64,000 nucleotides of DNA from Eledone cirrhosa (lineage: Eukaryota): positions 63,054,001-63,118,000 of the forward strand of contig OZ024745.1 of the NCBI GenBank assembly GCA_964016885.1, given 5' to 3'. This document shows positions 1 through 64,000 of the stretch, in pieces. Below the pieces are notes generated by a model that did no database searches, was not told where the DNA came from, and saw only the letters and a list, made by a program, of their open reading frames with translations. The position numbers and the translations under genes were made by a program. Within the stretch, counting starts at the first letter, position 1. The number at the start of each line of letters is the position of its first letter.

Positions 1-491
1 ACAGTGTTTAGGCAACCACGTCACCTTTTTGTTCAACACTGACACGGGAACGATGTGCTAGTTTCAAGCTTATTAGCCATCGTCAGCATCGTATACCTTC
101 CTGCCAGATGGTTGAACGTCTGAAAGTATATACTTTCCTTTCGCATATTAACGGCTGAGCAGCCTAATTTGCATATCGAGTGAGTTCAGTCGGCCGGGCG
201 CACCGAAAACGATAAATGGAATAGATTGAAACGAAATTTCATTTCTCACTCTTAGTACGACACTTACTTAAATGTAAGTATGTATGTATGTATATGTACA
301 TACATATATGTATACAGACGTACAATAGTATGTATATATATACATACATGGACACATATATATATGCACGTATCGGTTTACCGAACATTTATTATAATGC
401 TCGGTTTGTTTGTTTGTAAACAAACAAACAGCCCGAATTAAGTAAGTGCCCTGCTAAGAGTGAGAAATGAAATTTCGGTTCATTCTATTCC

Positions 492-497
<6 letters not shown>
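1..497 (-). mobile_element. Family A hammerhead-bearing repeat (older diverged copy, cut by window start) with short inverted tip at ~438-497
   Basis: Same sequence as the 49953-52006 monomer; switches orientation at ~438 and ends in (TA)n at 497. Confidence 0.85.
51..91 (-). ncRNA. Type I hammerhead motif, family A (U16.1>C, probably inactive)
   Basis: Reverse complement reads CGATG-CTGACGA-TGGCT AATA AGCTT-GAAA-CTAG-CA-CATCG. Confidence 0.75.
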
Positions 498-1418
<921 letters not shown>

Positions 1419-2379
1419 TATTTATTTAATTATGCAGATGTGCACGTGTATGCGTACCTATCTCTGCCAGAGGGTTCTATGTGCTACAGGTAAAATATGT
1501 TTCTATATGTTACATATCTTCACCAGCATGGAAATATTCCAGAAGGTGGACGTGGGATCCATCTAACACCGTTTGAATTTTATTACCAAACCCTATAGTT
1601 TTTTAGTGATGGTGGTACTAATAATGTTAATGTTGTTTGTACGTTACTGGCAAATCCTCACAGGAAATTTTATCGTTCTTGTGTTAAAATATCTCTAGCA
1701 AAATGTAAATATGATTATTTCACATTGATGGGGGCAACATATTTGGATGAAGGGTAAACGCTTAGTTTCCTGCAAGTCTCTTTATTTGTGAGTTTCTAGG
1801 AGATCGATTACATTGATATAAGTTCGAAGAGCTTGCTGCAGTTATCACGTATCATTTTTTTCTGATTCAAGAACTTGACTGCCTGCATTGATGGCGCAAT
1901 TTTCTTCTAAGAAAATTCTAATTGTCACCAAAAATAACACGAAATTCGCCTGCAATGGTCACTTAAATTCTTAAAGAGGCATTATTTTGAAATCTTTTGA
2001 GAAGGGATTTTCGGATAAAGATTCATGTTTAACAGACTGGAAATATACAATGAACCACTCACATAGGCGGCTTCCATTTTAACACGTCATCGCGTCAATC
2101 TTCTACGTGTGTTACACATGTTAAGGGAGTACAGCTTACACCAAGAGCCGATTCCATAGTGCAAATCATCATCAGGGTAGTTGGTCTCAGATAGGTAGAC
2201 AAGCTACCCTGACATGGAAGCATAATAATGTGGTCTGTTTTTATTTGAACAGTTGTATAAATCAAAATTTTAAAATTTAACAATAAGTTCCCACAGATAA
2301 GGTTTCCAATTAAAAGGCGGTATTTGAATTTAGCTTACACTTTACATATTAGATAACATCACACCCACATATACATACA

Positions 2380-3182
<803 letters not shown>

Positions 3183-3281
3183 CAGTGAAAAATCAGAAGG
3201 TTACATCCAAATTTGGTAGAGCACGCGTTGAACCTCTCTCTCTCCTACCCTCTCTCTTTCTTTCTATATATATATATATAA

Positions 3282-3424
3282 GAGGAAGACCAAGGTTAAC
3301 GTATGTTGATGCCCTAAGGACAGACACTGGTCTGTTGGAGACGCAGGACATGGCAGCGATAATGAGGGACAGAGACCGCTGGAGAGAACTCGTCCATGGA
3401 TCTCGGGAATTTTACCCGCCCTAG
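3282..3424 (+). mobile_element. RTE-type LINE 3' end fragment
   Basis: RGRPRLTYVDALRTDTG...MRDRDRWRELV, typical RTE C-terminus; flanked by (TA)n. Confidence 0.75.
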
Positions 3425-3492
3425 ATATATATATATATATATATATACATACATATATATATATATATACATACATATATATATATACATAT

Positions 3493-3534
<42 letters not shown>

Positions 3535-6500
3535 TACAACTTACTATCTATCCATTCTTAATGTATATCTACCAATGAAGTCTAATTATCTAGCTCACTA
3601 TTTTCTTTCGTTAATCTCTCTTTCTTCCATATATAACAATGAAAAACAATTGAAGATTTGAACAGGTACAGTTAAGTATTTGAAGGTTGCTTTCCGCCGC
3701 TCTTTGCTTGTTATATTTTCTGTTAAAACTTTTTCTTCTGTCATAGTTTCTCATCAACAGGTGTTTTCTTATTCATAGCTTTTTATCGGATTTAGATATA
3801 TTGAAATACATACATGTTTGTACTTGCTTCGAGAGCATACACATAAACACTTAATACACACATTAACACATATCCGCTTAATAAATGCTTACGCATGAAA
3901 CTCATCTTTTAATTCTTCCCTCTTATATTAGCTAAGTTCTCTCTGTAGAAATGCCAGATATTTTTACTGGTCCCTGCCCCTATCACTATATTTGGCAGTA
4001 GAACGGAATAATTCTTAGTTCTGTATGTCAGCAAAGTAGTAACCCAGACGTGTATAGAAAGCAGGAGGGGGAACCCAATTCAAATTTCCCAGCCTATAAC
4101 TTTGTTCAACACTAATTTATGATTTTTGCTTATGTTCTAGGAAAGATCACGGCGCTTTTTCGGCAAGTCTCTAGACGAGGAAGCTCAGACTTATGAAATC
4201 TCGAACAGGTCAATACGCAACAACCCCCACTTCATGCGAAACATGATAGATAGAGTAGGGAGTAACATGGCTCTGATAACTTTGGCTTAAACGAAAGTTT
4301 TCGTTAGGGTCAATTTTCGCTACTTCGAGTCTGTACTCAAGGGGGTGCCATTGGGCCTCGACTACATCCTCATTGCCAACCCCAATGATGTTTCAGAGTT
4401 ATGGCACGTGTTTGAAATGCGAAAAAACTAAAGCCGTTAAATGCATCAGAGTGGATTAAGTGCAGCATGGAAAAAAATCAGCAATTCAAGTTTTGACGGA
4501 ACACTATGAGTGCGTACTACTCGATTGTAAACGAAATTATTATAATAACTATTTGATTAAATGAATTTAATATAGGATATAACTATATTGATTCAAAATT
4601 ATATGTCTCGTAGTGAAGTGTACAAGGAGTAAACATTTTCTCGTATTCCCCTGTACACATAAAAGCTTGGAGGTAATATAATTATGAAGAGACATTAATC
4701 TCTAAAACTCTTAATGATATACCCTGATGGTTTTCGGTGTATAGACAGTTGATAACAATTGATTTCATCTTTTTTCTTTTCGTAGTCAGGCTTCTCATAA
4801 AGAAATGTTGTGGCTTCTTTGAATTTCTCTTATTCCAATATACACGGTGTCTTCATTAATATATATATTATATTTTATTATATAACAAAGATACCACTTC
4901 AATTCTTGCAGCCACTAATAGTACTAATAATATGAAAACTATACTATGCGATTACCAAATTTCCCTTAAAACATACTGCACCGATTTCCATAGGAAACGA
5001 CGCAAGGAAGAGTAAATTTCTGAAGGCATTATGATTGGAAAAGAAGCCGGATTGGGCATATGACTGATCGATAACAATATGTTTCCACATGCACTACGAC
5101 TATCACCACTGTCACCATCGATACTAACAGCATGCTCCGACTCAACGAGCCAACAGAGAGGAACCTATGTGGTGGCTGTTTTCTGCTAGAATATAGGTAC
5201 AATTAATTCTCCTTCCAAACAAAACCTTAGTTTTTTTTTCTAGCAGGAAGAAAAATCAAGATATTGTAGTCGAAAATTCAATAATAGATTGAATGATTGT
5301 GACAGGAATGCTGTTCATTTTATGTGTGCTCTATCATATTTACCGGCTTGGGGAATATTATCTCCATCACCAACACCACAGAACATTAGCCTCAATATAG
5401 CATGACCAATAACTCTAATACCATGCACGTGCATTCGTCACCAACACTAGCTACCTTTAGCAACATCACTAACAACAAATATCACCACAAATTCTAACAA
5501 TACTATTAGAATCCCCGTCCGATTTTACAACAGCGTTGCTATAGTAACAATCACCGCTGATGATGACAAGGATGACAATTAATAACATCCACGAAGACAA
5601 ATATAATAGAGGAAGAGATCGTTGATCTAATTGAACAACAAGCTAAGTTTGCTAGTAACAGCAACCGAATCTTCCTTAAATTACACCATAGAGTAATTTC
5701 TTTGAAAAAGGTTGTATACTCTAGTCCTAGATGTGGTGTATCGAAATAAAAGAAGTTAAGTTCAAGGCTTGAGTTGCGGGATCAAATATAGTTTCTCTTT
5801 TTTTACAAAGATAGAAACTTACATGTTCGAACTAATTTATTTGTATCTTACGTAATATCTTATAATCTTAATAGAATATAAAATACAAAAATATTAGGAA
5901 TTCCTATTTTTGCAGAGGAGAATGCCTTGACAGGCAGGGGAGAGGAGGATTAATAAATACCGGCGCTTGGCCGACCAATTCTTTCTCGTTAAGTTCGCCG
6001 TCTAGACCTCTGTTGTCCTTAGTCCCTGCCTTGCCAATTTTCTACGCAAATTCGGAAAGACTGTAGCCCACCTGAGAAAGGAGCCCCATGATGCAGGGCT
6101 GCAGTTGCAGTGGATGGCACTGACCATTCACTATGGCAAAGCTTTCGTCATTCTTTCTGCGCGGCGTCGCTGTATTACCACTCAGGCAGCTATGTAGCGT
6201 ATGTCACTCCCTTTCACAAACCCTTTCTTTCGTTGCTTAATTATCATTGTTTTCTTTTTTCTTCTTTCTTTTTCCTTTCATTTCTTTCTTTTTGATTTTA
6301 TGTGTTTCATTTAAATGTTACTATTTAATTGTAAATTGAAATTTCAGCCAATTGACTGCGGCTATGATGGGGGACTGCTTGGGAGTTAGTTATATTACTA
6401 AATACCTCGAAAAAAATAGGATAGCTTTAAATGATATATTTCGATGAACGATGTAATCTTCGCTTGAAAATTACGTTGTCTTCGAACGGAGCAGTTGGAA

Positions 6501-6939
6501 GGACCAAGATTTTGGGTCAATTATCATGTGTTACATTTTCACACTTGCTGCGTTCAAATGAAGACAACCAGTGAGTGTTTCATTGGTGCCATCTAATGAA
6601 TGATGTTAATATGAAATAAAGGAGACAAAGAACAACAAACATCATTGATATGAGATTGAAATGGCGTAACTGACTTAGCTTGCATCGTATTTAGATTGAT
6701 CATCATGAAAGATGCTTTGTGCATAGTTTGACTCAAAACTTGAGTTGAATCTTATTTATTTGGCATCTCTTTTACTGTGTAACTTTTGCGAAGCCATACA
6801 ACACTGGGTAGCCCCATTTCTAATCGTTTGAAAAGACATTTCTGGGGGACATTTTATTTTGTTATTTCAACATACTTCCCAATCTCTACAGTTCACAGGT
6901 ATATGATCTGGTCAATTCGGAAGTAAAAAGTACACACAT

Positions 6940-7008
<69 letters not shown>

Positions 7009-7461
7009 TGTGTGTGTGTGTGTGTGCGTCTGTGTGTCTGTGTGTCTGTGTGGATGTGAATATGGGTGTGTACGTCAGCAAGGGAATTAGATTGCCAAAC
7101 ATGGGAATAGTTACAAGGTCGAATATAAAGCTTAGTCATGTTTGTTTCTTTCCCCTTAAATATGCATAAAACATACGTTTAACTGTTTTTTGCCTTTCTT
7201 CTTCTATCGGACAAATTCTTGATGTTCTTCTGGCTCAACTAAGGCGAAAGTGACAGTGTCTGCACGTTACTGCATGAGCACATAAAACACTTAGGAAATG
7301 CTACAACGTCATCTTCAATTTATTATTTTACATCTATAGATCTTATAGGCATGCATACATATTTATACACACATGCAGACATACACAAATACGTACACAC
7401 GCAGATGCATATATATATATATATCGAGAGAGAGAGAGGGAGAGAGAGAGAGGAAGAGAGA

Positions 7462-7520
<59 letters not shown>

Positions 7521-7522
7521 CG

Positions 7523-7700
7523 AAAGAGCCAGGACCACGACGGCTGAGCTCCGGCCGTTTCGACAGCTAGTCTAGCTGTCGAAACGGCCGGAGCTCCGAC
7601 GTCGGGGTCCTGATTCTTTTTCTATTACCCACACTACTACCCTAAGTATCGACTACCCTGGTGCGCCACGGTCCACCTGGTATCTTACCACACCTTCTTT
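7523..7700 (+). repeat. Fold-back repeat; perfect 25 bp-arm hairpin at 7546-7596; related to 31370-31535
   Basis: gagctccggccgtttcgacagctag-t-ctagctgtcgaaacggccggagctc; the downstream part matches the reverse complement of 31384-31470. Confidence 0.8.
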
Positions 7701-7758
7701 ATTATATATTCTCTTTTACCTGTTTCAGCCATCCGGCTGAGGCCATGCTGGGGCACCG

Positions 7759-7789
<31 letters not shown>

Positions 7790-8029
7790 ATATATATATA
7801 TATATAGACGTAGAAACTCAATAGTTAGTTCACCATACCGAGAACAATCGGTATGGTGAACTAACTGTTGTGTTTCTATCTCTACCAAACTCGTCCCATG
7901 GACTGAGTGCTCTACCACTACGGATATTGCCTTCCAGTGTTCTACCCTCTCTCTCTCTCTCCCTCCCACTTTCTCTCTCTATATATATATTTAAAAGAAT
8001 AGAGGTGTAACACACGAGTTGTGATATAT

Positions 8030-8334
8030 AAGGAAAAGAAAATGCTGACAAATTTTTCCCAGTGAAAAATAGTTTAATTAGGAATAAGTATAAATTAGTA
8101 ATAATTATTGGTTAGTATTCAGTTTTAGTTTTAACTTTTTACCGGTTGCGTATTTCTAATGGTTTTCAAAAATAATTTTGAGATAGAGCGCCCGTGATGT
8201 TTGCTCTAATCAGTGATTAGAAAAACTTAAAACTAAAACTGAATACTAACCAATACTTATTACTAATTTATACTTATTCCTAGTTAAACTATTTTTCACT
8301 GGGAAAAAATTGTCAGCATTTTCTTTTCCTTTTA

Positions 8335-8335
<1 letters not shown>
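8030..8335. repeat. Inverted repeat with ~110 bp arms and ~80 bp spacer, ending at (TA)n
   Basis: 8030-8140 is the near-perfect reverse complement of 8221-8331. Confidence 0.9.
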
Positions 8336-8387
<52 letters not shown>

Positions 8388-8935
8388 GTGAAATCCTTGG
8401 TACAGTAAGATATATTTAAAAAATGGAAAAGAATGACTTCACTTGTAGTTCTAAATAATTTAATTTAATTTTATAATATAATTTAACATTTGGTTTTGTA
8501 GATCTAGTAAGTTCTTCGTTATGCAAGTATATGCAGGTCAATTTTAGATATTTGTGGTAATTCGCACACACAGCTGAGATAGTATCAGCGACCTTTAATC
8601 ACAGAGAAATTATCAACTCGATAGTTGAAGAAACATCCGAGATGTGTATTTATATTACCTCCCTTTACGATCACCTATATTATTACATTTTAGAACAAGG
8701 CATCATTTTGAAAAAATAATAGTTATTGTCTATTGGCTTCACCTCCACCTATTACTGGGGTTTTATTGCAATTATCTTGCATCGATCAATGAAAGTATCT
8801 AAACAAGAGCAAAAACAGCAAAGGCATTCTCTTCTTCATACGCTCTGTCGTCTGTAATGGCTTACGACGGTATATATTTTGCTCGGCAGTAGTAAACTAG
8901 GGTACAGTCATTAAAACTGCTGCACCCCCCCTCCT

Positions 8936-8982
8936 CCTACTACTATTACTACTACTACTACTGCTGCTGCTGCTGTTTGCTG

Positions 8983-9026
<44 letters not shown>
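8936..9026. repeat. (TAC)n/(TGC)n microsatellite
   Basis: Direct reading. Confidence 0.95.
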
Positions 9027-9544
9027 TCACAAGCATCAGTGTTCCTTTTTTCGCTGCTACAGCTATATTATCTACTACTGCAAGTAAAATCTACGTCACG
9101 TACGTCCTAATGAAAGGATTGACATTACCGAGACTGGTGTTTGTCTGCTGCTGTTGGTGACTTGCCGCTGTCACCATCGCCGGACGGCAATGAAAACAGT
9201 CAGTCTTAGCATGTTTGAGAGCTATAAAATTTCAGTCTTCGTGTATTTGTGTGTGACTGACTACTGTCTACCTAACCACACATGCGCAAGAATTGAGTCT
9301 TGGAATGATAAACACACTAGACATTAAAAAAATACGTCTGAACAAATAATAGAATATCCAGAATTATTCAATTTGCTAAAAATAATAGCAACTCTCCCAC
9401 AAATCACTCCCTACGCTCTTAAAAATTAGAAATTAAGAAACACAAGTTAGATTTTAGTTAGATTTTGTCTCAAAACATTGGGATGGGTAGAGCTGGTGTT
9501 TCATTGATCATAGGTCTACACAAAAAGCACCAAATTAACTGTGT

Positions 9545-9700
9545 GTGGATATTTGATTGATTTGAGTTTGAATATATCGGAGGTAGTGGTGGCCACATCT
9601 CCGTCAAAATGTAGAGCCTTGCATTTCAATCTTCTTACTATATCCTCCACTTTCTCAAGGAGCATTTTAAAGTCGATGTTTGTAGGTTCTCGGTGGAGAC
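9545..9700 (-). pseudogene. Degenerate N-terminal fragment of a PLE ORF
   Basis: Minus strand reads FKMLLEKVEDIVRRLKCKALHFDG...FKLKSIKYP, resembling the EK.E.FIRRMRWKA.FF motif at PLE ORF starts. Confidence 0.45.
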
Positions 9701-10832
9701 GTTCTTATATGCCCATTACTGTAATTAGTTGAATTGTATCCCTAAGCCTGAAGAGTGCTCAATGTTTCGGTCTACTAAATTTCATACACTTAACATGTAT
9801 TCGTGATATTAGGTTTCGGGGTCTAGTTATGGCCACCCCAGTATAGTGGAGCAGCCATTCTAAGACTAGTTTCTCTTGTATAGCACAAGGACACAATTTA
9901 AAGAAAAAACATTCGTTCACGAAATATGGTATTTTCTCGAGAAACATTCTCTTCAAGAACAAGAAGGCAACCTTCAAAACAAAATGTAAAATTATAATGT
10001 AACAGCTCGTTATGCTATGTATCGACTGTATATATAATATGTACGTGAGTTAAGTTATAAATGAATGTGTATGTGTAATATGCACGTAACGTAAGTTATA
10101 AGTTATTTTAAAATGGCTTTAAAGCACCTTAACGGTGCTCGTTATAAAACAGAAAAAAATCGAATATCGTAGATTGTTCGCTCTTAAAACCCAAGAGAAT
10201 TGATTCTCACCGGGAAAGTTTTGAGGAATCCTTTTTCCTGTCATACGCACAATGAAGTCAGGTTTGAATAGCGTATTTGTACTACCTAATGCGTATGGTA
10301 TTTTTTTTTAATTTAAACCAAATTTAAGAACACCCTAAAAATATATAATCTGAAGATTCATTCAGCCATCCCACTATGAAAATTAGCACACCGCTGGCAA
10401 AAACGCTCTATCAGCTAAACAAATAATGAATACCATATGATGTAAAATAGAAAGTGCCAGAAAATACCACAGCGTAAATAAATGAAACAAAGAAATAACC
10501 AGTTTGCCTCAATGAAAAATTTAGGATTTTGCTTTAAAACTTTTAAAATGTTCATTCATAAAAATACCGCATATGCAAACTTATATGTATACGCAAACTT
10601 ATATGTATACAACTATGTTAAAGCGTACACCTTAATTCGATGTCCCAGCCAAGGCAGCCGAGAGCTCTATATGCAAATGAGGCTAATCAGCCCATGTACA
10701 TAGGTGTAAAAACTATGTTTTCGCCTCTATTGAGTTCCAGCATAGGGCAGGGTAAAGTAGCACTTACTTGATAACGACCAGAGTCAAAAGCAACGACGCC
10801 ATAAGTTATCCACTCTTAGCTTCTGCTGGAAT

Positions 10833-10848
10833 CCGCTAGATGGCGCTA
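10833..10848 (+). promoter_or_regulatory. CTCF-like core motif
   Basis: CCGCTAGATGGCGCTA closely matches the CTCF core consensus; motif match only. Confidence 0.35.
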
Positions 10849-10999
10849 CCTCATCAGTTTCCAAATTCATTGCTGCAGGTTTTCAAAATGTGTATTCGTA
10901 AGCAGATCGTATATCGCTAGATATAAAAATCACGCATACTTATATATATACAGCTATGTTAGAACGTAACACCTTAATAATTTTATTTGTTAACAATGC

Positions 11000-11300
11000 T
11001 AATACCGGCGAGGACTCACCTCGATGAGGGCAATGAACCTCTTTTATATCTTCATAGAAGACTTTTATATCCTTTCTATCAGCAGGAGTTTGAAGCTCGG
11101 CTGCATTTGATGACGACCACTTATTTTTCATTTTCCTCAATATCCGTTGAACAGTTCGTTTACATCCAACTATTTGTTTTTCGCTGAAGATGAAGGAAGC
11201 ATTTTCTCAATTTGTGACTGCATTTCCGTATTATTGCCTTTGAACGTGACATGAGCCTTACGCTTTGGAAGACCAAGAGCTTCAAAGAAGGCAATATATG
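11000..11300 (-). mobile_element. RTE LINE ORF fragment (EN-RT linker)
   Basis: MKNKWSSSNAAELQTPADRKDIKVFYEDIKEVHCP...SSPVL resembles the RTE linker. Confidence 0.65.
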
Positions 11301-11803
11301 TTACTTCTTTGAGATTTTTCAAGGATTTTTCAATATTTTCTATAATTTCACTTCGTTTAAACTCCACGTCGAGCAATTAAGACAACCTAACAAAAGTTAA
11401 AATTTAAAAGGAAGAAAAATTTAAATAAAATATTAAAAGGCATAAAGAAAGATATATGAAGTTATATAAAAATATATATACATGTACACAGAATTGTATA
11501 GCCATTGAGTCTCATGAATTCTTCTGCCCTGTGACGGGTTTCCAATAGTTACCCTCCTCACCTACCCGGTGCGGTTCACGGTTTTGTCACGGACAACATG
11601 ACTATGTGGCATGTCGTATTTGGCTACGTTAACAGTAGCACGAGAGAGTGAACTCACCATATATATATATATATATATATATACAAAAGTACAGCATATT
11701 CGAAATTTGAGTAGCAGCTAAGCCAACGAATGCCTTCAGCAGTGCAGCCAAGCACTCGACAAGGTATAGACCTCACAATAATAACATACAGTTTAAAGGG
11801 CTT

Positions 11804-11944
<141 letters not shown>

Positions 11945-12212
11945 GTGTGTGCGTGCGTATATGTGTGCGTGTTTATATATATTTATATTTATGTATACAC
12001 ACACACATATATATATATATGATACAAATTGGATGGATGCGCTTGTTTAATTGGCATGCGACCATTTGGAAACGGTCGCATTCCTTATCTTCCGTTATAA
12101 AAGAATTCTAAAAATGCTTGGAGAAAAGCGAAGATTATACTACTATTCAACCATAGGATTGAAGGCTGCTCTGCAAACTTCGAGTATGTTTTCGAAATTG
12201 CTTTGCTCTATA

Positions 12213-12281
<69 letters not shown>

Positions 12282-12307
12282 GGTTTGTGTGTGTGTGTGT
12301 GTGTATG

Positions 12308-12361
<54 letters not shown>

Positions 12362-12394
12362 CATACACACACACACACAAACCCACACACACAC

Positions 12395-12468
<74 letters not shown>

Positions 12469-13652
12469 GTATACGTCTGCCTCTGTGTCTATTGCGATAT
12501 TGTTTAGGGGAGAACTGAGTTAAACAGAAGATACAACGTGTTAGGTTGTGTGTATTTTTCCTTTTGTGCAAGTTATCTTCTTCCTTTATGTGTAAATCCA
12601 ATTTGCCTTTTGTCCCTTCCGAGGATAACAAATAATATAACAAACGAATTATTGGTGTTGATATAATCATCATGTATACACTTGAGATGGAGCATGACCA
12701 AAGTTCATTGATTGTAGCTATTAAGAAGATAAAGAAAAAAATACATGAATCCAAATCAAGTATAACAAAAATAATCGTTTATTAGTAGTATTCGTTGCAA
12801 TGTGGGCATGCCTCTTCAACAGCTTCCACTATATAATCAATTTTATCGACATCGATGGTGCGGTTATAAAGATAAAAAAAAACTCGACTTGTGAGAGAAT
12901 TTACATGCCTCCAGATATTGTGTCCCAAGATCCAGCGATTTTAACATTCAGCATTATGATGAATGTACCACACACACAAATATGCACACACATATATATA
13001 TATATATATATGTCTGTGTGTCTGTGTGTGTGTGTCTGTCTGTCTGTGTGTGTATGCGTGTGTGATTGTGTGTGTGTGTATGTGTGTGCTAAAATGTTTC
13101 TCTATGTAGAGAGTCTTCGCGTCGCTTTTAATTAAGGCTGAAAACATCAGCCTAGGCCATATATATATATGCATGTGTGTGTTAGCGCGTGCGTGTGTGT
13201 GTTTGTGTGTTTGTGTGTGTGTGTATGTATATTTACATCTATATATAGAATACGCGTAGTGTCTCTGCAGTGAGAAACATTTTAATACATATGAATAATA
13301 TATACTGACATAACACCAGTCTACTTTGACGATGCATTTTTTGCTCAACTGAAATGCCTACACAATGGAACACATTTGTACTTTCCTCCTGATTCTCGAC
13401 AGAATAAGTGTAAAACTTTACATGTGTGAATGTCTTTATGAATTTACTTGTCCCAATAGTTTTTTTTAGTTACTGCTCCCACCAACCTGAGGTATATGAT
13501 TTTTAATGCGATGAAATATCAATGATGGTTGGCAATTCACTGACGAGGGACTAATTTTATGCAACTGAATTGAAAGACTTCGCCAGGTGGTGCTATTAAG
13601 TTAGACATGGCCTGGGCCAATACTGGCCAAAACATTTCAAAGTTATTCAAAG

Positions 13653-13912
<260 letters not shown>

Positions 13913-14084
13913 TATATATATAGGAGGTGAGTTTTATTGTAGTACAATAAAGCAATGCAGATATCGGATAAGAAGCACTCTACAGTTTGTAGGACTGGAG
14001 TATGCATAATATAAGATCAAAAGATGTTGATTTAAAACTGCACTATCCACAAGTGTTTTTTAGCCATCATATCATGTTCTCCTG

Positions 14085-14151
14085 TTTTATCTGATGAAAA
14101 CACAAATATTATTGCATGATGATGTTTGTTTTTGAAATGCGCATAATAAAA
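14085..14151 (+). ncRNA. Type I hammerhead motif, family E, inside a small module (14005-14190) with an inverted 3' tip
   Basis: TTTTAT-CTGATGA-[ACAAATAT...ATGTTTGT stem II]-GAAA-TGCGCA-TA-ATAAAA; 14006-14030 is the inverted copy of 14167-14190. Confidence 0.75.
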
Positions 14152-14183
14152 TACATGGAACTCCTTTAACCATCTTTTGATCT

Positions 14184-14320
<137 letters not shown>

Positions 14321-15124
14321 CGTACGTGCATGCGTTTATATTAATGACACAGTAGTGCTAGACAGCAAATGATACAAGAGACGTGTCGATTTTAAGCGTT
14401 GTCAAGTTTAACAAGCGTAGGCGAAAAATCTGCTGAACATTGAGGGACTTACAATTTATGTGATGTTTGCAGATCTCAAAACTGAAAAATGTAAACTTGC
14501 CAGAAAACAGAAAGAAAGAATCAGAAGGAGAAGTGAGAGTAGACGTAGAAAAATATATAGCTGGAGGAGTAGGTGGAATAAAAGTAATTGGAATACAATA
14601 TATACATCGTACCAGATGTTTTTGTTCGTCCTACTGTCAACACAGGATATATAATGTATAAAATCTATACACGCACCCACAAAATTACAAATACAAATAT
14701 GCGCTGAGACACATTGCACCACCACACAGCCATAAATATTCTTTGATATGCATATATATGTGTATAAACATATTAATATAAAGGGGAGCGAATATAGTTA
14801 TTATTGCTTCACATGTCTATTCCATAAATGCTATATGTTTTACAAGGATAGTTTTTATACAAATAATATATGCGCACACACGCACACGCACACACACACA
14901 CATACACACACACGCACACACACAGTTGTGTGTGATGAATTTATATTTATATATATTATATATATATATACATTATAGAGCTAACCTAGACTGTGTGAAT
15001 GCTTATAGATGTTTACATATTTATTTTAAACATACATCGTATATAAGTAGTCGATGTTTCGAACCCTTACGAATTGCTGAACGGATAAAGATAATATAAA
15101 GAGTGGTGTGCTCATGCGCGGATA

Positions 15125-15293
15125 TGCTATAGAATAGCTTATAAAATAGGGTGAAGACACTTAAAGAAGTTGCCCTCAGCCGCAACGAGGAACAGAACCT
15201 CGTGAGAGGTCTGGGGTTCGATTCCTCGTAGTTGTCATATTCAATTTCGTTTTAAGGGTCTTCTCTCTCTTTTATAAGCTATTTTTTTAGCAT
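15125..15293. repeat. Degenerate fold-back containing a tRNA-like T-arm/B-box
   Basis: Arms aatagcttataaaa.../...ttttataagctatt; GGGGTTCGATTCCTCG at ~15213. Confidence 0.55.
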
Positions 15294-16105
15294 TGGACAA
15301 CGCTTTTATATATCTTTCTTATTTAGATCTGTAAACATGCAAATTCCGGATTTTCGCACTAAACTGAAAATAAAAGTAAACATATCTTAAATCTATTTTC
15401 GCACCTATTTTGATCCTCCTCAGGTGTTATGTATGTCTTCTAAAAACAACAAAACTTACGTCACTGAATTAGTTCATACATTACATCTCGTATCATCGAA
15501 ATGGACGTACAAAATAGAAAATGTTCTACGATTGATTCCAAATTAGCAAAACTGTAAGAGAACTCGATGTGCTGAAAGAAATTGCTGTTTTGCAAAGGAA
15601 GGCCACAAATATCTTGTAATTATTCATATTGATATACAGCTTAAGACGAAGAGAAATCAATGAGTGAATATTATCATATCATACATAGAAACATTAAAAT
15701 TTGTCAATGCGCTAGCAATACGTTAATCTAGTAAGGGACAGCTTTATGGAAAACATCGATGTGAATACCATCACGCATCGGTGTCACGAAATGATTAGAA
15801 AGATTAAAGAAGGCAACATTATAGCAGAAATCGAATCTAACATCACTAAAATGCAAAAAATGAATAGTTACTGCCATAAGACATAATGACTGATGAAATT
15901 ATTAAAATGCATATTAATAGAGAGATGATTGCACAGACAACAGCGAGGAACATAAATACGTGAATGAGTGTCTACACACGGTTATATGTATATAGGTAAG
16001 GGTATACGAGAGCTGGTGATAAGTTTCCAAAGATAACAGGAGTAAACGCATGTACAGACTCTCGGGCATAGCATATAAGCACATACACATACGCATACAG
16101 TCACA

Positions 16106-16245
<140 letters not shown>

Positions 16246-16364
16246 CCGACATAATCATGCCATACGAACGAAAACAGCGGTGTTTCAGAGAGCCAATAAT
16301 AAAATTAGCATAATTGGAGGTAAATTCGAAATAAGAAAGAGATATATAGGGAAAGCACGTCAAT

Positions 16365-16575
16365 TATAGTGGTTTTTGATTTGGGCACAAGGCCAGCAAA
16401 TTTGGAGGAGGGGAACGTCGAATAAATCGATCCCAGTGCTTGACAGATACTTTATTTTATCGACCGCGTAAGAATGAAAGGCAGAGCTAACCTCAGTAGG
16501 ATTTGAACTCAGGAAGTAAGGGGCCTAACTCTATGCCAGGAAGTAGGGTGTCCGACGCTCTACCGACGCAATCGT
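16365..16575 (-). mobile_element. tRNA-derived SINE (Meta-domain-like)
   Basis: Reverse complement of the 41518-41705 family: gagttcaaatcc B-box and gcctttcat...gtcgataaaataaagta core. Confidence 0.8.
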
Positions 16576-16752
16576 CTCTGATAATATCACAATGTTTGAC
16601 GAACGTGATTCGATAATTAGCCAACCATACTAATTGGAATGAAATCAACAAGTGGGTGTGAATTTACTGGCAGCATGACACTTTCATGATATGATAGACA
16701 CACACACACACACACACATACACACACACACAAACACACACACACATATATA

Positions 16753-18025
<1,273 letters not shown>

Positions 18026-18725
18026 ATATTTTTTTAAGGCAACGCTTGTAATAACTCTAGTTAAACATGATATATATATTAATAATAAATTCTCGTTGTA
18101 ATGTAATTAGATTATATAATTGTTATTTTATAAATGATCTTATAAATATTATTGTAACATGTATAAAAATATGTTCAGACTTTTAATATAAACAACTACA
18201 AAAAACAATCATTATTAAATAAATATATTTTACATAATAATTGTTATAGTTGAATTAATAAAAAATAAATATTACATACAAATAGTCTAACAATAATAAT
18301 AAAATAATCTAACATAAAACGAACAATAATATGGACAAGTATACAAGTAAATATGATACAACCAATATTATAAGAATGTTATAACGAACTGAAAAAAAAA
18401 TAGTTAATATAAATTAAAAAAATCATATATAAATTAACAATATAACTTACCAAAACGAGAAAAATATTTTGATGATAAACGACGAAATACAGGAGGAAGA
18501 TTCGAAAGCGAAACGATAAATAAACGTGCAAACAAAGTGGCAGATGCTTTTGAGCAACACTTACTCTCATTGGGTGATTAGCCAATAAGACGATACATTA
18601 CAAAAGATGTTTGGCAGGGATCACCACGGCCAGCAAAACCCCTTGAATTTTTTATTCACAAGCTATGCATGTATGTCAGAAGACACGCAGACTTAAAACA
18701 TTCTGTTGTTAGTCACTGCGTGTCT

Positions 18726-18801
<76 letters not shown>

Positions 18802-18930
18802 TAAGCATAATTCAAGATAAATAAGACGGACAACAGAGATAAGCAGGGTGGGTGAGGTGGGCTGGCAAGTAGTTCGGCGAGTATTTCTGGGAGCCGCGTC
18901 GAAATTATAAACACACACACAGACACGCAG

Positions 18931-18965
<35 letters not shown>

Positions 18966-18974
18966 AATTTGTCA

Positions 18975-20315
18975 ATTTCAAGAGAAATGTCAGGAGCATC
19001 AGATACCTCTCTACCTCGCCTTCGTCGACTTGACGAAGGCATGTGACCTGGTCAACAGGAGCGGACTCTTCAAGCTTCTTCAGAAGATTGGCTGCATCCC
19101 CACCTGCTTGCTCGTGTCATCTCGTTCCACGAGAACATGCACAGCACAGTCTGCTTCGACGGCGCTACGCCCGCGGCCTTCCCCGTTAGCAGTGGCGCCG
19201 ATACTTTTCAGCATCTTCTTCTCGATGCTCCTCCAGTACGCCTTCAAGGACTGCAAAGAGGGCGTGTATATCCACACCAGAGCTGACGGTGGGCTCTTCA
19301 ACATTGCCCGTCTTGGTGCCAAGACCAAGGTGGCGGATGCTCTATTCTGATGATGCAGCCCTGACGTCGCACTCGGAGGAGGGCCTACAGCTGCTTGTCA
19401 GTCGCCTCTCCCACGCCTGCAAGGAGTTCGGACTGACCATCAGTCTAACGAAACCAATGTCATGGCGCAGGGCACAAATCACCTTCCAACTATCACCATT
19501 GACGGGCACGCGCTGGGAGCGGTCAACATGTTTACCTACCCCTGGTCCCTCATCTCAGGCTCGCTCACCCTAGATGCGGAGGTGAGCAGCAGGATCGCCA
19601 AGGCTGCAGCAGGTATGGTCAAGCTGAGTAAGAGGGTATGGAACAACCCCTGCCTCACGGAGAAGACCAAGCTGTGCGTTACCAGGCCTGTGTGCTCAGC
19701 ATTCTGCTCTACAGCAGTGAGGCATGGACCCCCTACGCGTAGCAGGAGAAGAAACCCGACAGCTTCCACCTTAGATGTCTGCGGCGCATTCTGGACATAG
19801 GCTGGCAGGACGAGGTTCCCAACACAGAGGTCCTGAAGCGGGCCCGGATGAACAGGATGTTCGCCATCCTCAGAGAAAGACGCCTGCGCTGGTTCGGCCA
19901 TGTCAGACGAATGGATCCTGGCCGCATCCCCAAGGACCTCCTGTACTGGCAGAGGGTGCGCGACCGACCGGACGCCCGCAACTCCGCTTCAGGGACGTTT
20001 GCAAGAAGGACCTAAAGCTGTGTGGTATTAACGATTCCTCGTGGGAGAACCTCGCTGAGGACCGCCCATCCTGGCCCTCCACTGTTAGTAGAGGTGTGCT
20101 GGTAGCCGAAGATGCGAGAAATGCGGCTCTAGCTGACAGGAGGTCCAGGAGGATCGACAAGGAATCCAATCCTCAGCAACGAACAGCATATGTTTGCACT
20201 AAGTGCACCAGGGACTGCCACTCACGGTTTGGTTGTTCAGCCACTCACGCAAGTGCAACTGCTGAGACCCACGCGGAGCTACTCCATCGTCTTGCGAAGA
20301 CGGACAGATCCTGAC
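18975..20315 (+). mobile_element. 5'-truncated, frameshifted RTE-clade LINE (RT plus C-terminal zinc finger)
   Basis: AFVDLTKA.DLVNRSGL, LYSDDAAL, RLRWFGHVRRM, GRPQLRFRDVCKKDLK, YVCTKCTRDCHSR. Confidence 0.93.
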
Positions 20316-20511
20316 GATATAAATGTATACACACTTTGATTTGAATGCTCTAGATGTGCGTATACATTTTTGGGGGGACACCCTTTATATATGTACACAT
20401 ATATGGAGTTGGGTGCGTGTGAAGTTGTCCACGAAACAAAAATAGTACTAAATTGTTTTGGTTTTACCCTTCAATATTTTAGTCTGTATCTGTTGATACT
20501 ATTATTATACC

Positions 20512-20600
20512 CAGTTTCATCCTTACGGGGTCGATAAAATAAAGTACCAGTGATGCACTGGGTAATTGCTGGCCTTGTGCCAAAAGTAGAAACAATTATT
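20512..20600 (+). mobile_element. SINE 3' fragment
   Basis: tttcatccttacggggtcgataaaataaagtaccag...gctggccttgtgcc. Confidence 0.75.
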
Positions 20601-22177
20601 ATACCCAGTTTCACTATATATTACTTCGTTTCCATTGCTTGCATTGTGTAAATTGTCTGTATTTTGAGGATTCTTATGTCAATATTACCAGAATGACCAG
20701 TTGGTTGTTTGCTTTTGTTTGTAGATTTTGACATAAACCCGACTTTACTAAATTGATATTTTGTTGATATCTATCTGTATTGATTCTTCGCCCATTTTGA
20801 CGGGTGATGGTTAATTTATTCAATCTATTGGAACTGTGTATGGCTGGCATATTGTTGATCACTTCCCTTTACTCGCCCAATCTAAATTGGTACCCTGTTG
20901 CGGTCTTGTTCACTGCTTTTTTATTTACTGATATTAATTCTGGTGTCTTTGTATAGATTCCGAGGGAAAAATAGCAGTGTAATTTATTTTATGATAAGCA
21001 TTACATTTATCACTAAAGGATCAGGTATTTCTATTAGTGAATTTATTTCTGATATTATTTATTCTCACCTAAGAGCTAAGCATAATAATGGAGTAAATTA
21101 TTCCATCAAGCAGCATCATATTACAAGAGAATTGTAAAATTAGAAGATTCTCTGTAGGAGTGAAGTACATAACTAAAATCAAGTAAATGAATCTCAAATG
21201 AAACAGAGAAAGTAACTGGATTATATGAATTTTCAAATTAAATACAGATAATTCCAATCCGGCAATACATAACACAAGCTATTAAAATGTAATATTCCCA
21301 CAACAGGTAGCAGCCTTTCTACAGCAGAGTATATATAAAATAGAAACTGGTCAATGATTGACAGCGAATAACATACATATATTTTTCCCGCATATGCCCT
21401 TGAGCATCGTAACGTTTCAGCATAATATCACAAGGCTGTTTATTTTATATAAGAAATGAGCTACTAACATGGTTCAGTTATTATTTAATCAAGTGAATGG
21501 CAGAATCGTTAATGCGTCAGACAAATGCATAGCAGTATTTTATCCGGCAGTTTTCTGTTTAACTTTATCTTTGCTTTTCATCATTTTGGGAACATTCGTA
21601 CTGAAGGCATCATACAAAAAATGTACCTCACCACACAATTGTGTAAGTCACATTAATGAATTTAATTTTTAATTCCCAGCTGCAAATTAAGAAATTACCA
21701 AGTAAAATAATAAGCACCAACACGGAATTAAAAACCATTTAAAAGAAGGGACAGGTTGAATACTTAAATCAAATGGTCAAATCAAACCACATACACAGTG
21801 CATAAAATATATTTCTAGTGATGTTATTTATAGAATAACAATTTATGAATTATGGAAAAGACAATTAAATCAACAGGCATGTTGTGAACTAAACGATAAA
21901 CATACACAGAGTTGTAACATGAAAGGACGTGATTTAATAAATTATGCTTATTTTTTATTTAAATAAGTAAAGGTGGGGGATTAGGAGAGACATTAGAGCA
22001 TTGGATAAAGATTTTAATCGTGATGCTGATGTTCTCAGTTCATCTTTGCCTCTCTTTCTTTCGTGACCGATAGTTCTGAGGACATTTTTTTCTTTGATCT
22101 TTTTCGGAATCGTGGTCGATCTATAGACTTTCTTTTATTCACAACTTTGCAGTCCTTGTGCCTAAATCTCTAATCAT

Positions 22178-22590
22178 TAGTGGATTGGCAGTATCGGTAG
22201 AGGGTTGGACGCCATGCTTTGAAGCATAGAGTTACCTCCCTTTATGATCTGAGTTCAAATGCCGCCGAGGTTAACTTTGCCTTTCATCCTTACATGGTCG
22301 ATAAAATAAAGTACCAGTAATACACTGGGATAATTGCTGGCCTTGTGCCAAAAGTAGAAACAATTATTTATTCAAGTGAGGATTGTCAGTCGTTAAAGCA
22401 TTAGACATATATTTAGCAGTGTTTGATTTCGTCCTTTACGTTCAAAGCTCAAATCCTGCTGAGGTTATCTCTCACAGTTATCTTTACGGGGTCTATAAAA
22501 TTAAGTATTAGCAATGCACAAGGGTCGATTTAACCGACTTTCCTCTCCACCGAAAAATTAGTGGCCTTTTGCCGATATAAAATATTATAA
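22178..22590 (+). mobile_element. Two tandem tRNA-derived SINE copies (22178-22370, 22375-22590)
   Basis: A-box-like tggcagtatcgg, B-box gagttcaaat, and a core shared with 41518-41705. Confidence 0.8.
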
Positions 22591-22779
22591 TATAATAAGG
22601 GCAACATGAAAATCGACGAAATCAATGCGAAAATAGACGTGAAATGAACTAAATAATAAAGATATTAGGACAAGCAAAGAATTCGCAAATGAAAAGGTGG
22701 CAAGCAGGGACAATTTTAACAGCATTGCGTAGTCACATCAATAATTTTATGATTAATATTTATATATAATATAATGAAT

Positions 22780-23071
<292 letters not shown>

Positions 23072-25459
23072 TATATTATCATATATAATAGGATTTAATG
23101 CAGCATATGGTAATTTTGAAAATATGTTTACCACTGTGGGAAACAAGATGTGTAAAAAGCATTAAATTTGGTAAAAATAAGGGACTTCACTTGGCCAGTG
23201 AAGTATATATACAAATAATGTATCTATACTTTGTATATTTAATGCAATTCAGGATTTTATTCTTTTCGTTCTTTATTTACAACTTTTGTTTATTATTAGA
23301 CTTGGCTTACTATTTTCGCTTACTATTTCTGTTATTTGAATATTATATTAATTTCTCAATGTCGCAATGTTTTGTACTTTTGCTTGGTTAACAGTAAGTA
23401 ATGCTTATTGCAGCTGCAGCAAAAACATTGACGAACCGCTTCTTACTTGCCTGTAAAAAGTTTAGTTTAAAAATCAGCATTAAGAAAGCTACATCAACCA
23501 AAGCCGAACCCCCTTACCCCAGGCAGGTAGAAGATGATAAACAGGGAGAGCAGTGGCAGTGTTAATACTTTTATAAGGATCTAAGAAATGGACACTTTCA
23601 TCTACACTTATTGACCGAGTCTCCAATGTTGATCTGTTCACAAGATGCAACGTCAGTGGTATTTGTTTGTGTCTCATGCAATTCCAACTTAGATGGGCTT
23701 GTCATGCCTTACGGACGGATGAGGACCGCACAGCCAATTTACTATAATACAGTTAACTGTATAGTTGTGCGCGTAATATAGGCAGACCATTACACAGCTA
23801 TACAGACACACTGAAATAATATCTTAACTCTATGAACATGCCTTTTATTTCTTTTGAAGCCCTAGTGTCTGACCGTGAAAAATGGAGAACTCTCTGCCTT
23901 GAAGGTATAAATAACTTCTTTAAAATCTCCTCTCGTCCATCTTCGTGATCCAAGATCTAACACTACGATTCCATTAAACCCTCCATCCTGCACCGCTAAA
24001 ATCCTATCATCTGCACGAAATACGGTTTGATGTGTAAATAAGCAGTTGGACTGAAGTACCATTCAAATTATAACCATAAAAAGTGAATTGAGAAGGCTGC
24101 TGAACCTTTATTATTCGATAAACAACGGGTGAATCCTTCATATATATGTATGTGTATGTTTGTATAATGTTAGATAGTGAAACATTACAAGTTGTAGTTA
24201 ATTAAATCATGGATTTCCTCGTGCTATAGGCCTATTGTATCTATTTGTATCTATTGAATAAAATTCTAAGATTATTGTTTATGAGGATAAATGGCAGATT
24301 GAATAAGTTTATTTCCAGGCTTTTAACATGGAGTTGCATAACAGCTATAGGTTAGTCTACACATCAATATATATTATTTCTATCCACTCCCGCCCTTAGG
24401 AGACCTTAAAGCATTGAATTAATTAACTACAACATTTTGTTTATTTTTTCCTTCTTCAGCATTACGTATGTGACCTTGTAGGTTTTGAATAATCAATGAC
24501 ATCTAATAACATATCGCTACTTTCACAACACAAAATTAGCTTTGATGTAATGTGATATTCATATCAACACCACATTGAGTTCTAAAACGGTGGTGAAAGC
24601 ACTTGCCTTGAATACGACAACTCGATTATTTCGATCCTTCGCAGGCGGCTCTATCGACTAGGTTTAATTTACCTTATTTTCATAAGTATTATTTACAGTG
24701 ATCGGTTATTATTACGCCATTTTGTGTTGGCACGCACATTATTTAAATTTCAAATTTTCCCAATATCAACCACTTTGTTTATATATATTTACAAGCACGG
24801 CCTGAAAAACGATAAAAATATACGAGATCCTACTTCTGGTACTGGATTCTAAATCTGGGCGATTGTAAACTATATAGTATGCTAAATTAACAATTTTAAA
24901 CGTTATATTAGATAAGCTGAGCGCCTTATATTCCCTTTTCTATCTATAACATGGGGATCACATTTAATTTTGCGACAACTTAAACAAACAGCCAATTTGT
25001 GCCAAGTTGTGCAAACAAACTGGTGCTGAACACAGTCCTATGTCAGTGAATATCGATGTGGAATAAATCCCAGATTATGAATACCAGACTTTGAAATATA
25101 AATTATAAACAAGATATGTACAATCACAAGCTTGAAAAAAATAAGAGAAAAGAACAGACGCTCTCATGGAAGGCGAAGCATTTACCTGTTCCTAGCAAGG
25201 CGCTCGATATATATTATAGAGAGATAGGAGAGAATGAAAGAGAGATAGAGAGAGGGGGGGATAAAGAGAAAGGGAGAGAGGGAGGAAGAGGCGATTTGGT
25301 ATCAGAAACAGATAGAAACTGAGACACTGACTGATCTTGAAACATAAAATGATTGCAAAATGTTAACATACATTTTCGTCTAAATCACTCTCATGCACAT
25401 ATACACACATATATATGCAAGTATGCACAGACACATCTATGTATCTACATCTATCTCTA

Positions 25460-25511
<52 letters not shown>

Positions 25512-25533
25512 TCTCTATTTATCTATCTAGCTA

Positions 25534-25634
<101 letters not shown>

Positions 25635-26562
25635 CTAGATAGATAAATAGAGATCTATAAATAGATAGATAGATAGACATATGTACATAAGTACCCGATG
25701 CATTTATACATACATGCATCATACAGAAATACAAACATATTTGCATACATGCATACATACATACACTTTCATACAAAAAAAATCATGGGGTACATGCATG
25801 CATTATATAAAATAGAGCTTCCATATTCAATGCTTAAGCTGTATTCGTAAGAAGTACGATTTTCTCGAATGATCAATTTTAAGCAATTGAAACATGATAA
25901 TCGAAATTGGTAAAATATATTTAGCGCACGATTATTTAATGTGATACCAATAGGAAGAATGAGAAAAAACCTATTTTTTTGTTCATTCTAGTTATTGATA
26001 TCAGATCGTGGATTTTGTAGTGTTTGAAAAGACTCTGAAATATGTTATTGTTATATTTTTTGCAATATTGTTTGAGGAAGCAGTTTCTATTATTCAACAT
26101 TAAAATTTTGTTCGGATTTGGAGTCCGAGTGATTCGGTTTATCAACATTTCACATTGAATGCTTTCTATTTATTGGTTTTAAAGGTATATCATAGGAGTT
26201 TAATGTAGTTCATTCGAGTATAACATTTTCGCTTTGCTCATTGGTTCGATATGTTAATGATATAGTATGTTTTCTCTTTCATTTACATTTACAGATAATA
26301 GAGCTTGTAAAATCTCCACAGGTTTCAAGATTTCGTATTAAATTATGTAACCATCTGAATACCTACTCGAAATATTTACGTGTAAACGGCTGAATATTTT
26401 ACAAATAGGTTTATCCTTAATATAATTCTCAGGTTAATGCAACCTGGCATATCTTGTCAATTAAATTACAGATACAATTTAAAGAGAGACTGACATATAG
26501 AGAGATATATATAGAGAGAGATAGATAGTTAGATAGAGAGATAGAGAGAGAAGGAGAGAGAA

Positions 26563-26624
<62 letters not shown>

Positions 26625-27140
26625 CCGTTTCTGTTGAATTAGGACCATTATTCCTCTTTATTACCATGTCTATATGATAATGGTAGAACTACTAACAATA
26701 GAGATTATTTTTGCTAAAATGTATGGGATTTTTTTGAGTGGAATAGAAATCATTTCCTAAACAGCTCAAAGATATTTTTTCGTCGAAAATAGTGGATGAG
26801 AAGAGAAACTCGTGCCTTTTCAGTATTGGAAGTATTGGGAGAACTGTGAAGCGAAGGGCCTAGACAATGAGATTCAGTAGGTTTGAGGGGAATTAACATT
26901 AACTGTTTTAACCCTAAATAGTACCTGGTCAAATTTGTAACAGAGACATCAACAATTAAATTGTAAATACGTGCTAATATAAAAAATGTATTAGACTTAA
27001 CACAAGACTAGATAACAACCATATCTATACGAAAATAACAAATTGATTTCCCGCAATATTAGTTATCGTATACACACGCCTCCACATATACATGACACGC
27101 ACACATATACGCACATGCCCACGCAGTTACAGGTAGCGCC

Positions 27141-27190
<50 letters not shown>

Positions 27191-27439
27191 GGTAGATGTC
27201 TGTCTGAGTGTGTGTATGATTTTTATGCATTTCCACATTTCTCAACCGATTTTGATGATTTTTGTTCCACTGTGCTCCAAATTTACCAGGGCAGGTCAAC
27301 ATATAATTATTTTTGCCAAACATTTCCTGCTTCTAGGAAAAAAAATCGATAAAACTAAATACATGCTGTAACCCTCTCTCTTACACGCTTCATCCTCTCA
27401 CTACTACCATCAAAAATATATGAAACTACATACATGTTC

Positions 27440-27563
27440 CAACTCTCTTTAAAAGGTTCATCCTTTCCTCTACTCCACTCTCAATCTCCTCTGCAACTCT
27501 CTTTAAAAGGTTCATCACTCTCTCTACTCTCCCCTCAATCTCCTCTTCAACTCTCTTTAAAAG
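27440..27563 (+). repeat. 54 bp minisatellite within the Helitron 5' region
   Basis: caactctctttaaaag at 27440, 27494 and 27548. Confidence 0.85.
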
Positions 27564-28149
27564 ATTACTGCCTCCGTCTACTACCCTATCACAATTTAGA
27601 ACAACGACAACACTTTTGAAGGAACGCGACACAAAATTTGAAACCTAAGCAAACAACAACCATAGCTTTACTCTCCCCGTCGCTCCCCCTCTCTCTACAA
27701 TAGATTATTCCCTTTCTCTATAATTTAACTGCTTTATCCTCTTCATGCTTCGAGGTTTAACACTAGCTTCATTCTATCCGTCGCTCTTATTCCCCCTATT
27801 CGTTCGAGAACGCGAAAAAAAACTTTGATAACTAAACAACACATCATTTTATACAACAACAAACAGTCATAACGACATACTCTCTCTGTCGCTCTTCACT
27901 CCCTATATGACAACACCTCAGAGAGAGAAACAATGTATATGATCAAATGGAGCGTTCTGTATATTCCCCCTCTCTATAATTTAACTGATTTACTCTCTCT
28001 GTCGCTCTTCACTCCCTATATGACAACACTGCAGTGGAGCGTTCCGTATTGACATACGGCTTATCTGGGGCATTTTCAATCGGCTTATTGCAAATAACAA
28101 CCCGCAAAATAACACTTCATATAACAGATTGCTATAGACATATGAATCG

Positions 28150-31054
28150 GAATGTTACATTCCGTGAACTTTTCCCTGGGCAAAATTATTCGAAGAGACA
28201 TGACCTTATTGCCAGAGTGTTCAGACTGAAACTGGCTAAACTCATGGCTTTAATCAAAAAGGTCAGGTAGTTGGAGCTGTAAAATGTGGCATTTTCACCG
28301 TCGAATGGCAAACATGAGGGCTGCCACATGCTCACATTTTGATTTGGTTAGCTGATAAAATCAATTCATTCAAATGCTATAGACAGCTTAATTTCGGCTG
28401 AAATCCCTAACCCAGCAACTGACCAGGAATTACATGACATCGCCAAAGGTAAAATGATTCATGGTCCGTGTGCGTCGGGTCCTAATGAGCATCACACGTG
28501 TCTCAAAGGGGATGGGGTCGTGCAGTAAGGAATACCCCCAAAAATGTGCTGACCAGACTCAGACTGGTGGCGACGGGTACCCCCTGTGCAGGCGGAGACG
28601 GCCCGAGAACGGTGGCTTCACCACAACAGTAAAAGGAGGTCAAGTCGACAATAGATGGGTGGTCCCTTACTGCCCGCTTCTGTTGAAGACGTTCAACGCC
28701 CACATCAACGTTGAGTTTTGCAACTCGTCAAGTCGATAAAATACATATGCAAATATGTAAATAAGGGCTCTGATGCCGCAATGTTCACATTTCAAGCTGA
28801 AAATAACAGGGACGAGGTCACAGAATACCTGGTGGGGCGGTACATCTGTAGCAATGAAGCTTTTTGGCGCCTATTTGGTTTACCCTACACCAACGTCACC
28901 CCGCCATCGTACAGCTTGCGGTACATTTGGAAAATGGGCAAAGGGTTTACTTTACGGACCAAACCGCCGCCAAGTAGGCCGCCGATCCAAAAGAGACGAC
29001 TCTGACAGGTTTCTTCAAACTTTGCCAGTTCGATACATTTGCGCAAACAATTTTGTACTCCCAGGTTCCATCCTACTTTATATGGTCGAAAAACACTTGG
29101 GTGCGAAGAAAGTCAGGTCAGGCTGCTGAAAGACATCCTGTGTAAAATTTGACAGCTGTCTTGGAAGGGTTTACATTGTGCCCCCAAGTCAGCATGAGTG
29201 CTATCATCTCCGCCTTCTCCTGCATGAAGTTGTAGGCCGACAAAGTTTTCAGGACCTCAAAACTGTTGATGGAGAAATATGTGATACGTACAGGGAAGCC
29301 TGCTTTAAGCGTAGTCTTTTGGAAGATGATTCGCAATGGGATTCCACTTTAGCAGAGGGTGCTTTGTTGAAATCGCCTAAAGGTCTACGGGAACTCTTTG
29401 CTATTTGGCTTCAAAAGTGTGAATTGGGTGATCCCATATCTTTATGGTCAAGTACAGAGACTTCATGTCTGAGGACTTCCTGCGCCTGGCTCATCTGCAG
29501 TATACTTCAGTGGAAGTTGGTTACAGCGACATTATCTACAACAGGGCAATCATTGATATCGCGGACGTCCTCCTCGACATGGGTGGGAGTGAGTTGGCGA
29601 CGTATGGCTTGCCGTCAACCGTCAGAGAGGAAGCTAACACGTTGGCCCCGGATTTGTTGCGGGAAACAGCATATGACATCGAATCTCTTTCCCAATACTT
29701 AGAGGAAAATGAGCCCAAACTTCTGTTGAACCAAAGGTTGGCCTATTTAACTATCATTGACGCGGTTCAAAATCAGACTGGGAGTATTAACTTTCTCGAT
29801 GCTCCTGGGGGTACCGGAAAAACTTATCTAACGAAATTGATTCTCGCTAAGATTCTTCAGGAGAAAAAAATTTCGTTGGCCGTTGCATCGTCCGGGATCG
29901 CTGCTACTTTGCTGCTGCGAGGCAGGACAGCACATTCCACCCTTAAACTCCCCTTGGATTTAGTAAAAACTGAGACACCAACATGCAATATCAGCAAGAG
30001 TTCACACGAAGCTCTGGGTCTCAAAAAATGTTGCCTCATTGTTTGGGATGAGTGCACAATGGCACACAAGGGTGCCCTTGAGGCATTGGACGTTTCCCTG
30101 AAAGACATTAGGGATTCTACGGCTCCTATGGGTGGCGTAACCCTTCTGCTATCAGGGGATTTTTGGCAAACGCTGCCTGTCATTCCCAATCGGACAAGAG
30201 CTGATGAAGTGCGTGCCTGTCTTAAGACGTCCATGTTGTGGCTGCAGGTGAAGAGTTTGTACCTGAGCACAAATATGCGTGCTCATTTGCATGGTGACAA
30301 CATGTCTGCAGCATTTGCTCAGAATATTTTAGCACTTGGTGAGAGCAAGGTCCCTGCGGATGACAAGGGTGGCATAGCAATCGACTCCCTGTGCAACATT
30401 GTGAGCAGCCCCTCTGAATTTTGGGAAGCATTTTTTTCCTAATGTCTCATCTAACTTTAAAAACCTCGATTGGCTCAGCGAAAGAGCCATCCTTGCTCTG
30501 AAAATACCATGGATAATTTTATTAACGAGCAGCTGATTGAGAAAATTCCCAGTAAAGAATACATTTTCAAATCTATCGACCGGACGTCAGACTCCGACGA
30601 TATGGTTAATTATCCGGTTGAGTTATTAAACTCCCTTGAGCCCCCAGGGCTCCCACCTCACATTCTTAAGCTTAGGGTTGGCTGTCCCATTATGCTAATA
30701 AGGAAATTGCGTTCACCAAAGCAGTGCAACGGTACCACTTGATTGAGGCCACCATTGTAACGGGGTGCGGGAGAGGGGAGAATGTTTTCATTCCAAGGAT
30801 GAACCTTAGCCCCTGGCGTCAGATATCCCGTTCGATTTCCGGCGATCCCAATTTCCGGTGAGACCATGTTTTGCCATGTCCATTTACAAGTCACAAGAGC
30901 AAACATTGTCGTGGCGGGCATCCATTTGGGGGAGCCATGCTTCTCCCATGGCCAACTTTATGTTTCCTGTTCCAGCGTAGGGAGCAGGAATGGACATTTT
31001 GCTTACACACCTCAAGGGGTGACACGCAATATCGTCTACAAAGAGATGCTATAG
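28150..31054 (+). pseudogene. Helitron Rep/Pif1 helicase, with multiple frameshifts and stops
   Basis: ORF pieces 28034-28270, 28461-28739, 28718-29005, 29178-29702, 29444-30442, 30470-30742 and 30866-31054 are colinear parts of RepHel. Confidence 0.92.
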
Positions 31055-31369
31055 ATGTTCGTGCAGGTGTTGGAGCTATGCTGGAAAACTGGTAGGGTCA
31101 CCCATAGCGGACAGATCTGATACCCAGCAGCATCAGGGCCACCATCTTGCAACTTTGGTCTACTAAATTCGCTATTGGAAGATTATTAACCCATCATTGA
31201 TTGTTCAAAATGCTAATTGGTTCGTAACTATTAATAACCGATTCAACTGCTTTATGCACTTAATTGATAACCTTATGTGCTTTCAAGCTACGTTTACTTG
31301 TTTGTAACTTTTCATAGCAAATGAACAAACCCGAGCAACGCCGGTCTAAACTGCTAGTATATATATATA

Positions 31370-31535
31370 TAACGAAGTATAGCGAAGGAGGTGTGGTAAG
31401 GAACCAGATGGACCATAACGCACTAGAGTACTCAATATTTTGGGTAGTAGAATGGGTAATAGGAAAATGTTTAACCCCGACGGCACAGCTCAAGCCGTTT
31501 CGTCGAAACGACCTGAGCTCTGCCATCGGGGTAAT
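31370..31535 (-). repeat. Fold-back repeat, same family as 7523-7700
   Basis: Hairpin 31474-31532 centred on gtttcgtcgaaac; bounded by (TA)n. Confidence 0.75.
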
Positions 31536-31753
31536 TAAATTCTCCTATATATATATATGTGTGTATGTGTGTGTGTGTGTGCGTGTGTGTGTGTGTGTGT
31601 GTATATATGTATGTGTGTGTGTGTGTATGTATATATGTGTGTGTGTGTGTGTATGTATATATGTATATACATGTATATATACATGTATATATATATATAC
31701 ATGTATATATACATGTATATATGTATATACATGTATATATATATATATAAATG

Positions 31754-31813
<60 letters not shown>

Positions 31814-32008
31814 AAACTAAATTAAATTAAGGGAGTCATGTCCGCGATTTGACACAAGGAAGATTAATCATTTTTAAAAGGTAATATGTGAAGTTCTAGT
31901 TAAACTTTAATTAGTTACCTACCTAGCTGTGTGTGCTTACACACTGTACAAATTATCTCCTGTCATTGTTTCATGTGTTTACTTTAAATATATATATATA
32001 TATACATT

Positions 32009-32117
<109 letters not shown>

Positions 32118-32312
32118 AGATAAGCAGAACATGTAAAATTCAACCAATTTTTCAAAATAAATCAAAATTAATATACAATTAAAATTAATCAAAATTAAAA
32201 AATATAATATAAATATTTACCTATTCCAATGTCCCTAACTGTACAGTTTCACGGTGCAAAACATTAAATATCACGAGGATATTAATGGAAAAGCAACGAT
32301 CATCAGAGAATC

Positions 32313-32400
<88 letters not shown>

Positions 32401-32429
32401 CATTTATATATACAGATATATATATACTC

Positions 32430-32473
<44 letters not shown>

Positions 32474-32611
32474 CTGTGTGCCTGTGTCTGTGTGTATATA
32501 TATATGGCCCACGGAAATATTGCAAGAGACCACAGTAACATTGCAGAGCCAACTGTCTTATTTTAGGGGCCAATGTTTTGATTTCAAAAAGTACCTTGAA
32601 TCTAAGAAAAA

Positions 32612-34060
32612 GAATAAAATGAAGAATTAGAAATAGAGGCCAGGACTATCCATCATCAGTGGTCTACTAGCTATCATAGGTATTTCTTCGCATTACAGAT
32701 CATGTACCTCCGGCTAGGACAGTACAATAGCTAAAATAAGTTATTGGGATAAAAAGAATTGGGTGGAGAATGAGAGACAGGTAAACAAACACGAATGGTG
32801 AAGCAACGTAAAGAGAGGAAAAATGAGAAAACGATTCAATGATTCATTTTGAATATAAGAACTTGCGAATATTGACGAGAAGGCAAAGACACATCTTGGC
32901 CGTGCGAGTGTGAGCGAGGAAAGAATTTCGTACGGTGTGGGACGATGGAGTGAGAGAGAGGGTGAGTTGCATAGAGAGAGTGAGTGAAAGTGTGAGGAAG
33001 AGGCTAGCCGAGAGAGGGTGAATAGCAGAGGGGGTGAGTGAAAGTAAGAGGGAGAAGGAGAGAGAAAGGGGAGAGAGAAAGGGGATAGCAGTAAGGGAAG
33101 AGAAAAAGACATGTCACAGCAAGGGGGGAAGTATAAATGGATGAAAAATGGCGAGCTGTCTTATATAATAACATGAAGACTGAGAAATAGAAGCTAGGAC
33201 TATCCATCATCAGTGGTCTTCTAGCTATCATAGGTATTTCTTCGCATTACAGACCATATAGCTCCGGCTAGGGCAATACAATGGCTAAAATAAGTTATTG
33301 GGATAAAAAGAATTGGGTGGAAGAAGAGAGACAGGTAAAGGAACACGAATGGTGAGGCAACGTAAAGTGAGGAACTCCACCCAATTCTTTTTATCCCAAT
33401 AACTTATTTTAGCTATTGTATTGCCCTAGCCGGAGCTATATGGTCTGTAATGCGAAGAAATACCTATGATGGCTAGAAGACCACTGATGATGGATAGTCC
33501 TAGCTTCTATTTCTAAGTCTTCATGTTATTATATAAGACCGCTCGCCATTTTTCATCCATTTATGCTTCCCCCTTTGCTGTGACATGTCTTTTTCTCTTC
33601 CTTTACTGCTATCCCCTTTCTCTCTCCCCTTTCTCTCTCCTTCTCCCTCTTACTTTCACTCAACCCCTCTGCTATTCACCCTCACTCGACTAGCCTCTTC
33701 ATCACACTTTCACTCACTCTCTCTATGCTACTCACCCTCTTTCTCACTCCATCGTCCCACACCGTACGAAATTCTTTCCTCGCTCACACTCGCACGGCCG
33801 AGATGTGTCTTTTGTCTTCTCGTCAATATTCGCAAGTTCTTATGTTCAAAATGAATCATTGACTTGATTTTCTCATTTTTTCCTCTCTTTACGTTGCTTC
33901 ACCATTCGTGTTTATTTACCTGTCTCTCTTTCTCCACCCAACTCTTTTTATCCCAATAACTTATTTTAGCTATTGTATTGTCCTAGCCGGAGGTATATGC
34001 GAAGAAATACCTATAATGATGGATAGTCCTGGCTTCTATTTCTAATTTTTCATTTTATTA
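32612..34060. mobile_element. Inverted tandem module of a ~555 bp monomer (left arm 32612-33372, right arm 33375-34060)
   Basis: ggactatccatcatcagtgg at 32643 and 33197; right arm is the reverse complement; ends in (TA)n. Confidence 0.85.
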
Positions 34061-34290
34061 TATATATATAATTAAGTTAAAAATGTACATCCACATATGT
34101 ATACTGAAATACTAGTATGCATATGAATACACACACGTGTACATATGTAGATGTACCGAGTTTTTCACTGGTCACTTTACTGTGAGTGTCCAGCTATTCT
34201 GTATGTAAACACGCAGACAAACCGGTTTTTAGAGTCATACTGGTTTTTGAGGAAACACCTTTCCTCTATTCTCCAGAAAGCCAGACAAGG

Positions 34291-37200
34291 AATATTGGAC
34301 TAGTTTCGATGTTGTTACATCTCATCAGCAATATTTACCTATCTTCCGGCCTTTCTAGAGAATCGTAAAAGCACATATCGTTATATGCTTTTTCTATGAA
34401 AATTAGTAGTGGGCAGACTAACTTGCATAGAGCGTGAGTACGTACCGGTTCAGCGGAGACGATAAAAACAAATAACGAAACGAAATCAAACCTCGTTTCG
34501 TTTGTAACTCACTCTTGTATGACTGACGCTTAAACAATTAAGTTAAAAATGTACATCCACATATGTATACTGAAATACTAGTATGCATATGAATACACAC
34601 ACGTGTACATATGTAGATGTACCGAGTTTTTCACTGGTCACTTTACTGTGAGTGTCCAGCTATTCTGTATGTAAACACACAGACAAACCGGTTTTTAGAG
34701 TCATACTGGTTTTTGAGGAAACACCTTTCCTCTATTCTCCAGAAAGCCAGACAAGGAATATTGGACTAGTTTCGATGTTGTTACATCTCATCAGCAACAT
34801 TTACCTATCTTCCGGCCTTTCTAGAGAATCGTAAAAGCACATATCGTTATATGCTTTTTCTATGAAAATTAGTAGTGGGCAGACTAACCTGCATAGAGCG
34901 TAAGTACGTACCGGTTCAGCGGAGACGATAAAAACAAATAACGAAACGAAATCAAACCTCGTTTCGTTTGTAACTCACTCTTGTATGACTGACGCTTAAA
35001 CAATTAAGTTAAAAATGTACATCCACATATGTATACTGAAATACTAGTATGCATATGAATACACACACGTGTACATATGTAGATGTACCGAGTTTTTCAC
35101 TGGTCACTTTACTGTGAGTGTCCAGCTATTCTGTATGTAAACACACAGACAAACCGGTTTTTAGAGTCATACTGGCTTTTGAGGAAACACCTTTCCTCTA
35201 TTCTTCAGAAAGCCAGACAAGAAATATTGGACTAGTTTCGATGTTGTTACATCTCATCAGCAACATTTACCTATCTTCCGGCCTTTCTAGAGAATCGTAA
35301 AAGCACATATCGTTATATGCTTTTTCTATGAAAATTAGTAGTGGGCAGACTAACCTGCATAGAGCGTAAGTACGTACCGGTTCAGCGGAGACGATAAAAA
35401 CAAATAAGGAAACGAAATTAAACCTCGTTTCGTTTGTAACTCACTTTTGTATGACTGACGCTTAAACAATTAAGTTAAAAATGTACATCCACATATGTAT
35501 ACTGAAATACTAGTATGCATATGAATACACACACGTGTACATATGTAGATGTACCGAGTTTTTCACTGGTCACTTTACTGTGAGTGTCCAGCTATTCTGT
35601 ATGTAAACACACAGACAAACCGGTTTTTAGAGTCATACTGGCTTTTGAGGAAACACCTTTCCTCTATTCTACAGAAAGCCAGACAAGGAATATTCGACTA
35701 GTTTCGATGTCGTTACATCTCATCAGCAACATTTACCTATCTTCCGGCCTTTCTAGAGAATCGTAAAAGCACATATCGTTATATGCTTTTTCTATGAAAA
35801 TTAGTAGTGGGCAGACTAACCTGCATAGAGCGTAAGTATGTACCGGTTCAGCGGAGACGATAAAAACAAATAAGGAAACGAAATTAAACCTCGTTTCGTT
35901 TGTAACTCACTTTTGTATGACTGACGCTTAAACAATTAAGTTAAAAATGTACATCCACATATGTATACTGAAATACTAGTATGCATATGAATACACACAC
36001 GTGTACATATGTAGATGTACCGAGTTTTTCACTGGTCACTTTACTGTGAGTGTCCAGCTATTCTGTATGTAAACACACAGACAAACCGGTTTTTAGAGTC
36101 ATACTGGTTTTTGAGGAAACACCTTTCCTCTATTCTCCAGAAAGCCAGACAAGGAATATTGGACTAGTTTCGATGTTGTTACATCTCATCAGCAACATTT
36201 ACCTATCTTCCGGCCTTTCTAGAGAATCGTAAAAGCACATATCGTTATATGCTTTTTCTATGAAAATTAGTAGTGGGCAGACTAACCTGCATAGAGCGTA
36301 AGTACGTACCGGTTCAGCGGAGACGATAAAAACAAATAACGAAACGAAATCAAACCTCGTTTCGTTTGTAACTCACTCTTGTATGACTGACGCTTAAACA
36401 ATTAAGTTAAAAATGTACATCCACATATGTATACTGAAATACTAGTATGCATATGAATACACACACGTGTACATATGTAGATGTACCGAGTTTTTCACTG
36501 GTCACTTTACTGTGAGTGTCCAGCTATTCTGTATGTAAACACACAGACAAACCGGTTTTTAGAGTCATACTGGCTTTTGAGGAAACACCTTTCCTCTATT
36601 CTCCAGAAAGCCAGACAAGGAATATTGGACTAGTTTCGATGTTGTTACATCTCATCAGCAACATTTACCTATCTTCCGGCCTTTCTAGAGAATCGTAAAA
36701 GCACATATCGTTATATGCTTTTTCTATGAAAATTAGTAGTGGGCAGACTAACCTGCATAGAGCGTAAGTACGTACCGGTTCAGCGGAGACGATAAAAACA
36801 AATAAGGAAACGAAATTAAACCTCGTTTCGTTTGTAACTCACTTTTGTATGACTGACGCTTAAACAATTAAGTTAAAAATGTACATCCACATATGTATAC
36901 TGAAATACTAGTATGCATATGAATACACACACGTGTACATATGTAGATGTACCGAGTTTTTCACTGGTCACTTTACTGTGAGTGTCCAGCTATTCTGTAT
37001 GTAAACACACAGACAAACCGGTTTTTAGAGTCATACTGGTTTTTGAGGAAACACCTTTCCTCTATTCTGCAGAAAGCCAGACAAGGAATATTGGACTAGT
37101 TTCGATGTTGTTACATCTCATCAGCAACATTTACCTATCTTCCCGCCTTTCTAGAGAATCGTAAAAGCACATATCGTTATATGCTTTTTCTATGAAAATT

Positions 37201-38995
37201 AGTAGTGGGCAGACTAACCTGCATAGAGCGTAAGTACGTACCGGTTCAGCGGAGACGATAAAAACAAATAACGAAACGAAATTAAACCTCGCTTCGTTTG
37301 TAACTCACTTTTGTATGACTGACGCTTAAACAATTAAGTTAAAAATGTACATCCACATATGTATACTGAAATACTAGTATGCATATGAATACACACACGT
37401 GTACATATGTAGATGTACCGAGTTTTTCACTGGTCACTTTACTGTGAGTGTCCAGCTATTCTGTATGTAAACACGCAGACAAACCGGTTTTTAGAGTCAT
37501 ACTGGTTTTTGAGGAAACACCTTTCCTCTATTCTCCAGAAAGCCAGACAAGGAATATTGGACTAGTTTCGATGTTGTTACATCTCATCAGCAATATTTAC
37601 CTATCTTCCGGCCTTTCTAGAGAATCGTAAAAGCACATATCGTTATATGCTTTTTCTATGAAAATTAGTAGTGGGCAGACTAACTTGCATAGAGCGTGAG
37701 TACGTACCGGTTCAGCGGAGACGATAAAAACAAATAAGGAAACGAAATTAAACCTCGTTTCGTTTGTAACTCACTTTTGTATGACTGACGCTTAAACAAT
37801 TAAGTTAAAAATGTACATCCACATATGTATACTGAAATACTAGTATGCATATGAATACACACACGTGTACATATGTAGATGTACCGAGTTTTTCACTGGT
37901 CACTTTACTGTGAGTGTCCAGCTATTCTGTATGTAAACACGCAGACAAACCGGTTTTTAGAGTCATACTGGTTTTTGAGGAAACACCTTTCCTCTATTCT
38001 CCAGAAAGCCAGACAAGGAATATTGGACTAGTTTCGATGTTGTTACATCTCATCAGCAATATTTACCTATCTTCCGGCCTTTCTAGAGAATCGTAAAAGC
38101 ACATATCGTTATATGCTTTTTCTATGAAAATTAGTAGTGTGCAGACTAACTTGCATAGAGCGTGAGTACGTACCGGTTCAGCGGAGACGATAAAAACAAA
38201 TAACGAAACGAAATCAAACCTCGTTTCGTTTGTAACTCACTCTTGTATGACTGACGCTTAAACAATTAAGTTAAAAATGTACATCCACATATGTATACTG
38301 AAATACTAGTATGCATATGAATACACACACGTGTACATATGTAGATGTACCGAGTTTTTCACTGGTCACTTTACTGTGAGTGTCCAGCTATTCTGTATGT
38401 AAACACACAGACAAACCGGTTTTTAGAGTCATACTGGTTTTTGAGGAAACACCTTTCCTCTATTCTCCAGAAAGCCAGACAAGGAATATTGGACTAGTTT
38501 CGATGTTGTTACATCTCATCAGCAACATTTACCTATCTTCCGGCCTTTCTAGAGAATCGTAAAAGCACATATCGTTATATGCTTTTTCTATGAAAATTAG
38601 TAGTGGGCAGACTAACCTGCATAGAGCGTAAGTACGTACCGGTTAAGCGGAGACGATAAAAACAAATAACGAAACGAAATTAAACCTCGCTTCGTTTGTA
38701 ACTCACTTTTGTATGACTGACGCTTAAACAATTAAGTTAAAAATGTACATCCACATATGTATACTGAAATACTAGTATGCATATGAATACACACACGTGT
38801 ACATATGTAGATGTACCGAGTTTTTCACTGGTCACTTTACTGTGAGTGTCCAGCTATTCTGTATGTAAACACGCAGACAAACCGGTTTTTAGAGTCATAC
38901 TGGTTTTTGAGGAAACACCTTTCCTCTATTCTCCAGAAAGCCAGACAAGGAATATTGGACTAGTTTCGATGTTGTTACATCTCATCAGCAATATT
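34291..38995 (-). ncRNA. Eleven family B hammerheads (34291-34335, then every +466)
   Basis: Reverse complement AAT(A/G)TTG-CTGATGA-GATGT AACA ACATC-GAAA-CTAG-TC-CAATATT. Confidence 0.92.
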
Positions 38996-39754
38996 TACCT
39001 ATCTTCCGGCCTTTCTAGAGAATCGTAAAAGCACATATCGTTATATGCTTTTTCTATGAAAATTAGTAGTGGGCAGACTAACTTGCATAGAGCGTGAGTA
39101 CGTACCGGTTCAGCGGAGACGATAAAAACAAATAACGAAACGAAATCAAACCTCGTTTCGTTTGTAACTCACTCTTGTATGACTGACGCTTAAACAATTA
39201 AGTTAAAAATGTACATCCACATATGTATACTGAAATACTAGTATGCATATGAATACACACACGTGTACATATGTAGATGTACCGAGTTTTTCACTGGTCA
39301 TTTTACTGTGAGTGTCCAGCTATTCTGTATGTAAACACACAGACAAACCGGTTTTTAGAGTCATACTGGTTTTTGAGGAAACACCTTTCCTCTATTCTCC
39401 AGAAAGCCAGCGTGTTTACATACAGAATAGCTGGACACTCACAGTAAAGTGACCAGTGAAAAACTCGGTACATCTACATATGTACACGTGTGTGTATTCA
39501 TATGCATACTAGTATTTCAGTATACATATGTGGATGTACATTTTTAACTTAATTGTTTAAGCGTCAGTCATACAAAAGTGAGTTACAAACGAAGCGAGGT
39601 TTAATTTCGTTTCGTTATTTGTTTTTATCGTCTCCGCTGAACCGGTACATACTTACGCTCTATGCAGGTTAGTCTGCCCACTACTAATATTCATAGAAAA
39701 AGCATATAACGATATGTGCTTTTACGATTCTCTAGAAAGGCCGGAAGATAGGTA

Positions 39755-41197
39755 AATGTTGCTGATGAGATGTAACAACATCGAAACTAGTCCAATATTC
39801 CTTGTCTGGCTTTCTGGAGAATAGAGGAAAGGTGTTTCCTCAAAAACCAGTATGACTCTAAAAACCGGTTTGTCTGTGTGTTTACATACAGAATAGCTGG
39901 ACACTCACAGTAAAGTGACCAGTGAAAAACTCGGTACATCTACATATGTACACATGTGTGTATTCATATGCATACTAGTATTTCAGTATACATATGTGGA
40001 TGTACATTTTTAACTTAATTGTTTAAGCGTCAGTCATACAAGAGTGAGTTACAAACGAAACGAGGTTTGATTTCGTTTCGTTATTTGTTTTTATCGTCTC
40101 CGCTGAACCGGTACGTACTCACGCTCTATGCAAGTTAGTCTGCCCACTACTAATTTTCATAGAAAAAGCATATAACGATATGTGCTTTTACGATTCTCTA
40201 GAAAGGCCGGAAGATAGGTAAATATTGCTGATGAGATGTAACAACATCGAAACTAGTCCAATATTCCTTGTCTGGCTTTCTGGAGAATAGAGGAAAGGTG
40301 TTTCCTCAAAAACCAGTATGACTCTAAAAACCGGTTTGTCTGCGTGTTTACATACAGAATAGCTGGACACTCACAGTAAAGTGACCAGTGAAAAACTCGG
40401 TACATCTACATATGTACACGTGTGTGTATTCATATGCATACTAGTATTTCAGTATACATATGTGGATGTACATTTTTAACTTAATTGTTTAAGCGTCAGT
40501 CATACAAAAGTGAGTTACAAACGAAGCGAGGTTTAATTTCGTTTCGTTATTTGTTTTTATCGTCTCCGCTCAACCGGTACGTACTTACGCTCTATGCAGG
40601 TTAGTCTGCCCACTACTAATTTTCATAGAAAAAGCATATAACGATATGTGCTTTTACGATTCTCTAGAAAGGCCGGAAGATAGGTAAATGTTGCTGATGA
40701 GATGTAACAACATCGAAACTAGTCCAATATTCCTTGTCTGGCTTTCTGGAGAATAGAGGAAAGGTGTTTCCTCAAAAACCAGTATGACTCTAAAAACCGG
40801 TTTGTCTGTGTGTTTACATACAGAATAGCTGGACACTCACAGTAAAGTGACCAGTGAAAAACTCGGTACATCTACATATGTACACGTGTGTGTATTCATA
40901 TGCATACTAGTATTTCAGTATACATATGTGGATGTACATTTTTAACTTAATTGTTTAAGCGTCAGTCATACAAGAGTGAGTTACAAACGAAACGAGGTTT
41001 GATTTCGTTTCGTTATTTGTTTTTATCGTCTCCGCTGAACCGGTACGTACTCACGCTCTATGCAAGTTAGTCTGCCCACTACTAATTTTCATAGAAAAAG
41101 CATATAACGATATGTGCTTTTACGATTCTCTAGAAAGGCCGGAAGATAGGTAAATATTGCTGATGAGATGTAACAACATCGAAACTAGTCCAATATT
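39755..41197 (+). ncRNA. Four family B hammerheads (39755-39799, 40221, 40687, 41153)
   Basis: aatgttg-ctgatga-gatgtaacaacatc-gaaa-ctag-tc-caatatt read directly. Confidence 0.92.
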
Positions 41198-41517
41198 CCT
41201 TGTCTGGCTTTCTGGAGAATAGAGGAAAGGTGTTTCCTCAAAAACCAGTATGACTCTAAAAACCGGTTTGTCTGCGTGTTTACATACAGAATAGCTGGAC
41301 ACTCACAGTAAAGTGACCAGTGAAAAACTCGGTACATCTACATATGTACACGTGTGTGTATTCATATGCATACTAGTATTTCAGTATACATATGTGGATG
41401 TACATTTTTAACTTAATTGTTTAAGCGTCAGTCATACAAAAGTGAGTTACAAACGAAGCGAGGTTTAATTTCGTTTCGTTATTTGTTTTTATATATATAT
41501 ATATATATATAAAATAG

Positions 41518-41700
41518 GGCGGTGGATTGGCAGTATCGGTAGAGTGTCGGACGCCATGCTTTCCAGCATAGTTACGTCCCTTTACGATCTGAGTTCAAAT
41601 CCCGCCGAGGTTGACTTTGCCTTTCATCCTTACGAGGTTGATAAAATAAAGTACCAGTAATGCACTGAGTAATTGCTGGCCTTGTGCCTAAAGTAGAAAC

Positions 41701-41705
<5 letters not shown>
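41518..41705 (+). mobile_element. tRNA-derived SINE (Meta-domain-like), near full length
   Basis: tggcagtatcgg A-box, gagttcaaatccc B-box, gcctttcatccttacgaggttgataaaataaagtaccag core. Confidence 0.85.
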
Positions 41706-41742
<37 letters not shown>

Positions 41743-42529
41743 TTGAGAGGGAGAGCAAAGCCTGTGTGGCGTGCCACAGCTTGAGATCGGTAGGTACTAG
41801 AGACGTTGGAAATCCTGGCCTTGGGTTCAATCCTGGTCAAGAGGTACCTGCAATTATTTTCAGTTTTTATTTGACAACCAATAGAAAAAAAAAACTGGAA
41901 AGGTTTACTGGGAACAAATGTATAATGAAAATTGATAATTATAAACCTACTTTCCAAATCAAATTTAAAAAGTTGTGTTGTTGTTCATGGCTTTCTAGAG
42001 CTATTAGTAATATTTAGGGTCGACTTCTCGTCATTATTGAAAGTCTCTGGATTTAGCAAAATACATAATATTTTTATTGGAGAAGGTAAGATATTTTCCC
42101 GCAAACATTTATTTGCACTGTTTTGTTTCCACTTATGTGTTTTTCGAAAATGCTATTTATTCATTATAGAAATTAAATGATAGGATTCTATATGTAGGTG
42201 GGCCCCCTTCATCTCCTGGCAATCAATATTTTTAGAGCCAGTCCGCCACTGTATATATATTATCTTTCCCTCTTTATAAATCCTTTTCCAGTGCTATCAC
42301 TGGCTGTTATGATTCATGAGATGTTTTCCTAGATATATTGTAGTACATTTTAAAATCTCTATAAGAGTTACATTAAGCAACGTTTTTCTTACTCACACAT
42401 TCTCTAATGAATTTATTACGTTTTCGCATTTTCTCATAATTAGGGTATATATGTTAAATTTTCTCTTAGGTTAATCACTACCTTGATTAAATCTTAACCA
42501 TTTAACATCTCAGGGTATGTCATGTATCA

Positions 42530-42590
42530 TTATATTTTGTCTGATGAGAACGTACTGTTGTACATCCGAAATATGCATAATAAAATGTAA
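42530..42590 (+). ncRNA. Type I hammerhead motif, family F (slightly decayed)
   Basis: TTATATTTTGT-CTGATGA-GAACGTAC TGTT GTACATCC-GAAA-TATGCA-TA-ATAAAATGTAA; 11 bp stem I; (TA)n ~35 nt downstream. Confidence 0.7.
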
Positions 42591-43404
42591 TTGATCAGAA
42601 GAACATCTATTTTATTAATATTTATATATATATATATATATATATAAGTAAAAATTAGCGAGAATCGAATTTCAGCCTATGAAATAACGAAAAAACACTT
42701 TCGAATTGTGAGGCAAGCGCTCAATAATTCAAAAGAATTACCTTACAACTTACGTTAAAGGCCAAACACACTGAGATGGTGGTTAAACTAATTATCCACA
42801 CAGCGAAGACTCGATCTCCTATTTCGGGTCAAACAGATATACAGATATAAAAATATATGAAAGCATAAATGTTTTATACTCACCGGACCCCTGGAATGAT
42901 GGTAAAGTCCAGTGTTGGGATTTCTGCGGCTCCATAAGTCATTTACTGTCCACTTACATAAAGGATGTTAAGTTTCTCGTATCCTGACTGAACTAGGAGT
43001 GCGCGTTATCAACGGGATTCAGTTCTAAAGACCACATAGATGTGTCTGTAACTGACCCCACGTGGGGTTCAGCAAGGAGGCAACACCTAAATTAGGCGAA
43101 TGAATTCATCTGTGTATAATATTGCGAAAATGCAAAATATCACAAATCGAATGAAGCTCTCGACAGAGTGGTTAAATATAACAAACCTATTCGGCAGTTA
43201 ATAGAATAGACCAAAACCAGTCAATAAAATTAACTGGCCAATAGCTAGACTATATATATATATATATATGTGTAGATAAATCTACCAAAATTTACGGTAG
43301 TGTCCAATCCGTATGAAGAACTCAATGTAATCCGGATATCATGAAAAGAGAAGATGTATTCAAAAACTATTTTCGGTGAAAAATAAACGGAAAACAGAGT
43401 CAAG

Positions 43405-45321
43405 ATAAATTAATAAAATAATGAATAAACAAAGAAACAGTTCCTTATATTAAAAAAATGTCATCATTTTACGATCGTTTCTAGGATATATATGTGTTAG
43501 AGTTGGTATGCATATTCTATAGATCTATGTACAATATTTATAGAAACTATCAACAACCATCAACAACCAAAAACATAAAACAAAATATAAGTGCCTATAA
43601 TGCATATAAATGTAAAAAACCCATGAGTATACCACCAGTACATCAAACTAACCATAATATCTCCTCAGATACAGGGTTCACGAAAGGTTGTAACTGTAGA
43701 AACAAGGCAAACTGTCCATTAAAAGGAAATTGCCTTGTTAATAACATAGTATATAAATGTAAAGTTAACACTAAGGACTCAATTTATTCATATATAGGAG
43801 CTACCTCTAACAAATTTAAGGTAATATTTAATACCCACAAACATAGTTTTAAAAATGCCGCACTAGCTAATACAACATCTCTAGCTGAAATAATTAATAG
43901 TTATAGAAAGAGGAATATAGATTATGACCTGACCTGGAGTGTGCTCAAAAGGGCCACCCCTTATCAAAATAGTAGATATGAATGTAGATTATGTTCCCAA
44001 GAACTTTTTGAAATAATGAAATCTAAGGATATCCTATTAAATAAGCGACAGGAATTAATAATATCGTGTAATCATAAACTGAGAAAAACCTTTAAATATT
44101 ATAAACCTAATTAATATACACTTTAGAAATTAATATATAAACTGTTTTTAATTTAGTTAACCTATAATTAATATTCTACTACTGATGAACTACATAATTT
44201 TACTTTCCTTCTTACAACTATCATTTCCTAAAACTGATACCATTAAGTAAACATATATAATGCTTTAACTTCAGGTTATGACTCTATGTTCCTTGAAATC
44301 TATATATATTTATTATTTCTCACTAATAAATGTAATCCCCCCCCAATAATTATATGTATATGTAAGTGTGTATGTGTGTGTGTATATATATATATGTATG
44401 TATATATGCGTGTATATATATATATATATGTGTGTATATGTGTGTGTGTATGTGTATATATATATATATATGTATATATATATGTATTATTTTTATATTC
44501 TTTTAATTTAACCCTCATCTTTAACAGCACCTTTCAAATGCATCTAACTCTTATTTATCATATCTATATGTATTAGTATAATTTTATCAATATAAATATA
44601 CCCATCAATTAAATTAATTTATATTCTTTTCATAGATGTTTTTTTTTTTTTTTTTTTCACTAACACACTTATCGTAAAACTTTAGTCTCCTTAGATATTT
44701 GCATTGGCATTACTATTTTATAACAGTAACTGCTTGTATACCTTTTACTGACCTGACCTATTTTCACCCCTAAAATAAGCTTCAATTACTACTATTTTAC
44801 CATTTGGCCAATTATTAACTTTCTATTGCTTAATTCTAAACCTCTTACCAAACAGACAGAATATATTAGATCTTTGTTGGTTTTATTCAATGAACAAATA
44901 AAATTATTTCTGAGGTCAGCATACGACCTATTTTCTTCCCTAAAATAATCCTTCATTCATAATATTCTTTTCCCTCCATAACTGAAATCTACCTTCCTCT
45001 ACCCATAATTTAAGGTTCTTCACTACTATATTACTATCTTGACCCTCACTATCTCTCTATTGGTCAATTCAAAACCTGTTCCCAAACAGACCTATTGTAT
45101 TGAATCTTTGTTTTTTTCAATAAACAAATATCATTATTTCTGAAGACAGCATATATATGTGTAGGTATGTATATTCCCTCTGATAGTTTGTATAAATATT
45201 GTACATAGATCTATGGAATATGCATACCAACTCTAACACATATATATCCTAGAAACGATCGTAAAATGATGAATTTTTTTAATATAAGGAACTGTTTCTT
45301 TGTTTATTCATTATTTTATTA

Positions 45322-45328
<7 letters not shown>
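43405..45328 (+). mobile_element. 5'-truncated PLE with an inverted copy of its 3' end (43405-43552 = reverse complement of 45181-45328)
   Basis: GIY-YIG ORF, long 3' UTR, terminal inversion, ends in (TA)n. Confidence 0.85.
43553..44114 (+). pseudogene. C-terminal GIY-YIG endonuclease of a PLE (CxCx5C type)
   Basis: GCNCRNKANCPLKGNCL...IVYKCKV...YIGAT.NKFK..FNTHKHSF...CRLC..E...LLNKRQE...CNH; RT missing. Confidence 0.88.
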
Positions 45329-45385
<57 letters not shown>

Positions 45386-45424
45386 GGTATATATTAGGAT
45401 CTATGTGAATATATATATATATAT

Positions 45425-45916
45425 AACGGCGATGAATTTGATTTGCGAGGTTTTTGATATGAAATCGTGTGTCGAAACAAATATTGTTATACTTGGGGAG
45501 GGTCATATTTGTGTAATATTGCCAGAATTAATAACAGAACACACTCACTGTTTGGTTGGAATTCGCTTTTCGCTTCTGTGTCTTTTATATCGGTAATCTA
45601 ATTTATTCGGTCCTCGATGTTGCCATTGACTGACCAACGGTCAAAAATACAGATACAATATAGACACAAACACATATATATAGTTTATCAAAGTTCTTTC
45701 GTTGCACATCTGCAACATCGTCAGTGGTGCTATTATTTCCTCCCGTTGCATTGTATTTTCTACGCCGTTGGTCAGCCAATGGCAACATTGAGGACGGAAT
45801 AAATTAGATTACCGATATAAAAGACACAGAAGCGAAAAGCGAAAACCACCCAAACAGTGAGTGTGTTCTGTCATTAATTCTGGCAATATTACACAAATAT
45901 GACCATCCCCAAGTAT

Positions 45917-45921
<5 letters not shown>
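45425..45921. mobile_element. Family H tail-out inverted module with hammerhead-like motif (45687-45728, minus)
   Basis: 45767-45921 is the inverse of 45481-45640; CTGACGA-T-GTTGCA GATG TGCAAC-GAAA-GAAC-TT. Confidence 0.75.
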
Positions 45922-45981
<60 letters not shown>

Positions 45982-45985
<4 letters not shown>

Positions 45986-46033
45986 TATGTATGTATACGT
46001 ACATACATATATGTATACAGACGTACAGTAGCA

Positions 46034-46089
<56 letters not shown>

Positions 46090-46444
46090 TACATACAGGT
46101 ACACATACATATATGCACGCATCAGTTTAGTGGACGCTTATTATAACGCCGCTTTGTTCGTTTGTAAACAAACTGAACAGCCTGAATTTATGCCATACGG
46201 TGTTAAGGCAACCACGTCACCTTTTTGTTCAACTATCTGGCAGATGGGTAAACGGTGCTGATAATAGCTAACAAGCTTGAAACTAGTACATCGTTCCTGT
46301 GTCAGTGTTGAACAAAAAGGTGACGTGGTTGCCTTAACACCGTATGGCATAAATTCAGGCTGTTCAGTTTGTTTACAAACGAACAAAGCGGCGTTATAAT
46401 AAGCGTCCGCTAAACTGATGCGTGCATATATGTATGTGTACCTG

Positions 46445-46514
<70 letters not shown>

Positions 46515-46948
46515 TGCTACTGTACGTCTGTATACATATATGTATGTACGTATACATACATACTTACATTTAAGTAAGTGCCATACTAAAAGTGAGAAAT
46601 GAAATTTCGTTTTCATTTTTTTTTTTAACTTATCGTTTTCGGTATGCCTGACCGTTTAACTCACTCAATATGCAAATTAGGCTGCTCAGCCGTTAATTTT
46701 CATAAGGAAAGTATATACTTTCGAACGTTCAACTATCTGGCAGATGGGTAAACGGTGCTGATGATAGCTAACAAGCTTGAAACTAGTACATCGTTCCTGT
46801 GTCAGTGTTGAACAAAAAGGTGACGTGGTTGCTTTAACACCGTATGGCATAAATTCAGGCTGTTCAGTTTGTTTACAAACGAACAAAGCGGCGTTATAAT
46901 AAGCGTCCGCTAAACTGATGCGTGCATATATGTATGTGTACCTGTATG

Positions 46949-47022
<74 letters not shown>

Positions 47023-47140
47023 TGCTACTGTACGTCTGTATACATATATGTATGTACGTATACATACATACTTACATTTAAGTAAGTGCCATACTAAGAG
47101 TGAGAAATGAAATTTCGTTTTCATTTTTTTTTTCAACTTA
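45982..47140. mobile_element. Family A inverted/tandem module; hammerheads at 46253-46293 (G8>A) and 46753-46793 (intact), plus strand
   Basis: CGGTG-CTGATGA-TAGCT AACA AGCTT-GAAA-CTAG-TA-CATCG; inversion at GTTCAAC microhomology ~46227-46233; (TA)n at both ends. Confidence 0.9.
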
Positions 47141-47997
47141 TATATATATTCACATAGTTGACTTTTTTTTTAGTATGAAATAAATATTATTTACCACGTT
47201 CCTGTGTACGCAGAATACAGATATAGTGTATGAACACCAAACGATTTATAATGCGAATGGGGGAATTAAAAATGATATATTACATTGTTGCTTTGTACTC
47301 GTGAACACAGTATCCATGTCAATATTTATATAATTTCGGAGGCAGATTTAATCGACTCTGCTTAACTTTCAAATACTTGACAGAGATACAAACATAAATT
47401 TGGCTGAGAATGTAACTGGGCCTAACGGTATAATGCAAGATATTTTGTCCATCGCCCTACGAATTTTATCATTCACCTCCCGAAAATGTGTTACAATATA
47501 GTCGATAATAAACAGCAGGACAGCAGCCTAAGATTTGGATAAGCAGAGTGTTTTCATCGACCGGATTACTTAGCTGGTATTTTGTTTTATCAGTGCCAGA
47601 CCGGTGGAGTACAATATTAAACGTAAAGTGCCCTAAGTAAATAACGCTATACAGTTTATGTCTCACATCACAAGTCACAAAATAACATCACAATAATAAA
47701 TAAGAACATGATTTATAAAACAGCGTTCTACATGTAAATAAATTATGCTTGATATAATGCTACTTTAATTTACTAAGGCCTGAAACACTAAAAGTATAGC
47801 AGCAAATGTAATACAATAAATATATGACATGAGAATAAAACAAGGCAATTAAATAAAGCACCAAGCAGAGCTGTCAAAGTAAGATATGATACAAGTCAAA
47901 ACATGTTTCAGGTCAAAATACACTGAGATGAACGAGCATGCCACTCTCTCTTTTTACTGTCTCTCTCTCTCTTTCCCTCTCTCCCTCACTATATACC

Positions 47998-48107
<110 letters not shown>

Positions 48108-48549
48108 GGGATGACCTGAACAAGTAAATCTTTAAACATTCTTTTAAAGTAAATTAATATACAATTTAAATATTCACCTATCCAAATTGCTTTTTCCGAC
48201 GGTTTCGGCTCACAAATGATTGGTAATCGAAAGGACTTCAGAAAACTATTTCCATTACATTGGATTTAAAATCCCATAGCAAGCAAATACACCGCTAACT
48301 GCCAGCTACTGAAAGATCAAGTGTGCCGTTAAAAGTTGACCTACATGTGAACTGGTCGTCTAGTGAAAGCGGGGATATTATAGACTTGTTGTATGCCACA
48401 CTACTAAAAATAGCAACTAGGTACAACGTCTTTTTTCTCTACACATGGGAGAATATACATAGAATGAGATTAATATTTCCACAGTACTAAGTATCCACGG
48501 AAATATATAGGGTCTCTATAATACAGTTGTTGTTCAATGGTATTAATCT

Positions 48550-48584
<35 letters not shown>

Positions 48585-48588
<4 letters not shown>

Positions 48589-49260
48589 TAAGTATGTATA
48601 CGTACATACATATATGTATACAGACGTACAGTAGTATGTATATACATACATACATGCACACATATATGTATGTACGTATGGGTTTACCGAACATTTATTA
48701 TAATGGTCCGTTTGTTTGTAAACAAACATCCCGAACTATTAGCCGTACAGTGTTCGGCAACCATCGTTGCCCTTTTGTTCTACACTGAAAAAGGAGCGAT
48801 GAACTATTTTCTAGCTTATTAGCTGTCATCAGCACCGTATACCTTCCTGTCAGTCGATTAAACGTTTAAAAGTATATATTTTCCTTATGCATATTAACGG
48901 CTGAGCAGCCTAATTTGAATATTCAGTGAGTTAGTTGGCCGGGCGTACCGAAAACGATAAATGGAAAAAATGAAATTTTATTTCTCACACTTAGTACGGC
49001 TGATACTTAAATATAAGTATGTATACGTACATACATATATGTATACAGTCGTACAGCAGTATGTATATAGATACATACATGCACACATATATATATATGT
49101 ACGTATGGGTTTACCGAACATTTATTGTAATGCTCGGTTTGTTTGTAAACAAACAGCCCGAATCATTAGCCGTACAGTGTTCGGCAACCATCGTTTCCCT
49201 TTTCCCGACAAAGGAACGATGAACTAGTTTCTAGCTTATTAGCTGTCATCAGCACCGTAT
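48585..49260 (-). mobile_element. Family A variant, ~1.6 tandem units (420 bp period); hammerheads at 48797-48837 and 49217-49257
   Basis: CGGTG-CTGATGA-CAGCT AATA AGCTA-GAAA-CTAG-TT-CATCG on minus. Confidence 0.85.
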
Positions 49261-49952
49261 GAATGAAATATATATATATGTACAAAAAGCTATGAAACGA
49301 AAGGGGGGAGAAAAAAGGAGAGAGAAAAGGAAAGAGAGGGGAAGGGAGGAAGAACAGGTGGGGGGGAAGATAAGGAGGGAGGAAGAAGGGGAAAACATAG
49401 GAAAGTAATAGGAGAAAAAAAAGTGTACAGGTCCCATCGTGGGAAGAGACAGGTGAAAGAAACATGCAAAAATGTAACCGTGGAAAAATAGGGAAAGTAA
49501 GTTGTGGCCGACCTGAGAGACTTTCGCCTGGTGGTCAGCTACGACTCAGAGCTGGTATAATCGTGATGCCTCTCACATAGACAGGAGAAAATGAAAGAGA
49601 GACAAGGGTAACCAAATGTGATGAGAAGAAGGGAAAGGGAGATAATCCAGAAGAACTTTTTTACGACGGTGGTAAAAACGTGCCGCAAAGCTTGCAGACA
49701 GAGAGGCTACCACTGCACGTGTAAACATGTCTACAATCAAACCGAACGGATGGATAGAGAGAGAGAAGGAGGAGGGAAGAGAGAAGGGAGGGTCGATGCG
49801 AAAGTGTGGAGGGAACACTCATCGACCAAAGCAGGTAGGGTCACAGCGGTAAATACAAAAAGTTATGAAGCGAAAGTAGCTGTGTGGTTACTAAAAACAA
49901 GGTTTAGGATGGTGGTTAGGACAGAATATATATGTATATATATATATATATA

Positions 49953-52001
49953 TAAATGTAAGTATGCATGTATACGTACATACATATATGTATACAGACG
50001 TACAGTAGCATGCACATATATATATATATACATACATATGCATACAGGTACACATACATATATGCACGTATCAGTTTAGCGGCGCTTATTATAACGTCGC
50101 TTTGTTCGTTTGTAAACAAACTGAACAGCCTGAATTTATGCCATACGGTGTTAAGGCAACCACGTCACCTTTTTGTTCAACACTGACACAGGAACGATGT
50201 ACTAGTTTCAAGCTTGTTAGCTATCATCAGCACCGTTTACCCATCTGCCAGATAGTTGAACGTTCGAAAGTATATACTTTCCTTATGAAAATTAACGGCT
50301 GAGCAGCCTAATTTGCATATTGAGTGAGTTAAATCGGTCAGGCATACCGAAAACGATAAATTGAAACAAAATGAAAACGAAATTTCATTTCTCACTCTTA
50401 GTATGGCACTTACTTAAATGTAAGTATGCATGTATACGTACATACATATATGTATACAGACGTACAGTAGCATGCACATATATATATATATATATATACA
50501 TATATACATACATATGCATACAGGTACACATACATATATGCACGTATCAGTTTAGCGGCGCTTATTATAACGTCGCTTTGTTCGTTTGTAAACAAACTGA
50601 ACAGCCTGAATTTATGCCATACGGTGTTAAGGCAACCACGTCACCTTTTTGTTCAACACTGACACAGGAACGATGTACTAGTTTCAAGCTTGTTAGCTAT
50701 CATCAGCACCGTTTACCCATCTGCCAGATAGTTGAACGTTCGAAAGTATATACTTTCCTTATGAAAATTAACGGCTGAGCAGCCTAATTTGCATATTGAG
50801 TGAGTTAAATCGGTCAGGCATACCGAAAACGATAAATTGAAACAAAATGAAAACGAAATTTCATTTCTCACTCTTAGTATGGCACTTACTTAAATGTAAG
50901 TATGCATGTATACGTACATACATATATGTATACAGACGTACAGTAGCATGCACATATATATATATATATACATATATGTATGTACGTATACATGCATACT
51001 TACATTTAAGTAAGTGCCATACTAAGAGTGAGAAATGAAATTTCGTTTTCATTTTGTTTCAATTTATCGTTTTCGGTATGCCTGACCGATTTAACTCACT
51101 CAATATGCAAATTAGGCTGCTCAGCCGTTAATTTTCATAAGGAAAGTATATACTTTCGAACGTTCAACTATCTGGCAGATGGGTAAACGGTGCTGATGAT
51201 AGCTAACAAGCTTGAAACTAGTACATCGTTCCTGTGTCAGTGTTGAACAAAAAGGTGACGTGGTTGCCTTAACACCGTATGGCATAAATTCAGGCTGCTA
51301 AGTTTGTTTTCAAACGAACAAAGCGACGTTATAATAAGCGCCGCTAAACTGATACGTGCATATATGTATGTGTACCTGCATGCATATGTATGTATATATG
51401 TATATATATATATATATGTGCATGCTACTGTACGTCTGTATACATATATGTATGTACGTATACATGCATACTTACATTTAAGTAAGTGCCATACTAAGAG
51501 TGAGAAATGAAATTTCGTTTTCATTTTGTTTCAATTTATCGTTTTCGGTATGCCTGACCGATTTAACTCAATATGCAAATTAGGCTGCTCAGCCGTTAAT
51601 TTTCATAAGGAAAGTATATACTTTCGAACGTTCAACTATCTGGCAGATGGGTAAACGGAGCTGATGATAGCTAACAAGCTTGAAACTAGTACATCGTTCC
51701 TGTGTCAGTGTTGAACAAAAAGGTGACGTGGTTGCCTTAACACCGTATGGCATAAATTCAGGCTGTTCAGTTTGTTTACAAACGAACAAAGCGACGTTAT
51801 AATAAGCGCCGCTAAACTGATACGTGCATATATGTATGTGTACCTGTATGCATATGTATGTATATATGTATATATATATATATATGTGCATGCTACTGTA
51901 CGTCTGTATACATATATGTATGTACGTATACATGCATACTTACATTTAAGTAAGTGCCATACTAAGAGTGAGAAATGAAATTTCGTTTTCATTTTGTTTC
52001 A

Positions 52002-52006
<5 letters not shown>
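49953..52006. mobile_element. Family A inverted tandem array (~470 bp unit); hammerheads at 50195 and 50671 (minus), 51188 and 51656 (plus)
   Basis: About 2.2 units in each direction; inversion within an internal (TA)n at ~50965; (TA)n at both ends. Confidence 0.92.
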
Positions 52007-52073
<67 letters not shown>

Positions 52074-52096
52074 ATATATATATGTGTGTGTGTGTA

Positions 52097-54750
52097 AAAG
52101 GTAAACAGAAATAACAACACAATAGGTACAGTATATATTAGGTTAACGCTTGATATAGCAGGAAGAGGGTCTTAACGTTTCGGACGCTAGTCCTTCATCA
52201 TAAGAAAGAATGAGAAATAAAATAGATTAAGGGGACGGGCGGGTTGGAATTGGAAAACAGGTCTTTAGATAAAAATAACAGGTCCATTCATGTTGACATC
52301 TCTTGCAAAAGTGTTGGTGCTGGCGCTTTTTGTATGATTGGTTTTTTAGAAAAGTGGATGATGGAGCGCGTCTACCTGAAATAGAAAAAAAAAACGTTTT
52401 GTAAAAAGTGCTATACTTGAGCACGTGCGTAAGCATGTGTTTGTGTGTGCGTGTGTGTGTGTGTGTCTCTGTGTGTGTGTGTGTGTGTGTATGTGCGTGA
52501 GTGTGTGTGTATGTGTGTGTTATTATAGGAATGGGTTTCAAAATTGTCGTCCTGGCTACAGAGTCGACGAAGACGGAGGAATTGGGAATAGGCTCTGGAG
52601 TATTTGGTGTGGGTTGGATGGGAGGAGATGAAGTCGAGATAAAATTGGGTGTCTGTTGGTTTAATGATGATGGAAGTAGAGAGGGTGTGGTGAGAGTGAT
52701 TAATAGATTGAGAGATATCTAGAAAAACGACAAAGAATCGAATACGGAGGCGGTGAAATTGAGAGCAGGATGGAAAGATTGGACAAAAGAAAGAAAACAG
52801 TCGAGCTGTTCTCGTCGTGATAGAGAGGTGGCGCCGATACAGTCGTCTATGTAACGACCGTATAGCTCAGGAGTCGGTCCAGAGTACTGGGAGAAGATCT
52901 GGGCTTCGACGTAGCCAACAAACAAGTTGGCATAGTTTGGACCCATTCTGGTTCCCATCGCTACCCCAGAGACCTGCTGGTAAAATTCACCCGAAAAAGA
53001 AAATCCATTAAGGGTGAGAACAAGCTCAGCCAGGGCGTAAATCTAAACAATGCTGGAGAGCGCGGAGGCCGTCATCATGAGTGATGACGGTATAGAGAGA
53101 AGTGATGTCCAGGGTAAAGAGAAGGCGGGAGGGACCAGGAGGGAAGGAGAAAGAGTTGAAGAGTATAAGGGCATGATTTGTATCGTGGATGTGGGAGGGG
53201 AGATTGCCAACCAACGGGGCGAGGATGGTGTCTAAATGTTCAGAAATTATCTCGGTGGGGCAGTTGCACGCAGAAACAATAGGACGGCCAGGATTATTTT
53301 GTTTGTGTATTTTGGTGAGGAAGTATATGGTGGGTGTGCGAGGGGTGCGTAGAATAAGGTTGGTGGCTGTTGGGGTGAGAGGAGGATATGAGCTTGTGGA
53401 TGGTGGAGGACACGAGTTGTTGGTAGCCAGGAGTGGGGTCAGAGGATAAAGGGCGGTAAAAAGGGTATTGTGAAGCTGGCGGAGAGCCTCAGCCCTATAG
53501 AGGTCAGTGCTCCAAACCACCACAGCACCATCTTTGTCAGCGGGTTTGATGACATTGTCATCGCGACGCCGAAGGTTGACAAGAGCGGAGAGCTCAGTTC
53601 ACGTGATGTTAGAGCGACGAGAATGCTGGTGGAAACAGAACCGATTCACAGTAAGCCGACAAGTATCGGCAAAGGAGTCGAAGGTGCTGAACTGGCCAGA
53701 GCTCGGCGTCCAATGTGATTGCCGGCGACTGAGACGAGTGAAGTCATCCGTCTGTGTCGATGATGGCGTGTCGTGAATAAAAACTTTCAGCTTTAATCGA
53801 CGGAAGAACCCTTCAATCTCGGCACGTGTGCGGAACTCGTCGCAGGTAGATGTGGTTGGTATAAAACGCAACCCACGGGCGAGGAGGGAGCGCTCTGTTT
53901 CGGAGAGTGGTAAGTCCTGGGGTATGGGGACTACAGTGAAAGAACTTGAAAGAGTGAAATAGGCGGAGGCGGAGGTGCCAAGGTGGTTGGGCAAAGCGTA
54001 TGCAGATTCAGTGGTAGGTGACGGGATAGAAGGGGTTAGGGATGGAGGTGATATGAGTATGGGTGGTGACGGCAGGCAGGGAGCGGAGAGAGTCGAGTTA
54101 TGATTCTTTATGGAAGTGAGGAAATTGAAAAGGAGGCGATTGAGGTAAAGGATGAATTGGATAAGGGATTGGTCGAGGAAAGGGTAGCGAGTGGAGGAGA
54201 GATAGAGGTAGCCCTTGGGGAGATCTCGGTCGAGAGAACGGATTTGGGTGAGAGTTGCTCGAATGGTCGCCCGCATGAGCTGGCGAGAGGAGCAGGTAAG
54301 GATGGGCTCAGTAGTGGGAGCAGAGTAAGAGGTGGGGTGAAACTTGAGGCGGAAACCGCGGGGCATGAGGTGGTGGTGGAGACAGCGACTTAAAAATGTG
54401 ATGTGACTGTCGTATCGTGTTTTTTGGTGAAGATGAGGTTGGAGAATTGGATGCTTATGGGGGGGGGGGCTTTAGAGTATAATGGAGCTGGCGGAGAAAA
54501 GATGTGAGATTGCGCATATTGAAGTTACTAGGGTGGGAGTGAAAAATAGACGGATGAGAAGAAGAAGGTGGTGTAAGAAGATTGTAGTAGAGGAAAAGTG
54601 GTAGAGTCGTGGAAAGAAGCAAAGAAAATTTCAAAGATACGAAAGATTTGCTGGTGGAAGTTCAGGTGTACTCCGGGTTGGTAGCCAGTTTCGAGGTGAA
54701 AGTCCAATCAGAGAATCCAACAAATTTTCAGAAGTCCACGTAAGCGTTGA
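52097..54750 (-). mobile_element. Decayed Penelope-like element (Neptune-like RT) with 3' pseudo-LTR and minimal hammerhead (52170-52205, C3>A)
   Basis: YFLTKIHKQNNPGRPIVS, FTLDITSLYT, MGTRMGPNYANLF, GRYIDD, YSQFLRLRRLCS; endonuclease not seen; ends in (CA)n. Confidence 0.92.
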
Positions 54751-54864
54751 TATATATATATATATTCTTCGGCTCTGTTTAATTACATTGAGCTATACCT
54801 TTACTGTCATTTCTATAATATGAAGAGGGTGTTTAAATCCAACACGCTCTAGTATTTTAATTCT

Positions 54865-54919
<55 letters not shown>

Positions 54920-54921
<2 letters not shown>

Positions 54922-55012
54922 AACAGGGAAACAGAAATAACAACACAATCGGTACCGTATATGGAAGGTATATATTAGGTTAACGCTTGATATAGCCGGA
55001 AGATGGTCTTAG
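54920..55012 (-). mobile_element. Partial pseudo-LTR of the same PLE family, starting at the hammerhead cleavage position
   Basis: Homologous to 52100-52173; its minus-strand start is AAGACC, the sequence 3' of the GUU site. Confidence 0.75.
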
Positions 55013-55058
<46 letters not shown>

Positions 55059-55060
55059 TA

Positions 55061-55897
55061 CGAGGTGTGTCAGAAAAGGTCCAGGATTGATGTCACACAA
55101 GATTTATTTCAAACCCAAACTTAACACTAAGAGTAATCCTCCTGGAGTCTAATACATTTTTCCATCCTTTTCTGCCACGCTTGCATGCACTCCTGGAAGG
55201 ATTCTTCCAGGATCCTCCGCTGTTCCGTCGTCACGGCATTTTTAATGTTGTCCACGTCTTCAAAACGGGTCCCCTCCGGGTTGTACTCGAAGATCCATGA
55301 CCCATCATCGGTGATGACTGTCCCTAGCAAGTCTGGTTCGCTTTTAAGACGCTCGAGGATGTCCTGGCACACATGCATGCGTCGACCCTTCAGGTCATCG
55401 ATCAGCAGTTTTGGCACCATCTTCGCGCAGACTTTCCACATGTCCAAATGTTCAGTGAGAATCTTCCAGACGCTGTCCTGATTCATGCCTAGCTCATTTG
55501 CCATCAGTCGAACAGTCAGCCGACTGTCCTGGATGTTGAGGGCCTTCCGCTCCTGGGGTCAACTTCCCCGTCCTCGCGTTCTTCTTTAAACCTCTTGCAC
55601 CACTCAAAAACACGTGAGCGTTACATCGTCTCAACGCCATACACTTTCGGCAGCAATCCTGTGCTTCTGACGGAGTTTTCAAGTCTATTCGTTGCTCTGT
55701 GCTCATTGATTAACGACCTGAAACAGAGAACATGTATATAAAATTATGAAGAAAAAAGTTCGATTGCTGCAGAGAGCTAAGATTACAGTTACATACTCCA
55801 GGGGGATTACTTTGAAGGAGACAACTCTTAGTGTGAAGTTTGGGTTTGAAATAATTCTTTTGTGACATCAGTCCTGGAATTTTTCTGACACACCTCG
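55061..55897 (-). mobile_element. Internally deleted mariner (Tc1/mariner) DNA transposon with TIRs and TA target duplication
   Basis: TA-cgaggtgtgtcagaaaa ... ttttctgacacacctcg-TA; KVCAKMVPKLL and VITDDGSWIFEYNPE joined directly to GTRFEDVDNIK. Confidence 0.93.
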
Positions 55898-55908
55898 TAT
55901 ATATATTG

Positions 55909-55947
<39 letters not shown>

Positions 55948-55953
55948 TATAAT

Positions 55954-55984
<31 letters not shown>

Positions 55985-56447
55985 CGTGAGAGGGAGGGAG
56001 ACAGAGGGGAGGGACAGAGAGAGGAGCGTGAGAGGTGAGGTAGAGAAATAGAAAAATATAGATAAGTGTGTGTGTGTCGAATGAAAGAGTATATTGTTTT
56101 GGATGATGGACACAATATTAAGTTGAAGACATCTAAATTTGTTATATCAATAAATCTAATTTTGAGGGCGATCATTTTTATAGACAACTTAATTTAGTTC
56201 AAATGGCTAAACTATATTTCTCAAATACAAATTATCATATATATGTCTAAAAATATTACCGTGGAAAATACCGAGGATAATTATTCCTCTTAATTTTTAA
56301 CGTACTGTGGTGAGATGTACTGTCATTAATGCGTCGAAACATCAGAGAACCATGGCAGACACCCGAAAAGGGGGAATTTTCCTTATGTTTGTGTTTCTCT
56401 TACGTTTTCTAAATAATATTTATTAGTAACCTCATATATATATATAT

Positions 56448-56849
56448 ATTTGTTTTGCGAGGTTTTTGATATGAAATCGTGTGTTGAAACAAATATTGTT
56501 ATACTTGGGGAGGGTCATATTGTTGTAATAATATTGCCAGAATTAATAACAGAACACACTCACTGTTTGGTTGGTTTTCGCTTCTGTATCTTTTATATCA
56601 GTTAATTTATTCGGTCCTCAATGTTTACCATTGACTGACCAACGGTCAAAAAATACTGATATAATATAGACACAAACACATATATGTAAATAAGCAGATT
56701 AAATAAAGATGGCGTAGATATACAATACTACAGCAGGAACATAATAACACCACTGACGATGTTGCAGATGTGCAAAGAAAGAACTTTGTTAGACTATATA
56801 TATGTGTTTGTGTCTATATTATATCTGTATTTTTTTACCGTTGGTCAGT

Positions 56850-56855
<6 letters not shown>
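56448..56855. mobile_element. Second family H tail-out module; hammerhead-like motif at 56744-56791 (plus)
   Basis: Homologous to 45445-45765; inverted right arm; (TA)n at both ends. Confidence 0.75.
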
Positions 56856-56944
<89 letters not shown>

Positions 56945-57034
56945 GTAAATACGGTATGTATGTATATATATGTATATACATATATATATAATTATCTCTT
57001 GTGTTCTATACACATACATATACATACACACACA

Positions 57035-57104
<70 letters not shown>

Positions 57105-57106
<2 letters not shown>

Positions 57107-58614
57107 GATGTATATATAATGTATTTTGCAATACACTTTATGCTTAATTAAAAGCATTTTGAAGACCGTAAGCTATTGTTTTAAAGTAGTGACAAATTCA
57201 CTTACTTTGATCTCAGCAAACAGGGGAGATAAGCCGACAAGTCTTGTTTCGCTTTGGTTGAAGCTTATCAAGGCCAACTACCCCTCCTGTCTACCGAGAT
57301 CACTGATGTTATATTCTTATAGAAATCTAGTAAATAATCAGGAGCTGATTATGCAGAGCGGTTGTTGGTCAGGCAGAAATTAAAAAATAGAATTGGAGCT
57401 CTGAAATAGCAATATATATATGGATGTATATATAATGTATTTTGCAATACACTTTATGCTTAATTAAAAGCATTTTGAAGACCGTAAGCTATTGTTTTAA
57501 AGTAGTGACAAATTCACTTACTTTGATCTCAGCAAACAGAGGAGATAAGCCGACAAGTCTTGTTTCGCTTTGGTTGAAGCTTATCAAGGCCAACTACCCC
57601 TCCTGTTTACCGAGATCACTGATGTTATATTCTTATAGAAATCTAGTAAATAATCAGGAGCTGATTATGCAGAGCGGTTGTTGGTCAGGCAGAAATTAAA
57701 AATTAGAATTGGAGCTCTGAAATAGCAATATATATATATATGGATGTATATATAATGTATTTTGCAATACCCTTTATGCTTAATTAAAAGCATTTTGAAG
57801 ACCGTAAGCTATTGTTTTAAAGTAGTGACAAATTCACTTACTTTGATCTCAGCAAACAGGGGAGATAAGCCGACAAGTCTTGTTTCGCTTTGGTTGAAGC
57901 TTATCAAGGCCAACTACCCCTCCTGTCTACCGAGATCACTGATGTTATATTCTTATAGAAATCTAGTAAATAATCAGGAGCTTCTAATTTTAATTTCTGC
58001 CTGACCAACAACCGCTCTGCATAATCAGCTCCTGATTATTTACTAGATTTCTATGAGAATATAACATCAGTGATCTCGGTAGACAGGAGGGGTAGTTGGC
58101 CTTGATAAGCTTCAACCAAAGCGAAACAAGACTTGTCGGCTTATCTCCCCTGTTTGCTGAGATCAAAGTAAGTAAATTTGTCACTACTTTAAAACAATAG
58201 CTTACGGTCTTCAAAATGCTTTTAATTAAGCATAAAGTGTATTGCAAAATACATTATATATACATCCATATATATATATTGCTATTTCAGAGCTCCAATT
58301 GTAATTTTTAATTTCTGCCTGACCAACAACCGCTGTGCATAATCAGCTCCTGATTATTTACTAGATTTCTATAAGAATATAACATCAATGATCTCGGTAG
58401 ACAGGAGGGGTAGTTGGCCTTGATAAGCTTCAACCAAAGCGAAACAAGACTTGTCGGCTTATCTCCCCTGTTTGCTGAGATCAAAGTAAGTGAATTTGTC
58501 ACTACTTTAAAACAATAGCTTACGGTCTTCAAAATGCTTTTAATTAAGCATAAAGTGTATTGCAAAATACATTATATATACATCCATATATATATTGCTA
58601 TTTCAGAGCTCCAA

Positions 58615-58620
<6 letters not shown>
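57105..58620. mobile_element. Family C: ~316-320 bp inverted tandem array (2.7 + 2 units, junction ~57982)
   Basis: Repeated 85 aa pseudo-ORF at 57126/57442/57762 (+) and 58247/58565 (-); microsatellite-bounded. Confidence 0.93.
57232..58459. ncRNA. Five family C hammerheads with U3-A8 core (minus: 57232, 57548, 57868; plus: 58098, 58416)
   Basis: GGCC-TTGATAA-GCTT CAACCA AAGC-GAAA-CAA GAC TTG-TC-GGCT. Confidence 0.8.
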
Positions 58621-58679
<59 letters not shown>

Positions 58680-58750
58680 ATCTTTACCAACGTATCTGTT
58701 TATATATGTATATATATATATATATACATACATGTGTGTGTGTGTATATA

Positions 58751-58782
<32 letters not shown>

Positions 58783-58906
58783 TATATGTGTGTGTGTGTA
58801 TCTATTTATTTGGATATATTTGTACATGTAAGTTGGTAAAGATATACATGTATATATATATATATATATATTTACATATACACATATATATATATATACA
58901 TATTTA

Positions 58907-58958
<52 letters not shown>

Positions 58959-58959
58959 C

Positions 58960-59035
<76 letters not shown>

Positions 59036-59606
59036 TATATATATATATATATATGAATGTGAGTATGTATATGTATGTGCATAGAGCACAAGAGATAATT
59101 ATATTTCCATAACATTCAATGATATTCGGAGTAATTTTTCTCTTGGAAATGTTTGTAGGTTAAACAGATTAAAGTGTAAATGAATATATATATAAAATAA
59201 TCTAATAACTGTCCTACTGATAACCCATCTTCAAAGTTTTAAGAAGTAATTATCAGACTGATAACAGCTGCCACATGATTGACTACAATACACAATGAAT
59301 GTACTAGAGGGCTTTAAAAACTTCAAATGACGGTGAATATATACTTAAATACAATCATACGTGACAATAGGAATATTCAAGTACAACAACTGGTTTAATG
59401 CACGCAAACGACGGGAATATAATAAAGGAGAAAACAAGTACATTTGCGAAAATAATAAAAGTGTTAAACTATCGGCAATGTGCTGATGGTTGTAAATGTT
59501 TGGGAAAATATGAAAACGTCAGCATTTGTAAAATAATCAGTAACTTTGTGATAAATAAATATGTAGGTGTAATATCTTTGTATCAATAGAAATATAATTT
59601 AAGCAA

Positions 59607-59724
<118 letters not shown>

Positions 59725-61259
59725 TTCATTCTATCTTCCTCTCTCTTTCCCAGTCATTCCCCCACACACATTGTTCATTGCTCTAAAACTAGTTACCATT
59801 TACAGGAAAATCCAAAATAAACGGACCTAAGTAATACTCTTTGTCTAATGCGCAGGAAAATCTGGCAAAATATCCTAAATAAATGAATAATGTTTCTATC
59901 AGGAGTACGATAAAAATGACTAGCACCGTATCCACAATTACACATCCATAATGTTTCGTATTTCCCACTGTTTGTTTGCTTATTGAATACATATATAATT
60001 TTATTGTGCGGTATTAAACATTATGCATGCAACTGCAATGCAAGCACAGGGACTCTAAGTTAGATTGAGCATGAATGTTTATATATGGTTACCCAGGAGT
60101 GGAATGATGCCAAATGGAGCGGGGATCAATAAGTTTACACATAAAAGATAGGGACTCGGTCATCACAACATTTTATTGCACATATGAGACACAAAAAACA
60201 GATACATGATTTAAAAGACGAAGTAGACAAAAAAATGTGCGAGAAGTATGAACAAATTACTTTCAATGTATAGAAGAGTTTATTGTGATTTACATAAATT
60301 GTAATTATGCTTGTCTGTGTATGTGTGTGTGTTTCTGTACGCATGCATATAAACATATGCTTATATGTGTTTGAAAAAGTAAGAATATATGTGTGGTATG
60401 ATGATTTTGTAGTTGTCAAAGAGAATATGTTATTATGAAAAATTCTGGATATGTGTTTGTTTATTTATATAGAATTCTAAGGCTTGTCTGTGACACATTT
60501 ATCAATCATATTATGGAGAGCACGTTGATATGAAGTTATGCATACAATCAAGACGCTATGAAGGTTTTAACAAAACAGCTGAGTCTCTTCCCACACGGAA
60601 ATAGTGTCTTTGCTTCATATTTTATGAATTTATTTTTAAACATACATATTGGCAGATCGTTGCGAGAAAATATTACTGAAAGATATCTCCAGAATATCTT
60701 CTATTCAGAATATGTTCTCGCGTGAAAATCAGACTATTCATTGATATCGGCAAGCGTTTCAAACAATCTAAACAATAGAAGAAAGAAGAGAAACAGAATT
60801 TTGTAGTACAATGTGTTGTCAAAAAAAAAAAGTGAATAAAAATAATAACTATATATATATATATATGTGTGTGTGAGTGTGTATATGTGTGTGAGTGTGT
60901 ATATGTGAGTGTGTGTGTGCTTATATCGATCGAAATGATAAAATACTGACACGTATAATCAGTATTTATTTTTCTCTTTGTCAAATACTCACACATGTCA
61001 ACACGTATGCATATGTTAATATTCACATACGCATACATTAGAAAACATCCACCAACCGCGTACACGTATATATACCAGTCAACGACAGGAAGCTCCACTT
61101 CGTTGTTAGGCTTTGTAGAAATAGCAGTCACATCATTTTAAAAGCCCGTCCAACCGTTAAAAAACAATAGAACATTTAAAAAAGACTGGATTGTTACGAG
61201 ATGATCGCATTTACGTAGATATGCATGCTCACCGTTGATCTAGAGCAGAGAAATAACTG

Positions 61260-61359
<100 letters not shown>

Positions 61360-61419
61360 TGTAATGACTTTAAATCTAATTAATTAACTGATCAAAATCA
61401 CTGACTTTTGTGGCATTGT

Positions 61420-61800
61420 TTAAATACATCTCTGCTAGACTAAAGTCTGGAATATCTCCTACTTTGAGTTTGACTAGATTTTTTAGTCCTATTGCGGGAT
61501 GGCAGGGTCCAAAGTTAATATAGAAAAACCAACTTGTTATTCTGGTTGATATATTTGTTATTCCTAAGGTCCAGAACTACATCTGTGAAATTGATAGTAG
61601 TCAGTTTAGCATCTATAGTGTTTGTTTAGGCCAAAATATATAAAGTATTGTATATCTTTTCTTAATCTGCCATGTGTATGGCTGTCTGTATTGATGGTCA
61701 TCGCTAAGGACTCATCTCTGTATAGACCTAAGAGTACAAATGGATTCTTGCAGCATACATCTTATATATATAATTGATACCTCCACAAGTGCTACAGCTT
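61420..61800 (-). pseudogene. Highly degenerate PLE reverse transcriptase fragment (YRDD type)
   Basis: Minus strand: LLGLYRDESLAM (~61700-61735), TINFTDVVLDL (~61566-61598), YINFGPCHPAIGLKNL (~61480-61525). Confidence 0.6.
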
Positions 61801-62518
61801 AGTGTTTACAATTTTAACTGAATATCATCTGCTATTCTCTGTATGTTTAAACCATTAGCTAAGTTACGTCGTTGGCATATATATCGAGAACAATTATGTG
61901 ATTCCACACATCCATTTTTGATACACAATCAAAAGACAAACCATGCATATATATGACGTAAGCTTTCTGGCGACTATATAGTGATTTAATTGTACGAATG
62001 TAATATTCCGGATATATAATTCTTTTAATTACCTTCAAAATGTCTGATAGATAATCACAATGTGTTTCAACTTTGCGATGTTGGTATCTATCTTTCCAGC
62101 TAGACTCTAAAAGACACTATCCCAGCATGACCATTGAACAAATATATATCTAATAGCAAAATCTTCATCAATATTGAAGCATATATATACATAAGCTACA
62201 TGATTGATGCATCCTAAAGATAAAACGGAAAATTATGTAAATATTTAGCATAAATTGTTGAGCGTGCGTTTTTATGATACATGGAACCTCACATGCAACA
62301 ATAAAAGCAAAGCAACTAATAAAATTATGGCAAAACTAAAGACAGCTCCATTTGTCAACTTGGTACTTATCTGATGTGACATGGAAACGCATACACATTC
62401 ACACACCCATAGGAATTAACCAATTGCCTTCATATATATTCAGACCCTTATGAATATATAAGTGTGCGTGCGTGTGTGTTTGTCTGTATGTGTAAGTATC
62501 TGTTTATGTGTGTGTGTG

Positions 62519-62587
<69 letters not shown>

Positions 62588-64000
62588 TATTTTATTTTAC
62601 AAGTTCAATAGAAACAGAAAAGTGAATTTCTGTAATAGGATTCAAATATAATGCAAGAATTTGCTAAATATATTACTTTGTATATAAGTTGTCGAAAGAA
62701 AATACCTAGGTGAGTTATGTGAACAATCGTATATATTTCGACTTCACAAATAGCTCAGCACCGCTTAGCTTTTCATGTATTTGGATATGCTAACTTTAGT
62801 CGGAAAAAAATCACATTGTTATGGCAATAACTATACGGTTGATTCTATTCCATAGATATCAATGACTAAATGTACTTAGGCTATGTGTAGTATTAATTTC
62901 GTAACTTATCAGGTTAAGTATGCGATTTATATTATGCAATACAATTGATGTGTAATCAGAATGACATAAGCAGTTTGCTAAATCTTGCATGGATCGAAGA
63001 ACTGTAAGTATGGTAAAGTACTGAACTTACGCAGACTATGTGATTGTTTATATTATTTTGTGGTCAGAAGTTAAATCTTGCAAAATTATGCTTTAGCTGA
63101 TTCAGTCGATTATATGTACCCCCTACGAAATAGTGTCATGCTACGCTATAATATAATATAATCGTAAAATATTTCATTAACATTTATAGGAAGAAGAAGT
63201 TGTTCGACATATATAACTTTTTTGGCGCAAAAATTCTATATACATATCAACACAATGTACTGACAGAATCAAGAAGCTCATTAGATATCGTAATAGCTAA
63301 TGGAACGCCTAGATCATGATTAATTTGTTTTCTTCTAGACTGTTAGAAGCAATCAGCCAGTTGTTGAGAACTCCAAAAGTTGAAATGTTTTAGAATCTGA
63401 CACCTGTAAAAAAAGTAAATAAAAAGAATGTGAATAAATAAAGCAAACGTTTAATACTTGATTCAAATAGCTACACGTCTTCTACGTAAAATGTAAACTC
63501 GCTAAGCTCATGTAGCTGCATAAATACAGAATTTACATCCCATTAAATTACAAATTGACATTTCAAATAATTTTCTTTCGTATTTTGTTTGCCTTTTCAC
63601 AGAAACTACCAGTAGTTTCTGTTTTTCTTTATATTTACTTTTCTTTTATCGCATTCAATTTCTTTTTATTGAAGAATCTTACACTCGAGAGAAAAAATTG
63701 TTTTATGTTTACAGTTTCTGCAATTTTGAGTACTAACGCAACAAGCCAAATATTTACGTGTACATCACGGAGCTAAATGTTTTCGCGTATGACAAATGCA
63801 TTAATCCATGTAAAACAATATATGGGTAATTTAGAACCAGTTTTATCATCGGATGATTATGGTTTCTTCAAACGGCACCATATGTAAATGAATTCGAAAT
63901 TTAAGTACTCACTAATAGTCAATTATAAAGTTAACCTTTTTAAACAAAACCTTTATTAAAAATAACAGCATATAAATCACGACAGGGGTGGCAAATAGCT

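Follow-up and report, generated by a model that had tools for sequence, protein, structure and literature searches.

The window, a 64,000-nucleotide stretch from Eledone cirrhosa (contig OZ024745.1, positions 63,054,001 to 63,118,000 of the forward strand, assembly GCA_964016885.1), contains a satellite-like block at 34070-41492. An earlier note had given it these limits and a period of 466 bp, and both were borne out by Tandem Repeats Finder and BLAST. Tandem Repeats Finder divided the block into two arrays of period 466, one at 34070-39410 (11.5 copies) and the other at 39410-41492 (4.5 copies), and BLAST with one unit as query revealed that these are mutually inverted arms. The arms lie head to head with their ribozyme-sense strands directed outward, their 5' ends meeting at 39410/39412 and each 3' end adjoining a short (TA)n tract, as the earlier note had seen at both ends. 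The features of the block are as follows, with monomer positions numbered from the cleavage site:

34059-34069, no strand: left (TA)n target tract, present in the sequence
34070-39410, minus strand: left arm of 11.5 monomers, ribozyme-sense on this strand, running from position 14 at its 5' end to site A (monomer position 228) at its 3' end
34291-34335, minus strand: type I hammerhead, given as an example; ten more follow on this strand in 466-bp steps, up to 38951-38995
39410-39412, no strand: head-to-head junction with one extra base and without microhomology
39412-41492, plus strand: right arm of 4.5 monomers, ribozyme-sense on this strand, running from position 86 at its 5' end to site B (position 302) at its 3' end
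40725-41190, plus strand: one predicted self-cleaved monomer of 466 nt, CAAUAUU...CUAGUC (MFE -158.1 kcal/mol, z -8.4)
41153-41197, plus strand: type I hammerhead, given as an example, with cleavage predicted after 41190; three more lie on this strand at 39755, 40221 and 40687
41419-41492, plus strand: 74-nt 'tail' spanning the interval from site A to site B, found at the right end and not the left, containing a 13-bp hairpin and homologous to the tail of a sister family
41493-41511, no strand: right (TA)n target tract, present in the sequence

The arm ending at A measures 5,341 bp and the arm ending at B 2,081 bp, and the block has different unique flanks on either side. The earlier note had described the units as nearly identical, which holds in so far as their identity is about 98% across the block, but the full units show a mean of 6.1 and a maximum of 10 differences, arranged in recurring haplotypes, and the block ranks fifth in heterogeneity among 28 arrays with at least three full units. 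The monomer has a GC content of about 0.37 (37%), and 34070-41492 contains no ORF of 120 aa or longer. An autonomous EN+ PLE was ruled out as the identity of the element, since it has no ORF for RT plus GIY-YIG.

Hammerhead cores number 15 in the block; the left arm has 11, all on the minus strand, and the right arm four, all on the plus strand. Their number agrees with the earlier note, which had placed 15 near-perfect hammerheads in a single array; however, the arms are inverted, so that no single transcript meets all 15 in sense, and only 14 cores are intact, the copy at 35689-35733 having the closing pair of stem I broken. The claim that every full unit carries AAUAUUG also failed, as the cores start with this motif in 6/15 cases and with AAUGUUG, which forms a G-U wobble, in 9/15. 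The core matches the Rfam model Hammerhead_HH9 (E=6.2e-9, 38.9 bits) under its gathering score of 52, at which level Rfam gives no match in the window; its stem I is extended and bulged. Stem III is a single A-U pair closing CUAG, in the palindromic ACUAGU that had been recognised as the dimer-favouring form. This reading was upheld by the build, which is that of the axolotl HHR_Amex1, described in the available text of PMC7229834 as cleaving well only as a dimer, and by predicted energies, in which closing stem III in the monomer costs 5.9 kcal/mol and the ACUAGU duplex gives -6.2. Stem III is thus supported, on modelled energies, as being of the dimer-dependent kind. The fold predicted for the cleaved monomer was matched in stability by 0/100 shuffles.

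The hammerhead motif is well above chance level; the 3.0-Gb assembly holds 9,294 exact ribozyme cores against 0 for a reversed control. The earlier view of a hammerhead-bearing RNA element rather than a plain satellite is supported. The unit is scattered over many contigs (644 candidates, of which 40 were scored), with subfamily identities from 87% to 100%. In at least 100 of the 401 cores read, an A-U pair of stem II has become U-A by a compensatory change, representing a single inherited event, and the cleavage triplet GUU replaces GUC in many copies. Loci L091-L095, L104 and L105 belong to a GUU-triplet subfamily, yet young homogeneous insertions still formed there. The 466-bp tandem joint was also found in contigs of another sample and in one contig labelled as another organism. 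At monomer positions 24-27 (window 40748-40751 and equivalents) there is a mutation hotspot, which exceeds background 15-fold in young arrays and 6.7-fold in older arrays; G25 has mutated 11 times (against a mean of 0.94 per site), each of the three other bases occurring among the replacements. RT errors where the enzyme pauses or meets a modified base could account for it, as could a hotspot at the DNA level.

Across the family, the 3' end of an arm lies at one of two fixed positions in the monomer, site A (about 225-234) or site B (about 297-302), and is followed by TA. The two sites are about 70 nt apart, distant from the cleavage site, and delimit a tail of about 57-74 nt. Exact end-plus-TA patterns number 468 for A, a count that is too low because site A is more spread than B, and 1,875 for B genome-wide, with 0 in the controls. 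We examined 110 loci, comprising the window, 35 chosen by similarity and 74 taken as early-listed B ends on contig C1, a series that omits 23 of the 100 B-end sites listed first (two of them, L034 and L099, being already in the set).

Among these loci there are 76 two-armed insertions: 64 A-B, 1 B-B, 0 A-A, 8 with other ends and 3 cut. The first set had 58 head-to-head rows (46 A-B, 1 B-B, 5 other, 6 cut), which became 47 A-B, 1 B-B, 5 other and 2 cut after dropping the segmental duplicate L079 and merging L099/L100 and L042/L102 (both A-B), and the second set added 21 rows (17 A-B, 3 other, 1 cut). A further 22 rows of the first set and 16 of the second are single-armed and unpaired, several with an uncounted A-arm stub. 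At the B-selected loci (74/110), which are unable to show A-A, the partner end is A in 41 cases and B in 0; the similarity-selected loci gave 23 A-B, 1 B-B and 0 A-A. The tail is one-sided in 64/65 insertions with both ends at A or B, and an inverted 5'-truncated copy lies directly at the 5' end in the window and in 75 further two-armed insertions. The only B-B insertion, L091 (contig C1:363100500-363110400), has a long arm with a period-2 higher-order repeat.

The target duplication at the window array consists of TA letters only, but at L090 (51 bp) and L096 (38 bp) the duplicated sequence includes letters other than TA, which indicates that the TA tract pre-existed the insertion. When junctions were inspected for microhomology, anchors failed at 18/37, and the remaining 19/37 are mostly short insertions. 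Arm 5' ends at positions 1-21 appeared in excess in the first set (14/128, expected 5.8, for an interval picked after seeing the data), whereas the new set gave 5/56 with 2.5 expected, which is no significant excess (p=0.11). Run-off at the cleaved 5' end was left unused as an explanation, as a stall at the basal stem would look identical. Ribozyme cleavage does not set the inserted ends. At L157:500-565 both arms stop at position 14 with a 65-nt GC-rich foreign piece between them, for which an Rfam search returned no credible match.

Within an insertion the two arms usually carry one haplotype. Their median divergence is 0.43%, compared with 3.3% to other insertions, the partner arm is nearest or tied in 52/66 rows (in which two insertions appear twice), and near-private alleles are common to both arms in 15 rows; arm-to-arm gene conversion could contribute to this similarity. 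Of 172 arms, 144 run through one cleavage site or more, and 69 through two, so the template was not a lone cleaved monomer. Identical units occur in 5/28 arrays with at least three full units, as predicted for rolling-circle copying of one monomer; such arrays have 3-11 identical units, some spanning both arms. Higher-order repeats with periods 2, 4 and 5 (L091, L099, L101, L054, L125) fit multimeric templates and later in-place duplication equally well.

In the window, the right arm is a strict alternation of two monomer haplotypes, S and R. The left arm has the same R-S pair at its outer end and, in its middle, additional mosaic haplotypes over five to six units, so that the arms agree over the outer two units and then differ. 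This mosaic of at least two monomer types means that a single monomer circle was not the sole template. Template jumps at the cleavage site are unsupported in the window, where the alleles at positions 432 and 85, flanking the cut, stay linked. After insertion, the long arm has probably undergone reshuffling or extension.

The satellite-like block is one insertion of a non-LTR retrozyme in two arms. The earlier note had proposed one insertion by multi-round reverse transcription, and what stands of this is the single event into a TA tract together with the passage of most arms across cleavage sites; the copying of a single 466-nt monomer does not fit the mosaic window, and it is at the 5/28 arrays with identical units, loci other than the window, that a single-monomer template fits. 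That account had overlooked the inversion, the fixed pair of 3' ends and the spread of the family through the genome.

We consider, with good confidence, that a non-autonomous retrozyme was inserted by PLE machinery, each strand of the TA site being primed at a different start and the cDNAs joined 5' to 5'. From the observed architecture, fixed ends, family size and shared arm haplotypes we infer the following course. A PLE RT/GIY-YIG protein would bind the tail hairpin of the retrozyme RNA, as a circle or an uncleaved multimer, and staggered cuts in both (TA)n strands would give rise to duplications of about 30-50 bp where these are readable. The 3'-OH of one strand would then start cDNA at internal site A and that of the other at B, with 1-3 nt of pairing to TA, and both cDNAs would traverse successive units, stop at scattered places and join 5' to 5'. 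The outcome would be a palindrome of two arms with the tail at one end only. The hammerhead would make unit-length RNA and circles, and would not define the inserted ends. The window template would have included at least two monomer types, as a dimer or mixed multimer, and we lean slightly towards a circle rather than a linear multimer.

These features agree with what is described for PLEs, of which an inverted 5'-truncated copy and a one-sided tail are hallmarks in the available parts of Craig et al. and PMC3846280. According to the accessible text of PMC11167929, PLE protein in vitro cuts and extends both strands of AT-rich DNA and starts at two internal RNA sites bounding the tail, a dimer being predicted and hammerhead cleavage unneeded. 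Running counter to the parallel, the retrozyme tail has about 57-74 nt against the 30-40 bp published for PLEs (Craig et al., in the part available), and the start site in vitro was, in the same text of PMC11167929, the same on both strands. Our reading is also weakened by the B-B insertion, by the choice of 74/110 loci for their B end, by the divergence of the window arms beyond their outer two units, by the possible share of gene conversion in arm similarity, by the higher-order repeats and by the lack of sequence kinship with the one autonomous PLE family tested.

A more specific version can be offered tentatively, and we think it somewhat less probable than its opposite. In it, one PLE dimer would clamp the tail hairpin of a single circle, its subunits would start at A and B on opposite strands, and both would roll round with strand displacement; the circle would be heterodimeric (932 nt) in the window, and animal retrozymes in general would bear the A/B footprint.

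It is unlikely that the palindromes arose by single priming and cDNA fold-back, or by twin priming, an L1-style mechanism, with an endonuclease resolving a hairpin intermediate to leave the tail-less end, in place of a second start site. Under twin priming the second end should be random and not at site A, and fold-back on a B-arm cDNA cannot yield an A arm longer than the B arm, as is seen in the window, L031, L060, L075 and L145, although a few junctions do lie in palindromes (L071, L143, L147). In the portions of the literature available, Craig et al. explain the tail by resolution through the endonuclease and PMC3846280 proposes self-priming, but both tail ends have been mapped as RT starts (PMC11167929).

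Local satellite growth, in which a PLE terminal repeat or single monomer would have been inserted once and then expanded by unequal exchange with the hammerheads as passengers, is discussed in the available text of Li et al. 2026 (10.64898/2026.07.22.740005), and as a full account we judge it slightly less likely still. The higher-order repeats of long arms, and the derived alleles shared by the mosaic middle units of the window, would be expected of it, but it leaves the A-B palindromes unexplained, and it is opposed by thousands of insertions at scattered sites that share one pair of ends, by the arrays of identical units, some of which extend across both arms, and by the compensatory stem II change. 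As a contributor adding length to long arrays, local growth has a chance not far short of even. An assembly artefact from fold-back reads or a collapsed repeat is very improbable, for although inverted repeats are hard to assemble and the window array is read here from the assembly, the unique flanks differ on each side, unequal sequence-defined ends recur at 64 loci, and raw reads from another sample have 193 loose ends exactly at site A, 34070.

As far as sequence can be used to judge, the block conforms to the non-LTR retrozymes of metazoans, as these are described in the available text of PMC7229834 and 10.64898/2026.07.22.740005. In common with them it consists of low-GC (37%) monomers that are non-coding, arranged in tandem and each equipped with a type I hammerhead, and it has a weak stem III with a palindromic tetraloop (as in HHR_Amex1), a highly self-paired monomer (predicted here) and dispersed copies. 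Long target duplications, where visible, may be a further likeness. The monomer of 466 nt exceeds the 170-400 nt first reported for metazoan retrozymes, and lies within the 51-972 bp range of Li et al. On the other hand, the element resembles EN+ PLEs (Hydra clade, PMC8557442; Anolis Poseidon PAc, PMC11167929; both as far as available) in the inverted 5'-truncated copy, the one-sided tail, the two internal starts, the AT-rich or (TA)n target, and a type I hammerhead away from the inserted end. Unlike EN+ PLEs, it has no RT or endonuclease ORF, it forms multimers of one short unit with a longer tail, and its hammerhead is full with an extended stem I, whereas that of EN+ PLEs is minimal. Non-autonomous Chlamys PLEs such as MRC1 are likewise non-autonomous passengers, often in multicopy head-to-tail insertions, but their 3' ends are similar to those of their autonomous partners, and canonical hammerheads are absent from most Chlamys (PMC8557442, same portion).

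PLEs have been named as candidate retrozyme helpers in the available text of PMC7229834 and PMC7761336, the latter stating that these repeats have no helper-identifying motif, and Li et al. 2026 argue for a PLE link from co-occurrence and terminal-repeat homology, in the part of that work available. Two-armed head-to-head insertions with fixed A/B ends, seen here, are unmentioned in the retrozyme text examined: the words 'tail', 'palindrom' and 'head-to' are absent from that of 10.64898/2026.07.22.740005, on which its supplements may bear, and the accessible part of PMC8490949 has nothing on a two-armed architecture. We found no report of an A/B footprint in retrozymes in the literature searched, which was mostly without subscription papers, and have thus not found described elsewhere the PLE signature of an inverted copy plus a one-sided tail in these elements.

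The enzyme that mobilises animal retrozymes is an open question, and the insertion structure described here carries a PLE footprint at thousands of young loci, locating two start sites to within a few bases. The near-strict one-A-one-B rule constrains the PLE mechanism to a different start site per target strand, and the retrozyme offers a short protein-free RNA substrate for testing that mechanism. If the A/B footprint were general, genomes by themselves would suffice for recognising RT start sites and helper families.

The same pattern recurs in other elements of this genome. A sister hammerhead repeat family of about 468 bp, with its own hammerhead variant, has copies in the window at 45976-47141, 48583-49258, 49953-52007 and 1-439, those at 45976-47141 and 49953-52007 being A-B palindromes. 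Its ends lie at positions 256 and 315, homologous to sites A/B, and there are 885 exact B-end matches in the genome; among 30 B-selected loci, the partner is A in 11 (one doubtful) and B in 0, with 19 undecided within 1.5 kb. In addition, a young autonomous Hydra-type PLE is present at window 43272-45325 and at L118-L123, with TA targets, intact frames of up to 834 codons and the motifs RWR, DKT and CxCX5C, as in the (TA)n-targeting Hydra clade (PMC8557442, available text). It forms A-B palindromes between two end sites of its own, which bound a tail of about 135 nt, this arrangement being found in 5/5 copies with both ends visible among the 18 loci examined. The Hydra-type PLE has no sequence in common with the retrozyme monomer or tail (296/300 shuffles scored as well), and a scan of it found no hammerhead, although Hydra elements are said to carry one in the same text of PMC8557442; it is therefore treated as a parallel case rather than as a proven helper. 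Among autonomous PLEs, of which one family was tested, none with a monomer-like terminal repeat was found.

A broken PLE at window 52090-55015 on the minus strand has the RT motif DKDGAVVVW, terminal repeats that finish in (AC)n and a minimal hammerhead-like motif, with a related motif at 22864. The PLE remnant at about 52090-54750 was rejected as helper since it ends in (AC)n and not TA, and a Pfam search with three PLE fragments named none of them. A third head-to-head tandem repeat (316-319 bp) lies between TA tracts at window 57105-58621, its hammerhead-like cores being non-canonical only. Further palindromic TA-flanked non-coding elements are found at window 32700-34060, 45430-45920 and 56450-56860, the last two containing a different hammerhead-like core (CUGACGA...GAAA). 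Finally, window 29432-30442 contains a PIF1 helicase fragment (Pfam E=8.4e-59), which is probably a piece of a Helitron.

What the first reader, a model, noticed from the sequence alone, without database searches (positions are those of the whole stretch)
57105..58620. Family C hammerhead uses a compensated U3-A8 core (UUGAUAA)
All five copies read GGCC-UUGAUAA-GCUU/AAGC-GAAA-CAA(GAC)UUG-UC-GGCU. Established: positions 3 and 8 form a Watson-Crick pair in the active fold, so C3-G8 to U3-A8 is a compensatory double change. A CUGANGA search would miss it. Stem III here is a real 4 bp hairpin, so monomeric cleavage is possible. The near-identical copies imply the variant amplified recently.
Basis: partly seen in the sequence, partly recalled or inferred. 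Interest (0 to 1): 0.75.

Follow-up and report, generated by a model that had tools for sequence, protein, structure and literature searches.

The report
Retrozyme hammerhead with swapped U3-A8 core
This is one of about 2,150 copies of a short repeat in an animal genome whose hammerhead-ribozyme motif carries a U-A core pair instead of the usual C-G, a natural variant already described; the repeat likely spreads through Penelope-type machinery, and its RNA is predicted to cut itself mainly as a pair of neighbouring copies rather than alone.

Summary
Observation confirmed: 5 of 5 copies (three minus, two plus, head-to-head, in (TA)n) carry a type I hammerhead motif with a U3-A8 core. Genome-wide the clade has 2,152 U3-A8, 573 C3-G8 and 33 uncompensated cores. 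A tree of the flanks alone gives one origin of U3-A8 (98/92) inside C3-G8 relatives. The swap is older than this subfamily: it persists in subfamilies down to 80% identity while stems I-III changed by compensation. Natural U3-A8 is already published (PMC3088659; about 1,300 hits in Schistosoma PLE hammerheads, PMC4209133). The 'monomer' inference is weak. Stem III is a palindrome in every subfamily, its fifth pair covaries although only 0-3 nt separate the arms, and the dimer fold is predicted 5.4 kcal/mol below two monomers. Insertions show Penelope hallmarks: 55 of 78 arrays inverted, 47 of 55 with a tail at one end only. Verdict: a new family of non-LTR retrozymes with a known core variant. 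The one new lead is that position 3 also covaries with stem III position 15.4 (C-G, U.G, U-A), which suggests a self-blocking helix in the circle. No cleavage or RNA data.

The parts
57105..57982 (-). Inverted arm: 2.8 tandem units, 5'-truncated at the junction; 3' end is the 'short' type, ending at the internal AT tract (unit position 131)
57983..58621 (+). Forward arm: 2.0 tandem units; 3' end is the 'long' type (unit position 168), followed by (TA)n
57232..57275 (-). Type I hammerhead motif copy 1, U3-A8 core; predicted cleavage after C17 at 57236
57548..57591 (-). Type I hammerhead motif copy 2; predicted C17 at 57552
57868..57911 (-). Type I hammerhead motif copy 3; predicted C17 at 57872
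58098..58141 (+). Type I hammerhead motif copy 4: stem I 58098-58101/58138-58141, core 58102-58108 (U3 = 58102, A8 = 58107), stem II 58109-58122, G12-A15.1 58123-58126, C17 at 58137
58126..58136 (+). Palindromic stem III (5-nt arms around one A): a 4-bp hairpin in a monomer, a 10-bp helix in a dimer
58416..58459 (+). Type I hammerhead motif copy 5; predicted C17 at 58455
58138..58455 (+). Predicted 318-nt monomer between two cleavage sites (candidate circular RNA); circular fold -79.1 kcal/mol against -52.0 +/- 4.7 for 100 shuffles
   Evidence: prediction only
58073..58170 (+). Long extension of stem I that closes the monomer; the 11 outer pairs counted are 96.8% paired across 17 subfamily representatives, 3 with changes on both sides
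58596..58621 (+). 26-nt tail beyond the internal AT tract, present at only one end of the insertion (Penelope-type end)
56855..57093 (.). Left (TA)n microsatellite at the insertion site
58620..59054 (.). Right (TA)n microsatellite at the insertion site

Best explanation
The array is one insertion of a non-coding 316-318-bp tandem repeat family (about 2,150 U3-A8 units in this genome) whose hammerhead motif has a compensated U3-A8 core and a palindromic stem III; its RNA likely self-cleaves mainly as a double hammerhead formed by two copies, and the family is likely copied by Penelope-type reverse transcriptase into (TA)n. Shown: the motif, the copy counts, one origin of U3-A8 inside C3-G8 relatives, compensatory changes in stems I-III, palindromic stem III in all subfamily consensus types, and inverted arrays with a one-sided tail in (TA)n. 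Inferred: (1) read-through transcription of tandem units; (2) cleavage after GUC by the dimer fold, releasing a roughly 318-nt monomer; (3) ligation to a circle, as shown for coral, mussel and axolotl retrozymes; (4) rolling reverse transcription by an unidentified Penelope-like element, giving more-than-unit tandem copies with a 5' inversion. On this reading U3-A8 is a tolerated swap that kept the ribozyme working through several later waves of amplification.
For: Core: 2,152 U3-A8, 573 C3-G8 and 2,758 Y3/R8 in the clade pattern, so 33 uncompensated. The 13 U3-G8 are scattered single copies in mixed backgrounds; the 4 of 13 loci holding further copies have paired neighbours. Tree of 38 flank-only rows, ribozyme left out: U3-A8 forms one side of a branch, 98/92, 98% of bootstrap trees, nested in C3-G8 rows. 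Covariation on 17 representatives: 95.5% of 509 cells paired, 11 of 30 pairs change on both sides, slid controls 35-46%; all four stem II pairs, the first stem I pair and the 3-8 pair change on both sides. Dimer: stem III pair 5 is A-U in 9 and G-C in 8 rows and paired in 17 of 17, although in 16 of the 17 rows only 0-2 nt lie between the arms (3 nt in one). Several subfamilies have perfect 10- or 12-nt palindromes. Predicted hairpin +1.2 against duplex -8.7 kcal/mol; natural genomic dimer: double-hammerhead fold 5.4 kcal/mol below two monomer folds. Mobilisation: 55 of 78 complete arrays are head-to-head; 47 of 55 have one short and one long end; 102 of 122 such ends abut TA-rich sequence. 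These match the PLE features of an inverted 5'-truncated copy, a 30-40-bp tail at one end and microsatellite bias (PMC8557442 passages). Penelope-like ORF fragments are common in the fetched loci (family names assigned by eye).
Against: No cleavage or expression data. Even the dimer-active fold is predicted 6.6-8.4 kcal/mol above the free ensemble, more than for the C3-G8 families A (2.8) and D (1.5). Nearest-neighbour energies ignore core and tertiary contacts. 21 of 78 arrays hold only one motif and many two-motif arrays have them on opposite strands, so these could not form a dimer in cis. Covariation cells count related sequences; the true number of events is small. No autonomous partner sharing the unit's end was found behind 16 local Penelope-like endonuclease hits. 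The 78 arrays came from search hits, not from a random sample. Purine-3/A8 cores were not counted.
Confidence: 0.72

Rival explanations
1. One reading: the same retrozyme, but each hammerhead cuts efficiently as a monomer through its 4-bp stem III, and the palindrome is incidental or vestigial.
For: Four pairs and a 3-nt loop can be drawn. Coral retrozyme monomers cleave at about 0.8 per min and mussel ones at about 0.1 per min (PMC7229834). The long stem I extension holds the monomer together. Many arrays have one motif per strand. C3-G8 sister subfamily E1 has a monomer penalty of only 1.3-2.0 kcal/mol.
Against: The fifth pair covaries where a monomer loop cannot close. Probability of the active monomer secondary structure is about 1e-5 in an 82-nt fragment. 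Monomer penalty is 4.9-9.4 kcal/mol in all 13 U3-A8 rows folded.
Confidence: 0.2
2. The ribozyme is no longer needed. U3-A8 is a crippled core carried along as the repeat spreads by DNA-level or ribozyme-independent Penelope copying.
For: Naiad PLEs proliferate without canonical hammerheads (PMC8557442). PLE hammerheads have low in-vitro activity (PMC4209133). Insertion ends lie at unit positions 142 and 168, not at the cleavage site.
Against: After U3-A8 arose, stems I, II and III were rewritten by double changes that keep pairing. No uncompensated U3-G8 subfamily amplified. G5, A6, A9, G12-A14 and the GUC site are invariant in 17 of 17 representatives, though these rows were picked by a motif that demands those letters.
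Confidence: 0.06
3. The unit is the terminal repeat (pLTR) of an autonomous Penelope-like element, and the arrays are its truncated insertions rather than an independent retrozyme.
For: PLE pLTRs carry hammerheads, including U3-A8 ones (PMC4209133). The end structure is PLE-like. Retrozymes are reported to derive from pLTRs (bioRxiv 10.64898/2026.07.22.740005, abstract).
Against: Arrays consist only of the unit, up to at least 19 head-to-tail copies (L103). In 20 loci of 9.9 kb no ORF runs into the unit; in L111 the array interrupts a PLE that has its own unrelated small hammerhead.
Confidence: 0.05

Closest known systems
Metazoan non-LTR retrozymes (Cervera and de la Pena 2020, PMC7229834; parts 2-4 of 6 read)
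   Same: Non-coding tandem repeats of 150-450 bp, under 50% GC, with one type I hammerhead per unit, thousands of copies, a self-paired predicted circle, and PLEs in the same genome.
   Different: U3-A8 core. Longer stem III palindrome (10-13 nt). Frequent head-to-head inversion with a one-sided tail, which the parts read do not describe. That paper predicts unblocked ribozymes in most circles, whereas here the core is predicted paired. RNA not shown here.
U3-A8 hammerheads of Schistosoma mansoni Cercyon PLEs (PMC4209133; parts 1-2 of 4 read)
   Same: The same core covariation, about 1,300 hits, linked to Penelope-like elements, with a palindromic helix III region and a dimer model.
   Different: Those are minimal hammerheads, heterogeneous and mostly single. 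Here the motif has full stems I-III in a homogeneous tandem family with a traceable C3-G8 ancestry.
Natural U3-A8 core variants (Perreault et al. 2011, PMC3088659, section 8 read)
   Same: C3-G8 covarying to U3-A8 in several natural hammerheads; the paper says such cores were already shown active in vitro.
   Different: A few examples; no lineage series and no link to stem III sequence in the section read.
Newt and axolotl satellite hammerheads and ASBVd double hammerhead (PMC7229834, PMC6155905 and PMC6765202 passages)
   Same: A palindromic helix III that lets two tandem copies form an extended helix and cleave as a dimer.
   Different: Those have 1-2-bp monomer stems. Here 3-4 bp can form in a monomer, so the dimer requirement may be less strict.
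Penelope-like element insertions, Neptune and Naiad type (PMC8557442 passages)
   Same: Partial tandems, inverted 5'-truncated copy, tail at one end, (TA)n targeting.
   Different: No ORF; the tail is 26-33 nt against the quoted 30-40; the partner element is not identified.

Membership tests
Type I hammerhead ribozyme | Three helices around the core with open ends in stem I | tested here: met
   stems I, II and III 90-100% paired, with changes on both sides
Type I hammerhead ribozyme | Core nucleotides G5, A6, A9, G12, A13, A14, A15.1-U16.1 and an NUH site | tested here: met
   all present, GUC triplet in 5 of 5
Type I hammerhead ribozyme | Watson-Crick pair between positions 3 and 8 | tested here: met
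   U-A in 11 and C-G in 6 of 17 rows; 33 of 2,758 unpaired genome-wide. The strict CUGANGA consensus is not met.
Type I hammerhead ribozyme | Loop 1 to loop 2 tertiary contact | tested here: inconclusive
   An internal loop in stem I and a CAA-led loop 2 align to HH9, but at 27 bits against a gathering score of 52
Type I hammerhead ribozyme | Site-specific self-cleavage | not testable with these tools
   needs an in-vitro assay
Metazoan non-LTR retrozyme | Non-coding tandem unit of 150-450 bp with one type I hammerhead per unit | tested here: met
   the only long open frames overlapping the array are microsatellite read-throughs at its edges
Metazoan non-LTR retrozyme | Dispersed high copy number, monomers to multimers | tested here: met
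Metazoan non-LTR retrozyme | Highly self-paired monomer | tested here: met
   circular fold z = -5.8 against 100 shuffles, 60% paired (prediction)
Metazoan non-LTR retrozyme | Expressed as linear and circular RNA | not testable with these tools
   needs RNA from this organism
Penelope-mobilised non-autonomous element | Tandem and inverted insertions with a one-sided tail and microsatellite targets | tested here: met
   55 of 78 inverted, 47 of 55 short plus long, 102 of 122 ends at TA-rich sequence
Penelope-mobilised non-autonomous element | Terminal sequence shared with an autonomous PLE | tested here: inconclusive
   none behind 16 local endonuclease hits; no genome-wide test
Autonomous Penelope-like element | RT plus GIY-YIG ORF between pLTRs | tested here: not met

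The most novel reading that the evidence does not exclude
Core position 3 does double duty. It pairs with position 8 in the active fold and with stem III position 15.4 in a selected self-blocking helix that keeps the monomeric circle uncut, while the stem III palindrome switches cleavage on in multimers. The series C3-G15.4 (ancestral), U3.G15.4 (first U3-A8 subfamily), U3-A15.4 (later subfamilies), with a parallel U-A to C-G change of the neighbouring pair, would be a second-order compensation of a catalytic-core swap. It would give the blocking mechanism that PMC7229834 says is missing for animal retrozyme circles. Basis. Against: about two evolutionary events, noticed after the fact; the youngest subfamily (556 copies) has U.U at this pair; families A and B also get paired cores in prediction.
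Probability: 0.3. Interest if true: 0.6.

Novelty: new member of a known kind. Interest (0 to 1): 0.36.

Why it matters
The core variant itself is old news. The useful part is that one genome preserves a natural mutational series: C3-G8 ancestors, the first U3-A8 subfamily, and its descendants. This lets one measure how a catalytic-core pair is swapped and what else had to change. The inversion-plus-tail ends are direct structural support for the proposal that Penelope-like elements mobilise animal retrozymes. If the self-blocking helix is real, it explains how these circles avoid cutting themselves. Practically, 78% of this clade's ribozymes are invisible to a CUGANGA search.

Tried and rejected
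Rfam at gathering level: 0 hits in the window. The miRNA-family hits below threshold come from the inversion and microsatellites and were rejected. Sequencing runs: no RNA holder listed. Contigs of 4 of the 6 listed runs were laid; they served only as the lead to the second stem III type and give no expression evidence. Search for a C3-G8 revertant in the window's own subfamily: 0. A relaxed version gave 1 hit in unrelated sequence, rejected as chance. Search for a compensated change of the fifth stem III pair inside the young subfamilies: 14 single changes, 0 of 14 compensated; the compensation appears only between older subfamilies. First tree (79 rows) was noisy from truncated flanks; 19 rows were dropped by a flank-similarity filter and 22 more thinned, leaving 38. 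First array count was not de-duplicated and was replaced, which also left out loci L157-L161, arrays under 200 bp and arrays cut by a locus end. Autonomous partner: none in 20 loci of 9.9 kb or behind 16 endonuclease hits. Pfam gave no significant hit for three Penelope-like fragments of the window. The idea that U3 was fixed because it strengthens the off fold is not supported as an origin: the computed C3-G8 version changes the penalty by 2.3 kcal/mol in this subfamily and 0.9 in the next, and in the first U3-A8 subfamily the pair is only a wobble. Earlier scan findings: none returned. Lunse et al. (PMC5785218) is not held.

Full report
Observation. The window lies in a 3.0-Gb, AT-rich, microsatellite-rich genome. 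I take it to be an animal; an octopus is my guess from size and repeats, and no call names it. Region 57105-58621 is an array of a 316-320-bp unit, 2.8 copies on the minus strand and 2.0 on the plus strand, 5' ends meeting at about 57982/57983, with (TA)n on both sides. Rfam HH9 matches below threshold (27 bits against 52). At gathering level Rfam finds nothing in the window, not even the 15 canonical copies of the 466-bp family, so that miss is not specific to U3-A8.

Genome-wide core states. The window's 30-mer has 615 exact matches, 0 with C at position 3 and 1 with U3-G8. A wider pattern anchored on the cleavage side gave 573 C3-G8, 2,152 U3-A8 and 2,758 for any Y3/R8. That leaves 33 uncompensated: 13 U3-G8 and 20 C3-A8 by subtraction. 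The 13 are single copies, 11 in C3-G8 backgrounds and 2 in U3-A8 backgrounds; the 4 loci that hold further copies have paired neighbours. No U3-G8 lineage amplified. Purine-3/A8 cores were not counted, and exact patterns miss decayed copies. A more distant sister family D (310 bp, about 61% identical, C3-G8, 6-nt palindromic stem III) makes up most of the first 100 listed of 17,840 matches to a shared 25-nt motif.

History. I built a tree from flanks only, leaving the ribozyme out: 38 rows, after dropping 19 of 79 with truncated flanks and thinning 22. U3-A8 rows form one side of a branch (98/92; 98% of bootstrap trees), nested within C3-G8 rows when family D is outside. The earliest U3-A8 subfamily (C4) is 80-82% identical to the window copy, the next (C3) mostly 91-94%, the young ones 95-99%. 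Mean within-group distances are 0.070, 0.047, 0.035 and 0.016 for C4, C3, C1 and C2, from only 4-5 loci each. So the window's subfamily is young but the core swap is not. After it, all four stem II pairs, the first stem I pair and two stem III pairs vary by changes on both sides. On 17 representatives 95.5% of 509 cells are paired, against 35-46% for slid controls. The rows are related and were chosen by motif, so this counts few events, but it is the pattern expected if the U3-A8 ribozyme stayed under selection.

Monomer or dimer. Stem III is self-complementary in each subfamily type: perfect 10- and 12-nt palindromes, or 5-nt arms around 1-3 nt. Its fifth pair is A-U in 9 rows and G-C in 8, paired in 17 of 17. 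In 16 of the 17 rows only 0-2 nt lie between the arms, too few to close a hairpin, so that pair can form only between two copies. Within the young subfamilies 14 copies have lost the G, none compensated. Predicted energies: hairpin +1.2, duplex -8.7 kcal/mol; active monomer 6.9 above the free ensemble; in the natural plus-strand dimer the double-hammerhead fold is 5.4 below two monomer folds but still 8.4 above the free ensemble. These energies ignore core and tertiary contacts. Against a strict dimer rule: 21 of 78 arrays hold one motif, and coral and mussel retrozyme monomers do cleave (PMC7229834). I therefore favour the dimer and do not exclude slower monomer cleavage.

Mobilisation. Of 78 complete, de-duplicated arrays from the fetched loci (search hits, not a random sample), 55 are head-to-head. 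Of these, 47 end on one side at the internal AT tract (position 142 is the mode) and on the other about 26-33 nt further. 102 of 122 such ends abut TA-rich sequence. Inverted 5'-truncated copies, a 30-40-bp tail at one end and microsatellite bias are described for Penelope-like elements (PMC8557442 passages). Fragments that I read by eye as Penelope-like ORFs occur in the window and in many loci (Pfam gave no significant hit). No partner sharing the unit's end was found. Transcription, cleavage, circularisation and reverse transcription are inferred from the published retrozyme model. The predicted 318-nt circle is far more stable than shuffles (z = -5.8).

A lead beyond the finding. In predicted circles of three U3-A8 types the start of the core pairs with the 5' arm of stem III at probability 0.95-0.97. 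This helix covaries. Position 3 with 15.4 is C-G in 6 rows, U.G in 3, U-A in 5 and unpaired in 3; the neighbouring pair is U-A in 9 and C-G in 8. The order on the tree is C-G, then U.G, then U-A. Chance that both variable positions pair Watson-Crick in one state is about 6%, or 9-19% with wobble. PMC7229834 (discussion) says most animal retrozyme circles are predicted unblocked and need another blocking mechanism, so this is a testable candidate. Against it: about two events, noticed after the fact; the 556-copy C2 subfamily has U.U there, though another blocking helix is predicted; families A and B also get paired cores in prediction (0.86-0.99); and templated copying between the two similar short strands could give the same pattern. 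I put it at 0.3.

Comparison with print. The 3-8 pair is established (PMC3884650 passages). Natural U3-A8 covariation was reported in PMC3088659 (section 8) and about 1,300 times in Schistosoma PLE hammerheads in PMC4209133 (parts 1-2 of 4). Dimer cleavage through palindromic helix III is reviewed in PMC6155905 and PMC6765202 (passages). A PLE origin of animal retrozymes is argued in bioRxiv 10.64898/2026.07.22.740005 (part 1 of 5 and passages). Ten searches turned up no description of this family, of a U3-A8 retrozyme or of the 3/15.4 covariation; most hits were seen only as listings. PMC13282606 does not contain the word ribozyme. No supplements were read and Lunse et al. was not held; either could contain such cases.

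Verdict. The feature is real and the compensation reading is right, but the variant is known. This is a new non-LTR retrozyme family, likely dimer-cleaving and Penelope-mobilised, with a well-preserved record of the core swap. Interest 0.36.

Noticed in passing
window 34070-41492: 466-bp tandem family, about 16 units, inverted at about 39410; canonical C3-G8 hammerhead motif with a 6-nt palindromic stem III, 15 copies passing the scan.
   Followed up: partly
window 49953-52007 and 45900-46600: 468-476-bp tandem family, also inverted, related to the 466-bp family (about 67% over 246 nt), C3-G8 core; one fragment at 46258-46264 has an uncompensated C3-A8 core.
   Followed up: partly
L024:2200-3299; G000 genome-wide: Sister family D (310 bp, C3-G8, U.U at the base of stem II) appears far more abundant than the U3-A8 clade; the shared 25-nt motif has 17,840 matches.
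   Followed up: partly
L111:3790-3830: A Penelope-like element with its own small hammerhead-like motif behind the ORF end, unrelated to this family; a family C array interrupts the next copy's ORF (read by eye).
   Followed up: no
window 43485-44114 (+): ORF remnant that looks like a Neptune-type PLE linker plus GIY-YIG endonuclease (name recalled; no significant Pfam hit); relatives in several loci.
   Followed up: partly
window 53026-54471 (-): Broken ORFs that look like a Penelope/Poseidon-type reverse transcriptase region (name recalled).
   Followed up: no
window 29130-30442 (+), 18967-20314 (+), 55127-55558 (-): Remnants that look like a Helitron helicase, an RTE-type LINE and a mariner transposase (by eye; names recalled).
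   Followed up: no
window 45430-45920 and 56440-56850: Another shared repeat with an internal inversion, flanked by (TA)n, seen by eye; possibly a further non-autonomous Penelope-type family.
   Followed up: no
L102 and L106: Arrays containing 304-bp deletion units; in L106 they are interspersed with 316-bp units over at least 8 kb, suggesting later DNA-level expansion.
   Followed up: no
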